Below are positions 1 to 64,000 of a stretch of 64,000 bases of DNA, in pieces. Location of the stretch: NCBI GenBank assembly GCA_016699465.1, contig CP064977.1, positions 745,116 through 809,115 of the forward strand, in the 5' to 3' direction. A program made the translations under genes and the position numbers. How positions within the stretch are numbered: position 1 is the first letter of the stretch; every line of letters begins with the position of its first letter. Source of the DNA: Candidatus Campbellbacteria bacterium. GTDB taxonomy: Bacteria; Patescibacteriota; Minisyncoccia; Phycocordibacterales; EsbW-18. The notes under the pieces are model-generated. The model saw only the letters and a list, made by a program, of their open reading frames with translations, was not told the origin of the DNA and searched no databases.

Positions 1-1
1 A

Positions 2-313
2 GATGACATTCCACACACACTTCCTACAGGAAAGCGCGGTGCAATTAAATTTGAAGTTCGTAATGATGGAACAAAAGAAACATCAGATTGGAAATTTGAA
101 GTTGCACTTCCAACATCTCCTGACTATACCTACACATCAGCAACACAACAGTCACTCTTCCCGGGAGATCGTATTGAATACGTTATCGGATTTGATCGTG
201 TGCGAAATGCTGATACGGACTCATTCCGTATAGAAGTAGACCCAAAGGGTTCGGTGAATGAGTCAAACGAATCAAACAACATCAAGACGGGAACCATCAT
301 TATTACCAAATAG
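2..313 (+). CDS. 3' fragment of a secreted/surface protein with a CARDB-like beta-sandwich C-terminal domain. Truncated by the window edge.
   Basis: Frame 2 is open from the window start to TAG at 311-313 (...GAIKFEVRNDGTKETSDWKFEVALPTSPDYTYTSATQQSLFPGDRIEYVIGFDRV...TGTIIITK*). It reads more protein-like than the tabulated 3..233 ORF. Confidence 0.4.
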   Translation, partial: DDIPHTLPTGKRGAIKFEVRNDGTKETSDWKFEVALPTSPDYTYTSATQQSLFPGDRIEYVIGFDRVRNADTDSFRIEVDPKGSVNESNESNNIKTGTIIITK

Positions 314-410
314 AGTATTGCCGTGTTCATGGGTTGATGCCGTTCTTCCTGAGTGGGGGAACGGTATTGACTTTATACACAAAATGTGCTAATATTCGAA
401 CCACATACCG

Positions 411-1109
411 ATGCATATGGAACATACAGCTCCACACAAAAATATCAAAACACACACACAACCACAGAGTCCTGCGGGTGCCTTTTTGGCACTTCTTACG
501 GAACACCCTGTGTTGGTGAGTATTTTGTGGGGTGGATTTTTCATTGTCCTTCTCGGTCTTTCGTTTGCTCTTGGATTGGTACCAAAACTCGATACGGAAA
601 CTCCTACTGTTGCAGTTGCAAGCACAACGGTGTTTCAACAGGTATCAGCGTCACAGGAAGATAGTTCACCGGTGCGTATTGTGATTGAACGTGTTGGTGT
701 GGATGTGATGATTAGTAATCCAGAAACACGTGACATTGAAACTCTCGATGCCGCACTTTTGAATGGAGCGGTCCACTATCCAGGTTCTGGTAATTTGGAA
801 GATACAAGTAACATGTTTATTTTTGGTCATAGTACCGGATTTCGTGTGGTGCAAAATGAAGCGTTCAAGGCGTTCAGTGGTTTGAAAAATATACACAACG
901 ATGACCTTATTCGCGTGCAATCAAAGACTAAAGAGTACGTCTATCGTGTTACGAAGACCTCACTTGTCGATGCGGACAATGTGCTTGTTGATCTTTCGAG
1001 TACGCATAAAAAATTAACGCTCTCAACATGTAACGCCTTTGGTCAGAAACAAGAGCGATATGTAGTTGAAGCGGATTTCGTTGGCAGTTATACTCTCACA
1101 CCACAGTAG
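411..1109 (+). CDS. Sortase family transpeptidase (class undetermined)
   Basis: N-terminal TM anchor (ILWGGFFIVLLGLSFALGLV). Catalytic His context FIFGHSTG. Active-site TLSTC (TLxTC) motif near the C-terminus. ATG at 411. Confidence 0.75.
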   Translation: MHMEHTAPHKNIKTHTQPQSPAGAFLALLTEHPVLVSILWGGFFIVLLGLSFALGLVPKLDTETPTVAVASTTVFQQVSASQEDSSPVRIVIERVGVDVMISNPETRDIETLDAALLNGAVHYPGSGNLEDTSNMFIFGHSTGFRVVQNEAFKAFSGLKNIHNDDLIRVQSKTKEYVYRVTKTSLVDADNVLVDLSSTHKKLTLSTCNAFGQKQERYVVEADFVGSYTLTPQ

Positions 1110-1118
1110 TGGGAGATA

Positions 1119-1147
1119 TTGACTTTTAATTTTTTGGGATGTATAAT
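1119..1147 (+). promoter_or_regulatory. Sigma70-type promoter: TTGACT, 17-nt spacer, TATAAT
   Basis: Perfect -35 TTGACT (1119-1124) and -10 TATAAT (1142-1147) with a 17-nt spacer, 30 nt upstream of the ATG at 1177. Confidence 0.55.
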
Positions 1148-1176
1148 ACAAAAACCTATATAATAATCAAATACAT

Positions 1177-3873
1177 ATGTTTACAACAATTACACGGACA
1201 ATTCGGTACAACATGCTTGCCACAGGAGTTTCTCTACTTCTTGTCGGCGCCGTTATTGTGCCTGGCGCAATGCTTGCCCAGCAAGTAACAGGTGTCGATG
1301 AGACAGTGAATGCACGTGCGTCTGAAAAGGTGATTGAACCAGCTCCCACTGAGCCAGCTCCAACTCCAACTCCAGATCCGGTGGAACCAACTCCCATTGA
1401 TCCTCCGGTTTCAGTAGAGCCAGTTTCAAATCCGAATCCTTCTCCAGTACTTGTTGAAGAAACATGTGCTCCAAATCCAACAGGTGATCTTCGTGGTCGT
1501 GATGGCACGCCATTTAATCCATTTATTGAAACACAAGTTGTGTACAACGGTACGTCTGCTTCAGTGTGGGTAAAAAACTTTTCTGCAACATGTAGTTATA
1601 AAATAAATCTTGCGGCATACGAAGTATTTTTTGCATATCCAGATCCGGACTTCATTAGTTCACAGCGATTATATAATGCGCACAGTGTCACACTTGCCCC
1701 ACAGGGTCAGGTACAACTTACTGTGAGTTTGCCTTCATGTGCATATCAAGTAGACCTTTTTGAGGGTTCATTTGTTCCTCAAACAAATCCAAATTTTGAT
1801 GGTATTACGTATCCAACGCTCAGTATTCTTGATTGGATTATGGATTTTGAAAATGTTCCTTTGTGTGGACCTGTAGATACTCGTCCTACACTTACTATTG
1901 TAAAAACGGTTATTAACGATAACGGTGGAACAAAGCAGGTTGCCGACTTCAAGCTCTATGCGGGTACCATTCCATTTGTGAGTGGTGTACCACAACATGT
2001 ACAACCTGGAGTACAGACCGTGCACGAAGATCAACTTCCTGGATACACTGCCGGTGTATGGGGTGGTGATTGTTCTGCAAATGGTACGGTTACACTTGCC
2101 GCAGGTGACCATAAGACATGTACTATTACCAATAACGACAATCCTGTTGTTATTCCAAATCCAGCATTTTTGAAAGTAGTTAAAACAGTTATCAATGACA
2201 ACGGTGGAACAAAACTTCCCACAGACTTTCCGTTGTACGTTAACAAACAGCTCGTACAACACAATGTTGTTACACAATTCCAAGCAGGAACATACACCGT
2301 GTCTGAACATAACTTGCCTGGATATACAGCTGGTGTGTGGGGCGGAGATTGTTCTGCAAAGGGTGAAGTAACACTTGTTGCTGGTCAGTCAAAGACCTGT
2401 ACGATTACCAACGATGATAACCCAGTTATTGTTGGACAAGAGGCGTACCTTACTGTTGTAAAAACAGTTATCAACAACAATGGTGGAACAAAGCAGGTTT
2501 CCGATTTTAAACTTTTTGTATCACGCGTGGGAAGTGAAGCTCCAACCGTGTCGGTTATCAGTGGTCAAAAAAACCAATTTGCTCCGGCACTTTACTCAGT
2601 GTCTGAAGAAAATCTTTCTGGATACACAGCCGGCGCATGGGGTGGTGATTGTTCTGTAAAGGGTGAAGTAACACTTGTTGCTGGTCAGTCAAAGACCTGT
2701 ACAATTACCAACGATGACAACGCCGGTACCACTGGTGATGACGACGATGATGGAGGTGGTGGAGGGGGTGGAGGTGGTGGTCACCGACATCCGAATGTGG
2801 TGCTCTTCAGCACGCCTGAGATCCTTGGTTCATCAATTTCTTTGATGCAGGTTCCTTATACAGGTCTTGGAACAAGCCTTTTCCAAATCTTCCTTTTTAT
2901 TCTTGGATTGCTCGCAATTTCTGGTGGGGTGACGTACGTGATTGCACGCCGACGTATGGGTGAAGATACTATGGAAACAACATCATTTGTACGTACTCAG
3001 TATGTACCAAAAGAAACTGCACCAATTATTGAAGATATCGCTCCTGAATTAGATGCGCTATCTGCCTACGATGAATACACATCTCGGACGGAGATCACTC
3101 CTGCGTATGCACAGTACGAATCTACAGTAGACGCGGGTATCGACCCCGATGTTCCTGTAGATCTTCCTATTGCTCCTGCAACTCCTGTTGCTGATGTTGT
3201 GGCCCAATCAACCGCAGTGCGAATGATTACACAACGAGATCAAAGTATTTCTCAAAAAGCATTGGTGTTGGTTCGATTACAAGATATGGCGCGTGCATCT
3301 CGGACACTGGTGTCTGATGACGGTATGCAACTTATTGCAAACTCAGCAGAAGGTGATGAAAAGAAGGCAACAGAGCGCTTGAATCACATTATTGAAATTG
3401 CAAAGGCACGATATCCACGAGAAGACGGATGGCTCGTGTTGGATAAAGGACGTGTTCGTGAATCACTCTTTGTTTCGACACTCTCAATGGTTCCATTGTT
3501 TGTTGAATGGATGGTGCGAGGTGAAGACAAAAATATCTTTGGATTTCTTCGTATGCTCAAATCACAGGAACAACCTGTCGCTGACTTTGTACGAAAGGTG
3601 GTTGCTGAACTCGATAACGCGCACCGCGCACGCCTTGAGGGCGCTGAAGAAAAAACAGCCGTACATCCACACATTGCTGAGGTGACCTACCATCTTTCAA
3701 ACAATGATTTAGAGACAATTATCGGAGAACTCTTACAGGGTGTTGATGAGCGATATGATTCTGCGTACACATCAGTACGTCTTGCTCTTGTACGTGTACT
3801 TGATGTTATTAAAGAGCGACAGGTTACCCGTATTGGTGGTGCATACTCTTTTGCGCAAAACCAAGAGGTATAA
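1177..3873 (+). CDS. Large surface protein: signal peptide, Pro-rich linker, three tandem ~95-aa beta-sandwich-like repeats, Gly10 linker, VPYTG-hydrophobic-RRR segment, then a ~310-aa C-terminal (cytoplasmic?) domain
   Basis: 898-aa ORF. N-terminal hydrophobic signal. PTEPAPTPTPDP linker. Repeats VKTVINDNGGTK...PGYTAGVWGGDC...KTCTITNDDN occur three times. GGGGGGGGGG is followed by VPYTGLG + LFQIFLFILGLLAISGGVTYVIA + RRR. Confidence 0.7.
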   Translation: MFTTITRTIRYNMLATGVSLLLVGAVIVPGAMLAQQVTGVDETVNARASEKVIEPAPTEPAPTPTPDPVEPTPIDPPVSVEPVSNPNPSPVLVEETCAPNPTGDLRGRDGTPFNPFIETQVVYNGTSASVWVKNFSATCSYKINLAAYEVFFAYPDPDFISSQRLYNAHSVTLAPQGQVQLTVSLPSCAYQVDLFEGSFVPQTNPNFDGITYPTLSILDWIMDFENVPLCGPVDTRPTLTIVKTVINDNGGTKQVADFKLYAGTIPFVSGVPQHVQPGVQTVHEDQLPGYTAGVWGGDCSANGTVTLAAGDHKTCTITNNDNPVVIPNPAFLKVVKTVINDNGGTKLPTDFPLYVNKQLVQHNVVTQFQAGTYTVSEHNLPGYTAGVWGGDCSAKGEVTLVAGQSKTCTITNDDNPVIVGQEAYLTVVKTVINNNGGTKQVSDFKLFVSRVGSEAPTVSVISGQKNQFAPALYSVSEENLSGYTAGAWGGDCSVKGEVTLVAGQSKTCTITNDDNAGTTGDDDDDGGGGGGGGGGHRHPNVVLFSTPEILGSSISLMQVPYTGLGTSLFQIFLFILGLLAISGGVTYVIARRRMGEDTMETTSFVRTQYVPKETAPIIEDIAPELDALSAYDEYTSRTEITPAYAQYESTVDAGIDPDVPVDLPIAPATPVADVVAQSTAVRMITQRDQSISQKALVLVRLQDMARASRTLVSDDGMQLIANSAEGDEKKATERLNHIIEIAKARYPREDGWLVLDKGRVRESLFVSTLSMVPLFVEWMVRGEDKNIFGFLRMLKSQEQPVADFVRKVVAELDNAHRARLEGAEEKTAVHPHIAEVTYHLSNNDLETIIGELLQGVDERYDSAYTSVRLALVRVLDVIKERQVTRIGGAYSFAQNQEV
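1888..2721. repeat. Three tandem in-frame coding repeats (~290-300 bp each) within the surface protein gene
   Basis: The second and third copies share ~80 nt of near-identity (tggggyggwgattgttctg..aagggtgaagtaacacttgttgctggtcagtcaaagacctgtac.attaccaacgatga.aac). Confidence 0.7.
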
Positions 3874-4118
3874 AACCTTATCGGGAGATAAGGGCGGCGC
3901 AAAATCCACAGATATGTGGATTTTGCTTTTACAGGGTGTTTGTGCTATAGTTATGGGTACAAATTTGGTACTACTCATGAGCAGCAATGTTTAGTGTAGT
4001 TTCCAGTTTTATTGGCGACTATAGAGCGAGCGAAATAAAAATGCATTCATTTTCATTTCCGAGCCCAGGAGCCAATACGGGGTTTAATACCCTTTATTAA
4101 TCGTAATTTTCTTTCGAC

Positions 4119-4352
4119 ATGACTTCAACACAAAAAGGAGGAGCAGGTGTTACAATCCTCATCATTGTTGTTCTTCTCATTCTCGCAGGCGTTCTCTTCT
4201 TCTCAAACAAGAAAGATGCATCTGACGTAGTTGTAGACGATACAACAGTAGGAACAACAACAGACACAACTGTTGGTGCAACTACAAGTAACGCAACAGC
4301 AGCAACTGGTACAACAGTTGTCGCAACAACTTCTACTACAACAACAAACTAA
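4119..4352 (+). CDS. Small membrane-anchored Thr-rich protein
   Basis: 77 aa. N-terminal TM (GAGVTILIIVVLLILAGVLFF). C-terminal T/V/A-rich low-complexity tail. SD-like aaaggagg lies inside the 5' end, so the start is uncertain. Confidence 0.4.
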   Translation: MTSTQKGGAGVTILIIVVLLILAGVLFFSNKKDASDVVVDDTTVGTTTDTTVGATTSNATAATGTTVVATTSTTTTN

Positions 4353-4372
4353 TCGTTCGTTGTTTGGATAAA

Positions 4373-4405
4373 ACACCACTCGCATGCGGGTGGTGTTTTA
4401 TTTTT
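4373..4405 (+). terminator. Rho-independent terminator
   Basis: ACACCACTCGC/GCGGGTGGTGT hairpin followed by TTTTATTTTT, immediately after the 4119..4352 CDS. Confidence 0.6.
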
Positions 4406-4528
4406 GTTAATTATGGAGCGTAATGATACGTACAGTATACAAAAGTTTTCAACACGTATTGTTTTTTAATACGGGGGGTGTGTTACTATTAGTACATTAC
4501 TATTTGTGAATGTTCGCGTGGTGGCGAA

Positions 4529-5353
4529 ATGCATTCACAGAGTGTTGGGTTTGTTATGCGTATTTCAAAAAAAAATGTTCCCGAAAAAAGAGTTTCTAAC
4601 AAGAGTGTTTTGACGCGTCCCCATGTTGATTCATTAATACGACAAAAAAGTCGTGATGTTTCACACACATTTTCTACTGCACCGCAAAAGAAAGAGGTAA
4701 TAAAAAATATTTCAAAAAGGGAATTGGGTGTCGATGATTCAAAGAGAATGTTCTTAAAGGCTGCAGGAATTGCAGGTCTTGGAGTTGCCGCAACGGCACT
4801 ATTTCCACGTCAGGCGGATGCGTATGTCGCAGGAAGCACACCAACGTCGAATGTTGTGGGTGTTAAAAATGTTGCCAATACACGGGTAAATCCAGCAACT
4901 GAAGATACACTTGCAACTCGAGCATCTGAGGCAACTCTTGCGCTGATTAAAACAAATTCTGACAAGTTTAATTTTGATGGACAGAATTTGAAAGTGACTA
5001 GTGCAGGTGCTATTTCGGGTACGGTGGGTGTACAAGACACATCAAACACTCAAGTAAATCCTGCCACAGAAGATAGTCTCATCCTTCTTCGTAGGATTCT
5101 GAAACAGGTTGATTCACTGGGCGTTGTAGACTCTGCACAGCGACAGAAAGTTACCCTCGATTCAATCACAGGTTCACTTACCTTGGGAACAGTATCGACA
5201 GTTACCACCGTTTCTACTGTTACAACTTGTTCAACAGTAACATCGGCGACCAACCTCGTTGCTCTCGGTGGTGTTGATGGTCGGTACTTGCACATTGATA
5301 CTGCACGTAATGCATCTGCAAATGGTATTCGGGCTAACTTAACATTTTCATAA
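4529..5353 (+). CDS. Hypothetical protein with an internal Tat-like (KR-variant) signal, SKRMFLKAAGIAGLGVAATALFPRQADA. The true start is possibly TTG at 4724.
   Basis: ORF from ATG 4529. The S-K-R-M-F-L-K + h-region + AxA segment begins ~65 aa in. An in-frame TTG at 4724 would place it at the N-terminus. Internal repeat NT[RQ]VNPATED[TS]L occurs twice. tatC/tatA lie downstream. Confidence 0.5.
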   Translation: MHSQSVGFVMRISKKNVPEKRVSNKSVLTRPHVDSLIRQKSRDVSHTFSTAPQKKEVIKNISKRELGVDDSKRMFLKAAGIAGLGVAATALFPRQADAYVAGSTPTSNVVGVKNVANTRVNPATEDTLATRASEATLALIKTNSDKFNFDGQNLKVTSAGAISGTVGVQDTSNTQVNPATEDSLILLRRILKQVDSLGVVDSAQRQKVTLDSITGSLTLGTVSTVTTVSTVTTCSTVTSATNLVALGGVDGRYLHIDTARNASANGIRANLTFS

Positions 5354-5357
5354 GGAT

Positions 5358-8207
5358 ATGGCAGTTACTAATAATCTTAAAACACAAGTTGATTTGCCTG
5401 TTTGGGAGTGGTGTCGTTTTGCCCCCACTAATACTGTGGCATTATCAGGCATGGCAACTGCGGACGACGGTTCGAGTCGTTTTATATACTATTTGACTAC
5501 ATCGACCTTTTATAGGTATGACACCTTTGCAGATACATGGCAACAACTCGCAACACCAAACACGGCGCCCGTAACGACACTTTCACTACGGTACACAGGT
5601 TTACGTGGGTATCACGGTCGAGTACTTAGTGCTACTGGAACTACAATTCAAATACCAGGTTTGCGCGGTCCGACACTTAATGGGGCGACGCTAAAAATAC
5701 TCACCGGTACTGGGGTTGGTCAACAGAGAGTGCTTACCTATACTGGTGAGACTATTCATGATGCGGGTGTTATCACTGGAACAACCACTTCAACACTTGC
5801 CGATTCAACAAAGAAATGGAAATTTAATCAGTGGTCAGGATACATAGTTGGTATTACTTTTGGTACAGACGTGACACAGTATAAAAAGATTTTGTACAAC
5901 GATGCTACAACTCTTTATATTGCTGATCCAAACCTTCAGCCACATGATCCTTGGAATAACCAAATTTTTGTGGCGGCAGCACCGTACGCATTACCTGTTA
6001 CGACGGCTGGGTCGCAGGCACATTTTCAAATTCTTTCTCATACATACTCCGTTCCTGCGTGGGATGTAACTCCAGACTATACATCATATTTCACCACGAC
6101 AACGGGGGGGATTTATTTACTTTCATCTGCTGCCGCAGCCCCATTTTTCACACTCCAGTACTATGATATTGCACATGATACATGGCAGACAAAGACGTGT
6201 AATCAAGGTCTGATTCAAGCAGCTCTTGGTACAGATTGTTCAGTTGAGCGATTGGCAAAGACAGGTTCAGCATTTTTGTCTTCAACAGCAACGGCAGGCG
6301 CCGCAAGAACGCTAACTGACGGCGTGCAAACACTAACTGTTGATAGGTATGCAAATTACCGTATTCTTATTACTGGTGGCACAGGAGTGGGACAACATAG
6401 GCGTATTGTGTGTAATACTGCGACAGTATTTACTGTACATAAGCCATGGGACACAACTCCAGATGCAACATCAACTTACGAGATTTGGGGTGACTATGAC
6501 AAAATGTTTTTAGCTGGAGGTGCGGCTGCTGCTCTGTACGCTTATTCACCTGAAAACGATTACTGGATGCAAGGTAACAACTTTGATGATGGTGTTGTCC
6601 GCAACATATCAGTCAAGATGAATGGGTGGGAAGGGCTAGGTGTTTCAACAGGTGTGCGCATTGCTGCCGGTGTTACTGCTGTGAATCCTGTCCCAACAGC
6701 TGGAGGTACGGGGTATGTCGTTGGGGATATTCTCACGTGTTCAGTGGGAGGTACTGGTGCAAGGGTGATAGTAACATCCACAACTTTTTCAGGTTCTACA
6801 GGTGTGGTGACTGGTATTGAATTGGTAGCTGCTGGAACTGCCACTGGTTTTACCACAGGCACTGGAAAGGCAACATCAGGTGGTACAGGTTCGGGGTGCA
6901 CAATTGAAATAACATCCGTAGGAGCAACGTGTTTAGTGACGACGGCCAGTGCGCACTGGTTTAAGACTGGTGATTCGGTGACATTTGCTGGTTGTTCAGA
7001 GGCCGCGTATAACGCTGCGCATACTATTATTGGAGTTGGCTCAACCACAGCATTTGATGTTGCAGTGACGGCTACAGCAAACATGGCGGCAAGTAACTCT
7101 CAGTCGACAACTGTTATTGTTGACGCATCGAAAAATTGGACAGCTGGTGAGCACGTAGGTAAGTTGGTTCATTTATCTGTCGCCGGCACCGCGCCAACAG
7201 CACAAATCAGGTGGATTACCGCCAACACAGCAACAACACTTACTGTGGCAACAATTGTTGCTGGTACGAACGGAACATCAAAATATGCAATCTATGACTC
7301 AAAAGTCTTTGGGACAGACAACCAGTTTAAACCAGCCAATCAACAAAACTGGGGTCATGCATCATCTGGTTCTCTCACCACACTTGTAGACTCTTCAAAA
7401 AGTTGGGTAACTAACTGTTGGGCAGGCTATAAGCTTCGTATAGAGTCGGGAACAGGTTTTGCTACAGGTATCATTTCAATAGTTTCTAATACGGCAACTA
7501 CGCTTACGTATGCCGCACAAGCTTTTACACCAGATGCAACAACACACTACGAGATAGCGGATACATGGGGTTTGATCACTGCAGGAGGTACCACCACTCC
7601 AGTTACGGAAACAACAACAAAGAACTGGACTACAAACATGTGGGCAGGTAAGAGGTTACGTATTACAGGAGGAACAGCACTAGGGCAGGAGGGTACTGTG
7701 ACTTCAAACACTGCTACTGCTCTTACTACCGCAGCTCTGACACTTACTGATACTACGTCCACATATGCAATACTAGGAGTTCCTGCGCGTGGAGCCGGTA
7801 TGCAATTGTTGTGGGTGTGGAACAATACCGATACAGCGACAAAGGGCAAGTATATGTTTTTACCACGAGGAGGAGGTTCGAACACTGCGGATATTTATGA
7901 CATTACAACAACCCGTTGGATATATGGATATTTTTTCTCACCACAACAAGAAACACTTACCACAGGTTCAATGTATGCGTATGATGGACATAATACAATT
8001 TATTTTACAAAAGACGCGACCGGAAAAGTGTTTGCCTTTAACTTCACAACGAATTCAATAACAATGGTAGGACAAATTCCATATGGACACTCAACAGCCA
8101 TTATTGGAAACAGATTAGAAATAATTGAAACGGCAGACGGATTAAATTATTTGTACATGATGCGGCACACTGGTGCGGAAATGTGGCGAATGCTCCTCTT
8201 CTTTTAA
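5358..8207 (+). CDS. Large (949 aa) Thr/Gly-rich repeat protein of unknown function
   Basis: aagga RBS 2-6 nt upstream of the ATG at 5358. Recurrent module [KR]L.I..GTG.GQ....(V/I)..NTAT.LT occurs at least 5 times. No signal peptide. Confidence 0.6.
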   Translation: MAVTNNLKTQVDLPVWEWCRFAPTNTVALSGMATADDGSSRFIYYLTTSTFYRYDTFADTWQQLATPNTAPVTTLSLRYTGLRGYHGRVLSATGTTIQIPGLRGPTLNGATLKILTGTGVGQQRVLTYTGETIHDAGVITGTTTSTLADSTKKWKFNQWSGYIVGITFGTDVTQYKKILYNDATTLYIADPNLQPHDPWNNQIFVAAAPYALPVTTAGSQAHFQILSHTYSVPAWDVTPDYTSYFTTTTGGIYLLSSAAAAPFFTLQYYDIAHDTWQTKTCNQGLIQAALGTDCSVERLAKTGSAFLSSTATAGAARTLTDGVQTLTVDRYANYRILITGGTGVGQHRRIVCNTATVFTVHKPWDTTPDATSTYEIWGDYDKMFLAGGAAAALYAYSPENDYWMQGNNFDDGVVRNISVKMNGWEGLGVSTGVRIAAGVTAVNPVPTAGGTGYVVGDILTCSVGGTGARVIVTSTTFSGSTGVVTGIELVAAGTATGFTTGTGKATSGGTGSGCTIEITSVGATCLVTTASAHWFKTGDSVTFAGCSEAAYNAAHTIIGVGSTTAFDVAVTATANMAASNSQSTTVIVDASKNWTAGEHVGKLVHLSVAGTAPTAQIRWITANTATTLTVATIVAGTNGTSKYAIYDSKVFGTDNQFKPANQQNWGHASSGSLTTLVDSSKSWVTNCWAGYKLRIESGTGFATGIISIVSNTATTLTYAAQAFTPDATTHYEIADTWGLITAGGTTTPVTETTTKNWTTNMWAGKRLRITGGTALGQEGTVTSNTATALTTAALTLTDTTSTYAILGVPARGAGMQLLWVWNNTDTATKGKYMFLPRGGGSNTADIYDITTTRWIYGYFFSPQQETLTTGSMYAYDGHNTIYFTKDATGKVFAFNFTTNSITMVGQIPYGHSTAIIGNRLEIIETADGLNYLYMMRHTGAEMWRMLLFF

Positions 8208-8210
8208 AGT

Positions 8211-9212
8211 ATGAACATAGACTACCTTATACAATTACTTACCAACCGTCAGAATGGACTTCTTCTCGCAAAAGATCAGGCATTTCAGTCTGGTGATTTG
8301 GAAAGAATTAACAGTGTTGATGCGGAAATTTTAGATGTGCAAAATACACTCTCAAAATTAAAGCTCTTGGCAAGTATTGAACAAGCCGCTGCTGCCACAG
8401 CATTTTCTGAAGCAGAAGTAGTGAAGAGTGGTATTGAAGCTGCCTTTAATCCGACTGTCGTTAGTGATGCAACACGCGTATTGCTTGAGTATGATATTGC
8501 ACCCTATGCAACTGATCCTGAACATGAGATGAAAATTCAGAGTATTTTGGAAAAAATGGGACCAATGAGTTCTCCCGACCAGATAGATTTGTATATACAA
8601 AGTGCTGTACCTGGGAGTCCTGTTACGGGAGCCATGGTTTTTGCGGCAGCGGCTCGATATGCTGTCGACGCTCGATTAATGTTGGCTCTTATGGAGAATG
8701 ATTCCATGTATGGGACACTTGGTGTTGGTGCACGCACATTTAATCCTGGAAATGTAGGAAATACAGGCACTAAAGAGCGCATGTATCCATCTTGGGAAGA
8801 AGGAGTCGGTGCGGTTGCATTATGGTTGAGTAGGCACCGAAGAGAGTCGGAGGTTCCTGTTGTATTACCGGGGGTTTTGGATGAAACGTTATCTGAAGAG
8901 GCACAAGGTGAAGAGGCAACAACGACAGATTCAACAGTTGAATCTGATGCGACGACAACACCACCGTTTGTAGAAACAGCAACGGGCACAACAACGCAAG
9001 ATGTAGAGGCAACTTCAACTCCAGCAGATACCGGAACAGTATATGGTACGAGCACACAAGCAACATCGACTCCGCCGGGGACTGTAGAGGCAAGTACGAC
9101 ACCTGAGGTGCTATCGCCTAGTGTTTTGGAAGGAACCACTACAGCAACGAGCACGCCATCTGAACAAACTGCTCGTGTTATACGGCAAAAACAGAAGCGC
9201 AAAATGGCATAA
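8211..9212 (+). CDS. Hypothetical protein with a Thr/Ser-rich C-terminus
   Basis: 333-aa ORF 3 nt after the previous stop. Conserved-looking core ...GARTFNPGNVGNTG...SWEEGVGAVALWL. C-terminal low-complexity T/S/E-rich region. Confidence 0.5.
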   Translation: MNIDYLIQLLTNRQNGLLLAKDQAFQSGDLERINSVDAEILDVQNTLSKLKLLASIEQAAAATAFSEAEVVKSGIEAAFNPTVVSDATRVLLEYDIAPYATDPEHEMKIQSILEKMGPMSSPDQIDLYIQSAVPGSPVTGAMVFAAAARYAVDARLMLALMENDSMYGTLGVGARTFNPGNVGNTGTKERMYPSWEEGVGAVALWLSRHRRESEVPVVLPGVLDETLSEEAQGEEATTTDSTVESDATTTPPFVETATGTTTQDVEATSTPADTGTVYGTSTQATSTPPGTVEASTTPEVLSPSVLEGTTTATSTPSEQTARVIRQKQKRKMA

Positions 9213-9231
9213 AGTTTTTTCTAGTATGTAA

Positions 9232-9972
9232 TTGATTTCTGTGAATTCCTTTGAAGAAACTCTTTCGCAATATGGCACGTATTTTGAGGAATTACGCCAA
9301 GCAATTCTTACGGTAACGAAGGTTTTTGTTGGTGTATTTGCTCTTGGTTTTTTTGCAACATCTCCTGCAGTACGTTTTATATTGGAACATGTTCGTATAA
9401 GCGGTGTAACCGTTGTGACTACGTCGCCATTTCAACTCGTTGAACTTGCTATGAGTGTGGGTTTTTTTTGTGCGTGTGTCGTCGTCGTACCACTTTTTGT
9501 TTTTCGTGTGTATTCATTTCTTAAGCCAGGTTTATTTCCTGCAGAACGTACTTTTTTTGCATGGTCGGCTCCTTTCGGTCTCGGGCTTTTTATCACAGGT
9601 TTTACGTACGGGTGCGTCATGTTGTATTACGCAATAAAAATAATTGCTCAAGTGAATATAGGGCTTGGTGTTTCAAATTATTGGGATATTAGTTCGTTTA
9701 TTTCACAAATGGTACTCACCTCGGCACTTCTCGGTCTCCTTTTTCTTTTTCCGTTAGTTATTACCTTTCTTGTTCGTTTGGGTATTGTAGATGCAGCTTT
9801 TCTAAAATCAAAAAGGAAGCACGCTATCGCTGGGATATTCATTCTCGTCTCTTTGCTTCCGCCGACGGATGGGGTATCATTAATCTTGATGGCAGTGCCG
9901 ATGATAATAATTTTTGAACTCACTGTTGTGTTCAATAAGGGGAAGAATCGCGGTCGTCTTTTAACAGTGTAA
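9232..9972 (+). CDS. tatC: Sec-independent protein translocase TatC
   Basis: Six predicted TM segments. TatC signature FLKPGLFPAER. Overall TatC-like hydropathy. Apparent non-ATG (TTG) start at 9232; an in-frame GTG at 9241 is an alternative. Confidence 0.8.
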   Translation: MISVNSFEETLSQYGTYFEELRQAILTVTKVFVGVFALGFFATSPAVRFILEHVRISGVTVVTTSPFQLVELAMSVGFFCACVVVVPLFVFRVYSFLKPGLFPAERTFFAWSAPFGLGLFITGFTYGCVMLYYAIKIIAQVNIGLGVSNYWDISSFISQMVLTSALLGLLFLFPLVITFLVRLGIVDAAFLKSKRKHAIAGIFILVSLLPPTDGVSLILMAVPMIIIFELTVVFNKGKNRGRLLTV

Positions 9973-9985
9973 CTAGAAATTGTAT

Positions 9986-10138
9986 ATGTTTGGATTAGGA
10001 ACAAAGGAAATTATAATTATTGCCGTTGTGTTGGTACTGCTTTTTGGATCGAAGAAAATTCCAGAGCTTACCCAGAGCATTGCGGATGCAATCCGACATC
10101 TTCTCGGTGCATTTAAAGATGAAGATACAAAAAAATAG
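9986..10138 (+). CDS. tatA: Twin-arginine translocase TatA/E family protein (copy 1)
   Basis: 50-aa MFGLGTKEIIIIAVVLVLLFGSKKIPEL...: N-terminal TM plus amphipathic helix. Canonical TatA F-G hinge. Confidence 0.8.
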   Translation: MFGLGTKEIIIIAVVLVLLFGSKKIPELTQSIADAIRHLLGAFKDEDTKK

Positions 10139-10173
10139 GGACTCGGTTTTTCTTTAGTAGGTAATGTATACAT

Positions 10174-10338
10174 ATGTTTGGATTAGGAACAAAAGAAATC
10201 ATAATTATTGCGGTGGTACTTGTTTTACTTTTTGGTGCGAAGAAAATACCCGAACTCGCAAAGAATATTGTTGATGCATTCAAAAATTTAACAGGAGCAT
10301 TCAAGGATGTGGATGATGGTGGTGAAAAGAAAAAATAG
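10174..10338 (+). CDS. tatA: Twin-arginine translocase TatA/E family protein (copy 2)
   Basis: 54-aa MFGLGTKEIIIIAVVLVLLFGAKKIPEL... Paralog of copy 1, diverged mostly at third codon positions. Confidence 0.8.
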   Translation: MFGLGTKEIIIIAVVLVLLFGAKKIPELAKNIVDAFKNLTGAFKDVDDGGEKKK

Positions 10339-10422
10339 TACGCCTTTTATTTTGTTTGGTTGATTTTGTATGCGTGTTGTATATAAACGCTATTATTTTT
10401 TTACAACACATACACACAGACG

Positions 10423-13400
10423 ATGAATCATTTTAAAAATACAAAATATCTTATTTTTAAAATAGTAGTTCTTTCCCTGTCTATATGTGCGTATACTGGT
10501 GCTGCATATGCATCAGAAATGTACACGTCAGGTGATACTGTTGTTGTTGGAGAATTTATTTACAACGATGACTATACTCCAACAACTGACGATTGTACGG
10601 TTACTATTTACCCACCAACGGGAAGTGTTACTCCGTTGGTAGAGGCAACAACAACAGATAATTCTACGGGGTGGCATTATTACGAATTCACTGCTCCGGC
10701 AACAGAGGGGAAATACCCTGCTTTTATAACATGCGGAACGCTTGCAGGGGGTGATTTACTAAAGGTTGATAAGACGTTTGTTGTTTCTAATACTGTAGTT
10801 ACGGCGTCATCTTCTCTTGGTGCAGCAATCGGTGCAAGTACTGCAAGTACAGCTAATTCTATTGCCACCGCATCCACCTCACTCGCTGCAGCAATTAGCG
10901 CAGGCACCGCAAGTACCGCCGATACTATTGCCACTGCATCCTCATCACTTGGTGCAGTTATTAATGCAAACACAAATACCCAGACAGCGGGTGTTATTTC
11001 TTCTGTAAATGCAAACACCGATATTCAAATAGCTACAGCATCTTCGTCAATCGTTTCGCAAGTTCTTTCGTCTCTGGCTCTTATTCCGGCAAATGTGTGG
11101 TCGTATTCAACGAGAACATTGTCTTCAATGGGCACACTTGTTGCTGATGTGTGGAGTTATGGTACGCGACGACTTACGGACGCTGTTCTTGATAGTGGGA
11201 CTCTTGCTTTGTTATCTGATATGGAAACCGCCTCCTCATCACTCGGCAGTGCCGTGGCTGCAGGAACCGCAGGTGTGAACGCACACACAGACAGTCAACT
11301 TGCCTCAACAATCACCACCATCAACGCACACACGGATGCAACTGTCCTCACCGCAACCACCTCACTCCTTGCCACACTCCCAACCGCAGTCTGGTCAAGT
11401 GCAACACGATCACTCACCACCTTCGGAACACTCGCAGCTGATGTGTGGACGAACGGTACACGCACCCTCACGTCAGGAGTCCTCACCGCAGGTGACGTCT
11501 GGTCATACGCAACACGTCGTCTCTCTGATGGCACACTCGATGCCGGAGCACTCGCTACCGTCTCTGATGTGGGTACCGCATCCACCTCACTCGCCGCAGC
11601 AATTAGCGCAGGCACTGCAAGTACCGCCGGCACCATCTCGACCGCTTCCTCATCACTCGGCAGTGCCGTGGCTGCAGGAACCGCAGGTGTGAACGCACAC
11701 ACAGACAGTCAACTTGCCTCAACAATCACCACCATCAACGCACACACGGATGCAACTGTCCTCACCGCAACCACCTCACTCCTTGCCACACTCCCAACCG
11801 CAGTCTGGTCAAGTGCAACACGATCACTCACCACCTTCGGAACACTCGCAGCTGATGTGTGGACGAACGGTACACGCACCCTCACGTCAGGAGTCCTCAC
11901 CGCAGGTGACGTCTGGTCATACGCAACACGTCGTCTCTCTGATGGCACACTCGATGCCGGAGCACTCGCTACCGTCTCTGATGTGGGTACCGCATCCACC
12001 TCACTCGCCGCAGCAATTAGCGCAGGCACTGCAAGTACCGCCGGCACCATCTCGACCGCTTCCTCATCACTCGGCAGTGCCGTGGCTGCAGGAACCGCAG
12101 GTGTGAACGCACACACAGACAGTCAACTTGCCTCAACAATCACCACCATCAACGCACACACGGATGCAACTGTCCTCACCGCAACCACCTCACTCCTTGC
12201 CACACTCCCAACCGCAGTCTGGTCAAGTGCAACACGATCACTCACCACCTTCGGAACACTCGCAGCTGATGTGTGGACGAACGGTACACGCACCCTCACG
12301 TCAGGAGTCCTCACCGCAGGTGACGTCTGGTCATACGCAACACGTCGTCTCTCTGATGGCACACTCGATGCCGGAGCACTCGCTACCGTCTCTGATGTGG
12401 GTACCGCATCCACCTCACTCGCCGCAGCAATTAGCGCAGGCACTGCAAGTACCGCCGGCACCATCTCGACCGCTTCCTCATCACTCGGCAGTGCCGTGGC
12501 TGCAGGAACCGCAGGTGTGAACGCACACACAGACAGTCAACTTGCCTCAACAATCACCACCATCAACGCACACACGGATGCAACTGTCCTCACCGCAACC
12601 ACCTCACTCCTTGCCACACTCCCAACAGCAGTCTGGTCAAGTGCAACACGATCACTCACCACCTTCGGAACACTCGCAGCTGATGTGTGGACGAACGGTA
12701 CACGCACCCTCACGTCAGGAGTCCTCACCGCAGGTGACGTCTGGTCATACGCAACACGTCGTCTCTCTGATGGCACACTCGATGCCGGAGCACTCGCTAC
12801 CGTCTCTGATGTGGGTACCGCATCCACCTCACTCGCCGCAGCAATTAGCGCAGGCACTGCAAGTACCGCCGGCACCATCTCGACCGCTTCCTCATCACTC
12901 GGCAGTGCCGTGGCTGCAGGAACCGCAGGTGTGAACGCACACACAGACAGTCAACTTGCCTCAACAATCACCACCATCAACGCACACACGGATGCAACTG
13001 TCCTCACCGCAACCACCTCACTCCTTGCCACACTCCCAACCGCAGTCTGGTCAAGTGCAACACGATCACTCACCACCTTCGGAACACTCGCAGCTGATGT
13101 GTGGACGAACGGTACACGCACCCTCACGTCAGGAGTCCTCACCGCAGGTGACGTCTGGTCATACGCAACACGTCGTCTCTCTGATGGCACACTCGATGCC
13201 GGAGCACTCGCTACCGTCTCTGATGTGGGTACCGCATCCACCTCACTCGCCGCAGCAATTAGCGCAGGCACTGCAAGTACCGCCGGCACCATCTCGACCG
13301 CTTCCTCATCACTCGGCAGTGCCGTGGCTGCAGGAACCGCAGGTGTGAACGCACACACAGACAGTCAACTTGCCTCAACAATCACCACCATCAACGCACA

Positions 13401-14457
13401 CACGGATGCAACTGTCCTCACCGCAACCACCTCACTCCTTGCCACACTCCCAACCGCAGTCTGGTCAAGTGCAACACGATCACTCACCACCTTCGGAACA
13501 CTCGCAGCTGATGTGTGGAATGCAGCAACACGAACTCTTACATCACTCACACTCTCGTCTCAGTCTCCGTGGACTGTGACAACATCGGATTTCGGGTCGG
13601 TTGTTGCTGGAGAAAATTACCTTGCTACGGTCACAACTATCTACAACGGAACACTTACAGACTCACAGAATGTACCAACGGTTACTATTTATGATCCAAG
13701 TAGAAATGTGGTTGTTAACAGCGCTGTGATGACTCGAGTAAGTGTTGGAACATATACGTATGTATACACCACTGCAGGAAATGCTGCAGCTGGAACATGG
13801 GAAAGTGTATTTTCAGCGACTGTAGAGACAGGAAAGACTTTACCAGGTAATGACTATTGGACAGTGGTGACGACACCTGCTCAGGTGGTGATAAATAGTA
13901 TGTCAGATGTAAGTACGCCGCTTGTTGGTGCAAATGTCACCATTACAAACGAAGGTTTGAGTGGAAATGAATACCAGTACGAGTGGTGTGTGGTTTCTTC
14001 TGTGGGTAATCCTTGTGGTGGTGGTGATGATATCTTTCACGCAACAGCTGCAAAATACATTAATGCAGGAGAAGATTTTAATACGACACTAACTGCAACT
14101 GTTCCGGCGGCAGGTAATTACTATTTCAAAGTGATTGTATACTTTGGTACTGAAAGTTCTGGTGCGTCACGTTCGTTTACCGCGACTTCCTCGGGCAACA
14201 CTGGTGGAGGAGGTGGCGGAGGAGGTGGAGGTGGGGGCGGAAGTGATACCACAACGTCGGTAACTCCTCTAGGTTCTTGTAAGCGTAGAGCGGACTTTAA
14301 CTGTGATACGAAGGTCAATTCGATAGATTTTTCGATACTCCTATATTTCTGGAAATCGATGTATCCATTTAAAAACCAAAATGTTGATATAAATAAAGAT
14401 ACAAGGGTAGATTCAGTTGATTTTTCAATTTTATTATACGAATGGGATAAAAAATAA
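10423..14457 (+). CDS. Giant secreted repeat protein with a C-terminal type-I-like dockerin (two DxNxDxxVNxxD segments)
   Basis: 1344 aa. Signal peptide (IVVLSLSICAYTGAAYA). N- and C-terminal Ig-like flanks (TVTIYPPTG / TVTIYDPS). A central array of 138-aa repeats with VW..TR.L sub-motifs. Gly13 linker. C-terminal DFNCDTKVNSIDFSILLYFW ... DINKDTRVDSVDFSILLYEW. Confidence 0.75.
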   Translation: MNHFKNTKYLIFKIVVLSLSICAYTGAAYASEMYTSGDTVVVGEFIYNDDYTPTTDDCTVTIYPPTGSVTPLVEATTTDNSTGWHYYEFTAPATEGKYPAFITCGTLAGGDLLKVDKTFVVSNTVVTASSSLGAAIGASTASTANSIATASTSLAAAISAGTASTADTIATASSSLGAVINANTNTQTAGVISSVNANTDIQIATASSSIVSQVLSSLALIPANVWSYSTRTLSSMGTLVADVWSYGTRRLTDAVLDSGTLALLSDMETASSSLGSAVAAGTAGVNAHTDSQLASTITTINAHTDATVLTATTSLLATLPTAVWSSATRSLTTFGTLAADVWTNGTRTLTSGVLTAGDVWSYATRRLSDGTLDAGALATVSDVGTASTSLAAAISAGTASTAGTISTASSSLGSAVAAGTAGVNAHTDSQLASTITTINAHTDATVLTATTSLLATLPTAVWSSATRSLTTFGTLAADVWTNGTRTLTSGVLTAGDVWSYATRRLSDGTLDAGALATVSDVGTASTSLAAAISAGTASTAGTISTASSSLGSAVAAGTAGVNAHTDSQLASTITTINAHTDATVLTATTSLLATLPTAVWSSATRSLTTFGTLAADVWTNGTRTLTSGVLTAGDVWSYATRRLSDGTLDAGALATVSDVGTASTSLAAAISAGTASTAGTISTASSSLGSAVAAGTAGVNAHTDSQLASTITTINAHTDATVLTATTSLLATLPTAVWSSATRSLTTFGTLAADVWTNGTRTLTSGVLTAGDVWSYATRRLSDGTLDAGALATVSDVGTASTSLAAAISAGTASTAGTISTASSSLGSAVAAGTAGVNAHTDSQLASTITTINAHTDATVLTATTSLLATLPTAVWSSATRSLTTFGTLAADVWTNGTRTLTSGVLTAGDVWSYATRRLSDGTLDAGALATVSDVGTASTSLAAAISAGTASTAGTISTASSSLGSAVAAGTAGVNAHTDSQLASTITTINAHTDATVLTATTSLLATLPTAVWSSATRSLTTFGTLAADVWNAATRTLTSLTLSSQSPWTVTTSDFGSVVAGENYLATVTTIYNGTLTDSQNVPTVTIYDPSRNVVVNSAVMTRVSVGTYTYVYTTAGNAAAGTWESVFSATVETGKTLPGNDYWTVVTTPAQVVINSMSDVSTPLVGANVTITNEGLSGNEYQYEWCVVSSVGNPCGGGDDIFHATAAKYINAGEDFNTTLTATVPAAGNYYFKVIVYFGTESSGASRSFTATSSGNTGGGGGGGGGGGGGSDTTTSVTPLGSCKRRADFNCDTKVNSIDFSILLYFWKSMYPFKNQNVDINKDTRVDSVDFSILLYEWDKK
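11230..13520. repeat. Tandem 414-bp coding repeat: 5 full copies plus a ~220-bp partial, with a divergent copy upstream at ~10800-11230
   Basis: Antisense and sense artefact ORFs recur with an exact 414-nt period. The copies are virtually identical; one C/A difference is visible near 12618. Confidence 0.85.
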
Positions 14458-14472
14458 TTACGTCACAAGAAT

Positions 14473-15381
14473 ATGAATATGAAAAAAAATATAATGTTTT
14501 GCTTTGTGCTCGCCGCACTTTTTCTCGTTATTCCAACAGGTGTCTCAGCGGCAACGGTATATGTTGAGGCATCTCAGGATACGGTTTCTGTTGGTGACAC
14601 GATTATCATTACTGTAAAAATCAATGCGGACGGCGGTGTTCTCAATACCGTTGATGGAATGATCTCACTACAACCTGCTACAGGAGTACTTGCGATACGT
14701 GAGTTTAGTCTTGCACAATCATCGTTTGGTTTGTGGCCAAGGACACCATCTCTTTCAAAAGATGCGCAGCACATCTCTTTTGTGGGGGGTGTACCGGGAG
14801 GATTCAGTATCGAAGGAGCAACGGTCTTTAAGATTATTGCAGAGGCTACAAAAGAAGGTGTGGTTACGGTTATTCCAGAAAATATCCAAACATTTGCCAG
14901 TGATGGAAAGGGGACTCTCGTTCCTTCATCTGTACGTGGTTTGACACTTGAAGTGGTACCAAAAAAGGATACAGGTGTATCTGATGAGTGGGGGACGCTT
15001 CTTTCTCGGGATACTACACCACCTGAAGATTTCATTGTTGTATTGGGACAGGACCAATCTCTTTTTGAAGGGAAAAAATTTGCTTTTTTTAGTGCCCTAG
15101 ATAATCAAACAGGTATTGATCACTATGAAGTGTCAGAAAACGGGGCACCGGCAGTACGAAGTGGAAGCACATACGTATTACAAAGTCAAAATGATGATGT
15201 ACGACTTTCTGTTGTTGCATATGACAAATCTGGAAATACAAAGACAGCGCTCTATCCAATAGAAACAAGAAATGGTTTTCCATGGATTTCTGTTGTTATT
15301 GGTATCATCGTGTTGTTTATTCTTCGAGAAATATACACCATGTGGAGACGCGCTAGAAAAAATGTTTCAAACGTTGTTTAG
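14473..15381 (+). CDS. Membrane-anchored cohesin-like domain protein (small scaffoldin/anchor)
   Basis: Signal peptide. ~140-aa region ATVYVEASQDTVSVGDTIIITVKINADGGVLNTVDGMISLQPATGVLAIREFSL...ATVFKIIAEATKEGVV fits the cohesin beta-sandwich sequence pattern. C-terminal TM (ISVVIGIIVLFIL) plus RRARK tail. Confidence 0.65.
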   Translation: MNMKKNIMFCFVLAALFLVIPTGVSAATVYVEASQDTVSVGDTIIITVKINADGGVLNTVDGMISLQPATGVLAIREFSLAQSSFGLWPRTPSLSKDAQHISFVGGVPGGFSIEGATVFKIIAEATKEGVVTVIPENIQTFASDGKGTLVPSSVRGLTLEVVPKKDTGVSDEWGTLLSRDTTPPEDFIVVLGQDQSLFEGKKFAFFSALDNQTGIDHYEVSENGAPAVRSGSTYVLQSQNDDVRLSVVAYDKSGNTKTALYPIETRNGFPWISVVIGIIVLFILREIYTMWRRARKNVSNVV

Positions 15382-17086
15382 AAAAAGGAATGTGTGGAGA
15401 GTGGTGCCGATACTGTTCTTTCTCGGTTTCTTTTCCTGTGCAATAAGAGTAGAAGCGGCATCATTGAATCTTATTCCTTCAGCAACAAAAGTTTCCGTGG
15501 GGAATATCGTTTCTGTTGGGGTCTATGTCGACACCGGAGGTAGGGCGATTAATAACGCCGAAGCTACCATCGAATTTCCTACAGACGTACTGGAGGTTAT
15601 CTCTGTAAGTAAAAAGCCATCCATTTTCACTCTCTGGGTTGAAGAACCAAGTTTCTCAAATTACACAGGAACAGTGAGTTTTAATGGTGGTGTAGCTAAT
15701 CCTGGTTTTACAGGTGAAAACGGATCAATTGCATCAATTACATTTCGTGCAAAGAAGGCTGGAAGTGCGTCGCTCCTTTTCTCGTCTTCTGCAGTACGAC
15801 AAAATGATGGTTTAGGTACAGATATTTTATCTGTAAAAAATGGTTCTAGTATCACGGTAGCGGGAATAGGAGAATCGACACCTCCGTCTGCGCAGGAGTT
15901 TGGCGGTGCTACTACACCTGCGCCCGTTATTACATCAGAAACACATCCTGATCAGGATGTCTGGTACGCATTAGATACGGCGACATTCAATTGGAAAATT
16001 CAAAAAGGGGTCACTTCGATTCAAACTCTTTTTGATACAAACGCACGAGCACTCCCGACAATTACCTATGACAGCTCGGTTACCCAAAAGACACTCAGTT
16101 CAATTTCTGATGGGGTTTTCTATTTTCACTTGAGGTATCTGAACACAAGTGGGTGGGGGCCAATAGCACACTATAAAGTCCGTGTAGATACTACAGCTCC
16201 ACGACCGTTCACGCCGACCGTTCGCCTTGAAGGTGATGTTGTGTACATGACACTGAATGCGGTTGATACCGTGTCAGGTATTCAAAAGTATGATATTCGT
16301 TTTGATAACGCTGAAGGTTTAAGTGTCGAAAAAACAGTACTGAAAAGTGCACTTGTGAACAACGAGTACGCGCTCCCAGCGCTTAATCAGGGAAATTATA
16401 CGGCGGTTGTGACGGCGTATGACAAGGCAGGTAATCACACGGAGGCGACTGTTTCTTTTGTGAGCCCCGTGGTGTCGGTGCCGAAAATTTCTCTGAGTAC
16501 ACGAGAGATCAATACGGGCGAATCTGTTGTGGTTACTGGAACATCAGAGTATATCGGTAAACAGGTTGAAGTGACCCTTGAATCAAACGGAAAAACAATT
16601 GCGACATCAACACAAACGATTGCTTCTGACGGCTCATTCTCCGTGACAACTCAAAAAATAAAAACAGCAGGGGTTGTAACTATTTTTGCCGAGAATATTC
16701 TATCGTCTACGGTACGAAGTCAGCCGTCGACAAAACTCTTCCTTACAGTTAATGAAACGATGGTCATTAAGGTGGCAACTCTCATCTTCTGGTTAATTGT
16801 TATTGCACTATTGATCAGTGTGCTTCTCATTGTTGCATACGTTGGGTGGCATCGATTCTTAGGCATACGAAAGAAAATGGATCAAGAATTGCAACGTACG
16901 GCAAAGAGTACTCACAAAGCAATGAACTCCTTGAAAGATGAACTCGATAAGCAACTAAAGGATTTAGAGCGAACAAAAGTTGATCGGGCCTTGAATGAGA
17001 AAGAGGAGCGTATCTTTAAGGATTTGCAGGATTCAGTTGATTCTATTGACGAATTTATTGAAAAAGACTTACAAAAAATGCTGTAG
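15362..17086 (+). CDS. Membrane-anchored cohesin-like domain protein with Ig-like domains and a cytoplasmic coiled-coil tail
   Basis: The tabulated ORF begins at 15272, but the in-frame ATG at 15362 gives a signal peptide (MFQTLFRKRNVWRVVPILFFLGFFSCAIRVEAAS). Cohesin-like segment ...ATIEFPTDVLEVISV...GSIASITFRAKKAGSASLLFS. TM at ~aa 505-530 followed by a charged coiled coil. Confidence 0.65.
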   Translation: MFQTLFRKRNVWRVVPILFFLGFFSCAIRVEAASLNLIPSATKVSVGNIVSVGVYVDTGGRAINNAEATIEFPTDVLEVISVSKKPSIFTLWVEEPSFSNYTGTVSFNGGVANPGFTGENGSIASITFRAKKAGSASLLFSSSAVRQNDGLGTDILSVKNGSSITVAGIGESTPPSAQEFGGATTPAPVITSETHPDQDVWYALDTATFNWKIQKGVTSIQTLFDTNARALPTITYDSSVTQKTLSSISDGVFYFHLRYLNTSGWGPIAHYKVRVDTTAPRPFTPTVRLEGDVVYMTLNAVDTVSGIQKYDIRFDNAEGLSVEKTVLKSALVNNEYALPALNQGNYTAVVTAYDKAGNHTEATVSFVSPVVSVPKISLSTREINTGESVVVTGTSEYIGKQVEVTLESNGKTIATSTQTIASDGSFSVTTQKIKTAGVVTIFAENILSSTVRSQPSTKLFLTVNETMVIKVATLIFWLIVIALLISVLLIVAYVGWHRFLGIRKKMDQELQRTAKSTHKAMNSLKDELDKQLKDLERTKVDRALNEKEERIFKDLQDSVDSIDEFIEKDLQKML

Positions 17087-17132
17087 TCTCTCAGTGGTGT
17101 TTTGTTTTTGTCTGTGATAACCTGCCTATACT

Positions 17133-17369
17133 ATGAGTATTTCAGGATTGTTGTTACAAAAACTTGCACGTAAACAGCTCGAAGGGTTGCCTCCTGAACA
17201 GCGAGATGTGTTTATGCGTATGCTCGAAAAAAATCCACAACTTTTTGTGACTATTGCACAAGAAGTCCAAGTTAAAATGACAAGCGGTATGGAGCAAATG
17301 GCGGCCGCCCAAACAGTTTTTGCATCACACGAAACTGAGTTGCGGGCTCTAATGCAGGATTCAAAATAA
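17133..17369 (+). CDS. Small hypothetical protein
   Basis: 78-aa ORF, helical, no recognisable motif. Confidence 0.35.
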   Translation: MSISGLLLQKLARKQLEGLPPEQRDVFMRMLEKNPQLFVTIAQEVQVKMTSGMEQMAAAQTVFASHETELRALMQDSK

Positions 17370-17450
17370 CGGCCTCACTTCTTACATAAGGGCCGCGAAA
17401 GGGTTTCTTCAGAGATTGCCATATAACCACCACCTTTTGCACAGTGTGGG

Positions 17451-17479
17451 TTGTTTGAGAGTGAATAAATTCGTATAAT
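17451..17479 (+). promoter_or_regulatory. Candidate sigma70 promoter (TTGTTT, 17 nt, TATAAT), possibly giving a leaderless transcript starting at ATG 17487
   Basis: -35 at 17451-56 and a perfect -10 at 17474-79. The -10 overlaps the tabulated ATG at 17478. A second in-frame ATG lies at 17487, ~8 nt after the -10. Confidence 0.35.
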
Positions 17480-18752
17480 GAGTTATATGGCCAAATCGAC
17501 GAAATTTATAGATATTTCTCCCCACAGAAGTATTATGACGAAAATTAGTCAGACGGGATATTCCATTCAGGAAGCTCTGGCTGAACTTATTGATAATTCA
17601 ATTGATGCACGAGTGCCGGAAAAGAAGTTGGTTGTTAAGGTAGACATAACAAATGATGAAATAATAATAAGTGATAACGGAAAGGGAATGACCGAGGAGC
17701 AAGCGGCAAAGGCTATTAGGCTCGGTTTTTCTGAGAAAAAGAGTCAGCTCGGTGAATTTGGTTTGGGGCTTAAAACATCCACATCGTTTTTAGGCAAGGG
17801 TTTTATGTTAATAACCACACCAGAGGACTCAAGTGAGGAATATATATTGGAGTACGACGAAGATCACTGGCTTGAGCATGGTGATTGGAATAAGTACCCC
17901 TTTATTATAAATAACGAAATTGATCCAGAAAAAAGCGGTACCACAGTAATAATAAAAAGATTGAAGGTAAACTTCTCAGAAAAACTTCTTAATGGTATTA
18001 AAGACGAGTTTGGTTTGAGGTTTGGACCCTTTATAAAAAATGAAGAATTGGAACTAATCTTCAATCAAGAAGTTTGTCAACCATTTGTTCCTGTGATACT
18101 GGATAATAAAAAAAATGAATTCACTTTTGAATTTGAAGGTGGTACGGCCAAGGGATGGTGGGGATACCAGTTGGTTGGGTTAAACAAAAGTTACTACGGA
18201 TTCCATACGTATCGTAGGGGTAGGTTGGTCACGACGTATGACAAAATGGGCCTAACTCCAAACCAGGATATAAAACAAATAATAGGAGATTTACATATAG
18301 AAGGAATACCCATAACACATGACAAAAAAGGTTGGCTCAAGTCCTCGGCTCAATTCAAAGATCTCGAGAGTAAGATGAGAGAATATTTTAAACCTTTTGA
18401 GAAAAAGCCAAAAAGAATATTGAGTGGTTATCCGGTCTCGGCAGGTAGGGTTAGAGGGACTGTTAAACTTATTAAAACTACCGCTCAACATATAGATATC
18501 CAGAAGGTCCTGGAGAACGTAAAACGAGGTGACATAATTGTCACAGAGATGACGCGTCCACAGTATTTGTTGGCCATCAGGCGTGCCGCGGGTATTATCA
18601 CCGATCTTGGTGGAAATCTTTGTCATGCGGCGATATTGTCAAGGGAGTTCAATATTCCATGTGTGGTTGGTACTCAGAATGCCACGTCACTTTTAGTGGA
18701 GGGTAAGACGGTTATATTAGATGGTAATGAGGGCTATATTTATGAAGATTGA
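17478..18752 (+). CDS. Fusion protein: N-terminal GHKL/Bergerat-fold ATPase domain plus C-terminal PEP-utilising-enzyme mobile (swivel His) domain
   Basis: N-terminus ALAELIDNSIDA...ISDNGKGM...GEFGLGLK (HATPase_c-type N, G1 and G2 boxes). C-terminus GTVKLI...GDIIVTEMTRPQYLLAIRRAAGIITDLGGNLCHAAILSREFNIPCVVGT matches the PEP-utilizers swivel domain with the conserved His. Confidence 0.7.
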   Translation: MSYMAKSTKFIDISPHRSIMTKISQTGYSIQEALAELIDNSIDARVPEKKLVVKVDITNDEIIISDNGKGMTEEQAAKAIRLGFSEKKSQLGEFGLGLKTSTSFLGKGFMLITTPEDSSEEYILEYDEDHWLEHGDWNKYPFIINNEIDPEKSGTTVIIKRLKVNFSEKLLNGIKDEFGLRFGPFIKNEELELIFNQEVCQPFVPVILDNKKNEFTFEFEGGTAKGWWGYQLVGLNKSYYGFHTYRRGRLVTTYDKMGLTPNQDIKQIIGDLHIEGIPITHDKKGWLKSSAQFKDLESKMREYFKPFEKKPKRILSGYPVSAGRVRGTVKLIKTTAQHIDIQKVLENVKRGDIIVTEMTRPQYLLAIRRAAGIITDLGGNLCHAAILSREFNIPCVVGTQNATSLLVEGKTVILDGNEGYIYED

Positions 18753-19905
18753 TGAACATATTTTAAAATTTCCAAAATCTTTGCCAAACGATGAACAGCA
18801 GTTCATGACCTATTATCCGTATAAGTTCCCAAAGGTTATAGAATATTATGAACAAAAATCTAAAGAGCTTTGTGATAAGCCCGAAGAATACGCTCAATTT
18901 GTTCAAAAAGAATTTTTAGAACTAAGAGACGCCGTAAACAAAGTAAACGAGTTATTCCAAAATGGTGACAAAACAGACCTGAAATTTTTGATTGAGATAG
19001 ATCAAAAGTTTAATAAAATATTTTGTTTTAAATTTTGGATTATAAATTATGTATTTGCGGATGGCCCGATTCATGAGTTTTATGTTGATCAGCTTAGGGC
19101 ATTTGCTCGTAAGATTGTCGATGTAACCGATGATATAGAAGAATACGAACAGAAGATAATACGGTTTCAAAGGGATTTGCTTCAAACAGATTATGCTGAT
19201 ATTTATCTAGCACAAGCATTACACGGAGTACAACTAATTAAATACCTTGATGGGGACGCACAATCCAAAGAAATACTAGATAAGGTTATTCCACTCATAG
19301 ATAAACACGACGAACATGACGCGGAGCAAATTCGCGAAATGTGGAAGCCTGTTGTAGAAAGAATACTAGATGATTCAGACGAGTATTTTAAACCTCTAAA
19401 ACAGGTCAATCTCGATTCCTGGGATATTCTGGGCCAGCCACCTCTTCTGGTTCCGGTAAACCAGGTACGTATGCGTAAGAATGAATTTCCCTTGTATAGC
19501 TTTTTGAATCATGTGGTGGAATTTCGAAACCAAAACGAAGTTTTGGAAGAGCGGTTCAAAAATATGAAGGCTACCATAGAAGAGATATTTGTAGAAGCCA
19601 AGAGTCGCTTGAGCGAAGAAGGATATTCTGATTTCAAGCTTTCCTACGAGATGGCAAAAAATTTCTCTAAATCAAAGGATTTGATGGGGAACGTTGATCC
19701 AATATTGATACCGGTTTGGGAAAGGGATGTTCATGCTAGAATTTATGAAATTTTGTCTAAAGAACACACCGTTCGCTACCCCTCAGTTAATCATGCTTCA
19801 GTTTTCGGTAGTTTTATTTGGTATCTACCAGACGATCTAAAATCTAAAGTTATGTCGGTTGATGATACTTTTTTTGATGCAGATGAATTATCTACTCATA
19901 AATAA
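18721..19905 (+). CDS. Hypothetical protein (394 aa)
   Basis: Long ORF overlapping the upstream stop. The start could be ATG 18721 or 18742. No recognisable motif. Confidence 0.5.
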   Translation: MVMRAIFMKIDEHILKFPKSLPNDEQQFMTYYPYKFPKVIEYYEQKSKELCDKPEEYAQFVQKEFLELRDAVNKVNELFQNGDKTDLKFLIEIDQKFNKIFCFKFWIINYVFADGPIHEFYVDQLRAFARKIVDVTDDIEEYEQKIIRFQRDLLQTDYADIYLAQALHGVQLIKYLDGDAQSKEILDKVIPLIDKHDEHDAEQIREMWKPVVERILDDSDEYFKPLKQVNLDSWDILGQPPLLVPVNQVRMRKNEFPLYSFLNHVVEFRNQNEVLEERFKNMKATIEEIFVEAKSRLSEEGYSDFKLSYEMAKNFSKSKDLMGNVDPILIPVWERDVHARIYEILSKEHTVRYPSVNHASVFGSFIWYLPDDLKSKVMSVDDTFFDADELSTHK

Positions 19906-19910
19906 AAAAT

Positions 19911-20750
19911 ATGAGTGAAAAATTACCCCCAATGTCAGACGGGCGAATGGAGATACATATCCAACGTCATGATGTTCATAAAATTGGTCATTTAACCCCT
20001 GAGGGTCGAGAACATGCGAGAACTATCGCCAGAGAAAAGGTTGGAAAATATTTAGATAAGGAAAAAGATACAAATTTTTTAGTCATTGCTTCAAACCAAG
20101 TGTTTGATGATAGAGAACCCGATTTTGGGGGGCAACGAGCCGTCGAGACGGCCGATGAAATAGTTTCTGCTATACGCGATGAATTGAAGGCGAGAGGCTT
20201 GCCTGATGACCATCTATTCGGAGGGGATACGCTTCCTATTGCCATGAGTCCTGATTTGCAAGAAGCAGGGATTTTTTCGGGTGATTTTATGAAATACCTT
20301 AAGGAAAAATATGACCCAGAAAATTTAAAGGGCTTACAGTATATTTGGAATATATATTATCAAGACGTTGAATCGGAGATAAGAAAAAAAATGAGTGCAG
20401 AGGGGCCAAGGGATCTCGCAAGAAGGATGGACTATGTTTTTAAAGTTGCGGAAATGGTTGGTGCTTCATTCCATAAAACTGATGACAGGAAGAGTCAGCC
20501 TTTAGTTGTTTGGATGGTTGGACACGGTGGGGGGCTCGATGCTTTCTTGCATCATTATGCCGGTGTTCCCGTCGACGATGTTGGCTTTTCACCGAGTGAT
20601 GGTTTTACGATAAGGGTGAATTCAGACGGCGTTGTCGTGGCTGATGTAAAAGGTAAAGAATATCCACTCCATCAAGATGATGAATTAAGTCTCCCTAAAC
20701 ACCCAGTGATAGCTGATGAAACTATACGAGTATCTAAGTGGAATGCTTAA
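19911..20750 (+). CDS. Histidine phosphatase superfamily (PGAM-like) protein
   Basis: N-terminal RHD..H...LTPEGREHA resembles the RHG...LT..G..QA catalytic core. C-terminal VVWMVGHGGGL matches the second catalytic His motif. Confidence 0.5.
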   Translation: MSEKLPPMSDGRMEIHIQRHDVHKIGHLTPEGREHARTIAREKVGKYLDKEKDTNFLVIASNQVFDDREPDFGGQRAVETADEIVSAIRDELKARGLPDDHLFGGDTLPIAMSPDLQEAGIFSGDFMKYLKEKYDPENLKGLQYIWNIYYQDVESEIRKKMSAEGPRDLARRMDYVFKVAEMVGASFHKTDDRKSQPLVVWMVGHGGGLDAFLHHYAGVPVDDVGFSPSDGFTIRVNSDGVVVADVKGKEYPLHQDDELSLPKHPVIADETIRVSKWNA

Positions 20751-20799
20751 TGCTGCCAAAATAAAAATTGGATATTGGAAAGGGTAAAATATAAGTTTT

Positions 20800-21747
20800 G
20801 TGTCTTTTACTTTAAATTTTGAGGAACTTAATAAAAACGACAGTGCGATTGCCGGAGGTAAGGGAGCATCTCTTGGTGAGATGACGCTGGTGGGTATTCC
20901 GGTTCCACCAGGGTTTGTTGTACTTTCCACTACATTTGATGAATTTACAAAGGAGGCAGATTTGATACAAGAAATTGATGCCGCCATTGATGGTGTCGAC
21001 CACGAGGAGATGCATATTGTGGAAAATGCCTCAGAAAAGATACAGGCACTTATCAAAAATGCAACAATACCAGAAAGAATAGCAGATGAAATAAAGAATC
21101 AATTTAAAAAATTAGACACTGAATATGTGGCAGTGCGTTCATCGGCCACGGCAGAAGACGGAACAGACAATGCTTGGGCAGGACAACTAGACTCATATCT
21201 CAACACCAAAGAAGAAAATCTTTTGGAAAAAGTTCAGGAATGTTGGGCGTCTCTTTTTACTCCACGAGCCATATTCTATAGATTTGAAAAGGGTTTGCAC
21301 ACAACTAAAATCTCAGTAGCGGTAGTAATTCAGAAAATGGTTAATTCTGAAATCTCAGGCATCGCCTTCTCTGTGCATCCAGTAACAGAAGATAGAAATC
21401 AAATGATTATTGAAGCAGGATTCGGCTTAGGTGAGGCAATAGTATCAGGTTCAATTACGCCTGATTCATATGTGGTAGAGAAAGAACCAAGAAGTATTAT
21501 AGATATTAATGTTTCCACTCAACTGAGTGGTTTGTACCGTGTTGTGGCTGGAGGTAGTGAATGGATTGATATACCAGAACCCAAGGCATCATCTCAAGTA
21601 CTAAACGAGGCTCAGATTCTAGAATTGTCTGATCTCATCATGAGAATTGAGAATCATTATGGTTTTCCATGTGATATTGAGTGGGCTTATGAAAATGGAA
21701 AATTTTATATCGTACAAAGTAGGCCAATTACTACTTTGAAAAAATAA
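20800..21747 (+). CDS. Stand-alone PEP synthase / pyruvate phosphate dikinase N-terminal ATP-grasp (PPDK_N) domain protein
   Basis: GGKGASLGEM...VAVRSSATAEDGTDNAWAGQLDSYLN...ISVAVVIQKMVNSEISGIAFSVHP...IEAGFGLGEAIVSG is the classic PPDK_N/rifampin-phosphotransferase ATP-binding domain. GTG start at 20800; no in-frame ATG nearby. Confidence 0.75.
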   Translation: MSFTLNFEELNKNDSAIAGGKGASLGEMTLVGIPVPPGFVVLSTTFDEFTKEADLIQEIDAAIDGVDHEEMHIVENASEKIQALIKNATIPERIADEIKNQFKKLDTEYVAVRSSATAEDGTDNAWAGQLDSYLNTKEENLLEKVQECWASLFTPRAIFYRFEKGLHTTKISVAVVIQKMVNSEISGIAFSVHPVTEDRNQMIIEAGFGLGEAIVSGSITPDSYVVEKEPRSIIDINVSTQLSGLYRVVAGGSEWIDIPEPKASSQVLNEAQILELSDLIMRIENHYGFPCDIEWAYENGKFYIVQSRPITTLKK

Positions 21748-21803
21748 TACCACCTAATAATTATCAGTTTTACTATTTCTCAATTTTTAGGTATTGTTAG
21801 GGG

Positions 21804-22898
21804 ATGGGATTAAGTCTTGGCATTGTTGGGCTTCCAAACGTTGGTAAATCAACGCTTTTTAATGCACTCACGCGCCAAAGTGTTGATGCAGCGAACTACC
21901 CATTTTGTACCATTGATCCATCTGTTGGAGTGGTACGTGTGCCAGATGAACGCTTGGGTATTCTTTCAACATTTTCACACTCAAAAAAGACAATTCCAGC
22001 TGCTGTAGAGTTTGTGGATATTGCTGGGCTTGTAAAAGGTGCGTCTGAAGGGCAGGGCCTTGGAAACCAATTTCTTTCACACATTCGGGAAGTGGACGCC
22101 ATTGTGCAAGTGGTTCGTATTTTTGAAAATAATGATGTGATTCATGTGTCGGGGAGTATTGACCCTGTACGTGATATCGGGGTCATTAATTTGGAGCTTA
22201 TTTTGGCTGATATGCAGGTAGTGACAAAGCGTCTGGGGAGTGTTGAAAAAGAGGTTCGTAGTGGTTCTCGTGATGCTCAGACTGAAAAGGACGGACTCGA
22301 AAAGGTAAAGGTGGTTCTTGAATCTGAAGCCTTTGCTCGAACTGCCATTCTAACTGAAGAAGAATTTGAAAAAGTAAAACTCCTCAATTTGTTGACGATG
22401 AAGAAAATGCTCTACGCGCTCAATACACAATCAGGTGGAACAAACCTAGACGAACTCAAGGACGCACGGTGGGACGCATTGCTCGCATTTTTTGAAAAAG
22501 AAAAAGCTGTGTGGGTTGTGGTGGATGCAAATACTGAATCTGATTTGAAAGACATGGAGCATGATGAACGTGTTGCGATGCGTGCAGAGCTCTCGGTACG
22601 CGGGGGGATTGATGATCTTATTGTTTCCGGATTCACACTTCTTGATTTGATGACATTCTTAACGACAGGAGAAGATGAAACGCGTGCGTGGACAATAAAG
22701 CGTGGAAGTACGGCACCCCAAGCAGGTGCAGCAATTCACACGGACTTTTTACAGAAATTTATTCGGGCTGAAGTTGTGTTCTGGAAAGATTTAATTGACT
22801 CAGGTTCGTACGCTGCGGCTCGTGAAAAAGGGTTAGTGCGTACGGAAGGGAAGGAATACATTGTAAAAGACGGAGACGTTATTGAATTTAAGATATAG
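21804..22898 (+). CDS. ychF: Ribosome-binding ATPase YchF (Obg-like GTPase family)
   Basis: [23 protein letters not shown]...[14 protein letters not shown]-domain motifs plus a C-terminal TGS domain. 364 aa. Confidence 0.9.
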
Positions 22899-22973
22899 CA
22901 CTACCATCTTCTAGAGAAAACCGCTCAAAACATATGGTTTAGGAGCGATAAAAAATAAATACTTACAAGTAAG

Positions 22974-22998
22974 AACCCCATTAAAAGTGGGGTTTTTT
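22974..22998 (+). terminator. Rho-independent terminator after ychF
   Basis: AACCCCA-TTAAAAG-TGGGGTT hairpin followed by TTTTTT. Confidence 0.65.
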
Positions 22999-23053
22999 GC
23001 TGCCACAAACTCGTCTAAAAAGGTCGAAATTTTATCAGCCAAATATTGCGACT

Positions 23054-23419
23054 ATGAAACCTACTCAAACATTCATAGAGGCATCGCTTAAGGATACTTT
23101 TCACTCTAGCTTCCACGGATATCTCCATATCTCCTATCAGGAGCTTGTGGATAAGTTGGGGATACCACATGACCGCACTCAGGATGGCGAATGGAAGTGT
23201 CTAGATGAAAAAGTGCGTGCCGAATGGGCTTTCACATCGACTAACTCGAAACGCCCGTGCGTGCTGACCATCTACGATTACAAAGAATATCGTCGACCGA
23301 TCCACGAAGTGAATCAGTGGCATGTTGGTCTCAAAGGAGATGCCCATCTTGTAGATATCTTGTTCAAAGAAAAAGGACTCTATCCAGATGCGTTTGAGAT
23401 TCAGAAGAAATATAGGTAA
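23054..23419 (+). CDS. Hypothetical phage protein (paralog A)
   Basis: The tabulated ORF starts with TTG inside the ychF terminator T-tract. The in-frame ATG at 23054 gives MKPTQTF..., matching the start of paralog B. Shared core G.W...D.KVRAEWAF.......P.VLTIYDYK. Confidence 0.5.
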   Translation: MKPTQTFIEASLKDTFHSSFHGYLHISYQELVDKLGIPHDRTQDGEWKCLDEKVRAEWAFTSTNSKRPCVLTIYDYKEYRRPIHEVNQWHVGLKGDAHLVDILFKEKGLYPDAFEIQKKYR

Positions 23420-23458
23420 TCAAACAGGTCGAGATTTTATTAACCAGTCAAATTGATT

Positions 23459-23875
23459 ATGAAGACACAAACTGAGTTCGTGAAAGCCAAGCCGAAAGAT
23501 CTAAACGGATCCGGTGGGAGGGGAACCATGACTGCCTCATATGACACTCTGGTCCAAGCATTCGGAGAACCACATAATCGCGCCAAAGAAGGTCCCTGGC
23601 ATTCCCGTGACGGAAAAGTCAGGGCTGAATGGGCATTCAAGGCTGTCGGTACCGAAAAGCCTCTGGTCCTGACCATATACGACTACAAAAGCAAAAAGAC
23701 GGTGGAAGAAGTAACGGATTGGAGCATTGGACTTAATGGGGACATTCAAATAGCAGCATCCTTCCTTGCCGCTCGGCTCGGACAGTACTGCTTCAAGACT
23801 CACAGGATAGTCCTTGTTGAGAAGCGACTAAGCTCCGGCAGCACGATCTTGATGAGTGCCGAAAGATCAATCTAA
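23459..23875 (+). CDS. Hypothetical phage protein (paralog B)
   Basis: ATG at 23459 (MKTQTEF...). ~40% identical to paralog A across the core. Confidence 0.5.
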   Translation: MKTQTEFVKAKPKDLNGSGGRGTMTASYDTLVQAFGEPHNRAKEGPWHSRDGKVRAEWAFKAVGTEKPLVLTIYDYKSKKTVEEVTDWSIGLNGDIQIAASFLAARLGQYCFKTHRIVLVEKRLSSGSTILMSAERSI

Positions 23876-23878
23876 TCA

Positions 23879-24229
23879 TTGTCCCCAAAGGGATCGGTCC
23901 GTGTACAGGACCTGATGCTAGCAATGAAAAACAAACTCAAAAGCACTCGAGCGGTTACCTACAGACGATATGGCATACCAGCCTTAATCCTTGAAGGTAA
24001 ATGGCTCACAAAAAAATATCGATTGTCCATAGGCGACATTATCGATATCGATTATCAACCTAATGAGATTCGATTGCGGAAGAATACTTCCCTAAGTCTA
24101 AAAAACCAAAAAAGACGAAAAGAGAAAAGGGAAATTCAGCAGCAAAGAATCCAAGAATCACTACATGACACCATCACAGGAAAAAATGAAAACGCTCTCG
24201 AGAGAGGCGGTGAAGTTGGTGAAGGATAG
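23879..24229 (+). CDS. SymE/AbrB-fold (swapped-hairpin) DNA/RNA-binding protein with a basic C-terminal tail
   Basis: IPALILEGKWLTKKYRLSIGDIIDIDYQPNEIRL resembles the SymE / SpoVT-AbrB looped-hinge segment (PAITLKGQWLEAAGF.TGT.VDVKV..G.IVL). Confidence 0.45.
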   Translation: MSPKGSVRVQDLMLAMKNKLKSTRAVTYRRYGIPALILEGKWLTKKYRLSIGDIIDIDYQPNEIRLRKNTSLSLKNQKRRKEKREIQQQRIQESLHDTITGKNENALERGGEVGEG

Positions 24230-24461
24230 AGCACCGGCAATAGTTGAAGAAAGAATTCTTGCGCAAGCATTCGATGAGGTGGCCGAGTATACCGGCGAAC
24301 TCATGGGAAAACTGACCAATCTTGATGCAGAAAATGAAAAAGGCATCACGATGGCGCACGGAATCATCTATGACGGTTTGCTCACAGAAATGATGAGTCA
24401 GATCAATAAAACGATGCTGACTGAAGCAGACAAAAGAATTACTAAATTATTCAAAAAATAA
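24165..24461 (+). CDS. Small hypothetical protein (overlaps the 3' end of the previous CDS)
   Basis: 98-aa helical ORF. 65-nt overlap with the upstream gene. Uncertain. Confidence 0.3.
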   Translation: MTPSQEKMKTLSREAVKLVKDRAPAIVEERILAQAFDEVAEYTGELMGKLTNLDAENEKGITMAHGIIYDGLLTEMMSQINKTMLTEADKRITKLFKK

Positions 24462-24534
24462 AAGACCCCCCGAAGGGAGCCTCTTACCGTAGATACATCG
24501 TATCAAGACCCCTTCGTCGAGTCAAGCAAAAATT

Positions 24535-25716
24535 ATGCAAACACAAGAACGAAGCGTGTCCCCGACCGTTGAAGAATCATTCTTCACAAAGATCGGGAAT
24601 ACGAAACCTTACTTCAAGGCGGCATTTGAAGGAGAGCCGGGAACCGGCAAAAGTTGGACTGCCGCATTAGTAGCGATTGGTCTTCACAAGAAGATCAACA
24701 GCAAGAAGCCGATTGTGCTTATCGATACCGAGAAAGCGTCGAAATTCTTGGTCCCGCTGTTCAAAGAACACGGAATCGAAGCGATGGTGCGCGAAACGCA
24801 TTCACTCGCTGACTTAGTCAAAGCAATGAAGCTCTGCTCGGATGGGTATGCCGACATCATGGTGATCGACAGCATTACTCACATCTGGATGGACTTCCAA
24901 GAGGCATACAAGCGAAAGCTGAATCGACAAGTGTTCCAGATTCAAGACTGGATGTCGATCAAAAGCGAGTGGAATAAATACTTCTCAATCCCACTCGTGC
25001 AATCGCCCCTGCACATTCTTGCAACCGGCCGCGTGTCGGATCGCATGGAGCAGGAAGTGGATGAGGATGGCCGAAAAGAGTTCACCAAGACTGGAGTGAA
25101 GATGCAAGCGGAAAAGAACGCTGCATACGAATTCGATGTCTTGGTCCTAATGGAACGCCATGAGCTCATCCAACGCAAGAAGCGTGAAGTCTGGCGACAG
25201 TCTGTGGTCCTCAAAGGCCGAGGCAATCTCCTCGATGGTGCGGTGTTCAAAAATCCGACCTACGAAGATTTTGCTCCTGCGGTTGAAGCGATCATTAAAG
25301 ACCCGATAGCTGCGAGGTTCAGCCACGCCGAGCAGGATGCGGGAGAACTGATCAAAACCGAACAGGACAAGCGCCAGTGGATTCAGGAGAAGAAGCGATG
25401 GTTGGAAGAAATCGAGGGTTATCTCGTATCGATCTGGCCAAGTTCAAGTGCCGCGGAAAAGAAGAATAAAACCGATGCACTCGAGTACGCTTTCAACACT
25501 CGCAGCTGGTCCGCTATCGAGATGATGACGCCGGAGGTTCTAGAGGATGGCTATGCGCGAGTCAGGGAATTTGCCCAGCAAAAAATTGCTGAAGCAAAAG
25601 GAGAACTTGCTCCGGAGCTAACTCCAGGAGAGAAGTTTGACAAAGACCTGCGAGATTCAAAGGAATGCAATCCCAAAAAATCCGCAGCCGAGAAGTCTAA
25701 GAAAAGTGACAAGTAA
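24535..25716 (+). CDS. Phage AAA_24-family (Sak4-like) RecA-fold ATPase
   Basis: Walker A GEPGTGKSW. LIDTEKA... Walker B MVIDSI. 393 aa. Position in the replication/recombination module. Confidence 0.6.
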   Translation: MQTQERSVSPTVEESFFTKIGNTKPYFKAAFEGEPGTGKSWTAALVAIGLHKKINSKKPIVLIDTEKASKFLVPLFKEHGIEAMVRETHSLADLVKAMKLCSDGYADIMVIDSITHIWMDFQEAYKRKLNRQVFQIQDWMSIKSEWNKYFSIPLVQSPLHILATGRVSDRMEQEVDEDGRKEFTKTGVKMQAEKNAAYEFDVLVLMERHELIQRKKREVWRQSVVLKGRGNLLDGAVFKNPTYEDFAPAVEAIIKDPIAARFSHAEQDAGELIKTEQDKRQWIQEKKRWLEEIEGYLVSIWPSSSAAEKKNKTDALEYAFNTRSWSAIEMMTPEVLEDGYARVREFAQQKIAEAKGELAPELTPGEKFDKDLRDSKECNPKKSAAEKSKKSDK

Positions 25717-25730
25717 AAACAGTTAGCTTG

Positions 25731-25790
25731 GCCACTGACTCAGCCCTGATCAAGTGGCATGAGGGCTGAGATCGGGGGCTAAGCCCCGAT
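25731..25790 (+). other. Cluster of stable hairpins (no T-tract) between the Sak4-like and replication-initiator genes
   Basis: TCAGCCCT...AGGGCTGA (25740-25769, 8 bp) nested with GCCACT/AGTGGC. ATCGGGG-GCTAAG-CCCCGAT (25771-25790, 7 bp). Confidence 0.4.
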
Positions 25791-25869
25791 TGGCCGAGCA
25801 AGGGTCGAAAGCTAAAACAATTGGAGAGAGAACATCGATTCGTGTCGGTGTTTCTCTCTTCATCAAACA

Positions 25870-26418
25870 ATGGATGAAAACAAACACAACTTAATACCGA
25901 ACAGTTCGCAGATTCCAAATGTAATTTTGGATTTTGTTCTTCCCAGGATTTCGGAAGCTGAGGCCAGGTGCTTGCTCTACATTTGCCGACGAACTTTTGG
26001 ATTTCATAAAGAAGAAGACAATATCAGTTTCTCCCAGTTCGAAAACGGAATCAAGACTAGCCAAAACAGGCGGCTTGATTTTGGCACCGGCCTGTCTCGC
26101 CCTTCGGTCAATGCCGCTATTCAAAATCTCATTAGGGTTGGGGTGATATTCGTGGAACAGCGGTCCAAAGGGAACCGCTACAAACTCAACCTTGATATAG
26201 ATGTGGATAAAGTGGTTAACGAACTTAACCGGTTAAGAGAGTTAACCAAAAGTGGTAAAGCCTCTTTACCAAAACTGGTTAAAAGTTTTAACACACAAAA
26301 GATAGGGAAAAAAGAGAAATCTAGTTTTAGGGAAAATTTATATTTTCCTGGGGATAACTTCAAAGACAAGATGAGGGAAATCACAAGGAAGATGAATATT
26401 AATAGAACCAACAATTAA
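25870..26418 (+). CDS. Putative phage replication initiator / replisome organiser (wHTH)
   Basis: ARCLLYICRRTFGFHKEE..ISFSQFENGIKTSQN...GLSRPSVNAAIQNLIRVGVI is a wHTH typical of phage replisome-organiser N-domains. Confidence 0.45.
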   Translation: MDENKHNLIPNSSQIPNVILDFVLPRISEAEARCLLYICRRTFGFHKEEDNISFSQFENGIKTSQNRRLDFGTGLSRPSVNAAIQNLIRVGVIFVEQRSKGNRYKLNLDIDVDKVVNELNRLRELTKSGKASLPKLVKSFNTQKIGKKEKSSFRENLYFPGDNFKDKMREITRKMNINRTNN

Positions 26419-26421
26419 ACA

Positions 26422-26838
26422 ATGAAAAAAATCCAATTCACCATAAAGGGAAATCAGGAAGACTGTGAAGGCAACCCACTTCCGTACATCCGTGTCGTGG
26501 GACGGGCGCTATGGCTTCCGAACGCAAAGAAATACCATGCCTGGAAAGGTTACGTTCGAAAATCTTTCTATGCCGGATATCCGGAGTTCGTGATGTGCGA
26601 CGGTCAAAGGATCCTGCTTGATGAGCAGCCACTCACGACCAAACCTTCGGAAATCGCTCGCATGGATATAAAAGTTTTCTGGATGAACGGCGTTCACGGA
26701 GATCCAGACAACATATTCAAAGGAATCGCTGATGCTCTTTTCAAGAACGATAAATTTCTCGACGGCAGTTTTGAATCGCGCCATGCGCCAGATGGCAAAG
26801 GTCGAGTTGAAGTGACTATTACTGTCGGAAAGGAATAA
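26422..26838 (+). CDS. rusA: RusA-like Holliday-junction resolvase
   Basis: GDPDNIFKGIADALFKNDKFLDGSFE matches the RusA catalytic D.DN..K...DAL......DD motif. 138 aa. Confidence 0.65.
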   Translation: MKKIQFTIKGNQEDCEGNPLPYIRVVGRALWLPNAKKYHAWKGYVRKSFYAGYPEFVMCDGQRILLDEQPLTTKPSEIARMDIKVFWMNGVHGDPDNIFKGIADALFKNDKFLDGSFESRHAPDGKGRVEVTITVGKE

Positions 26839-26864
26839 ACATTTAATATTTTCAGAATTTAAAA

Positions 26865-27254
26865 ATGAATACACAAAAAATCAAAGAAAAGTTTATTGAG
26901 GAGCTTGAAGATCAGATCTGGAGAAAGGAGCTCAATATCGCTTTTGATCTCAGTAAGATACCGGAAATCGAAAAATTGCGAGATGACAAATTCAAAGAGC
27001 TTGATGGTCTCAACGCTGACTACAACCTTATCGATCCCGCTGATACGACCAAGCAGACCAGAGTAAAAAGAAAGGATCTGGAAAAGAAAATTGCCACCGC
27101 GGAAGACTTTACCCTTAAATGCGACGAAACGATTGTGACGGTCCGAGACAACACGAATAAAGAAAGAGAAAGGATTGATCAACTGATGGCAAGAATCAAG
27201 TTCGCCCGAGGCTTTATTCTTACGGTCCCAGAGGATGTTAATACAGCTCAATAG
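26865..27254 (+). CDS. Hypothetical coiled-coil phage protein
   Basis: 129-aa charged helical ORF. Confidence 0.45.
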   Translation: MNTQKIKEKFIEELEDQIWRKELNIAFDLSKIPEIEKLRDDKFKELDGLNADYNLIDPADTTKQTRVKRKDLEKKIATAEDFTLKCDETIVTVRDNTNKERERIDQLMARIKFARGFILTVPEDVNTAQ

Positions 27255-27256
27255 CC

Positions 27257-28540
27257 ATGGAATCTATCAAGATAAAACTGAGCAATCTGAGACGGGCCGA
27301 GTACAACCCCAGGATCATGCCAGACAGCGAAATGGCCGCGTTGAAGACGAGTATTAAGACCTTCGGCTTCGTTGAGTCAATCGTCGTCAATAGCCACGCC
27401 TGTGAGCGCTGTGGCGACCGTAAAGGCGTCCTGGTGGGCGGTCATCAGCGTACCGCGGCCGTTGAAACGATTGTTGAGGCGGGAGAGCAAATACAAGGCA
27501 TTGTTGTCGATAAAGACGGAATTCACATCCCCGCCAACATCGTGGACTTGCATATCGAACAGGAAAAACTTCTGAACCTTGCGCTCAACAAGATCAAAGG
27601 AAAGTGGGATGAGAAAAAATTGTCGGAAATAATCGTGGAGCTCAAAGAATCTCCATTCATTCCGGCCTCAGGGTTTAGAGACGACGAGATCAGCAGGATT
27701 CTCGATCAAACCTTAGAGGATGAGGAGCAGGATGATGACGAAGGGGATTCGGCTAATAAAGAGCCACGGTCCAAACTTGGCGAAATATACGAGCTCGGTC
27801 CGCACAGACTCATCTGCGGCGATTCGACCGATCCCGAAACTTACAAAAGAATTCTGGGCGAAAACAAAGCCGACATGATATTCACTGATCCGCCTTACAA
27901 CGTGAACTATAAAAGTCGAGGAGACAAGCTGAAGGGAGAAGGAAACGAGTCTATCAAAAACGACAACATGGATGACGATTCGTTCCGGATATTTATCGAC
28001 AAGTGCTTTTATTCCATGATCATCCATACGAAGGAAGGTGCGTCGTTTTATATCTGTTCCGGCTGGAGCTCATATCCGCAATTCTTGGAGAGTATGCTGA
28101 AAAACGGTTTTCAACATTCGGGAGTGATCATCTGGGTCAAGAACGTGCCAAGTATGGGATGGAACGATTATCGCTATAAGCACGAGTGGATCGCTAAAGC
28201 CAAAAAGCCCGATCCAAAAACTGCTCAGGGGATCATCTACGGATGGAAGAATGGCACTCATAAATTCTACGGTGAGAATGAATTCGATGTGTGGGAGATG
28301 CCGAGAAAAGCTGTCTCTCGTTATCTTCATCCGACAGAAAAGCCGGATTGGCTTGCAATGCGAGCGCTCAGGAACTCCACTCAACGCAGCGATATTGTTC
28401 TCGATCCGTTCGGCGGCTCCGGTAGCACCATGGCCGCGGCGGAAAAGGTCGGCCGACGGGCATACATGATCGAGCTTGATCCGAAATTCTGCGATGTAAT
28501 CAGGGATCGCTGGGAAAGAATAAATAAAGCAAAGAAATGA
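27257..28540 (+). CDS. ParB-like nuclease domain fused to a beta-class N6-adenine/N4-cytosine DNA methyltransferase
   Basis: N-terminus ...VLVGGHQRTAA (ParB N-domain). Motif IV IFTDPPYNV followed by motif I DPFGGSGSTMAAA. Confidence 0.8.
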   Translation: MESIKIKLSNLRRAEYNPRIMPDSEMAALKTSIKTFGFVESIVVNSHACERCGDRKGVLVGGHQRTAAVETIVEAGEQIQGIVVDKDGIHIPANIVDLHIEQEKLLNLALNKIKGKWDEKKLSEIIVELKESPFIPASGFRDDEISRILDQTLEDEEQDDDEGDSANKEPRSKLGEIYELGPHRLICGDSTDPETYKRILGENKADMIFTDPPYNVNYKSRGDKLKGEGNESIKNDNMDDDSFRIFIDKCFYSMIIHTKEGASFYICSGWSSYPQFLESMLKNGFQHSGVIIWVKNVPSMGWNDYRYKHEWIAKAKKPDPKTAQGIIYGWKNGTHKFYGENEFDVWEMPRKAVSRYLHPTEKPDWLAMRALRNSTQRSDIVLDPFGGSGSTMAAAEKVGRRAYMIELDPKFCDVIRDRWERINKAKK

Positions 28541-29607
28541 AATATTTCAGTTTATTCTCCGGCATCGGGGGATTTGAATTGGGTATCGCCAAAGCCTATG
28601 TGGAAATCATTAACAGAAACAAGATCGGAGCAATCAAGAAGGATTCGAAAAAGAATGATGCAAAAAGGCAGAGATTGGAGTCCAAGAAGGGGAAAGGAAC
28701 TCATGATAAGAAAAGACAATCTCTCAAACTGCCTGACGGGAACGATGACAAAAGAGCATTTATTAATTCTGATTCCAAACGGATATATGAAGATATTGTT
28801 GGAAAACTTTTACAGGGCAAGGTCCCCCAGACTATATGGAAAGACTTCGCCGACACTCCGATCGGATCGATCGGGCCTGCTTGTGTTGGATACTCCGAAA
28901 TCGACAAATATGCGATCAAAATATATGAAAAATACTTCAATCACAAAAATTACGGAGACGTCAGAAAAATCGACGCTCGAGCGTTACCCGACTTCGACCT
29001 ACTCGTTGGAGGTTTCCCTTGCCAGTCTTTCTCTGTTGCCGGAAAAAGAAAAGGATTTAAAGACACCAGGGGAACATTGTTCTTTGAAATTGCTCGCATT
29101 GTTGCTGCCAAAAAACCACGGCTTTTATTCCTTGAAAACGTTAAAGGGCTTCTCTCTCACCAGCAAGGGCGTACCTTTGGAACTATCCTCGCCACATTGG
29201 ATGAGCTTGGGTATGACATCCAATGGGAAGTGCTTAACAGCAAGGATCATGGGGTCCCGCAGAATCGGGAGCGAGTGTTTATTGTCGGACATCTTAGAGG
29301 CACGTCCAGGCCGAAAGTATTTCCTGTCAAAACAAATGACGAAAGGGATTGTGAACAGTATGTTCCGGAGCAGGAAACCGCTCGAGGTGTCAGGAATATG
29401 TCAGACCTTAAAAGTTGGTGGCGACACACCATGCGTATTAGGAAACTCACGCCGGTAGAATGCGAACGATTGCAGGGGTTTCCCGACGGGTGGACTGAAG
29501 GCGTGAGCGACACTCAGAGATACAAAACCCTGGGCAATGCTGTAACCGTGAATGCGGTCCAAGCGGTCTCAAAAAAGCTCTTAAATGCAAGGGCTTGTCA
29601 AAAATAA
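28537..29607 (+). CDS. DNA (cytosine-5)-methyltransferase with an ~88-aa Lys-rich insertion after motif I
   Basis: Motif I LFSGIGGFELG. Then a basic insert. Then ACVGYSEIDKYA, PCQSFSVAG (IV), ENVKGL (VI), TLGNAV (X). Confidence 0.85.
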   Translation: MKYFSLFSGIGGFELGIAKAYVEIINRNKIGAIKKDSKKNDAKRQRLESKKGKGTHDKKRQSLKLPDGNDDKRAFINSDSKRIYEDIVGKLLQGKVPQTIWKDFADTPIGSIGPACVGYSEIDKYAIKIYEKYFNHKNYGDVRKIDARALPDFDLLVGGFPCQSFSVAGKRKGFKDTRGTLFFEIARIVAAKKPRLLFLENVKGLLSHQQGRTFGTILATLDELGYDIQWEVLNSKDHGVPQNRERVFIVGHLRGTSRPKVFPVKTNDERDCEQYVPEQETARGVRNMSDLKSWWRHTMRIRKLTPVECERLQGFPDGWTEGVSDTQRYKTLGNAVTVNAVQAVSKKLLNARACQK

Positions 29608-29623
29608 CCCCGAATAACCCTGA

Positions 29624-30232
29624 ATGAAAAAGCTCCCATTACACGAGGAAAAAATAAAGAGAGCGATAAGGGATGCAATAGTGATCGATCCCTTAATTTC
29701 CGTTGCGAGACTGCAGGATGCTCTCTTTGAGAAGGGCTTTAAAACCCCGAACAATACACCTCTCGATTGGGACTATGTCGCTCGGTTAAGAAAAAAGATT
29801 CATCGACAAGCTATAGAAAACGTCAATCGTCAGGAAGTGGGGCAAAGAATTGCCGAACTTAAAGAAAAAAACAGGATTGTCTTCGATCGTCTGGTCCGAA
29901 TAGCCTATTACACTGAAGACATGAAAAAAGAAGGCATGCAGCCGCCAAGCTACAAGGATGTGATCGCGGCTTTAACGGCAATGGTTAGACTGGATCACAT
30001 GATATTCAACGCCGAACTTGATGCTGGAATATTTGAACGCCACATTGGAACGCTTGAAGTCGAAAAGAGGTATAAACCTCTTCCTCCGGAGTTGAAGGCG
30101 CAAATGATGCTCGCATTTAAAAATTGGGGAATCATCCCTCAGGATCAGAACGAACAAATTAAAGACCATGGAGCAACAGAACATCAATCAAACTCAAACA
30201 CTTCCGCCGCCATCGTGGTGGCAGGACAATAG
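29624..30232 (+). CDS. Putative terminase small subunit
   Basis: 202 aa. Helical N-terminus. Immediately upstream of, and overlapping, the large terminase. Call is by position only. Confidence 0.35.
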   Translation: MKKLPLHEEKIKRAIRDAIVIDPLISVARLQDALFEKGFKTPNNTPLDWDYVARLRKKIHRQAIENVNRQEVGQRIAELKEKNRIVFDRLVRIAYYTEDMKKEGMQPPSYKDVIAALTAMVRLDHMIFNAELDAGIFERHIGTLEVEKRYKPLPPELKAQMMLAFKNWGIIPQDQNEQIKDHGATEHQSNSNTSAAIVVAGQ

Positions 30233-31631
30233 TTTTCTGGATGACTATGATTCGCGCCGAAAACTGGCTCGAACGCTCAAAGGTTTCTGTTTGGTTTATC
30301 TGCCACACTATCTCAGTATTCCGCCGGCCGACTTTCATCACGAGCTCCTTGATACACTCGGCAATCCGAACGAAAGAATGATAGAGGTCCTGGGATTTCG
30401 AGGTAGCGCCAAAAGCACGTACGGATCACTGGCGCTTCCTTTGTGGGCCGCACTAGAATATCCCGACCTGTACCCATTCATTATTCCCACAGCTGACACG
30501 GGACTTCAAGCCGCGATAAATATCGCTAACATTAAAACAGAACTGGAAAGCAATGAACTTATAAAGCAGGACTATGGAGTGATCAGGGGAGAATTCGTGG
30601 AGGATTGGACGCTCGAAAGCGAAGAAGAATGGCAGGCGAAGAATATGCTCCTCTCGACAGGCGTTCGAATACTCGCGCGCTCAAGAGGTCAAAAGATCCG
30701 AGGGTTGAGACATAAACAGCACAGGCCAAAACTCATAATCGTTGACGACCCCGAGGATCTTGAATGGGTCCGTTTGAAGGATAACAGGGACAAAACAGAA
30801 CGATGGCTGAGGGGGGAAGTTATTCCCGCAATTGATGAGACAACCGGAAGACTTGTTGTGATCGGTAACCAACTGCATACCGATGCGCTGATGGCACGTC
30901 TCAAAAGGGATAAAGTATTCAAGCACTTGGAATACCCGCTAGTTAGAGCAAATGGAGTATGTTCATGGAAAGCGAAATATCCGAATGCCGAATCATTGGA
31001 TCTCCAGCGAGACAAAGTTGGGGTAAATGCATACCTGCGTGAGTATCTTCTGAAAGTGGTACCTGAAGAAGGAGCTGATATCAAAGAAGAATGGATCCAC
31101 TACTATGATGCTGAACCGCCCGAAATGCAAACGGGACTAAGTGGAACGGGCATAGACTTGGCGATAAGCAAGAAAGAAACAGCCGACTATACCTCGATGG
31201 TGTCCGGAACATCATTCGTCAAAGAAGGTATTCCAAAAATTTACATTAAACCAAATCCAATCAATGCAAGACTTTCCTTCCATGAGACGATCGAAACAAC
31301 CAGAGCGATGTCCGTGGCGAATCCCTTCTCGATATTCTTTGTCGAAAGCGTGGCATACCAGAAAGCGGCGGTAGAAGAAATGGAGAGGGCTCTATTGCCG
31401 GTTATTGCCATGACGGCAGGGTCCGATAAACGAGCTAGGCTACGTGCTGTTGCCATTTATATTCAGAACGGCACGATAGTCTTTCCAAGAAAGGGATGTG
31501 AAGACCTACTGATTCAGCTTCTCGGCTTTGGCGTTGAGGAACATGATGACCTGGTCGACGCTCTCGTATATTTAATTCTCGGCCTCGTCCAGCAGGGAAT
31601 GCAAAATCCTGAAGTAATAGGACTAATTTAA
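30168..31631 (+). CDS. Terminase large subunit
   Basis: Deviant Walker A GFRGSAKST. Walker B IIVDDPED. C-terminal nuclease-like region. 487 aa. ATG 30168 overlaps the upstream gene by 65 nt. Confidence 0.7.
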   Translation: MEQQNINQTQTLPPPSWWQDNSFLDDYDSRRKLARTLKGFCLVYLPHYLSIPPADFHHELLDTLGNPNERMIEVLGFRGSAKSTYGSLALPLWAALEYPDLYPFIIPTADTGLQAAINIANIKTELESNELIKQDYGVIRGEFVEDWTLESEEEWQAKNMLLSTGVRILARSRGQKIRGLRHKQHRPKLIIVDDPEDLEWVRLKDNRDKTERWLRGEVIPAIDETTGRLVVIGNQLHTDALMARLKRDKVFKHLEYPLVRANGVCSWKAKYPNAESLDLQRDKVGVNAYLREYLLKVVPEEGADIKEEWIHYYDAEPPEMQTGLSGTGIDLAISKKETADYTSMVSGTSFVKEGIPKIYIKPNPINARLSFHETIETTRAMSVANPFSIFFVESVAYQKAAVEEMERALLPVIAMTAGSDKRARLRAVAIYIQNGTIVFPRKGCEDLLIQLLGFGVEEHDDLVDALVYLILGLVQQGMQNPEVIGLI

Positions 31632-31635
31632 TATT

Positions 31636-31836
31636 ATGATTCCAAATCCCAAAAATCTGCCCCTAAGTTTTGAATGGCAAAAAACCATTCGAGAAATTCT
31701 CGACATTGCCGCTAAGTTGGAACATGGAGAAATACTCATTAAAGTTCAAGGCAAAAAGCCGATCCTAACTGAGTATGTTATCAAAAGAAAACCAACCGAT
31801 CCCGATGAGTTTCAGGTTACTATTCTGGGTGATTAG
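31636..31836 (+). CDS. Small hypothetical phage protein
   Basis: 66-aa ORF 5 nt after the terminase stop. Confidence 0.35.
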   Translation: MIPNPKNLPLSFEWQKTIREILDIAAKLEHGEILIKVQGKKPILTEYVIKRKPTDPDEFQVTILGD

Positions 31837-31963
31837 TTATCCACAGCCCATAATCCCTGGCGGGTATTTTTTGTAAGCGGTATACTTTTGGCATCACCAA
31901 GTTGGTGAGTTTGAATACGAAAAATTGAATATATAATTTAGCCGAATCTGGGCGGAAACCGCA

Positions 31964-32004
31964 GGACTCGTAGACCTCAACAAGGTCGCGAGTCCTTTTT
32001 ATTT
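31964..32004 (+). terminator. Terminator-like interrupted hairpin plus T-tract immediately upstream of the portal ATG
   Basis: GGACTCG..GACC..GGTC..CGAGTCC followed by TTTTTATTT. Ends 3 nt before ATG 32007. Confidence 0.4.
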
Positions 32005-32006
32005 AT

Positions 32007-34205
32007 ATGAATATTTTAGAAAAAACACTCAATCTCGTAGGCCTCACTCGAATAAAAACGTCGAGTGTTCCGTTTGCATCGGGCATAACTGAAACCGATC
32101 CTTTTGTTTTGTGGAGCAAGTCCAGAAAAATCTCAATTGAAAAGTCCATGACAACTTACAATGCGTGGACGTATTCGGCCATTCGCGCCATTGCCGAAGA
32201 ACTCGCCAAAATATCCTTCCGACTTTTTCAGGTGAACAAAGACGGAGTGCACGAAGAAATATTCGATCATGAACTTCTCGATTTGCTGGATGGGGTCAAT
32301 CCATTTCAGACCGGCTATGAGCTCCGATACCTTACGGCCTCGCACTTGGAACTCGCTGGCAATTCATACTGGCTACTTGACGGTGTGGAAAAAGATACAG
32401 ATAAGCCTAAAGCAATATTTCTCCTAAATCCTCGTTACACAAATCCTGTTCCAGCTCCTCTTCCTGAATTCATAAAAGGCTACAGCTATTCAGTTGATGG
32501 TAAATCGACTACATACAAACCTGCTCAGATCCTTCATATCAAATATCCCGATCCGAACGACCCGTATCAAGGTATTGGAACGGTGCAGGCCATAAGTGAC
32601 TGGATAGACTCCGATAATTATGCGTCTGAGGTAAATCTCAATTACTTTAAAAACGGCGCCCGTCTCGGCGGACTTTTGAGTTCCGAAAATGCAATCACCG
32701 ATGCTCAGATGAAAGTGCTCCGTGCATCGTTTGAAAATCTCTACAAAGGTGCTGGCAATGCCTATCGAGTGGCGGTACTTCCAAAGGGTGTGAAATATGA
32801 CGAGGCATCAAGCAATCCGAAAGATATGGATTTCGCAAACCTACAGCAAGTTATGCGGGACAAGATTCTTGCGGGCTTTAGGGTGCCAAAAACAATTCTT
32901 GGTGGATCGGAGTCGGAAACCAACAGAGCGACCGCCGAAACTTCAAACTACATATTTGCAGCGCGCACGATAAAACCGAAAATGGAAATGATTGTCCAGC
33001 AACTAAATGAATTCCTCGTGCCTCGATATGGAGACAATCTATATCTTGATTTCGTTGATCCGGTCCCAGAGGATAAGGCGCAAAAAATAGAGGAAATGAA
33101 AGCGGCGGTAGCTCTTCAGCCAGTCATGAGCGTCAATGAGGCTCGAGAAGAATACTTCGGCCTAGACGGAGTTGATAACGGTGAGAGCGTAATGACTGAT
33201 TTCTCAAAAGTAGCTCTTGGTAAACCAAAACCAAAATCAGTGAGCCGAACCGGAAGAAAAAACACAACCGCCGACAAGAAACCTTCGACCAGAGGCGCGA
33301 AGAATACAAAGGCCCGAAAGGTTATGGCCGAAGAAATCGCTAAAAGGATTACGGAAAATATTGAATCAAGCAAGAAACAGTTTGAAGAAGTAAAGACCAA
33401 GGCTCGACGAGATCTTTCCGATTTATCAAATTCCGAATACGAGGTTTTGTACAAAGGTTTCGTGCTCAGAGTCACACGTTATGAAAACCTGCAGCACGAG
33501 GCAATAAAAAAATTCAATAGCAATCAAAAGACGGTTGTTCTCTCAAACCTAAATCGTTTTATAGAAAAAAAGTCCTGGAAAATAACTCAGGAAGATATTT
33601 TCAATAAAGAAAACTGGATCGGAGTAATGGTTGATTTGTCCAAGCCTATCTTGAGTGATTTGTATGAATCGGAAGGAAAAGAGGCGATGCAGTTATTGGG
33701 ATCAAGCGATTTCCGAATCACTCCTGAGGTCCGCAAAGCACTGGATCGAGCAATAGAACTCATGGCTCAGAGCTATAACGAAACCACTCTCGGACTTCTT
33801 AAAGACGCCATCGAAGAAGGACTCGCCGAAGGAGCGTCTCTTCCACAATTGGAAAGCAAGATTTCAAACATTTATGCCTTCAGCGACGAGGTTCGCGCTG
33901 CGCAAGTTGCCCGCACCGAAACATTCCGGATTGCTAATGATTCGACAAAAGAGGCGTGGAAACAAACCGGAGTAGTAAAGACGATCAAGTGGTACACGGC
34001 GGCCGATGAAATGGTCTGTCCTTGGTGTGAAAACATGAACGGAAAAGTTATCTCCATTGACGAAAACTTCTATGACAAAGGCGACGTTCATACAGGTTCG
34101 GATGGATCGGATCTTGATATTACTTACAGCGATGTGGGGGCGCCACCATTGCATGTGAGTTGCCGATGCTACACGAGGCCGGATGAGATAAGCATAGAGG
34201 GATAA
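32007..34205 (+). CDS. Portal protein fused to a Mu gpF-like minor head protein domain
   Basis: 732 aa. The N-terminal ~450 aa is portal-like. The C-terminus carries the CPWCENMNG...HVSCRCY motif typical of Phage_Mu_F/SPP1 gp7 domains. Confidence 0.75.
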   Translation: MNILEKTLNLVGLTRIKTSSVPFASGITETDPFVLWSKSRKISIEKSMTTYNAWTYSAIRAIAEELAKISFRLFQVNKDGVHEEIFDHELLDLLDGVNPFQTGYELRYLTASHLELAGNSYWLLDGVEKDTDKPKAIFLLNPRYTNPVPAPLPEFIKGYSYSVDGKSTTYKPAQILHIKYPDPNDPYQGIGTVQAISDWIDSDNYASEVNLNYFKNGARLGGLLSSENAITDAQMKVLRASFENLYKGAGNAYRVAVLPKGVKYDEASSNPKDMDFANLQQVMRDKILAGFRVPKTILGGSESETNRATAETSNYIFAARTIKPKMEMIVQQLNEFLVPRYGDNLYLDFVDPVPEDKAQKIEEMKAAVALQPVMSVNEAREEYFGLDGVDNGESVMTDFSKVALGKPKPKSVSRTGRKNTTADKKPSTRGAKNTKARKVMAEEIAKRITENIESSKKQFEEVKTKARRDLSDLSNSEYEVLYKGFVLRVTRYENLQHEAIKKFNSNQKTVVLSNLNRFIEKKSWKITQEDIFNKENWIGVMVDLSKPILSDLYESEGKEAMQLLGSSDFRITPEVRKALDRAIELMAQSYNETTLGLLKDAIEEGLAEGASLPQLESKISNIYAFSDEVRAAQVARTETFRIANDSTKEAWKQTGVVKTIKWYTAADEMVCPWCENMNGKVISIDENFYDKGDVHTGSDGSDLDITYSDVGAPPLHVSCRCYTRPDEISIEG

Positions 34206-34222
34206 AAATTATTAACAAACTT

Positions 34223-35350
34223 ATGGATAAAAAAATGAAAAAAGAAGCAACGTTTCAAAAAATAAATAACGAAATCCTTGAGAAGGTCTCATTGGCATTT
34301 GCCACAAAAGAATTTAAAGATGCGATAGAAAAGACCAAGGCTGCAACCGATTCGGGAACATTCGAAGTCATAATTTCGACCGCCGATGAAGATCGCCAGG
34401 GCGAAGTTATTGATCAGAGTGGCTGGGATTTCACCAATTATAGAAACAATCCCGTGGTTCTATGGGGCCACAACTACTACGACCTACCGATTGGCGTAAC
34501 TGACGAGATTTATACAAACGACAAAGGCCAGACTATCGCCAAAGGACGATTCGCTCCGGAAGAAGCCAATCCTTTTGCTCAGCAAGTTCGCCGACTCTAC
34601 GACGCCAAGATTGTAAAAACAACATCTGTAGGGTTCATCGCTCGGGAAATGGAAGGGAACGTTATAACGAAAGCTGAGCTCCTGGAATTCTCCTTTGTTC
34701 CGGTCCCCGCAAACCCGATGGCACTTTCCTTAGCAAAGGAATTAAACCTCAATACTGTCGAACTCATCACAAAAGGACTCTTTGTAAAGGCTGAACCGCA
34801 GGAAGGCGATTCATGCACGACCGATGACTGCAAGGAAGGGACGATGCTCCCAGATGGTTCAGGTGCGCTCGTGTGCACGATAAAGGAGGACACAAAAGCT
34901 GAAGCTCCTGTTGAAGTGAAAGCGGAAGAACCGGAGCTTGTACAGAAAATCGGTGCAGAGCTTTCCGCTATACAGTCAGAGACGGATGCGAGCATCATCG
35001 CTCACTCCAAAGAGATCATAAGTCTGATCACTGAGGAATCTGAAGATGAGAGCGATGAAGCTAAGGCAGAAAAGACCGCACGAGTGCGACAACTGATAAG
35101 TCGCACAAAAATCAAAATAGCCATCAATGGCATGAAAGCCACGATCGGCGCCTTAGAGGAGCTCCTCAAGGGTGCCGAAGGGAAGGAAGATCTCGATGGA
35201 GATACCCTAAAGAAAAGGTCGAATGCCGCAGGGTCAGAGGTCATTGAAGCTCTCAAGGCTTTTAATGCTAACCGCCAGGTCTTGCGAATGATTAATAACA
35301 TTACGAGTGATGCATTGCGAAAAATCAATGATACTCGTGAAAAAAAATAG
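34223..35350 (+). CDS. HK97-family prohead protease with a C-terminal scaffold-like coiled coil
   Basis: FEVIISTADEDRQGEVIDQSGWDF...NPVVLWGHNYYDLPIGV matches the prohead protease (S78/U35) core. Charged helical C-terminal half. Confidence 0.65.
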   Translation: MDKKMKKEATFQKINNEILEKVSLAFATKEFKDAIEKTKAATDSGTFEVIISTADEDRQGEVIDQSGWDFTNYRNNPVVLWGHNYYDLPIGVTDEIYTNDKGQTIAKGRFAPEEANPFAQQVRRLYDAKIVKTTSVGFIAREMEGNVITKAELLEFSFVPVPANPMALSLAKELNLNTVELITKGLFVKAEPQEGDSCTTDDCKEGTMLPDGSGALVCTIKEDTKAEAPVEVKAEEPELVQKIGAELSAIQSETDASIIAHSKEIISLITEESEDESDEAKAEKTARVRQLISRTKIKIAINGMKATIGALEELLKGAEGKEDLDGDTLKKRSNAAGSEVIEALKAFNANRQVLRMINNITSDALRKINDTREKK

Positions 35351-35351
35351 T

Positions 35352-36536
35352 ATGGATCAAAAACAATTGGAATTGATCAAGAGCCAGCTCCAGACCGCCG
35401 TTGAGGAGGTCATGGAGAAGCGTCTCGGCGAAGCTGTATCGCCTCTCGTTGCCAAGGAAACTCGCGCAATCGTGGAGAAGATGCAGATGGAGCGTGCAAT
35501 TTTCGGCAAGGATATGACTGGTCTCTCAGGAGAGCAGAAGTCTCAGTTTGTCGACGTTGTCCGAGCTGCTGCGGGTCTTAAGGTCAAGGCAAATGAAGCG
35601 TTGATCTCCGAACAGGATAACCGTGGAGGTTACCTCGTTTCCAAGGAAGTCGAAGCCGCAATTCTTAGAATCGCAGCTTCCGTCGGTCTTGTGATGAGCC
35701 AAGCTCAGAAGTGGCCTATGGGCACTGACGAGAAGGCAATCCCAAGCTATACCGGCGCATTCCTTGAAGGAGAATTCCTCGGCGTTGATGCCGCTGGCTC
35801 TGTTACCGGAATCACATTCGGTGCCGCTAACCTTATTGCCAAGAAATGGCAGCTCGCCTTCGTGGTCGGAAACGACCTCTTGGTTGACGCTGACGTTCAG
35901 CTTGCAGACTGGTTGCTTGCTCTTGGTGGCGAAGCTCTCGCCAACATGACTGACAAGCAAGGTCTTACAGGCTCAGGTGCTCCGTTTGTTGGAGTGCTAA
36001 ACCACTCTGATGTCACTGTCTACACACTTGCATCTGGCAAAGACACCTTTGCTGAGTTTGATGTGGTAGTGGATACCGCTGACACGATTGCACAGGTTGA
36101 AGAATCTGTGCTCGATGGTGCCGCTTGGTATATGAACCGTACAGTGTGGGCAAAACTTCGCACACAAAAGGATACTGCTGGAGCATTTATCTTGCCTCAG
36201 GCAGGAGCAATCTCCGCAGGAGTTCTTGCGAACAACCCAACTGGCGGTGGCATCCGGCCTATGGGTGAAATGGGAGGATTCCCAGTATTCACCTCTAAGC
36301 ACTTGCCTTCAAACAGTGCAACTGCTGTTTCTACTAAGTACATCATCTTCGGTAACCTAAAGGCTTTGGCCTTCGGCGAAAAAGGTGAGATGACCGTGTC
36401 ACAACACGAGTCAGGTACGTTCGGTGGAAAAGAAATTGCGCTCGCAGATCAAAGAGCTCTCGTTTACAAGAAACGGGTGGCTTTGGTCGTCGCCTTGCCA
36501 GCAGCGTTCGTGGTCGTGAAGACAGCAGCTTCTTAA
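35352..36536 (+). CDS. Major capsid protein (HK97 fold) with an N-terminal delta/coiled-coil region
   Basis: The in-frame ATG at 35352 (MDQKQLELIKSQ...) lies 2 nt after the protease stop. ~395 aa. Position and size are typical. Confidence 0.6.
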   Translation: MDQKQLELIKSQLQTAVEEVMEKRLGEAVSPLVAKETRAIVEKMQMERAIFGKDMTGLSGEQKSQFVDVVRAAAGLKVKANEALISEQDNRGGYLVSKEVEAAILRIAASVGLVMSQAQKWPMGTDEKAIPSYTGAFLEGEFLGVDAAGSVTGITFGAANLIAKKWQLAFVVGNDLLVDADVQLADWLLALGGEALANMTDKQGLTGSGAPFVGVLNHSDVTVYTLASGKDTFAEFDVVVDTADTIAQVEESVLDGAAWYMNRTVWAKLRTQKDTAGAFILPQAGAISAGVLANNPTGGGIRPMGEMGGFPVFTSKHLPSNSATAVSTKYIIFGNLKALAFGEKGEMTVSQHESGTFGGKEIALADQRALVYKKRVALVVALPAAFVVVKTAAS

Positions 36537-36542
36537 TCCTAA

Positions 36543-36560
36543 GCCCTGATTCCTCAGGGC
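36543..36560 (+). terminator. Stable hairpin after the capsid gene (terminator/mRNA stabiliser-like, no T-tract)
   Basis: GCCCTGA-TTCC-TCAGGGC. Confidence 0.3.
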
Positions 36561-36600
36561 GATGGATAGGGAAGTATTTATCAATTAAGCAATAACAAGT

Positions 36601-36894
36601 ATGAGCGATACAAAAACATACAAAGTCTTGCGTCCGATCGGATTCAACGGTGATCGTCTTGAAAAAGATGCAACTGTTGAACTGACCGATGAGGAAGCGC
36701 AGAACATTGGTCCGGATGTGGAGCTCGTCGGCGCTCAAACCGAGCAAATTGATACCTCAGAGGAGGAATCGACGAGCGAGAGTGAATCTGCTCCATCATC
36801 CGATGGAAATGCTGAAGGATCGTTTGAAAACGACCAGCCTAAAGCAGATGCCCCTGCCGATGAGAAAGAAGAATCAGAGGAATCATCAGACTAA
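36601..36894 (+). CDS. Small highly acidic phage protein
   Basis: 97 aa. C-terminal E/S/D-rich tail. Confidence 0.4.
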   Translation: MSDTKTYKVLRPIGFNGDRLEKDATVELTDEEAQNIGPDVELVGAQTEQIDTSEEESTSESESAPSSDGNAEGSFENDQPKADAPADEKEESEESSD

Positions 36895-36998
36895 CCCCTT
36901 TGCGAGATCCTCGCTTCTCTTTTGAGACGGAATCGTCCGATTCCAACTCAAGTCGAAATAGAGAAGGGCTGACAAGCCAAAAGGGAAACATCAAATAT

Positions 36999-37421
36999 AT
37001 GCGTTCAGTATATGACGGAATAAAAGCAGTGCTCGGTATTGCGCCGATTGCGCAGGGAGCCTCAGAAAAACTTTCTGCGGCGATCGATACTCTCGGCTAT
37101 AACAGTGCGCTCATTGAAGTGAACACAGGTGCGGCCACAGGTACACCGGATTCATACTCAGTAGCGTGCAAGGTTACGGAATGCGCCACTTCAGGTGGTT
37201 CGTACACCGATGTGAGCGGAGCGACAGCTACGCTTGCAGCTGACGGAAAGCATGCGCAGATTCGAGTCGAAGGACTTGGAACATCTCGCTTGCGATACCT
37301 CAAGGTAAGCATGACTCCCGCATTTGTCGGCGGCACAACACCGGCGGCACTTATCGGAGCAACTGCTCTCCTTGGACATGCGTTCAAGGAGCCGGTAGGC
37401 AACAGCTCAACAGCTGCTTAA
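36999..37421 (+). CDS. Hypothetical phage head-associated protein
   Basis: The tabulated ORF uses TTG at 36900. The first ATG at 36999 is preceded by aaggga. 140 aa, Ala/Gly/Thr-rich. Confidence 0.4.
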   Translation: MRSVYDGIKAVLGIAPIAQGASEKLSAAIDTLGYNSALIEVNTGAATGTPDSYSVACKVTECATSGGSYTDVSGATATLAADGKHAQIRVEGLGTSRLRYLKVSMTPAFVGGTTPAALIGATALLGHAFKEPVGNSSTAA

Positions 37422-37484
37422 GTTTCAGCCACTTCCTCTCATTTATATGGGGGGAAGAAGCGGGAATTTAAACCCGAATTATTT

Positions 37485-38108
37485 ATGGCAGAAGCATTAC
37501 TTTCATATGCACTTACAACTGTAGCGCGAGTAAAGACCCGGCTCAGTATCACTGTGTCCACTCATGACACGATACTTTTGTATTTAATAAATAGCGTAAC
37601 CGATTTTATCGAAGGTGAGTGCAATAGACGATTCAAATTAGCTGTATGGACCAATGAACTGTATTCAATGCAAGGCAATAGCAACGGTCTTCTTGTGTTG
37701 AAACAGTCTCCTGTTTCTGCTGTTTCTTACATTCAATTTAGAGCTGGCACAAAGACTAATCCGAACTGGACAGATTTTATGGCAGATGATTGGGAACTCT
37801 TGGATGACGGCGCATCAGGCATTATTGAGTTTCATAACGCTTTTGTTCACGGGATAAATAATATACGCATAGCATATACTGCCGGCTATAAAATCAACTT
37901 CACTAATTATGGGGATGGCAATACGCATAACTTGCCTGCAGATCTTACTGATCTTACAGAGAGGCTTGCTATAAAACTCTTCAAAAGACGGGAAGCGGAA
38001 GGGAAAGCAAGAGAAGACTTTAATGGTGGGTCGATCACCTGGAAGGATCTTCTTAATCCCGAAGATACGGAGACGATTAATAAATATAGGAGGGTTAATT
38101 TTTTCTAA
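37485..38108 (+). CDS. Head-tail connector (gp6-like adaptor) protein
   Basis: LTTVARVKTRLSITVSTHDTILLYLINSVTDFIEGECNRRF matches the Phage_connect_1-type N-terminal pattern. Confidence 0.55.
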   Translation: MAEALLSYALTTVARVKTRLSITVSTHDTILLYLINSVTDFIEGECNRRFKLAVWTNELYSMQGNSNGLLVLKQSPVSAVSYIQFRAGTKTNPNWTDFMADDWELLDDGASGIIEFHNAFVHGINNIRIAYTAGYKINFTNYGDGNTHNLPADLTDLTERLAIKLFKRREAEGKAREDFNGGSITWKDLLNPEDTETINKYRRVNFF

Positions 38109-38112
38109 ATAT

Positions 38113-38499
38113 ATGGCTGGAGATTTTAGAATTGAAATACGAGGACTCAAGGAGCTCAACTTCGCTTTTAGGAATTACCCGAAAATTTCGGAGCCAATAT
38201 TTCAGAAGGCGGTCATGGCAACAGGTGCCATCTTTGCAAAAAATACTCTGAAAGATAATCCAGTGCCGTGGAGAACAGGAAATCTTCTCCAATCATTCAG
38301 ATACAAGACAGCACGGCTCCAAGCTGCATGGTATCCCACAGCTCATTACGCAATCTTTGTACATGACGGCACGAAATATATAAAAGCTAATCCCTTTATG
38401 TTGAAAATCATCAAAAAAGCGGAACCCGAAGTGAACAAAGTATTCCGTGAAGCTCAGGACATGGTGAACAGGCAGATAGCTAACCAAACACGACTATGA
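38113..38499 (+). CDS. HK97 gp10-family head-tail joining / tail component
   Basis: ATG at 38113 (MAGDFRIEIRGLKEL...). ...PVPWRTGNLLQSF matches the gp10-family RTGNLRRS motif. Confidence 0.55.
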   Translation: MAGDFRIEIRGLKELNFAFRNYPKISEPIFQKAVMATGAIFAKNTLKDNPVPWRTGNLLQSFRYKTARLQAAWYPTAHYAIFVHDGTKYIKANPFMLKIIKKAEPEVNKVFREAQDMVNRQIANQTRL

Positions 38500-38939
38500 C
38501 AGCAATCGTAACCACAATTAAAAATGCAGTTAAGGCAAAGCTTGACTCCCTGGTCCCGATAACACTCGGACAGGTTATTGTCGATGACTTCAAACAGGAT
38601 GGATTTGCATATAAAGATATCGGGACTTTTCCTGCTGCCGTCCTTGCCTCTCCTTCGCTTGAAGGTGTAGCTGAAACTAACCGAGATAATCTCCGTACTC
38701 ATAATTTTACGATTGGAATCATTCAAAAAGGAGAGAATGTTGTCTCTGCAAACGACATTGAAGAGCTTATGGAAAAGATCATCAATACCTTCGATGAAGA
38801 TCCAACATTGGGAGGTGCGGCAAACGGTGGTGTTGAACCGTCTTCCTCGACTCCGGAGAGTATTACTTCTGGTGACGGTAGCTTTGTGGTTTTTACGGTT
38901 ACGGTAAAAGCCAAAGCTATTAAAAATTTATCATTCTAA
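38496..38939 (+). CDS. Phage tail component (tail completion/terminator-like)
   Basis: 147 aa. Start overlaps the previous stop (ATGA). Call is by position only. Confidence 0.4.
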   Translation: MTAIVTTIKNAVKAKLDSLVPITLGQVIVDDFKQDGFAYKDIGTFPAAVLASPSLEGVAETNRDNLRTHNFTIGIIQKGENVVSANDIEELMEKIINTFDEDPTLGGAANGGVEPSSSTPESITSGDGSFVVFTVTVKAKAIKNLSF

Positions 38940-38942
38940 TTT

Positions 38943-39128
38943 ATGCAAACAAACAACAAAAACAAAATGATAGGGAAGGATGATGTGAAAAACAAACAGG
39001 AATACTTCTTCTCTGGAGGTCAGGAATATCTTCCTCAGACCATCAGAGCCGATAGCCAGAAAGAAGCGGAGAGGGTGTGGAAGGAGTCGAGAGTGAAAGT
39101 CAAAAAACCATTACAAGAAAATAATTAA
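38943..39128 (+). CDS. Small hypothetical phage protein
   Basis: 61-aa charged ORF. Confidence 0.25.
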   Translation: MQTNNKNKMIGKDDVKNKQEYFFSGGQEYLPQTIRADSQKEAERVWKESRVKVKKPLQENN

Positions 39129-39138
39129 TTATAAATAT

Positions 39139-40128
39139 ATGTCAAAAGGAATAGGAAGATTAATACAATTTGGAATCGCAAAAGAAACGGTTCGAGGAAC
39201 GCCTGAGGTGGCCGCATCCTATTGGATCCCGTTCTCAGAACTTGATTTTAACGAAAAATATAATCTTGTTAACGATGAGCAGTCTCGAGGGGTTATCGAA
39301 GATACGGTCGGGCAAAGCAAGTCAAAGGAATGGTCAGAAGGATCTGTGAAGGCTCCTATTGCCGATAAGCACTTTCCGTTGATTTTGTTTTCTGTTCTCG
39401 GTTCGCTTTCAACCGGGGATAATGCCGACTCTGATGCGACAGTAAAGGATCACATCATAACTGTGGCTCAGAGCTCGCAGCATCAGGCGCTCAGTCTCTT
39501 TGTTGATGATCCTCTGGCGGCTCAAGACTACAAGCACGGGAATGGGTCAATTTCATCGCTTGAAATTCATTATGAGCTGAATCGATTTCTTGATTACACC
39601 CTTGGTCTCAAGGCAAAAAAAGGAGAATCAGCCGTTCTTACACCGTCCTCAACTCCCGAAAACAGGTTCCTACCCCAGCATCTCACTTTCAAACTCGCAG
39701 CAAGCTACAGTGGCCTGACCGCAGCCTCTGCGATGAACATTCGGTCTCTAAGTTTGAAGATTGATCACAATCTCGAAGACGATGACGTTCTGGGTAGCGC
39801 AGCTCCTGCCGATTTTCTAAACAAGCAATTCAGTATTGAGGGAACACTTGAAGCAACCTGGAATAACGAGACAGACTTCAAAACATCAGCTCTCGCTACG
39901 ACCCCAAAGGCCATGCGCATAGATCTTATCAACAACGACGTCACGATTGGAAACTCCGCTCATCCGGAGATCAGGATTGACCTTGCGAAAGTGATCTTCA
40001 AGGAAATTACTCGGCCGGTAAAAATCAACGATATCGTTCGCCAGACCTTGTCGTTTAAGGCTCACTATAGCCTAACCGATTCGCTGATGATTTCGGCGCT
40101 GGCAACAAACTTGGTCGCATCTTATTAA
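39139..40128 (+). CDS. Putative major tail (tube) protein
   Basis: 329 aa. Located just upstream of the chaperone-TMP pair. Confidence 0.45.
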   Translation: MSKGIGRLIQFGIAKETVRGTPEVAASYWIPFSELDFNEKYNLVNDEQSRGVIEDTVGQSKSKEWSEGSVKAPIADKHFPLILFSVLGSLSTGDNADSDATVKDHIITVAQSSQHQALSLFVDDPLAAQDYKHGNGSISSLEIHYELNRFLDYTLGLKAKKGESAVLTPSSTPENRFLPQHLTFKLAASYSGLTAASAMNIRSLSLKIDHNLEDDDVLGSAAPADFLNKQFSIEGTLEATWNNETDFKTSALATTPKAMRIDLINNDVTIGNSAHPEIRIDLAKVIFKEITRPVKINDIVRQTLSFKAHYSLTDSLMISALATNLVASY

Positions 40129-40151
40129 TCAAAAATAATTAATTAATTCAC

Positions 40152-40499
40152 ATGGAAAGAGAAACAATAAAACTCAATACTCCGCTCGGAAAAGAACTCG
40201 TCATTAAAAGCTTCATGACGGCAAAAGAAAGAAACGAAATCAAGCGCACGTTTCTCGAAGGCGTAAAGATAGATCCTAATCAGACGACGCAGGAAGCCGA
40301 AGCAATCCGCATGAAGGAACTCGATGCGAGCATTATGCTTCAGGCCGAAAGAAAAACGATCGAACAGCTTGTAATTTCGTATGACGGCGAAGCCGAGAAG
40401 ATTCTCGAGAGATTGGATGAGTCAAGACCGGAAGAATATGACTTCGTGGTGTCCGAGCTCAACAAAGTGACAAAGGGAAATTTTCAGCCGGCGAAGTAG
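40152..40499 (+). CDS. Tail assembly chaperone (G-like product)
   Basis: 115-aa acidic protein immediately upstream of the tape measure. Ends with a slippery site. Confidence 0.5.
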   Translation: MERETIKLNTPLGKELVIKSFMTAKERNEIKRTFLEGVKIDPNQTTQEAEAIRMKELDASIMLQAERKTIEQLVISYDGEAEKILERLDESRPEEYDFVVSELNKVTKGNFQPAK

Positions 40500-40705
40500 C
40501 GTACGAGTGGGAGAAATACTTCGCCGGAGTGTCCGCGACTCTCACTGCAGAAATGGCTGCCGCGGTCGTGTGCCGAGAGATGAAATGGACACTTGAAGAA
40601 TACGAATCGCAGCCCTCGACGTTCATAGACACTTTGGTCGAGATGCTGAAAGCGGAAAGCAGGGAAATTCAAAGAAAAAATAAAAAATCATGGCCGAATC
40701 AATAA
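40478..40705 (+). other. Programmed -1 frameshift site (A_AAT_TTT) and -1 frame extension giving a GT-like chaperone fusion
   Basis: Heptamer AAATTTT at 40478-40484, 5 codons before the G stop. The -1 frame stays open for 75 codons (KFSAGEVAYEWEKYFAGVSATLTAEMAAAVVCREMKWTLEEYESQ...) to TAA at 40703-05, overlapping the TMP start. Confidence 0.5.
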
Positions 40706-42048
40706 GCAAACTGGAAATATTGGTACAGCTTCGGGACGAGGCAAGCACAGCAATCCGAAGTATGAGCAACAGCCTGTCAGATCTTGGTGGGCAGTTTGGA
40801 TTTGCTGGCGATAAGGTCGGAGCGTTAAGCGGTGTGCTTCAAACAATCGGATCGGGCGCGATAATCAAGGGTGCGGTAAACGCTTTCGCCGAAGCTGAGG
40901 TTCAGATGGCGAGATTCGATACAGTTCTTAAAACTCTTCCTCCGAATTTACAGACTCTAAAAGGACAGATTCTCCAGGTGGCCGATGAGGCACTTGTTAA
41001 GTTTGGATTCGATAATGAGGAAGCTGCCGTAAGTATTGCTAGACTCCTTCAAGCAACCCATGACGGTCCTTTTTCGTTCCAAGCATTTTCTGCGGCTATG
41101 GATCTCGCTAGATTCAAGGGGATAAGTCTAGAAGATGCCACACAAGCCCTAATTCTGGCCTTTCAGGGCAATGCACGGCTGTTAAAGCAGTTTGGTATAG
41201 AAGTCGACGATCATGCCTCAAAAGAGACAATTTTGGCCGCCATAATGCAGACAGTCGGCGGTCAGGCTCAGGCGTATTCGGAGACATTAAAGGGTCAGCT
41301 TGCGATTACTAAACAGCTTGGTGGCGAAGGATCGGAAGCTCTCGGACAATTGTATGCGCCGGCAATCGAAATGGTCACTAGTATGATAAGGGAATGGGTC
41401 ACGTCTCAGGGTGGCATCAATAATCTTCTCGAAAGTCATAAAAATCTTTTGATAGCTGTTGCATCGGTACTTGTCGCTTTGTTTGTTGCCGGAATAATTG
41501 TGGCCATTGCCGCGGCTCTCACTTTTCTCGGTCCGCTCGGATTGATTATCGCTGCTATCGCCGCGCTTGGCGGAGTGATTGTCTTTTTCTACACGCTTTG
41601 GAAAACCCAATGGGAAAACGTCAAAAGCGTTTTCTTTACAGTCTGGAATGCAATTAAAGATTTCTTTGCCTCCCTATGGGACGGGATTCTGAATGTTTTT
41701 AATGCCGCCATTCAAAAAATTAAAGATGCAATCAGCTCTATTGTCAGCGCATACAATGCGGCGGTTGCTGTCGTGAGTGCTCCGATCAAAGCCGCGACCG
41801 GTGCCGTAAAAAGTGTGGTTTCTAAATTCGCCGATGGTGGAATAGTCACGGGTCCAACGCTCGGGCTTGTCGGAGAAGCTGGTCCCGAGGCAATCATTCC
41901 CCTCAGTCAGTTAGGGTCGGCCGGTGGTGGAGTAGTGATAAATCTTCAGGGCGATTTTTACACATCGACTGAAGTGGCCGAAACATTCGGCAATGAGCTT
42001 GCGCGAATTATTAAAAATCAGATTAATCTCGGCGGAATTAGAGCCTAA
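40690..42048 (+). CDS. Tail tape measure protein (short; TM segments present)
   Basis: 452 aa. Helical N-terminus. Central hydrophobic segments. Follows the G/GT chaperone. Confidence 0.6.
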   Translation: MAESISKLEILVQLRDEASTAIRSMSNSLSDLGGQFGFAGDKVGALSGVLQTIGSGAIIKGAVNAFAEAEVQMARFDTVLKTLPPNLQTLKGQILQVADEALVKFGFDNEEAAVSIARLLQATHDGPFSFQAFSAAMDLARFKGISLEDATQALILAFQGNARLLKQFGIEVDDHASKETILAAIMQTVGGQAQAYSETLKGQLAITKQLGGEGSEALGQLYAPAIEMVTSMIREWVTSQGGINNLLESHKNLLIAVASVLVALFVAGIIVAIAAALTFLGPLGLIIAAIAALGGVIVFFYTLWKTQWENVKSVFFTVWNAIKDFFASLWDGILNVFNAAIQKIKDAISSIVSAYNAAVAVVSAPIKAATGAVKSVVSKFADGGIVTGPTLGLVGEAGPEAIIPLSQLGSAGGGVVINLQGDFYTSTEVAETFGNELARIIKNQINLGGIRA

Positions 42049-42053
42049 ATTTC

Positions 42054-43466
42054 ATGTCACTTGTACTCAAAATAAACAACATAGACAGAACGAACCATGT
42101 GAAATGGGATACTCTGACGAAAACAGATGTTCTTTCGAAAGAAGTCGACCGTCTGGAGTTTCAAATTTTGAAGACACCGGCCAAGACCATTCCGAACGTA
42201 AACGATGAGGTGATGCTTGAAGAAGACTCTGTGAAAATATTCGGCGGCGTGATCACTGAACGGAATGAAGTGATCAAAGGAGGTTTGCTCATTGCGTATG
42301 AAATAAGATGCAAGGACTACTCGCAATATCTGGATAGAAAAGTGGTAGTCAAAAGCTATGCGAACCTGAGCGCTCGAGCAATCGTTCTCGATCTCATTTC
42401 AACTTACACGTCTGGTTTTACCACGGTCAGTGTTCCGGCGGTTACGCCAACCGTAGGCTCGATAAAGTTCAATTATGAACAGGTGACCAGGTGTCTCACG
42501 CAACTAGCCGATCAGATAGGCTGGGACTGGTATGTTGATCACGACAAGGATATTCACTTCTTTGATAGCGAAAGCTCGTCCGCTCCTTTTGAGCTGACAG
42601 ACGATGGAGACACATTCGAATGGGACTCTTTGGAAGTGAATAAAACAATTACGCAAATTAAAAATTCCGTATTCGTCCGAGGCGGAGAGTACAAAAAAAC
42701 GATCTCGGAAGGCAATGCGCAAGATATATTCGTCGCTGATGGGGTGCAAAGAGTTTTTCCTCTTTCTTATAAATACGACAACATCACGGTCAAAGACAAC
42801 ACAACCGTCAACACGATCGGCACTGACCAGCAAACTGATCCGACCTCAGTGGATGTTCTCTACAACTTCAATGAAAAATTCATCAAATACAGCGCCGCGC
42901 CGGCAAGTGGCCATACGATCAAAGTATTCGGCGATGCATATATCCCAATCATCGCTCAGGTCCGCGATCAGATCAGTATCTCAACTTATGGAGAGTATCA
43001 GGCGGCTGTAGTTGATAAAAGCATCACATCAATAAACGAGGCTCAAACAAGGGCACAAACGGAACTTAAAAAGTATTCCGAAAGCGTCTATGAGGCCGCA
43101 TTCAAAACGACCAGAACCGGGCTGAAAGTCGGCCAAAAAATCCGCGTAAACAGTGTTCTCAGAAGTATCGATAAATTCTTCAAGATCAACAAGATAATCG
43201 GAAAAGTTAGGGATGGCAATTCAATGATATACAGCGTATTTCTCATTGCATCCGGACAGGTTTCATTCACTGACATAATGGTCGATCTGTTAAGCAAAGA
43301 TAAAAAGAATATCATCATCGCTTCAAACGAAGTTCTGCAAAGACTCGAGTTATTCTCGGAATCGGCCAGCGTAACTGATAGCGTGTCAGGTTCAAAATCA
43401 TCTGGTCCCTACAAATGGGGTCCCGATCCTAACGCTCTCAAGTGGGGACTTGGAACATGGGGATAA
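42054..43466 (+). CDS. Distal tail / baseplate hub-like protein
   Basis: 470 aa immediately after the TMP. The N-terminus resembles siphovirus tail family proteins. Confidence 0.45.
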   Translation: MSLVLKINNIDRTNHVKWDTLTKTDVLSKEVDRLEFQILKTPAKTIPNVNDEVMLEEDSVKIFGGVITERNEVIKGGLLIAYEIRCKDYSQYLDRKVVVKSYANLSARAIVLDLISTYTSGFTTVSVPAVTPTVGSIKFNYEQVTRCLTQLADQIGWDWYVDHDKDIHFFDSESSSAPFELTDDGDTFEWDSLEVNKTITQIKNSVFVRGGEYKKTISEGNAQDIFVADGVQRVFPLSYKYDNITVKDNTTVNTIGTDQQTDPTSVDVLYNFNEKFIKYSAAPASGHTIKVFGDAYIPIIAQVRDQISISTYGEYQAAVVDKSITSINEAQTRAQTELKKYSESVYEAAFKTTRTGLKVGQKIRVNSVLRSIDKFFKINKIIGKVRDGNSMIYSVFLIASGQVSFTDIMVDLLSKDKKNIIIASNEVLQRLELFSESASVTDSVSGSKSSGPYKWGPDPNALKWGLGTWG

Positions 43467-43475
43467 ATAATATTT

Positions 43476-43955
43476 ATGAGAAAAGAAAACATACAATCAA
43501 CAGGACGAATTCGAGTGATCACTACTAAAGCCGGCACGAAAGAAGTGCTGAGAGTTAGCGAGTGGACTTCGAACCTTATCATGCTTGGAGCAAACACGGG
43601 TAAAACTATCATATTGCAACGCCTAATTGGTGTAAATACATATTCTCTCAATCTCAGTCATGCCGATATGGGCACTGGTTCTACTGCTCCTTCCGCGGGG
43701 GATACCACTCTTCAGGCGCCTGTTGCGCGAGCTGCGGTAGCAAGTGGGTCGATATCGGGCAACGTGGCAACCCTGCAGTTCTTTTTTGCTGATGCCAATC
43801 TCGCTAATGGTACTTACAGGGAATTCGGTTCGTTCATTGATGGAACGGGTACGGTGAGTACGGGAAAAATCTTCAATCATGCACTGTTCGGAGTGCCTTA
43901 TGTCAAAGCGTCAGGTGAAGACACAACAATAGAAATGCAGGTAACCATTACATAA
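43476..43955 (+). CDS. Hypothetical tail protein
   Basis: 159-aa ORF in the tail module. Confidence 0.4.
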   Translation: MRKENIQSTGRIRVITTKAGTKEVLRVSEWTSNLIMLGANTGKTIILQRLIGVNTYSLNLSHADMGTGSTAPSAGDTTLQAPVARAAVASGSISGNVATLQFFFADANLANGTYREFGSFIDGTGTVSTGKIFNHALFGVPYVKASGEDTTIEMQVTIT

Positions 43956-43959
43956 ATTT

Positions 43960-44820
43960 ATGGCAATCGAATCAGGACAAACAGCATTGGCTTCAGACTT
44001 TGTCGCCTCAACCGCAGGGGCGAGTGATGCTGGGCGCGTACCGAAATTAAATGCCAGTGGACTTCTCGATAATAGTTTCCTAGGACTAACAGGAATGATC
44101 GTTCCAAGCATGGGTCGGATTATTCCCGTTGGTTGGCTTTTGTGTGATGGACAAGCGGTATCGCGCGCTACTTACGCCGTTTTATTTGCTTCTCTTTGCC
44201 CATCGGCAACGTTTACGGTTACTATCGCCTCTCCGGCTGTTTTTTCATCCAACAATCACGTCCTGGTTGCCGGAGATAGAATTCGTCTCACCACCTCGGG
44301 ATTATTACCAACAGGACTAGCAACAAATACCGATTATTACGTGATTGCTTCTGGTCTTACAGCGAATTCATTTCAAATTTCTGCTACCAGAGGAGGAGCT
44401 GCAATAAATACATCGGGCTCTCAGTCCGGTACTCATACATGGCAAGTGTTTAATTCCGGTGTCGGCGACGGATCAACAACTTTCAATCTTCCAAACTTGA
44501 AAGGACGCACCGTCTTCGGGTTTGATGTGAGTGATGCAAATTTTAGCAATCTCGATACTCCAAATACATATGTAGGGGAAAAGACTCATCAATTAACAGT
44601 TGCAGAATTAGCGGCACATTCACATCAGCTTCAATTTTTTGGAAGCAGCAACGGGTCTGGATCACAATATGGTCAAGATCTTCCAGTCAGTTCACGCAGT
44701 TTAGATGGTTATTGGCAAAACGTAACAGCGTCAAGGTACAGAAATGCAAATAGTGGCAGTGATTCTGCCCACAATAACATACCTCCGTATAAAGTAGTAA
44801 ATTTTTTAATCAGAATATAA
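43960..44820 (+). CDS. Tail fibre protein with a phage tail-collar domain
   Basis: TFNLPNLKGRTVFGFD...EKTHQLTVAELAAHSHQL matches the collar-domain lPdLrGr...LtvaqlPaHtH pattern. Confidence 0.65.
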   Translation: MAIESGQTALASDFVASTAGASDAGRVPKLNASGLLDNSFLGLTGMIVPSMGRIIPVGWLLCDGQAVSRATYAVLFASLCPSATFTVTIASPAVFSSNNHVLVAGDRIRLTTSGLLPTGLATNTDYYVIASGLTANSFQISATRGGAAINTSGSQSGTHTWQVFNSGVGDGSTTFNLPNLKGRTVFGFDVSDANFSNLDTPNTYVGEKTHQLTVAELAAHSHQLQFFGSSNGSGSQYGQDLPVSSRSLDGYWQNVTASRYRNANSGSDSAHNNIPPYKVVNFLIRI

Positions 44821-44822
44821 CA

Positions 44823-45806
44823 ATGGCGATTCAACCAGGACAACAAGCTCTCGCATCAGACTTTATCTCAGTTTCTTCAGGTACGGGAGATGCGGCAAAA
44901 GCACCTAAATTAAATGAAAGCGGAAAGCTGTCTTCGACCTTTTTACCTTTTGGAGGTGATGGCTCAGATGGGGAATTAAACATTAGTTCTGGCGTTACCA
45001 CAATTGATCTCGGTGGCCAGTCCTTAGTGGTTAAAAACTATACATCTATCTCAATCACTGGGTCAGGAAAACTCGCATTCACGAATCCAAATGCCTACGG
45101 AACAACAATAATATTGAGATCGCAGGGAAACGTAACTCTCACTTCTTCGCAGGCGCCGATGATTGATGCAAGCGGAATTGGCGCCTTAGGAGGTAATGGG
45201 GTAAGTGCTGGTAGCTCTTACGTGGGTGGCAATGTGGGTAATGCCGGCATTGGTCTAGATATTTTCCGGACAAATGGCGGTGGTAAGGGCTCTAGTGGAA
45301 ATTCCGACAATGGGCCTGGTGGGCCTATTCCGACGGCGATCATGCCCTCATCGCTCCAATTTAACCAGTCGCCCCTATCGCAGAAGTATCCTCACTGTTT
45401 TGTTGGAGCGGGCGCAGGTTCGGGCGGTGCCTACCAGGGAAACTCCGGATCGGGTGGACGTGGTGGTGGTTGCGTGATTATTGAATGCGGAGGAGCTTGG
45501 AATTTCACTACAGCGAACGGTATTTCAGTCGCGGGTCGGACGGGTAATAACGGTTCAGGGACTGTAGCTGGCGGTGGAGGTGGGGGAGGCGGTGGTTTCT
45601 TTCTTGCCCTTTATAAATCGGTCATTGCCAATACTGGTACGGTAACGGTCGCTGGCGGATTAGGCGGAAGCGGTAACGCTAGTGGTCAGCCTTATGGTGG
45701 GTCCGGAGGGGGAAGTGCTACGAACGCAGGAGTAAGCGCTACGAGCGGATCAGTGGGTGGAGCTGGTGGCGCAGGGCTATCGTTCATTGGTAAATATGTC
45801 GAATAA
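44823..45806 (+). CDS. Gly-rich tail fibre-like protein (N-terminus paralogous to the collar fibre)
   Basis: N-terminus MAIQPGQQALASDFISVSSGTGDAAKAPKLN vs MAIESGQTALASDFVASTAGASDAGRVPKLN in the previous gene. The C-terminal half is 40-50% Gly. Confidence 0.5.
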   Translation: MAIQPGQQALASDFISVSSGTGDAAKAPKLNESGKLSSTFLPFGGDGSDGELNISSGVTTIDLGGQSLVVKNYTSISITGSGKLAFTNPNAYGTTIILRSQGNVTLTSSQAPMIDASGIGALGGNGVSAGSSYVGGNVGNAGIGLDIFRTNGGGKGSSGNSDNGPGGPIPTAIMPSSLQFNQSPLSQKYPHCFVGAGAGSGGAYQGNSGSGGRGGGCVIIECGGAWNFTTANGISVAGRTGNNGSGTVAGGGGGGGGGFFLALYKSVIANTGTVTVAGGLGGSGNASGQPYGGSGGGSATNAGVSATSGSVGGAGGAGLSFIGKYVE

Positions 45807-45820
45807 ATAATTTTATTACT

Positions 45821-46105
45821 ATGAAAAAAAATGAAACATTTAGAAAATTTCTATATAACCAAGTCGCTCTTCTTGCCGGCATCGTTGGCGTGCTGTTTGG
45901 AATATTTAATATGCTCCAAGCTCCAAAGACAGACATCAAAGTTATCGAGACCTTGAATACGATCCGAGACAATCATATCCATACGATTGAAGAAAATCTC
46001 AAGCGCATGGAAGATTCAAGCTCCAAAGATTCTCAGGAGTTTAGGGATCGCCTGACGAAAATCGAGACGCTACTAAATGAGAGATTACCCGCTAATAAAA
46101 ATTAA
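45821..46105 (+). CDS. Holin-like small membrane protein (1 TM plus coiled coil)
   Basis: 94 aa. TM VALLAGIVGVLFGIF. Lies immediately upstream of the endolysin. Confidence 0.4.
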   Translation: MKKNETFRKFLYNQVALLAGIVGVLFGIFNMLQAPKTDIKVIETLNTIRDNHIHTIEENLKRMEDSSSKDSQEFRDRLTKIETLLNERLPANKN

Positions 46106-46108
46106 TTT

Positions 46109-47152
46109 ATGGAACCAGCATATCAAGGCGCATTATTAGATACTCGCTCGGAAACGGAGCAATTGAAAGATTATAAATTCGAGGAGATAGTCTCGTCGGC
46201 CGCCCCTGTGGTTTGGAGAGAGAAGAATAAAAGTTCATGGCGAAGATTTCCGATATTTGATCAGGGCCAGTCGGGATCCTGTGTGGCTCAGACAATGGCA
46301 AAGCTTCTCGGCATTCTCTATTGGCTGGCAAACGGCATATATGTCCATTTTTCAGCAACGCATATCTATCAGCGACGAATAAACAAACCTGAAAGCGGTA
46401 TGGGTGGCGACGACGTTTTCAAGATCGCTAGCGAAGGTGTAACTCTTGAGGAATTGGTGCCGAGTCAAAAAATGAGTGACGGGCAGATGGATGCGGTTGT
46501 CATTCCCGAATACAAAAAGAAGGTGGGAGAGATCTTCAAGATCTCGAAAAATTGGATCACGCTACCAATAAAGGACATTGAAACGGTGGCGTCGGTTATA
46601 CAGCAAACAGGCAAGGGAATCATGCTCTGGTTTTATTTCAAATACGACGAATGGGACAAGGATCCGAACGTTAGCTGCGCCGACTTGATGCTTGGAGCTC
46701 CAACAACATGCCGCCACTCGGTAACTGGCGTTGATTTTACGTTGTATAGGGGCAAAAAAGCGGTCGTGATCGATGATTCATGGGGTCCGAACGCAGGGAA
46801 CGGTTCTGGACAGCGTGTCATCGATGAAGACTTCTTCAAGGCTCGTAATTGGGTTGCTCGTTATCCGATGAATTTTCAATTTTCCGAGGGAGTTGATCCC
46901 AATAAGCCGATATATGTTTTCAAAAACGATTTAAAATTCTCGGCGATAGTCTCCTACGGCAATCCTGATGTGGTGGCCTTGCAAAATTGCCTGAAGTTTC
47001 TCGGATTGTTTCCGGTAAACACGGAAAGCACCGGGTACTTCGGGTCGATAACAAAAAGCGGAGTCAAGGATTTTCAAAGGAAGTTCGGACTAATCCAAGA
47101 TGGCGTTGTTGGTTTGGCCACAAGGTCGAAATTTAACGAATTATTCAAATAA
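46109..47152 (+). CDS. Endolysin: papain-like (C1) cysteine peptidase domain plus C-terminal PG_binding_1 domain
   Basis: DQGQSGSCVAQTMAK resembles the papain QGxCGSCWAF active-site Cys motif. The C-terminus (...LQNCLKFLGLFPVNTESTGYFGSITKSGVKDFQRKFGLIQDGVVGLATRSKF) matches the peptidoglycan-binding domain. Confidence 0.65.
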   Translation: MEPAYQGALLDTRSETEQLKDYKFEEIVSSAAPVVWREKNKSSWRRFPIFDQGQSGSCVAQTMAKLLGILYWLANGIYVHFSATHIYQRRINKPESGMGGDDVFKIASEGVTLEELVPSQKMSDGQMDAVVIPEYKKKVGEIFKISKNWITLPIKDIETVASVIQQTGKGIMLWFYFKYDEWDKDPNVSCADLMLGAPTTCRHSVTGVDFTLYRGKKAVVIDDSWGPNAGNGSGQRVIDEDFFKARNWVARYPMNFQFSEGVDPNKPIYVFKNDLKFSAIVSYGNPDVVALQNCLKFLGLFPVNTESTGYFGSITKSGVKDFQRKFGLIQDGVVGLATRSKFNELFK

Positions 47153-47162
47153 AAAAAAATAT

Positions 47163-47342
47163 ATGAGCAAAATATATACATCGGCGAGCAAAATGGTTTT
47201 TATTCTTATGGCGATCGCAACGATCGTGGGGATGTTCATGGGCAAGATTGATCCGAAAGATTTTCTGACATTGGCGTCAATGGCTTTCGCATTCTACTTT
47301 GCGAACAAGGGAGAAAATACTCAGCCGTTTGCGGGGAAATAG
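47163..47342 (+). CDS. Small 2-TM membrane protein (holin/antiholin-like)
   Basis: ATG at 47163 (MSKIYTSASKMVFILMAIATIVGMF...LASMAFAFYFA). Confidence 0.4.
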   Translation: MSKIYTSASKMVFILMAIATIVGMFMGKIDPKDFLTLASMAFAFYFANKGENTQPFAGK

Positions 47343-47423
47343 GATTAAGTCTGCCCTTAACCGGAATCGTTTTTTAGAATTCATCTGTTCAAACCATAAA
47401 AAAAGGTGTAGTATTTAGCCATT

Positions 47424-49061
47424 ATGGCCGAACCTTTTTCATTGTCGAAAGCATATCTACTCGGGCTTATTACAGGCCGAGGCCACTTTTTTCTCGATAG
47501 CAAATCAATCGCTATTGAGTTTTCGCATGCCAATGAATTTGTTGCCGGCATTGCACATTGTACAAAGTGTGGATGGCTTGCTACAGACGATAAAAAAGGC
47601 GGTCTGAAGTGTAAAAATCCTAAATGTGGTCACCCTGTAGATCCATCTGTAAAGAAAGTCTACGACCAGCCAAAATCAACAGTTGAATCACTCAAAGCTG
47701 AAATTATTCCTTTCTTACAGTCAGGAATTAAGGCGGATTTTGATATCACAGGAAATAAATCAATGACGATTCTAGTCATCGACTTCAAAAAAGACAGAGC
47801 ACTATTTGATGAAATCGTTTCTTACTTCAGTCCAGATACAAGCTTCGACAGATTCCATATTCCTAGAATTATTTTCACCACAAACGAAGAAGCCAAGAGA
47901 GAATTTATCAATGGACTGCTCGACACATCGGGCTTTGCGAATGCCGGCGGCTGGCTCAATAGAGATGGAGAAAATGGTCACGGCCGAATGAGAGTATATT
48001 TTCAGATCGTGCGTAATTGGCATTTGCCGGTTGAAATCGATAATTTTATTCGGTCAGAATTTGACTTACCGATACACACAATCGACTGGGGTCATCCGAA
48101 TATTCGAGATGGCAACCTCAAAGATTTCTTTGAAACAAATCCTACGAGTTGGGGTCGTGAACATCAGATAAAATTCTTCCCTGAATACTATCTGGGCTTT
48201 CGATTTCGTATAACATCGAAGCAGGCTATGTTTGATGAGTTGAGAGATCATAACGCCAAAGCTGTATTCAAGGAGAGAGATGACTGGTTTCCACCATCCA
48301 AGGTCACTAAAGGCAAAATAAAGGCATACCATCCAGGCGAAAAGGATCTTCGAATTCCTGAACCTGCGCGAAGACACTTCGATGCTTTTTGGCAGATCAA
48401 CCTAGCTACGGGTTGTAAGTTCCTCAAGGATCTACAGGCAAAGGCAAAAAATCCTGTCACGTTTGCTCTTACAGGCGATCTTGAATCTGCTGAAGATCCT
48501 GCAAAGATTGAAAGCGACTTTGATGTGATCCGAAAAACTCTGACCGAAGAAGCAACAAAAAGACAGCCGGCTGAAAAAGCACCAAGCAAAAGAAGGAAGA
48601 CAGAAAAGGAACTTGCTGAGCAAGCTATGTATCAACCGCTCACTGTTTTCTTTGCAGAATATTTATCGGCAAAATATAGCGAACCTGCGGATACCTTTGA
48701 CACTTCGGCCGGAAACCTCAATCTTTTTCTTAAAAATAAGAATAGAGAGTTGTTGGACGTTTTTGATTACTGCGATAAATACAGAATTCGTCCTGACGTT
48801 GTAGGATTTCTTGAGAAGCAGAAGGCTCTCGGCTTCATAGAGGCAAAAATTACACCTCTTGATCTTAAATCACTTGGACAGTTGATGGGGTATTGTCTTG
48901 TCGCACAACCCATAGAGGCTATTCTCGTGTCTACAAAAGCTCCTTCTCTCAGTCTCATCAAGGTTCTAAAGGCACGACCGGATCTTCTGACCTACGCACC
49001 AGACCGAAGAATTCAGATCGCAACCTTGGAGAACGGAAATGTTAATTTCATTGCAATATAA
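47424..49061 (+). CDS. Hypothetical protein with two degenerate LAGLIDADG-like motifs and an inserted Cys4 zinc ribbon
   Basis: YLLGLITGRGHF (aa 11-22) and FINGLLDTSGFA (~aa 160). CTKCGW...CKNPKCGHP lies between them. The canonical acidic residues are replaced. ~250-aa C-terminal extension. Confidence 0.45.
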   Translation: MAEPFSLSKAYLLGLITGRGHFFLDSKSIAIEFSHANEFVAGIAHCTKCGWLATDDKKGGLKCKNPKCGHPVDPSVKKVYDQPKSTVESLKAEIIPFLQSGIKADFDITGNKSMTILVIDFKKDRALFDEIVSYFSPDTSFDRFHIPRIIFTTNEEAKREFINGLLDTSGFANAGGWLNRDGENGHGRMRVYFQIVRNWHLPVEIDNFIRSEFDLPIHTIDWGHPNIRDGNLKDFFETNPTSWGREHQIKFFPEYYLGFRFRITSKQAMFDELRDHNAKAVFKERDDWFPPSKVTKGKIKAYHPGEKDLRIPEPARRHFDAFWQINLATGCKFLKDLQAKAKNPVTFALTGDLESAEDPAKIESDFDVIRKTLTEEATKRQPAEKAPSKRRKTEKELAEQAMYQPLTVFFAEYLSAKYSEPADTFDTSAGNLNLFLKNKNRELLDVFDYCDKYRIRPDVVGFLEKQKALGFIEAKITPLDLKSLGQLMGYCLVAQPIEAILVSTKAPSLSLIKVLKARPDLLTYAPDRRIQIATLENGNVNFIAI

Positions 49062-49569
49062 TTTTATGGATAAACAAGTTTTTACAAAAAATCTACGTGA
49101 CTGGTTAGAGGCATTCCTCACAAAGAGGTTTTCTTCAACGCATGAAATTGTATTGATCTCCGTGCCAGATACGAGCCTTTCAAAGCTCAATAACGAGCAT
49201 ATAAAGCAGATCCCGAACTATTCATCGTGGGAATTTAAACCTGACATTCTTGGAATCTTGAAAGAAAAGGCATCAGGTAAGCTCGAGCTTGTTCTGTTAA
49301 ATCGATCTACCTCGGCATTAAGTCTCAAAGAACTGGGTGAAATAAACTGTTACGGAAAACTGACAGGCGCTTTTCTTGCGTTCGTTGCTTCTTTAAATGG
49401 AGTATCAAACGAGGTCAACATTCTCTTGCTCGAAAACTCAATCCGAGATCGTGTACTCAAATATGATGAGGGTAAATCAATAATTGTTTTTGGATGGGAT
49501 GAAAAAAATAACCGAATCAATAAAGATTCGATCATTCCTTTCGAGAAAAAAGACTTTCTCGCTGACTAA
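49039..49569 (+). CDS. Hypothetical protein (176 aa)
   Basis: ORF converging on, and overlapping by 4 nt, the minus-strand methyltransferase. No motif recognised. Confidence 0.35.
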   Translation: MLISLQYNFMDKQVFTKNLRDWLEAFLTKRFSSTHEIVLISVPDTSLSKLNNEHIKQIPNYSSWEFKPDILGILKEKASGKLELVLLNRSTSALSLKELGEINCYGKLTGAFLAFVASLNGVSNEVNILLLENSIRDRVLKYDEGKSIIVFGWDEKNNRINKDSIIPFEKKDFLAD

Positions 49570-50372
49570 CGCTTCCAGTAGATACAAATAAACTCGTGTA
49601 CTTTATTGAATCGGAAAACCCAAGGGTATCCGAGAGTCTTCATATTGTTGTATTCTTTTTGGCGATCCCAAATGACGTATTCTTCAAGCTCAAAGCCGAT
49701 TTCCCTCATGATACGAGTCTGATCTTCGTGAAGGGGATAAAATTTATCTTTTTTTCGGATATCCATTACCACGCAACAGCATCGCTTGTTGGGCTTTAAG
49801 GCTTTGTATACCTCTGCATAAACAGATTTTAGATCCTGTAGAAAAGCCTCGTAGTCGCTGATGTTCCCAATATCATTTTTTGAGTCCGAATAGTTGCGCT
49901 GATCACCCATGTCAGCCGTTCTTTTCATGTTTAGAATGTCCCAGTAGGGAGGAGAAGTGACGACGAGATCGACAGAATTAGGCTTTATGTGCTTCAAAAT
50001 GTTTCTTGAATCCTCGCAATAAATCTTCGGCTCGAATCTTTTTATTTTTTTATCAAAATTTTCATCTGCTTCATGATTGGTAACCCTGCCCTGTGCAATT
50101 TTGCAGTAGTCCTTATTTAAATCGAAGCCTATGCCTTTTTTCCCAAGATTGTGGGCCGCTTTCAAAGTAGATCCGATTCCAAGGAAAGGATCAAGAATAA
50201 CCTCACCGGAATCTTTGGTATAGATTTTAATTAATTTCTCGACAAGTTGTTGCGGAAACATAGCTGGATGCTTCAGCTTTCTCTCTTCGGAAGTCTTGCT
50301 TACATCTCTCCAAATACTGAAAGAGTTTTGCAGCCATTCCTTGCCTGTTAAGTTGTTCATTTTTTCAGCCAT
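49566..50372 (-). CDS. DpnA-like N6-adenine DNA methyltransferase (second MTase of a DpnII-type pair)
   Basis: 268 aa. Motif I DPFLGIGSTL. Motif IV DLVVTSPPYWD. Same strand and directly downstream of the Dam-like MTase. Confidence 0.75.
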   Translation of the reverse strand: MAEKMNNLTGKEWLQNSFSIWRDVSKTSEERKLKHPAMFPQQLVEKLIKIYTKDSGEVILDPFLGIGSTLKAAHNLGKKGIGFDLNKDYCKIAQGRVTNHEADENFDKKIKRFEPKIYCEDSRNILKHIKPNSVDLVVTSPPYWDILNMKRTADMGDQRNYSDSKNDIGNISDYEAFLQDLKSVYAEVYKALKPNKRCCCVVMDIRKKDKFYPLHEDQTRIMREIGFELEEYVIWDRQKEYNNMKTLGYPWVFRFNKVHEFICIYWKR

Positions 50373-50373
50373 G

Positions 50374-51396
50374 TTATTTCTTTACGGTTAGTAGGAATAG
50401 ATGCTCCTTAGTAATAATTTTCGATCCGTCCTGATTAATTGCTCGATATCTTTTATGTTCTTTTGTATATTCTTTGACTTCACCTCGTGTACCTAAAATT
50501 TGTTTTAATACTGGGATCGGTATGATTCCTTCATCGTTATAACTGAGAAGGATATACTTCGCCTTTGCCTTTGCTACCAGATCGGAAAGTGCATCGGCGG
50601 CTTTTCTTGAGATCGAGTAATCAGATTTCTGGTCCTCATAGGGTCTCATGCCGGCATTGCCGTATATTTCAGGGATCTTTTTGAACCAGCCCTCGGCGAT
50701 CAACTCAAGGAAAAAGTAATTTGATGCAAATTGTCGTGCATTATAAGGCGGATCAAGATACAACACATCGACTTTATGCATTCCAACCAGATTATTCGCA
50801 TCAGCATGGAAGGCCTTGTTTTCTAGCTTATTGTCTACTATATCTCCATGAGTCAATGTCATGGGTTTTAGGGCTCGTCTATCCCAACTTTTTAGAAAGG
50901 CAGCATATGTACCAGTCACATTTGCAACAAGACTGACGGCATTGATCAAGCTAGTCAACAGGTAATAGTATTCTGTTTCAGAGATGCTCTTGCTTTCCTT
51001 CCATTTTTCAATTTGCTCTCTGACGGCATCAACTTTTTTCGCATTTTCTACCGACAGATACTGTCTTTTATTATTTCCATGTGGCGCATAGTTCTTCGTG
51101 ATGAATCCAACCTTGCCCTTAACATTATTATTTAAATGATCAATGATATCGATGCCGAGATTCAGCTTTTTGAATTTCGGAATCGTATTGGTCTCAATGT
51201 TGGTTCTTGCAAGCGAGTATGCAAATTCGAGAAAATCATTTGAATAAACTGTGTAGCCTAGTTTTTTGAAATGATGTCCGACAGCGGTCGTGCCACTGAA
51301 TATATCAAAAAAAGTTGCTCCTTTTTTGATAGGTAGGGTAGTGACTACTTCTTCGATATAATCCAATAATTTTGTCTTGCATCCGTAATACCTCAT
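50374..51396 (-). CDS. Dam-like (D12 class) N6-adenine DNA methyltransferase
   Basis: MRYYGCKTKLL...FFDIFSGTTAV (motif I). VLYLDPPYNARQF (motif IV). Confidence 0.85.
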   Translation of the reverse strand: MRYYGCKTKLLDYIEEVVTTLPIKKGATFFDIFSGTTAVGHHFKKLGYTVYSNDFLEFAYSLARTNIETNTIPKFKKLNLGIDIIDHLNNNVKGKVGFITKNYAPHGNNKRQYLSVENAKKVDAVREQIEKWKESKSISETEYYYLLTSLINAVSLVANVTGTYAAFLKSWDRRALKPMTLTHGDIVDNKLENKAFHADANNLVGMHKVDVLYLDPPYNARQFASNYFFLELIAEGWFKKIPEIYGNAGMRPYEDQKSDYSISRKAADALSDLVAKAKAKYILLSYNDEGIIPIPVLKQILGTRGEVKEYTKEHKRYRAINQDGSKIITKEHLFLLTVKK

Positions 51397-51516
51397 GTAC
51401 TCGCTATTTTACCTTAAATTTTTACAAAAAGATAATGTCCTTCTTGTATACCGAGCGCTCTTTATAGTTGAGAAGTTTTGTGGTAATATTTTTTGACTTG
51501 AACACCCTCAAAACAC

Positions 51517-53793
51517 ATGCCAATAACTAAAGTAAAAGAAATAAAAAATATTGATGCTTTCGACTCATTTCAATGGAGTGCTGGCAATCTAAAAAAATAT
51601 AACCTTATTTATGGATGGAATGGGTGTGGAAAAACGACTATCTCGCGTGTCCTGAGCTTTATTGAAAAAAAGAAGATCGACATGCCGGAATTTTTTCCGA
51701 TTCAGTTTCAGGTTCAAACTGGTACGGGGTCGACTAAAGAATCAGACTTACCTACAAACAATCTAAGCATTAAAGTGTTTAACGAGGACTTTATTCGAGA
51801 AAATCTAGAGTTCCATGAATCTAAAGCAAAGAAGATACTTATTGTCGGAAAGGACAACATAAATGCTCAGGCGGAAATAGCTACATTGGAAGCGAGAGTC
51901 ACCACAGCAAGAGAAGTTTATAGTCGGCTTGAGGCAGATAAAGGAAAAATCAGCTCAATAGACAATATTCTCACTGAAGCCGCGCGTGAGGTTATCAAAC
52001 AATTCACCAACACACCACTAGGAAGCGGTACATATTACGGCCGAAGTTATAATCGCACAAAAATAGAGCCCCTTGTCACCGAGGGTAAGATTACACAAGA
52101 AAATATTGATTCGTTGATCATAGAAAAATTAGAAGATGTAGATAGTAAAAGGGAAATAATTAAAAGCCAAAAACAAAAAATTGGTTCTGAATTGAAGGGG
52201 GTTGAAGACTTTTCGTCTTTATTCGAATGTGCCAATGTTATTCTTGATAAATTTGTAGACGTAGAAGTGATCCCGGGGCTCGATTCTGACAAAGAGCTTA
52301 GAGATTGGACTGAACATGGATACCATATCCATAAAGACCGAAGTCTTGGGTTATGTCAATTTTGCAAAAAATCTCTCGATAAGGGATTTCTTGAAAATCT
52401 TGGAAAGTTTTTTACCGAGGAGCTCGAAAAAGCAAAACAGGGTATCGATGACATCGTTTCAAAGATTGACCTACCTGAAAACAAGGCTGATACTACGTTT
52501 ATCGAATCCGGTCGACTGTTTCCGGATTTGGCAAATGAATATCTTGGAACAAAATCAAGCATAGAAGATAAAGGTAGAGAGGTGCGTGGCTCGATTACTG
52601 CCCTAGTTAATGCTCTAAAAGAAAAGCGTGAGAACTTGCATGATCAAAAGAAACCGATATCAAAAGTTCCATACCCGGAGAAGACTACTCAAGAATTTAA
52701 TGTACTCATTGAAAAGCTCAACGGCATTATTAAAAAGCACGATGAAAGGATAGACAAAATTGATGAAGCCGCAAAAGCAATTGAGACTCACACAATTGCA
52801 TCAGTCCTGAAGTCGAAGGAGTACTTTAAGAAAAAGCAGGAACTTGCTGATCTTGATGCCAAGCTTGGTCCATTAAAAAACGAGATAGATACCCTTAACG
52901 GAGAAATAAAAAAGAAGCGTGGCGGAGTCCTCAATGCTTCTATTGCGATCGATGGCATAAATGACGTTCTTAAAGATTTTTTTGGCGAATCACACATATA
53001 TCTTGAGTTAACTGATTCGAAAGTTCCAGAGGTGGGTTATATCGTGAAGCGCCGTGGCAAGAATGCTAAACACCTAAGTGAAGGAGAAAAAAGCGTCATA
53101 GCTTTGATTTATTTCCTTGCAAAACTCGAGGAAGACGGCTTCAAAAAAGAGAATGGGATAGTGGTTATAGATGATCCTGTAGACAGTCAGGATGAAATAT
53201 TTTTATTCCGCACTTTCGGCCTTATTAAAAGACAGCTTATAAAAGCTGGACAACTGATCGTACTTACTCACAATTTTGCCTTTTTCAATTTGGTTCGAGA
53301 CTGGATGAATGATACTGATGATGCTGAACTTTATTTGATGACATGTAATCGCACAGTAACAACACATGAGACAAAGATTGAGCCATTGCCAGACATCATT
53401 CGAAAATATAAAACAGAGTATCAATTTTTATTTTTCCAGCTATATAATTTCAATAAAAATGGCACCGGTATAGATGCACCACTTATACCGAACGTTGCAA
53501 GAAAGGCTCTTGAATATTTTGCTGGTTTCAAATGGTCGTGTGGTACTGATAGAGCTTTTGCACAAATGGTACATGATAAATATGTTACTGATCCCAATCT
53601 CAAGAACAAAGGGGTGGCAGACTTCATTGTAAAGTTTCTTCATGAATACTCGCACGGATTAGATTTTACTCGACCGATAACAGCCGCGACTCTTGAAGCA
53701 AAAGATGTTGCAAAAAACATTATCGAATTTATACACATTTCTGATGATGAGCATTACAAGAAACTAAAGGCATTGTGCGATCCTTCTACCTGA
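51517..53793 (+). CDS. RloC-like ATPase / anticodon-nuclease family protein with a Rad50-type zinc hook
   Basis: Walker A GWNGCGKTT. Long coiled coils. CQFC (52354-52365) mid coiled-coil. VVIDDPVDSQDE (Walker B / D-loop). C-terminal R-x3-E ... H (ARKALEYF...LHEYSHG) resembles the PrrC/RloC ACNase triad. Confidence 0.65.
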   Translation: MPITKVKEIKNIDAFDSFQWSAGNLKKYNLIYGWNGCGKTTISRVLSFIEKKKIDMPEFFPIQFQVQTGTGSTKESDLPTNNLSIKVFNEDFIRENLEFHESKAKKILIVGKDNINAQAEIATLEARVTTAREVYSRLEADKGKISSIDNILTEAAREVIKQFTNTPLGSGTYYGRSYNRTKIEPLVTEGKITQENIDSLIIEKLEDVDSKREIIKSQKQKIGSELKGVEDFSSLFECANVILDKFVDVEVIPGLDSDKELRDWTEHGYHIHKDRSLGLCQFCKKSLDKGFLENLGKFFTEELEKAKQGIDDIVSKIDLPENKADTTFIESGRLFPDLANEYLGTKSSIEDKGREVRGSITALVNALKEKRENLHDQKKPISKVPYPEKTTQEFNVLIEKLNGIIKKHDERIDKIDEAAKAIETHTIASVLKSKEYFKKKQELADLDAKLGPLKNEIDTLNGEIKKKRGGVLNASIAIDGINDVLKDFFGESHIYLELTDSKVPEVGYIVKRRGKNAKHLSEGEKSVIALIYFLAKLEEDGFKKENGIVVIDDPVDSQDEIFLFRTFGLIKRQLIKAGQLIVLTHNFAFFNLVRDWMNDTDDAELYLMTCNRTVTTHETKIEPLPDIIRKYKTEYQFLFFQLYNFNKNGTGIDAPLIPNVARKALEYFAGFKWSCGTDRAFAQMVHDKYVTDPNLKNKGVADFIVKFLHEYSHGLDFTRPITAATLEAKDVAKNIIEFIHISDDEHYKKLKALCDPST

Positions 53794-53797
53794 TTGC

Positions 53798-53826
53798 TTG
53801 ACTATAGCAGCTGATTTATTAATTAT
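53798..53826 (+). promoter_or_regulatory. Candidate promoter: TTGACT, 17 nt, AATTAT
   Basis: Perfect -35. Weak -10. Positioned ~10 nt upstream of ATG 53836. Confidence 0.3.
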
Positions 53827-53835
53827 GTGATCATA

Positions 53836-54582
53836 ATGTCGGAATATTACAAAGCCAACCGAACAAAGAACTTATACAATCCAGCAAGCACTGAGCCTTT
53901 TAAGCTGTCTCGCTCAAAGATTGAACAGTTTATGAATTGCCCGAGGTGCTTCTATTTGGATCGAAGGATAGGAGTGGGACAGCCGCCAGGCTTCCCATTT
54001 GCCCTAAATTCGGCCGTAGACACGCTCTTAAAGAAGGAATTCGACATACATCGCGCAGCTCAGACTGCACATCCACTTATGAAGACATACGACCTGAATA
54101 TGGTCCCATTTCAGCATGAAATGATAGACGAGTGGCGGGAGAATTTCAAAGGCATTCAGTTCCATCACAAGGCAACTAATTTCATAATGACCGGGGCGGT
54201 CGACGACCTATGGGTAAATGAGGACAAAGAGATCGTTGTTGTCGACTATAAATCTACAAGTAAACCTTCAAAGGTGACCCTTGATGCTGACTGGCAGATC
54301 GGTTATAAGCGACAAATGGAAATGTATCAATGGCTTCTACGCCAACTCGGCTTCAGAGTTTCTAATACCGGGTACTTCGTTTATGCCAATGGAAAGACTG
54401 ACCGAGAAGCCTTCGATGGAAAACTTGATTTCGATATCGATATCCTGCCTTATACCGGCAATGGATCGTGGGTAGAAGACACACTCTTCAAGATTAAAGA
54501 ATGCCTCGACGGGGAAATGCCAGAGAGCAGCGCATCGTGCGATTATTGCGCTTACCATGAAGCAAGAAAATTGGTAAAATAA
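53836..54582 (+). CDS. Cas4/RecB-like PD-(D/E)xK nuclease with a four-Cys cluster
   Basis: N-terminal CPRC. GAVDDLWVNEDKEIVVVDYKSTS (D...E.K). C-terminal SASCDYCAYHE. The tabulated ORF starts with GTG at 53827. Confidence 0.55.
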   Translation: MSEYYKANRTKNLYNPASTEPFKLSRSKIEQFMNCPRCFYLDRRIGVGQPPGFPFALNSAVDTLLKKEFDIHRAAQTAHPLMKTYDLNMVPFQHEMIDEWRENFKGIQFHHKATNFIMTGAVDDLWVNEDKEIVVVDYKSTSKPSKVTLDADWQIGYKRQMEMYQWLLRQLGFRVSNTGYFVYANGKTDREAFDGKLDFDIDILPYTGNGSWVEDTLFKIKECLDGEMPESSASCDYCAYHEARKLVK

Positions 54583-54586
54583 ATTT

Positions 54587-55027
54587 ATGACAACACTTTA
54601 CAGAGGAACAATAGGACACCCGATAGTTTTTCCAGAAAGCGTAATCATTACGACTGAAAATTTAGATTCCATCGATTTTAATAAAGTGATTTATTGCGAA
54701 ATTTCTCCTATGGGAGCTATGGGCAATGAAGGCGGCATTTTTATATATTTACTGGATGACAAAGAAAAGCTGACTACTTACGAAACCAATGTATCTGTAG
54801 ATAAAGAATCCTACAATGCTACGTTAGAGCGGATTAATCAAAAAGCAAATCTTTTCACTAACCACTCTGGTGGTATGGGGAACTATGTATACATTAAGAA
54901 AGGTGTTGAGCTTGAAATTGATGAAAAATATAATTGCTTTTGGTATCACTCGCAGAACACCAAATTGAGAATTGATAGTTCTGTTAGGGGCGTCTTTCTT
55001 CACCTAGTTGCTGAGATGAAACGCTAA
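54587..55027 (+). CDS. Hypothetical protein
   Basis: 146-aa ORF. Confidence 0.4.
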   Translation: MTTLYRGTIGHPIVFPESVIITTENLDSIDFNKVIYCEISPMGAMGNEGGIFIYLLDDKEKLTTYETNVSVDKESYNATLERINQKANLFTNHSGGMGNYVYIKKGVELEIDEKYNCFWYHSQNTKLRIDSSVRGVFLHLVAEMKR

Positions 55028-55202
55028 AAATGATAAAATAATTTTATTGCGATGACAGACGAAGAATCAAAAAACGAAGATGGCGAGGAAATAGAGGATG
55101 ATGTGAAGGAAGTCATGGAGAACCATGATGTTGATAAAGATACTGCCGAACGAGCTGTTGAGCTTATTGATGAAGGCCTAGACGAGGATGATGCTGTAGA
55201 AG

Positions 55203-55598
55203 TTGCTGAAGAAGGTTTGTAAAATTACAATGGAAGAAACTACTCAAAAAATTATTATAAAGAAGTACCGCACTCCAACAAAGGAAGCGGCGGATTTGAA
55301 AGATGCGATCGAAAAACACGGTGTTCGTGTTTTGGTGGAGCTTCATGACGGACATAAACATATAGATCTAACGATCCCGAAAGCTAAACTCAATGTTGAA
55401 GTGGATGGCATACAGCACCTTATAAATCCCGATCAGATCGTGGCAGACCTAAGTAGGGGATATTACTCTCATAAAAATGGTTTTGATACCATGCATATTC
55501 CGAATGAAATGGTCCGCTTGCATCTAAGTGAGATATCTAAAGCCCTTGCAGAAGCTTCAAAAATTAGAGAGAGAAAAATATATCTTCATTTAGAATAA
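55203..55598 (+). CDS. DUF559/Vsr-like endonuclease-fold protein
   Basis: HIDLTIPKAKLNVEVDGIQH resembles the DUF559 ...DF.....l.iE.DG..H core. Confidence 0.35.
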   Translation: MLKKVCKITMEETTQKIIIKKYRTPTKEAADLKDAIEKHGVRVLVELHDGHKHIDLTIPKAKLNVEVDGIQHLINPDQIVADLSRGYYSHKNGFDTMHIPNEMVRLHLSEISKALAEASKIRERKIYLHLE

Positions 55599-55692
55599 AC
55601 CTTTAATATAAGCCGTAAATACGGCCTACATTATCCCCAGTTGCCTTTTCTGATACAAACTGATACAATCTGTTATAATCTAAATAACAGGT

Positions 55693-56715
55693 ATGAATCA
55701 GGATCAAGAAAAAATGAACTCAGAATCAATTGAAGACCTCATGTCTCCAAAACAGCAGGAGATTTGGAGGTATATTTCGGTTACCGGCGAAGCGAGCCCG
55801 GGTGATATTGTAAAAGCAACCGATATCGCAATGTCGACTGTGCGAAAATCTCTTGAGCGTCTTGTAGAGCTCAAGAAAATAAAAAGGGTTGGCCTTGGCC
55901 GCGCCACTCGGTACGCAAGAATTGAACAATCAACTTCTCTAGTGGCGTCTAATACAGCACTCGATGATACTCTTGAAAAGAAAAATCTAGAACGAGCTAT
56001 TACAGAAAAAGAAAAACAGCTTGCCGAGATACTTGAGCATACTGAAAAAATAAAAGTTGATTTGTCCGTGACAAAATATGAATATGATATAAAAATCGGA
56101 CGTCTTTATCTTAAGCTCGATGAAGTAGAACTTGAAATACTTAAATTGAAGAAAATCGGAGATCTAATCGATCAAGGTCTTTCGTTCGAGGAAGCAAAGA
56201 AAAAAGTTGATGAGAGTCTGCAGAAACGTAAGGAACATATTGAAGAGGAATATAGGAAACTCGAAGACGAAGAAAAAAATATAAAAGGGAAAAAACATGT
56301 ATCTGAGTATGAGCAAGAAGAAATAAAGAGACTGTATCGCAAGCTAGCTCACAAGTTTCATCCTGACCTTAATAAAGGAGACGACGTTATGATGAAAAAG
56401 GTAAACCAGGCTTATGCCGACAACGATCTCGAATCTCTTCGCGCGATTGATGAGAGTCGATTTGCTGAGGATACTGTGATTAGGACGATAGACAAACTGA
56501 AAGAGAAACTCGCTAAACTCGAGGCTGCTGTTGTGAAAGCAAATCAACAGTACATTCTTTTGAAAAAATCAGAATGGTATGTACTTAAGGAAAATATCGA
56601 ATCCTCACTACTTCAAAAACGTAATTTACTTCATGAGCTTGCAGACAAGGTCCTTACTGAAATCGCCAAGAAACAAAATCAGCTTGCTGAGCTGAAGAAA
56701 AAATATGGACAATAA
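55693..56715 (+). CDS. wHTH plus J-domain (HPD) coiled-coil protein
   Basis: N-terminal winged helix (PGDIVKATDIAMSTVRKSLERLVELKKIKR). J-domain signature YRKLAHKFHPDLNKGDD...VNQAY. Extensive coiled coil. Confidence 0.55.
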   Translation: MNQDQEKMNSESIEDLMSPKQQEIWRYISVTGEASPGDIVKATDIAMSTVRKSLERLVELKKIKRVGLGRATRYARIEQSTSLVASNTALDDTLEKKNLERAITEKEKQLAEILEHTEKIKVDLSVTKYEYDIKIGRLYLKLDEVELEILKLKKIGDLIDQGLSFEEAKKKVDESLQKRKEHIEEEYRKLEDEEKNIKGKKHVSEYEQEEIKRLYRKLAHKFHPDLNKGDDVMMKKVNQAYADNDLESLRAIDESRFAEDTVIRTIDKLKEKLAKLEAAVVKANQQYILLKKSEWYVLKENIESSLLQKRNLLHELADKVLTEIAKKQNQLAELKKKYGQ

Positions 56716-57364
56716 ACTGATTAAATCGCCATACTATTCGCTTGAAAAGCTGAGCGAAGATTCGAGACTTGTAAAACGAGGTCTTCGTGATTTGAGCGTA
56801 TGGCCAAAAATCGAATCTCTTTTTAACGAACTGAAACGCAAATATGAGATAAAAGATATTGACGGTTGCATTCAGCTTGCCAGGGAAATACTCGCTACTG
56901 ATCCCTGTCATTTCTTTACCCGGTGCTATTACGGAAGGTGTCTGTACGAAAAAGACGACTATGAAAAATCGGCCGAGATGCTGGGGCAGTGTATTGAAGA
57001 AGAAAGGGGGTACTTTTTTCTCTGGAAATTCAGAGCAGATGCATATATGAAGATGAAAAGGTATGAGCAGGCCCTATCAGATCTCAAGGAATCACTGGTC
57101 ATTGATCCAGGAAACGGTGCAACTCTCGATGACATTGCTCAGTGCCTGTACTTCATGGGCAAATTTAATGAGGCTTACGAATTTATCGACAAGGCAATAG
57201 AGATCGAGAGAGACAGCGAAATGCCTATGGTCCGGAAAGGCCAGTTTTTTGAGTATCAGGGTAGAATAAAAGAGGCGGTAGAACAATACAGTATGGCAGC
57301 GCACGAATTTCCAACCGCCGAATTTGCAAGGAAAAAAGTAATTGAGCTCTCAAAAACATTATGA
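56705..57364 (+). CDS. TPR-repeat protein
   Basis: Several 34-aa W/L/G/Y/A/F/A/P-patterned repeats (YYGRCLYEKDDYEKSAEML..., ADAYMKMKRYEQALSDL...). Confidence 0.5.
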   Translation: MDNKLIKSPYYSLEKLSEDSRLVKRGLRDLSVWPKIESLFNELKRKYEIKDIDGCIQLAREILATDPCHFFTRCYYGRCLYEKDDYEKSAEMLGQCIEEERGYFFLWKFRADAYMKMKRYEQALSDLKESLVIDPGNGATLDDIAQCLYFMGKFNEAYEFIDKAIEIERDSEMPMVRKGQFFEYQGRIKEAVEQYSMAAHEFPTAEFARKKVIELSKTL

Positions 57365-58260
57365 ACAAAGACAAGAGCCTACAAAAAATACCTGAATATT
57401 CGCTAGACAAGATCATCACAAAATCTGATCTTGCTACTCGTGGAATGAGGGAACTTGGACTTCTAAAGAATAAGAAGCACTACACAATTATTTATGTATG
57501 CCAATTTTGCGGAAAGCTCATTAATTACTCCTCAACGCCATGTATTTATTGTGGAAAATTTCCAAAAACCAAAAGAGAAGTTGTGATTGCACAGGCTCTT
57601 TCAAGCGAGAGTATGAGCATTGGGGATCAGCTTTACACATCATCTCTTGTTAAAAGAGGTGAGGACCTAGAAATTGCTATTGATAAGCTCCGAGAAATTA
57701 TTGACCGAATTACCGAGCAGAAGGAGCCGGAACAGCCATATAAAATGCTATTTGCAATATCCGCTGACATGGCAGACCGAACCAATAGAGACGAAAGGAC
57801 ACAACGAATTATCGCCATGACAACTCCACAGTGTCTGGTTTGCGAAAAGAGAATCGCTTTTCTGCGTGACAAATGCGACAAATGTGGGACAGATTTTTCC
57901 GATGTGCAAAAGGTCGTTCTTGCGATAAGGCAGATTCTCGAGTTTATAGAAATCTTTCTTGATGATGATGGCGAGGACGAAGAAAGTCTCGAAGAACTTA
58001 TATTCGTACTGGTTTATACAATCAATAGGGCAGTAGAAAATGATGAGTACCCTGACCAAGAACAATTTAAATATATTTACGAGTTACTTCACAAAACCCG
58101 TTATCTTATTACTCGGCGCCAGGGAGTTGGGGTCGAGATAAAGAATGGCGAAGCGGGGAGGATCGGTGGGTCAGATGGAGATGCTAAAACAAGAGAGGAT
58201 TTTCTATCTGTACTTTTAGCTTTTAATACAGATCACTTATTGCAACAATTAAAACAATAA
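57361..58260 (+). CDS. Zinc-ribbon-containing hypothetical protein
   Basis: CQFCGK...CIYCGK and CLVCEK...CDKCG pairs. Confidence 0.45.
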   Translation: MNKDKSLQKIPEYSLDKIITKSDLATRGMRELGLLKNKKHYTIIYVCQFCGKLINYSSTPCIYCGKFPKTKREVVIAQALSSESMSIGDQLYTSSLVKRGEDLEIAIDKLREIIDRITEQKEPEQPYKMLFAISADMADRTNRDERTQRIIAMTTPQCLVCEKRIAFLRDKCDKCGTDFSDVQKVVLAIRQILEFIEIFLDDDGEDEESLEELIFVLVYTINRAVENDEYPDQEQFKYIYELLHKTRYLITRRQGVGVEIKNGEAGRIGGSDGDAKTREDFLSVLLAFNTDHLLQQLKQ

Positions 58261-58261
58261 T

Positions 58262-59260
58262 ATGGAAAAAACAAATCAAATTAATTCAGTGGGGGCGCGA
58301 CAGAAGATATTCGGACTTTTAGGAAAATACTGGTGGGTACTACTCATAATTGCAATAGGTCTTTTTGCATGGATGGGAGCTCCGGTCCTCCGCTATATTC
58401 TTTACGGAATAGGAATCATTGTGGCGCTTATGATTTTTGCACCGTTCGTTGTCCAGCTTTTTGCTCCAGCCCTCTACTCAATTTCCTTGCTCACTGATCA
58501 CTTTAAACAATCAAAAGGACAGTCTGTGGGAAAGCGCTACTTCTTTCTACCAGCATCTATTGTGGCTGTTGTCGGGTTTGTCACTGCACAAAGTATTCTT
58601 TCAATATGGGTTTTTCTCACCAGCTTCTTTATATGGACATCGGTCGTTGGAGTTTTCTTCAGCTTTATCGGAATATTCTTTTTCGGCCTCGCACCGATCG
58701 CTATAGTCACTGCTCCCTTTGTTGTCTGGATCAAGATTGGCCTAGTTGAATTTATAGCAGTCCTGATATTCTTCCTGACCGCACTATTCTGGTATGGATT
58801 TTCTAAAATGGCATTTCCAGACCATTCATGGAACTCTACACCTGATGATTTCCTTGGCTACTCACCACACACATTTCTTCTCGGAGCACTTTCCTTTCAA
58901 GTTATTGCGCTCCCTTTCTATCACTTTGAGGCAATGGGCATAGGAAACTTTATCTCGGACTTTGGAGGCTTTATCTTTCTTGTTCTTGCTCTCATAGCAT
59001 CATTTAAATGGCGGTCCGCAAAAAAGAAACTCTCGCCGGCTGAAAAAGAAAATCTTTATCGCCCTTCTGCATGGGTATTCTTCCTCGGATTTATGGTTAC
59101 AAACCTACTCTATATGCAATTTCAGCAGGTTTATGATGCACCAACTGCTGTGTTGTTCTGGCTCAACGGCTTCTTCCTAGTCGTGTTGATCGGAAGATTT
59201 TTTGGAATGTTTAAAAAGAAGAAGCAAATTGAACTTGTGCCCACCGTTCATACCGATTAA
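58262..59260 (+). CDS. Polytopic membrane protein
   Basis: ~8 hydrophobic segments. 332 aa. Confidence 0.5.
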   Translation: MEKTNQINSVGARQKIFGLLGKYWWVLLIIAIGLFAWMGAPVLRYILYGIGIIVALMIFAPFVVQLFAPALYSISLLTDHFKQSKGQSVGKRYFFLPASIVAVVGFVTAQSILSIWVFLTSFFIWTSVVGVFFSFIGIFFFGLAPIAIVTAPFVVWIKIGLVEFIAVLIFFLTALFWYGFSKMAFPDHSWNSTPDDFLGYSPHTFLLGALSFQVIALPFYHFEAMGIGNFISDFGGFIFLVLALIASFKWRSAKKKLSPAEKENLYRPSAWVFFLGFMVTNLLYMQFQQVYDAPTAVLFWLNGFFLVVLIGRFFGMFKKKKQIELVPTVHTD

Positions 59261-59264
59261 TTTT

Positions 59265-60464
59265 ATGATTAATTTTTTCAATAAAAAATTCAAAGACGAC
59301 AAGACTGCAGATGCATATGAGCGGGGAATTTCCTATCAGCGTGCCGGCGACTACAAAGCGGCAATCCAGAAGCTTCTTGAGGCAGTAAATGACGATCCGG
59401 CTTTTGTTGAGGCTTACAACAGTCTGGGGCTTACATTTAAAAAGATGGGGGATTTTGATAATGCAATAAAATACTACAACTTGGGAATCGAGGCATACTT
59501 CCAGACTATCTACGATGAAATAAAAATGAAGCCAGTGAGAGAGGTCAGCAATCGATATGCTTCGACCCATTCTGAAACATGGATGGATGTTGCCACTCAG
59601 ATAGCAATAAAAAACAGTGCGAGAGACGGAATAAAGAATGCAAAATTTCCGACTGGTGAAAACGCTCTAAAAATGTCTGGGCAGAATTATATCGCAGGAC
59701 AGGCATTCCATGATGAAAAAGATACACGATACATCCTACCGGCATATTTCAGTGCTGTTTATGAGGCTCTCAAGTCAAGCATTCTTTATTCCATACTCGT
59801 AAATAACGCGGGAACAGTTTTTGCAGAAGAAGGAGACAAAGTGCAGGCCGCCAAATGCTTCAAGGAATCAATGGAATTTATTCCCGATGGAGCAGAATAT
59901 AACGATCCTATGCTCGGCCTACAAGAACTTGGATCGACTACAGACTACGATTCCGGCGAGAAAAGTTTTGTAGCTAAGCTAACAGAAAGACTCGAAAAAT
60001 TCGCTGATTCGAAGGGCAAGATCATATGTTCTAAATGTGGAGAAACTGCTCCATTCTTCGGAATGAGGGGTCATTGTCTAAATTGCAATGAATCATTCGA
60101 TAATAGCCGACGCGCGGATCAGCTCCTTGTAGCCTTAGAGTATCTCTATACCTTTATTGATGAATGCGATGAGTCACTTCATATACATAAAGACGCGGTA
60201 CTAAACGCACTCGCAAATTTTCAGAAAAAAATTAATGATTCCCAGATCTATCCCGAGGAAAGTGACATGGATTCCTTGAGGCATTTAATAAGAGATCTAG
60301 GCCAGATTGGCGGTAATAAATGCGGAGGTGCGATAGATATACCAAAGGATGGTAAATTTGGAATACATCTGCTGCAGAAGGACGGTATGGTTTCCAAGGA
60401 CGCGGCTGAACTTTTGAGTCCGGTACTTTTATCAATAATGTTTATCACTAAAACCTATAACTAA
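59265..60464 (+). CDS. TPR-like plus zinc-ribbon protein
   Basis: ATG at 59265 (MINFFNKKF...). N-terminal TPR-like helices (AYERGISYQRAGDYKAAIQ..., AYNSLGLTFKKMGDFDNAIKYY). CSKCG...CLNCN ribbon. Confidence 0.45.
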   Translation: MINFFNKKFKDDKTADAYERGISYQRAGDYKAAIQKLLEAVNDDPAFVEAYNSLGLTFKKMGDFDNAIKYYNLGIEAYFQTIYDEIKMKPVREVSNRYASTHSETWMDVATQIAIKNSARDGIKNAKFPTGENALKMSGQNYIAGQAFHDEKDTRYILPAYFSAVYEALKSSILYSILVNNAGTVFAEEGDKVQAAKCFKESMEFIPDGAEYNDPMLGLQELGSTTDYDSGEKSFVAKLTERLEKFADSKGKIICSKCGETAPFFGMRGHCLNCNESFDNSRRADQLLVALEYLYTFIDECDESLHIHKDAVLNALANFQKKINDSQIYPEESDMDSLRHLIRDLGQIGGNKCGGAIDIPKDGKFGIHLLQKDGMVSKDAAELLSPVLLSIMFITKTYN

Positions 60465-60465
60465 A

Positions 60466-61335
60466 ATGATTGCTCCAATTAAAAATTTTATGAAAAAATA
60501 TGCAAGCAAAACGATCCGATATGTAGTCGCATCCATCGCTTTTATTGCACTGAGTTTTATCAGCTATGCAATATATGACAGTGTGATGTATGGTGGTACC
60601 GATTCAACAGATCAATATGTTACGGATGCAGACTCTGACTGCTCAGTGCTGGGAATAAATTTGCACGGGGATCTCTATACCTATATCCCAAGTACAAACA
60701 GCGAAGATCCTACAGAGGACAGTGATGTTGTGGCAAGCGAGGAAATAATGGGCCTAATAGAGCAGGCCAACGATGATGAGAATATCAAAGGAATAATTGT
60801 AGAGGTGGATTCTTTTGGAGGTTACCCTGTTGCAGGGGAGGAAGTTGCAAATGCAATTAAAGCGTCCAGGAAGCCGGTGGTTGCCTTTATAAGACAAAGT
60901 GGAACTTCTGCAGCGTACTGGGCAGTAATTACTGCCGATCGAATATTTGCATCAAAAAATTCAGATATCGGAAGCATAGGTGTTACGATTTCCTATCTCG
61001 AGAATGTTGGGAAAAATGAAAAAGACGGACTTTCATATGTTCAGCTGAGCGCAGGTAAATATAAGGATGCCGGTAGTCCAGACAAGCCGCTTACCGCGGA
61101 AGAAAAGGCTTTAATAATTAGAGATTTGAAAATTATCCATGAGAATTTTATCAAGGAAGTTTCAGAAAACAGAGATATCCCCATTGAAAAGGTTCGAGCT
61201 ATAGCGGACGGATCATCGGTCCTGGGCGAGCGAGCAAAAGAACTCGGACTGATCGATGAAATCGGCGGATATTCGGAAGCAAAGAGTTACATAGAGAAAG
61301 AGATAGGCGAAAAAGCAGAAATTTGTTGGCAGTAA
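60466..61335 (+). CDS. sppA: Signal peptide peptidase SppA (S49 family)
   Basis: N-terminal TM. IKGIIVEVDSFGGYPVAGEEV...AAYWAVITADRIFASKNSDIGSIGV matches the S49 Ser/Lys dyad region. Confidence 0.75.
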   Translation: MIAPIKNFMKKYASKTIRYVVASIAFIALSFISYAIYDSVMYGGTDSTDQYVTDADSDCSVLGINLHGDLYTYIPSTNSEDPTEDSDVVASEEIMGLIEQANDDENIKGIIVEVDSFGGYPVAGEEVANAIKASRKPVVAFIRQSGTSAAYWAVITADRIFASKNSDIGSIGVTISYLENVGKNEKDGLSYVQLSAGKYKDAGSPDKPLTAEEKALIIRDLKIIHENFIKEVSENRDIPIEKVRAIADGSSVLGERAKELGLIDEIGGYSEAKSYIEKEIGEKAEICWQ

Positions 61336-61340
61336 CTAAA

Positions 61341-61622
61341 ATGATTGGCACACACTCTAAAACAATTATTGATACTATCAGAATAGCGAGGCCTGTACAT
61401 GCATGGCGTACAGTTCTTTTTAACTGCGACTGTCATACGTTTGATGCTGTTATCGAGCAGATCATGAAGGCAATAAACTGTTCAGAGTCAACTGCATCCC
61501 AACTTGCCAATGTGGCGGATCAGCTAGGTAGTGTCACTGTCTTTACAGGAGCTAAAGAGAGATGTGAGGCGATCGCAAATGTGCTCGGTGCTATCAGATT
61601 GAAGGTTGATGTTACTCAATGA
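61341..61622 (+). CDS. clpS: ClpS-like ATP-dependent Clp protease adaptor
   Basis: VLFNCDCHTFDAVIEQIM...ASQLANVADQLGSVTVFTG...AEAIANVL fits the ClpS pattern (VLLNDD.T...FV...L...A......VH..G.AVV). ATG at 61341. Confidence 0.55.
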   Translation: MIGTHSKTIIDTIRIARPVHAWRTVLFNCDCHTFDAVIEQIMKAINCSESTASQLANVADQLGSVTVFTGAKERCEAIANVLGAIRLKVDVTQ

Positions 61623-61637
61623 AATTAATTTAATATT

Positions 61638-62462
61638 ATGGCATCAATAAAAGATTACGAAGGATTTGAAATAAAGATAACGCCTGAATATGTAAATTGG
61701 TGGTCTTATTACATAGAATTTTTGTATAAAAATAAGCCTCTATTTAATCCTGAATTGATAAGAGCTGACCAGCGGTCTCACGAATACAGTAGTTGGGCGC
61801 TACTACCAATGCTTGAGAAAGCAATAGAATGCACAACGCCGGATGAAAAATTTGGATGGGGAGAATGGGAAGATGAGTCAGCAATTACGATTGAGTATAA
61901 AAAAATTAATAAACAGGCAACGGACGGGTTCTTCATATTTGAAGCCTTTATTTCATCCTTCTTTTTCAGCGAAGGAAGTAGCAACACTATGGATCAACCA
62001 GCTGGTCTTAGGTTGATGATTCTTGAGCGAGATGAGCTCAAAAAGTTTTACAACGACCTTAAATTAGAAATGGCAACAGTCGTCCGATCTCTGACACATC
62101 CTAGGGAGATAACTGGATCGCAACCAATAGAAAAGACGCAGACAGTTAAAATGGCCGATCTGAACGTGGATATGCCGATAAAGCATGGTGAATTGCCACT
62201 GGCTCTAGTAAACAAGATAAAGAACTTTAAACAAATGCTGGGTGATATGGATCAGACATCTTTAGAGGGGACACTGGAGAATTTTCGTCGAGATACAAAT
62301 CCAGAAAAGGAAATTGCGATCTGGGAAAGCATTGCGACGGTATATAAGGATTCTGTTTCAAAAAATCCACATATGACGTTTGAGGAAAAACGAGCGATAT
62401 ACAGAGATTTGCTTCAGCGATCAATGGAGACAAACCCCATAAAGGTAACTCGCCAGGAATAG
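61638..62462 (+). CDS. Hypothetical protein
   Basis: 274-aa ORF. Confidence 0.45.
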   Translation: MASIKDYEGFEIKITPEYVNWWSYYIEFLYKNKPLFNPELIRADQRSHEYSSWALLPMLEKAIECTTPDEKFGWGEWEDESAITIEYKKINKQATDGFFIFEAFISSFFFSEGSSNTMDQPAGLRLMILERDELKKFYNDLKLEMATVVRSLTHPREITGSQPIEKTQTVKMADLNVDMPIKHGELPLALVNKIKNFKQMLGDMDQTSLEGTLENFRRDTNPEKEIAIWESIATVYKDSVSKNPHMTFEEKRAIYRDLLQRSMETNPIKVTRQE

Positions 62463-62564
62463 AAGGATGTGCTATGCTCTAAACACAAATGCAACGCTTT
62501 AGATTTAACTAGCCGCCAATGAAAATCGCACCTCTTGCGATTCTTCTTGGTGGCTTTTCTATTT

Positions 62565-62638
62565 GCCGTTGTAGCTCAATGGAAGAGCATACCCTTGAAA
62601 CGGGTGGGACAGAAGTTCGATTCTTCTCAACGGCACCA
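62565..62638 (+). tRNA. tRNA-Phe (GAA), CCA encoded
   Basis: Acceptor GCCGTTG/CAACGGC. D-arm GCTC-AATGGAA-GAGC. Anticodon arm TACCC-TTGAAAC-GGGTG. T-arm AGAAG-TTCGATT-CTTCT. Discriminator A plus CCA. Confidence 0.8.
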
Positions 62639-62639
62639 C

Positions 62640-62712
62640 GCCCTCGTGGTCCAATGGATAGGATGCCTCTGTTCTAATGAGGAAGGTGCAGGTTCAAGTC
62701 CTGCCGAGGGCA
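62640..62712 (+). tRNA. tRNA-Arg (TCT), no encoded CCA
   Basis: Acceptor GCCCTCG/CGAGGGC. D-arm GTCC-AATGGATA-GGAT. Anticodon stem CCTC(T)/(T)GAGG with loop GTTCTAA. T-arm GCAGG-TTCAAGT-CCTGC. Only 1 nt separates it from tRNA-Phe. Confidence 0.65.
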
Positions 62713-62734
62713 CACATAAAATGTTTCTAAGATA

Positions 62735-63019
62735 TTAACTTTTATCATTTATTTCTGTGATTCCTTTAAACGCCTCAATTTCCATCTGAACATGACGATA
62801 CAGTTCGTCGGAAATATCTTCATTCTTAAATTCCACTTTGCGCTTTAGATTGTTGACTTCTAAGTACAGTCGTCGTTTTTTGTCCTCAAAATCGTAGAGG
62901 ACAATCAAAGTAAAAGAGCCGTCGAGTTTTTCATGGTACCAGAGTGTTGCTTTTTCTCCTTCCCAAATATGCCCATTTTTCCGTAAGTCTTTAAATGGAT
63001 CAAATTCGATTTTTTGCAT
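62735..63019 (-). CDS. Hypothetical protein (94 aa)
   Basis: Only minus-strand ORF in this stretch. Charged, protein-like composition. Confidence 0.45.
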   Translation of the reverse strand: MQKIEFDPFKDLRKNGHIWEGEKATLWYHEKLDGSFTLIVLYDFEDKKRRLYLEVNNLKRKVEFKNEDISDELYRHVQMEIEAFKGITEINDKS

Positions 63020-63102
63020 ACTTTGAATTTAACATATTAATCTTGCCGCTCGTAATGTCCTTCTAGAGACTTTTTATGTAAGAATGGTATAATCAAGTTA
63101 AG

Positions 63103-63423
63103 ATGATTCCAGAAGAAGAAAAAAACGCCATATGGGCTGAAATTAAGCAGAAGTCTCCTGATCTAATCAAGGTTTTTCTTTCTATAAAAAATGAGGACGA
63201 GCTCAAAGCTTTTTTCCGCGATCTTATGAGCGAACGTGATCTCCGTGAATTCGCTATGCGATGGGAGGTTGCAAAGAAACTAGATGCCGGCGTTCCGTTT
63301 TCGCAGATTCAGGAAGAATCCGGTGAGTCTCCAGTCACTATCACAAAAATAAATCGCTGGCTCAAAGAAGGCTGTGGAGGATATAAAATGATGATTGATC
63401 GCCTCAAGGGCGAGGAAAAATAA
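63103..63423 (+). CDS. YerC/YecD-family TrpR-like regulator
   Basis: ...LMSERDLREFAMRWEVAKKL..GVPFSQIQEESGESPVTITKINRWLKEG matches the Trp-repressor-like YerC/YecD pattern. Confidence 0.6.
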   Translation: MIPEEEKNAIWAEIKQKSPDLIKVFLSIKNEDELKAFFRDLMSERDLREFAMRWEVAKKLDAGVPFSQIQEESGESPVTITKINRWLKEGCGGYKMMIDRLKGEEK

Positions 63424-63512
63424 ACTAGTAAGCTCAGCAATAACAATATACAATAAACTCGGCCAAGTTCTTTTTATTGTCCGAAACAAAACTCTAAACA
63501 AGGGAGGGTTCC

Positions 63513-64000
63513 ATGAAGTCAGCAAATCAGAAGGCTCGTCATGGAACCTGCGTGGTTTCCTTTGACGTAGCAAGCAGTTTTCAGTCTTTCCGCACAAAAG
63601 GCCTGAGAGTCCTCGAAAAGGGTGACCCAATCTTTGCTCGTCTACGCCAAAACCTACTCGATGTGGTAGTGAAGGCAATGCCGAACATCGAGATATGTCC
63701 AATCGACAAGGATGAGTTTAGGTCCAAGATCTGGGAGCAGGTCAATCGGCGAGTTATCGGCAGCAATCGACACGCTGTTCTGGTTACTTGTTCAGAGATG
63801 GCAGAGCTCAACCTGAACGAAGGCTTAAGCCTTAGTATCAACCGACTGTTCGATACAGACGGAAACATGCTCGGGTACGGTCCTCGACCAGGTTTTGAAT
63901 ATCTGAATAGGCAATTTGACGAGCTTGCTCGAAAGATCGCCGGCAGACCAGTTGTTCTAGCCAAGGAAGGAGCCTTCAGGGGCCACACTTGCCAGCTTAT
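63513..64000 (+). CDS. Hypothetical protein, 3' truncated by the window end
   Basis: Strong SD agggaggg 5 nt before ATG 63513. Frame open to the window end (MKSANQKARHGTCVVSFDVASSFQ...). Preferred over the antisense tabulated ORF 63581..63988. Confidence 0.5.
   Translation, partial: MKSANQKARHGTCVVSFDVASSFQSFRTKGLRVLEKGDPIFARLRQNLLDVVVKAMPNIEICPIDKDEFRSKIWEQVNRRVIGSNRHAVLVTCSEMAELNLNEGLSLSINRLFDTDGNMLGYGPRPGFEYLNRQFDELARKIAGRPVVLAKEGAFRGHTCQL

Follow-up and report, generated by a model that had tools for sequence, protein, structure and literature searches.

The DNA analysed here (the window) is a stretch of 64,000 nucleotides from the chromosome of a Candidatus Campbellbacteria bacterium (CPR/Patescibacteria). 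All open reading frames described in an earlier sequence-only reading were found in place, and the region of interest comprised the following features:

47424-49061, + strand: uncharacterised 545-aa protein, candidate large restriction-endonuclease subunit
49039-49569, + strand: 176-aa protein, weakly paralogous to the 545-aa protein's C-terminal domain; candidate small subunit
49566-50372, - strand: N6_N4-class DNA methyltransferase, 268 aa (Pfam N6_N4_Mtase, E 2e-36; PADLOC MTase_II, E 2e-50)
50374-51396, - strand: D12-class N6-adenine DNA methyltransferase, 340 aa (Pfam MethyltransfD12, E 5e-35; PADLOC MTase_II, E 6e-94)
51397-51516, no strand: divergent intergenic region of 120 bp that separates the methyltransferase operon from the RloC-like gene; promoter-like matches in it were weak
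51517-53793, + strand: RloC-like protein, 758 aa; ABC ATPase of Rad50/SMC type that contains a coiled-coil/CxxC insert and, at its C-terminus, a putative anticodon-nuclease domain
51613-51639, + strand: its Walker A motif (P-loop) GWNGCGKTT, residues 33-41
52354-52365, + strand: its putative zinc hook CQFC, residues 280-283
53074-53196, + strand: its ABC signature LSEGEK (residues 520-525) and Walker B/D-loop VVIDDPVDSQDE (residues 549-560)
53380-53790, + strand: its C-terminal all-alpha domain (residues 622-758; N659, R662, E666, S712-H713, H746), the putative anticodon-nuclease domain
53836-54582, + strand: 248-aa Cas4/RecB-like PD-(D/E)xK nuclease carrying conserved cysteines (reading frame open from 53827; homologue-supported start at ATG 53836)
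54587-55027, + strand: function-unknown protein, 146 aa
55052-55222, + strand: highly acidic ORF, 56 aa (26 of 56 residues D or E; pI 4.05)
55230-55598, + strand: mobile gene for a small DUF559/Vsr-like protein of endonuclease fold, 122 aa (reading frame open from 55203; likely start at 55230)

The five genes at 47424-53793, encoding the 545-aa and 176-aa proteins, the two methyltransferases and the RloC-like protein, are a co-inherited unit and constitute modular defence cargo of a prophage. This status follows from several observations. The cassette sits immediately after the endolysin and holin genes of the prophage, in agreement with its earlier placement at the prophage end. It was kept as a block (68-92% identity) in contigs L002 and L006, in which the endolysin and the downstream gene differ. 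In the related viral contig L093, the slot between the holin and Cas4-like genes was occupied by a type III-like restriction-modification (R-M) set (ResIII/MTase/C5-MTase/NOV_C/DUF3644). GC content of the cassette was 0.37-0.42, vs 0.46 for the phage core, and RloC homologues were present in 127 IMG/VR stretches. The right boundary of the prophage falls beyond the window, and a repeat scan of the whole window revealed neither att repeats nor, as had been noted earlier, a CRISPR-like array. The prophage also encodes a ParB-methyltransferase fusion (27257-28540), and a Sak4-like protein (24535-25716) was the sole annealing-protein candidate. We consider it likely that the locus represents a prophage integrated in a CPR chromosome, whose five-gene defence cargo combines an R-M module with an RloC-type anticodon nuclease.

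The two methyltransferases had previously been described as a Dam/DpnA pair. This description proved too narrow, as both are part of a conserved module of four genes that includes two uncharacterised proteins encoded upstream of the region considered at the time. The 545-aa protein combines degenerate LAGLIDADG-like motifs with a Cys4 ribbon and, at its C-terminus, PD...ExK; its invariant residues are C46, C49, C63, C68, D167, D458, E473 and K475. Its family comprises at least 352 homologues of approximately 545 aa from CPR, Polynucleobacter, Nanoarchaeota, Actinomycetota and Firestonebacteria. It yielded no match in Pfam, PADLOC, PHROG or NCBIfam and, in searches that included these collections, neither it nor the 176-aa protein matched a known restriction-enzyme family. 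BLASTP aligned the two proteins over 122 residues (E 1e-4), with KPDILGI opposite RPDVVGF. Homologues of the 176-aa protein (159-168 aa) followed the large gene in L002, L254, L255 and L256, and the ExK part was not conserved among them. In all four lineages checked (the CPR cassette and three others), the 545-aa protein was found beside a small paralogue, an N6_N4 methyltransferase and a second methyltransferase. The N6_N4 enzyme was the constant methyltransferase of the module; at the second position, Actinomycetota have a D12 enzyme, Nanoarchaeota N6_Mtase/Eco57I and Polynucleobacter MT-A70. BtsI and BsrDI are heterodimeric type IIS enzymes, each composed of a large and a small subunit and accompanied by two methyltransferases. 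The module resembles them in gene layout, with a large recognition and nuclease subunit, a nuclease-related small subunit and two methyltransferases, but differs in that its recognition module resembles a degenerate LAGLIDADG fold plus zinc ribbon and its small subunit lacks a conserved ExK.

These results indicated that the four-gene module is probably an R-M system, with a restriction function of the 545/176-aa pair suggested by gene context and one motif. It appears rather unlikely that the methyltransferases are instead orphan phage anti-restriction methylases, that the 545-aa and 176-aa proteins are unrelated phage genes, and that RloC is the sole defence gene. Dam-like orphans are common in phages, the same prophage carries the ParB-methyltransferase fusion, and the 545/176-aa proteins fall outside known restriction-enzyme families. 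However, the arrangement of large gene, small gene, convergent N6_N4 and second methyltransferase recurs in four distant lineages, in the three non-CPR lineages without recognisable phage context, the PD...ExK motif of the 545-aa protein is invariant, and R-M genes typically show the kind of patchy, cross-domain spread seen here (45-58% identity).

The RloC-like protein matched Pfam AAA_13 (E 1e-109, residues 15-735) and the PADLOC model PDC-S06 (E 1.5e-141, residues 1-753), both essentially end to end. The proteins called by PDC-S06 are those that DefenseFinder calls RloC (PMC11811056, supplementary file 6). The JGI product name 'wobble nucleotide-excising tRNase' was attached to homologues at 44-86% identity and to one at 28%. 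Conservation was assessed in an alignment of 30 family members (24-86% identity), in which G33, W34, N35, G38 and K39 of the P-loop, C280, F282 and C283 of the hook, and S521, E524, D552, D553, P554, D559, T584 and H585 were all invariant; Walker A, CxFC, LSEGE, Walker B and the switch His are thereby covered. In the AF2 model (pLDDT 83.5), CQFC lies in a non-helical turn flanked by helices 259-274 and 291-298, inside a helical insert (residues 112-489). The C-terminal domain, whose profile found 1929 representative clusters, in most cases at the C-terminal end of proteins approximately 750 aa long, contains the segments NVARKALE (659-666) and EYSHG (710-714); N659, R662, S712, H713 and H746 were invariant and position 666 was always E or D. 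The resulting R662-x3-E666-x46-H713 arrangement, with Ser preceding the His, fits the published RloC motif Arg-X3-Glu-X36-52-His (PMC2610378), x46 lying within x36-52. Because they are invariant down to 24% identity, these motifs are not chance matches, and the P-loop, CQFC, Walker B and R-x3-E...H elements reported earlier were all confirmed. Every testable sequence criterion pointed to an RloC-type protein, consistent with the original identification.

By published description, rather than by alignment, the closest characterised system is GkaRloC of Geobacillus kaustophilus HTA426, a wobble-nucleotide-excising anticodon nuclease (PMC2610378, PMC3458546). Both proteins combine an N-terminal ABC lobe, a CxxC coiled-coil insert, an ABC signature, Walker B and a switch His, and both carry Arg-X3-Glu-Xn-(Ser)His in a C-terminal domain; K44, C291, D572, R692, E696 and H737 of GkaRloC lie at positions comparable to those of K39, C280, D552/D553, R662, E666 and H713. 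Many rloC genes are, like this one, cargo of integrated phage. Differences are the Glu-His spacing (46, vs 40 in GkaRloC), the CPR host, and the location, which is beside a type II-like R-M candidate and neither isolated nor within a type I/III locus. PrrC-EcoprrI of E. coli (type Ic R-M locus) shares the ABC-ATPase with C-terminal RNase, the logic of the catalytic triad and the R-M linkage, and acts as a second-line abortive defence behind restriction, as RloC may behind the R-M module here. PrrC is, however, described without a coiled-coil/zinc-hook insert and always between hsd genes. Assignment of the 758-aa protein to PrrC was rejected, since the PADLOC PrrC profile aligned only to the ATPase segment (residues 518-609, E 4e-9) and the hook insert is present. 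Prophage ABC-HEPN proteins of the APECO1_4465 group share the fusion of an ABC ATPase with a HEPN-type RNase, the location in prophage islands and a proposed role in phage exclusion, but Anantharaman et al. (2013, PMC3710099) set the group apart from RloC/PrrC, whereas the 758-aa protein has an RloC-type hook and motif.

By analogy with Geobacillus RloC (PMC2610378, PMC3458546), the nuclease would be kept silent by its own Rad50-like ATPase head and coiled-coil/zinc-hook, and linear DNA ends and ATP would activate it. The C-terminal HEPN-type RNase domain (R662, E666, H713) would then cut tRNA anticodon loops, and the resulting translation stop in the infected cell would lead to abortive infection and superinfection exclusion, favouring the lysogen and the prophage. 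In the R-M module, the 545-aa protein would supply a DNA-recognition-like N-terminus and PD...ExK nuclease, the 176-aa paralogue a small subunit, and the two enzymes of N6-adenine/N4-cytosine type the methylation. DNA ends generated by restriction may also feed into RloC activation.

Among RloC family members, HsdS was encoded by 12 of 59 upstream neighbours and HsdR by 6 of 57 downstream neighbours. A 50% identical homologue (P0010) was found in an hsdR-hsdMS-rloC arrangement, and the RloC homologues in L011 and L012 had D12-type methyltransferases upstream. Published work already describes both RloC adjoining R-M genes and its carriage by prophages (PMC2610378, PMC3458546, PMC3710099), and the earlier view that pairing with type II methyltransferases is an unusual aspect was not supported. 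The standard RloC-type enzyme in the prophage of a tiny CPR bacterium is an ordinary piece of defence cargo, although one of its neighbours is uncharacterised and interesting. It is doubtful that RloC and the R-M module form an obligate complex in the manner of PrrC-EcoprrI, in which R-M proteins would keep the nuclease inactive until a phage anti-restriction factor frees it. Inheritance of the five genes as one block in three related elements, the approximately one-fifth of family members inside type I hsd loci and the D12-type neighbours would suit such a complex. Against it, Polynucleobacter, Nanoarchaeota and Actinomycetota have the four-gene module but no RloC with it, an R-M neighbour is absent for most RloC homologues, the RloC and methyltransferase genes are divergently transcribed, and the invariant CxxC hook argues that a GkaRloC-type internal switch is retained.

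The 758-aa protein has a predicted SMC/Rad50-like fold, and Foldseek matches of its model were cohesin, Rad50 and SMC heads and LmuB. A generic SMC/Rad50-like DNA ATPase for repair, conjugation or Lamassu-like DNA sensing, without tRNA nuclease and with structural or DNA-binding C-terminal helices, would account for these being the only significant structural matches, for a best NCBIfam match (an archaeal SMC-related protein) far under cut-off, for a PrrC profile that stops short of the C-terminal domain, and for the Foldseek search of the isolated domain model against PDB, which gave no significant match (best TM-score 0.42, a HEPN toxin, E 3.5). This explanation is nevertheless improbable: the domain contains the exact RloC motif, with R, E/D and S-H invariant down to 24% identity, AAA_13 and PDC-S06 extend through it rather than ending before it as a generic SMC/AAA_23 assignment would, and the same Arg, Glu and His are each essential for the nuclease in G. 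kaustophilus RloC (PMC2610378). An RloC-type nuclease remains the preferred assignment.

The Cas4-like protein matched Pfam PDDEXK_1 (E 5e-15) and Cas_Cas4 (24.1 bits, cut-off 22.7), and its TIGR00372 cas4 score (35.5) was under the cut-off of 65. CPRC (38-41) and CDYC (238-241), noted earlier, were both invariant in the family; the accompanying 'D..E.K' was imprecise, the conserved residues being D126/D127, D140-Y-K142 and Q163...Y167. Canonical Cas4 has one N-terminal and three C-terminal cysteines. The CxxC...C...CxxC pattern found here differs from this, in an unusually conserved, CPR-wide family. Stand-alone Cas4/RecB-family nucleases of phages and mobile elements are similar in size (approximately 250 aa), PD-(D/E)xK core, QhxxY, conserved cysteines at both ends and lack of cas1, cas2 or a CRISPR array nearby. 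A phage exonuclease with a recombination partner was not indicated, as the best PHROG was a function-unknown entry and the Sak4-like protein lies 28 kb away. The family has more than 8000 homologue clusters (62-94% identity among those listed or aligned), and its upstream neighbours are mostly housekeeping genes (cyclophilin, DUF5671, DHH, YqeY, PCMT and similar). The gene is thus a very common, conserved CPR backbone gene outside the RloC cassette, and not the unusual element it had seemed. That it encodes a DNase partner of Rad50-like RloC (cf. Mre11/Rad50, SbcD/SbcC), in a single island with the DUF559-like protein, is very improbable: although the gene starts 42 bp past the RloC stop on the same strand and L002/L006 hold another PD-(D/E)xK-clan protein (DUF2779) at the same position, tblastn found a Cas4-like neighbour in none of 84 other RloC loci, PD-(D/E)xK-type proteins among 57 other downstream neighbours were only the two DUF2779 proteins of that one lineage, which have no detectable similarity to the Cas4-like protein, its family has mostly housekeeping neighbours, and its GC content (0.448) matches the backbone rather than the cassette.

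The single immunity island proposed earlier is therefore not retained; the Cas4-like, 146-aa, 56-aa and DUF559-like genes are separate backbone or mosaic genes outside the defence cassette. The 56-aa ORF had no family match, and neither did the 146-aa protein (Pfam, PADLOC, NCBIfam, PHROG). In viral contig L092, the gene after the Cas4-like one is a 74%-identical copy of the 146-aa protein gene. The DUF559-like call for the 122-aa protein holds just above the Pfam cut-off (20.9 bits, cut-off 20.6, E 3e-4; PDB 3hrl match, E 0.77) and is borderline. Copies of this gene occur directly after the Cas4-like gene in L089 (81% identity) and after an S49 peptidase in L006 (77%).

Profile searches and motif analysis gave good support, at the sequence level, to assignment of the 758-aa protein to the RloC type. 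The ORF was laid out as the sequence-only reading had described it, with two methyltransferase (MTase) genes divergently upstream on the minus strand, and had the following features:

51517-53793, plus strand: RloC-like ORF, 758 aa
residues 33-41: GWNGCGKTT
residues 280-283: CQFC
residues 520-525: LSEGEK
residues 549-560: VVIDDPVDSQDE
residues 659-666: NVARKALE
residues 710-714: EYSHG

Pfam AAA_13 aligned with residues 15-735 (profile 5-711 of 713; E 1e-109), including the C-terminal all-alpha domain (C-domain, residues 622-758), and PADLOC PDC-S06 with residues 1-753 (profile 1-737 of 740; E 1.5e-141). With both profiles matching nearly end to end and all defining motifs present, the earlier identification as RloC-like was upheld. 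The same Bacillus cereus proteins are named 'RloC' by DefenseFinder and 'PDC-S06' by PADLOC (PMC11811056, supplementary file 6). Many homologues carry the JGI COG-based name 'wobble nucleotide-excising tRNase' (family COG4694), and an identical 758-aa protein is annotated in NCBI as 'AAA family ATPase' of Candidatus Campbellbacteria bacterium, which places the host among the CPR/Patescibacteria (CPR, candidate phyla radiation). RloC was defined by PrrC-like ABC motifs and a coiled-coil insert bearing a CxxC zinc hook, together with a C-terminal Arg-X3-Glu-X36-52-His motif in which Ser often precedes His (PMC2610378). These three defining features were all found in the 758-aa protein, which thus classifies as RloC-type.

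Conservation was assessed in an alignment of 30 sequences with identities down to 24%, which included Pseudomonas, Dialister and many phyla. Invariant positions in the N-terminal and ATPase part comprised Walker A, C280/F282/C283, S521/E524, D552/D553/P554/D559 and T584/H585; the stretch VVIDDPVDSQD (549-559), like GWNGCGKTT, LSEGEK and T584-H585, was invariant in all 30 sequences. The suggestion that CQFC forms a Rad50-like hook was consistent with the invariance of both cysteines in C280-Q-F-C283, a putative hook with predicted zinc binding. In the C-domain, the previously noticed R-x3-E...H arrangement was present as R662-KAL-E666-x46-S712-H713, with a spacing (x46) inside the published range. 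N659, R662, S712, H713 and H746 were invariant, and position 666 was E or D in 30/30 sequences. When compared by published positions, the functional residues K44, C291, D572, R692, E696 and H737 of the Geobacillus kaustophilus enzyme (GkaRloC) occupy positions comparable to those in the 758-aa protein. G. kaustophilus and A. baylyi, the species with validated RloC, were both absent from the best 80 loci of the genome scan.

An AlphaFold (AF2) model based on the 30-sequence alignment (pLDDT 83.5) comprised a pair of ATPase lobes and the all-alpha C-domain, together with a helical insert of ca. 380 residues that had long helices across residues 112-489 and the CxxC in an inter-helical turn. Foldseek searches of the PDB with this model matched cohesin, Rad50, SMC, condensin and Lamassu LmuB heads, with E-values of 1e-7 to 1e-4 for the coiled-coil-bearing heads of Rad50, SMC and cohesin. 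No significant PDB match was obtained by Foldseek with a model of the isolated C-domain (pLDDT 83.3, pTM 0.80), for which the best TM-score, 0.42 at E 3.5, was to a HEPN toxin. When 1.84 billion representative proteins were searched with a C-domain profile, 1929 clusters were retrieved; among the best 150 listed, most matches lay at the C-terminal end of proteins of ca. 750 aa. Matches of 366-426 aa among these 150 were considered as PrrC-like proteins and rejected, as those inspected were RloC-like C-terminal fragments without Walker A; the search says nothing on PrrC. Phmmer searches against PDB sequences yielded nothing useful for the RloC-like protein, the 545-aa, Cas4-like and DUF559-like proteins discussed below.

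An identity as PrrC was rejected. PrrC combines an ABC-ATPase and a nuclease without a coiled-coil insert and is encoded within a type Ic hsd locus, whereas the 758-aa protein contains the helical insert, an ORF and Pfam scan of the 64-kb window found no hsd genes, and the PADLOC PrrC profile aligned only with the ATPase segment (residues 518-609). Around the best 80 genome loci with RloC homologues, type I HsdS was the commonest upstream neighbour (12/59) and HsdR the commonest downstream one (6/57), next to MmeI-type enzymes, RhuM, RadC and others, and a 50%-identical homologue from the candidate phyla radiation (CPR) occurred in an hsdR-hsdMS-rloC arrangement. These hsd neighbours represent the 'restriction-linked ORF' pattern behind the name RloC, and the family context agrees with published links of the PrrC/RloC group to RhuM and to restriction-modification (R-M) genes (PMC3710099). 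The pairing of RloC with type II MTases, which had been considered unusual, is ordinary.

The RloC call thus stands, and the 'island' in which the gene had been placed needs redrawing. In L002 and L006, two related loci from CPR, RloC was 86% identical to that of the window and was preceded, as in the window, by genes for two proteins of 545 and 176 aa and for MTases of the N6_N4 and D12 classes, the block being conserved at 68-92% identity. Both loci differed from the window at the flanks, with an Amidase_2-type endolysin on one side and a DUF2779 gene after RloC on the other. The five genes at 47424-53793 are a real unit.

The first four genes of this unit (47424-51396) also occurred as a module of their own. 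The 545-aa protein had no family assignment in Pfam, PADLOC, NCBIfam or PHROG, and at least 352 proteins of equal length from CPR, Polynucleobacter, Nanoarchaeota, Actinomycetota and Firestonebacteria were homologous to it. In three distant genomes (Polynucleobacter, Nanoarchaeota and Actinomycetota), the gene for the large protein was followed by one for a 159-168-aa protein and then by two MTase genes, one of them of the N6_N4 class. The MTases were encoded on the opposite strand, apart from the MT-A70 enzyme of Polynucleobacter. The class of the second MTase varied by lineage (MT-A70, N6_Mtase/Eco57I or D12), and RloC was absent from the module in all three. In the 545-aa protein, a Cys4 ribbon and a C-terminal P-D458...E473-x-K475 were invariant, and two LAGLIDADG-like motifs were present in degenerate form. 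The 176-aa protein was a weak paralogue of the C-terminal domain of this larger protein (E 1e-4), with an ExK that was not conserved.

In the window, the module includes two adenine MTases of the D12 and N6_N4 classes, as DpnII-type R-M systems do. The Dam/DpnA pair proposed earlier was present as MTases; the DpnII-type assignment did not extend to the nuclease, as no Pfam match to a DpnII/MboI-family endonuclease was found among the neighbours of the MTases in the window, where the 545- and 176-aa proteins adjoin instead. In our reading, the four-gene module is a mobile R-M system with a putative, uncharacterised two-subunit endonuclease and restriction as its predicted function, to which RloC would have been added in the CPR prophages described here.

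The unit lies in a prophage. Up to the unit, the window had the following features:

1-17 kb: sortase-/pilin-like surface proteins
ca. 24-47 kb, plus strand: tailed-phage genome with Sak4-like protein and ParB-methyltransferase fusion, then structural and lysis genes
27257-28540: ParB-like domain fused to an N6_N4 DNA methyltransferase (phrog_498, E 2e-117)
30168: large terminase
32007: portal
40690: tape measure
46109: endolysin, then a holin-like ORF

The ParB-methyltransferase fusion is a third methyltransferase of the prophage. The RloC region directly follows the endolysin/holin lysis cassette, so that its description as the 'prophage end' is reasonable; the right boundary lies beyond the window, and a direct-repeat search of the window revealed no convincing att sites. 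A megablast search of 47000-57000 against GenBank phages gave no match. The GC content of the cassette (0.37-0.42) was lower than that of the phage core (0.46). A viral contig (L093) encoded an endolysin C-terminus and a holin 72-76% identical to those of the window. After its holin, in a slot at 355-8004 that corresponds to 47342-53836 of the window, it carried genes for ResIII helicase, N6_N4 and C5 MTases, NOV_C and DUF3644. The Cas4-like gene, with 78% identity, came next, and then genes for T5orf172, MetK and integrase. Since the window and this contig hold different gene sets there, the stretch from the holin to the Cas4-like gene behaves like a slot for exchangeable cargo, where R-M-type systems are swapped between related elements downstream of the lysis genes.

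Downstream of RloC, four ORFs were delimited as follows:

53836-54582, plus strand: Cas4-like gene
between these and the next: 146-aa ORF
55052-55222: acidic ORF, 56 aa, with 26 acidic residues and pI 4.05
55230-55598: DUF559-like gene, likely start 55230

Homologues and an independent gene call placed the start of the Cas4-like gene at ATG 53836, yielding a 248-aa protein. It is a PD-(D/E)xK protein with CPRC and CDYC, conserved cysteines C38, C41, C226, C238 and C241, and a RecB-like core in which D126/D127, D140-Y-K142 and Q163...Y167 (QhxxY motif) were invariant (PDDEXK_1, E 5e-15). Its Pfam Cas_Cas4 score (24.1 bits) was just above the cut-off of 22.7 and its NCBIfam TIGR00372 (cas4) score (35.5) well below the cut-off of 65. 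The protein shares the RecB/Cas4 core motifs with CRISPR-associated Cas4 and differs from it in having no association with cas1, cas2 or an array. Consistent with the initial observation, a gene and repeat scan of the 64 kb found no CRISPR arrays or cas genes, and neither occurred among the commonest upstream families when 55 loci of the Cas4-like family were surveyed.

Inclusion of the Cas4-like gene in one island with RloC was contradicted by its distribution. By tblastn, it was beside none of 84 other RloC loci, and its own family is flanked mostly by housekeeping genes. In the census of 55 loci, neighbours were mostly cyclophilin, DUF5671, DHH, YqeY, PCMT and rRNA methylase, with ResIII, Eco57I, HsdR and reverse transcriptase in a minority. 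A role as a dedicated partner of R-M or defence systems, suggested by the first three contexts, which included an MmeI-like enzyme with SNF2/PLD (L086) and D12 MTases with a NucS-like protein (L089), was rejected on the basis of this census. The stand-alone nuclease, which had been regarded as unusual, is an ordinary member of a family that comprises more than 8000 clusters of ca. 250-aa proteins, 62-94% identical among those listed or aligned and present in many CPR lineages. We regard the Cas4-like protein as encoded by a conserved backbone gene, of phage or host, and it is outside the RloC system. This identity range is unusually high for a nuclease family, and the neighbours were heterogeneous (L086-L095, L174-L253). 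The idea that the Cas4-like and DUF2779 proteins are homologous occupants of one position was discarded, as BLASTP showed no similarity.

RloC excises the wobble nucleotide from tRNA, is activated in dependence on ATP and DNA ends, and is sensitive to zinc (PMC2610378, PMC3458546). By analogy with GkaRloC (PMC2610378, PMC3458546), the ATPase head and zinc hook of the 758-aa protein would hold the nuclease off. DNA ends and ATP would release the predicted nuclease, whose C-domain would then cut tRNA anticodon loops and abort infection, and a prophage-borne RloC would serve as superinfection exclusion. DNA ends on incoming DNA, made by the adjacent putative restriction enzyme, may switch RloC on; such a supply of restriction-made ends is plausible. 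The more far-reaching proposal, that the 545- and 176-aa proteins represent a family of restriction endonucleases that have two subunits and are as yet undescribed, joined by RloC in CPR prophages to yield a cassette that cuts DNA, senses the ends and halts translation, we consider rather improbable. Under that proposal, the degenerate LAGLIDADG-like module and zinc ribbon would recognise DNA and the PD...ExK domain would cut it; the family would always be accompanied by an N6_N4 MTase and a second, exchangeable MTase and be spread over Bacteria and Archaea; and the slot of the cassette would have the lysis genes on one side and, on the other, the Cas4-like gene, which occurs throughout CPR and is unusually conserved.

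Single-gene defence by anticodon nucleases of the RloC type is established and frequent, and one more example adds little on its own. The locus documents defence cargo in a prophage of a bacterium from the CPR, a group for which most of the phage-host biology still comes from metagenomic inference. The by-product of greatest interest is the four-gene module, which is widely distributed and whose two non-MTase proteins, lacking a family assignment, are good candidates for a new type of restriction enzyme; if this type is confirmed, the enzyme and its specificity may be of practical interest.

The small endonuclease-like gene after the Cas4-like gene varied between loci (DUF559-like in L089, HNH in L086, T5orf172 in L093), and in the window and viral contig L092 the Cas4-like gene was followed by the 146-aa ORF. 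The DUF559-like protein was 81% identical to that of L089, and another copy occurred elsewhere in L006. Its match to Pfam DUF559 (PF04480) was borderline (20.9 bits, cut-off 20.6; E 3e-4; profile 46-103 of 109), PDB entry 3hrl was matched at E 0.77, and PADLOC, PHROG and NCBIfam gave no match. The 56-aa acidic ORF, whose composition is reminiscent of DNA-mimic anti-restriction proteins, had no homologues beyond an identical contig and no family match. After the DUF559-like gene, 55693-60464 encoded an HTH and DnaJ-domain coiled-coil protein, two TPR proteins, a protein rich in zinc ribbons and a polytopic membrane protein. This set recurred in fragments, as a DnaJ N-terminus (L092), a TPR protein (L086) and the 332-aa membrane protein (L195).

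Two tRNA genes followed the gene of the putative tRNA nuclease at a distance of ca. 9 kb:

62565-62713: tRNA-Phe(GAA) and tRNA-Arg(TCT), 1 bp apart

A site of integration and cargo linked to RloC were both considered as explanations for the pair; scans of six other related loci (L002, L006 and L092-L095) found no tRNA genes. At the other end of the window, 10423-14457 comprised a 1344-aa ORF with six tandem 414-bp repeats that were 99-100% identical (the last 85%). Its GC content was 0.55-0.57, against ca. 0.43 around it, and a weak dockerin-like match was found at its C-terminus. Situated beside sortase and SpaA-like pilin genes, this ORF probably encodes a repetitive surface protein.
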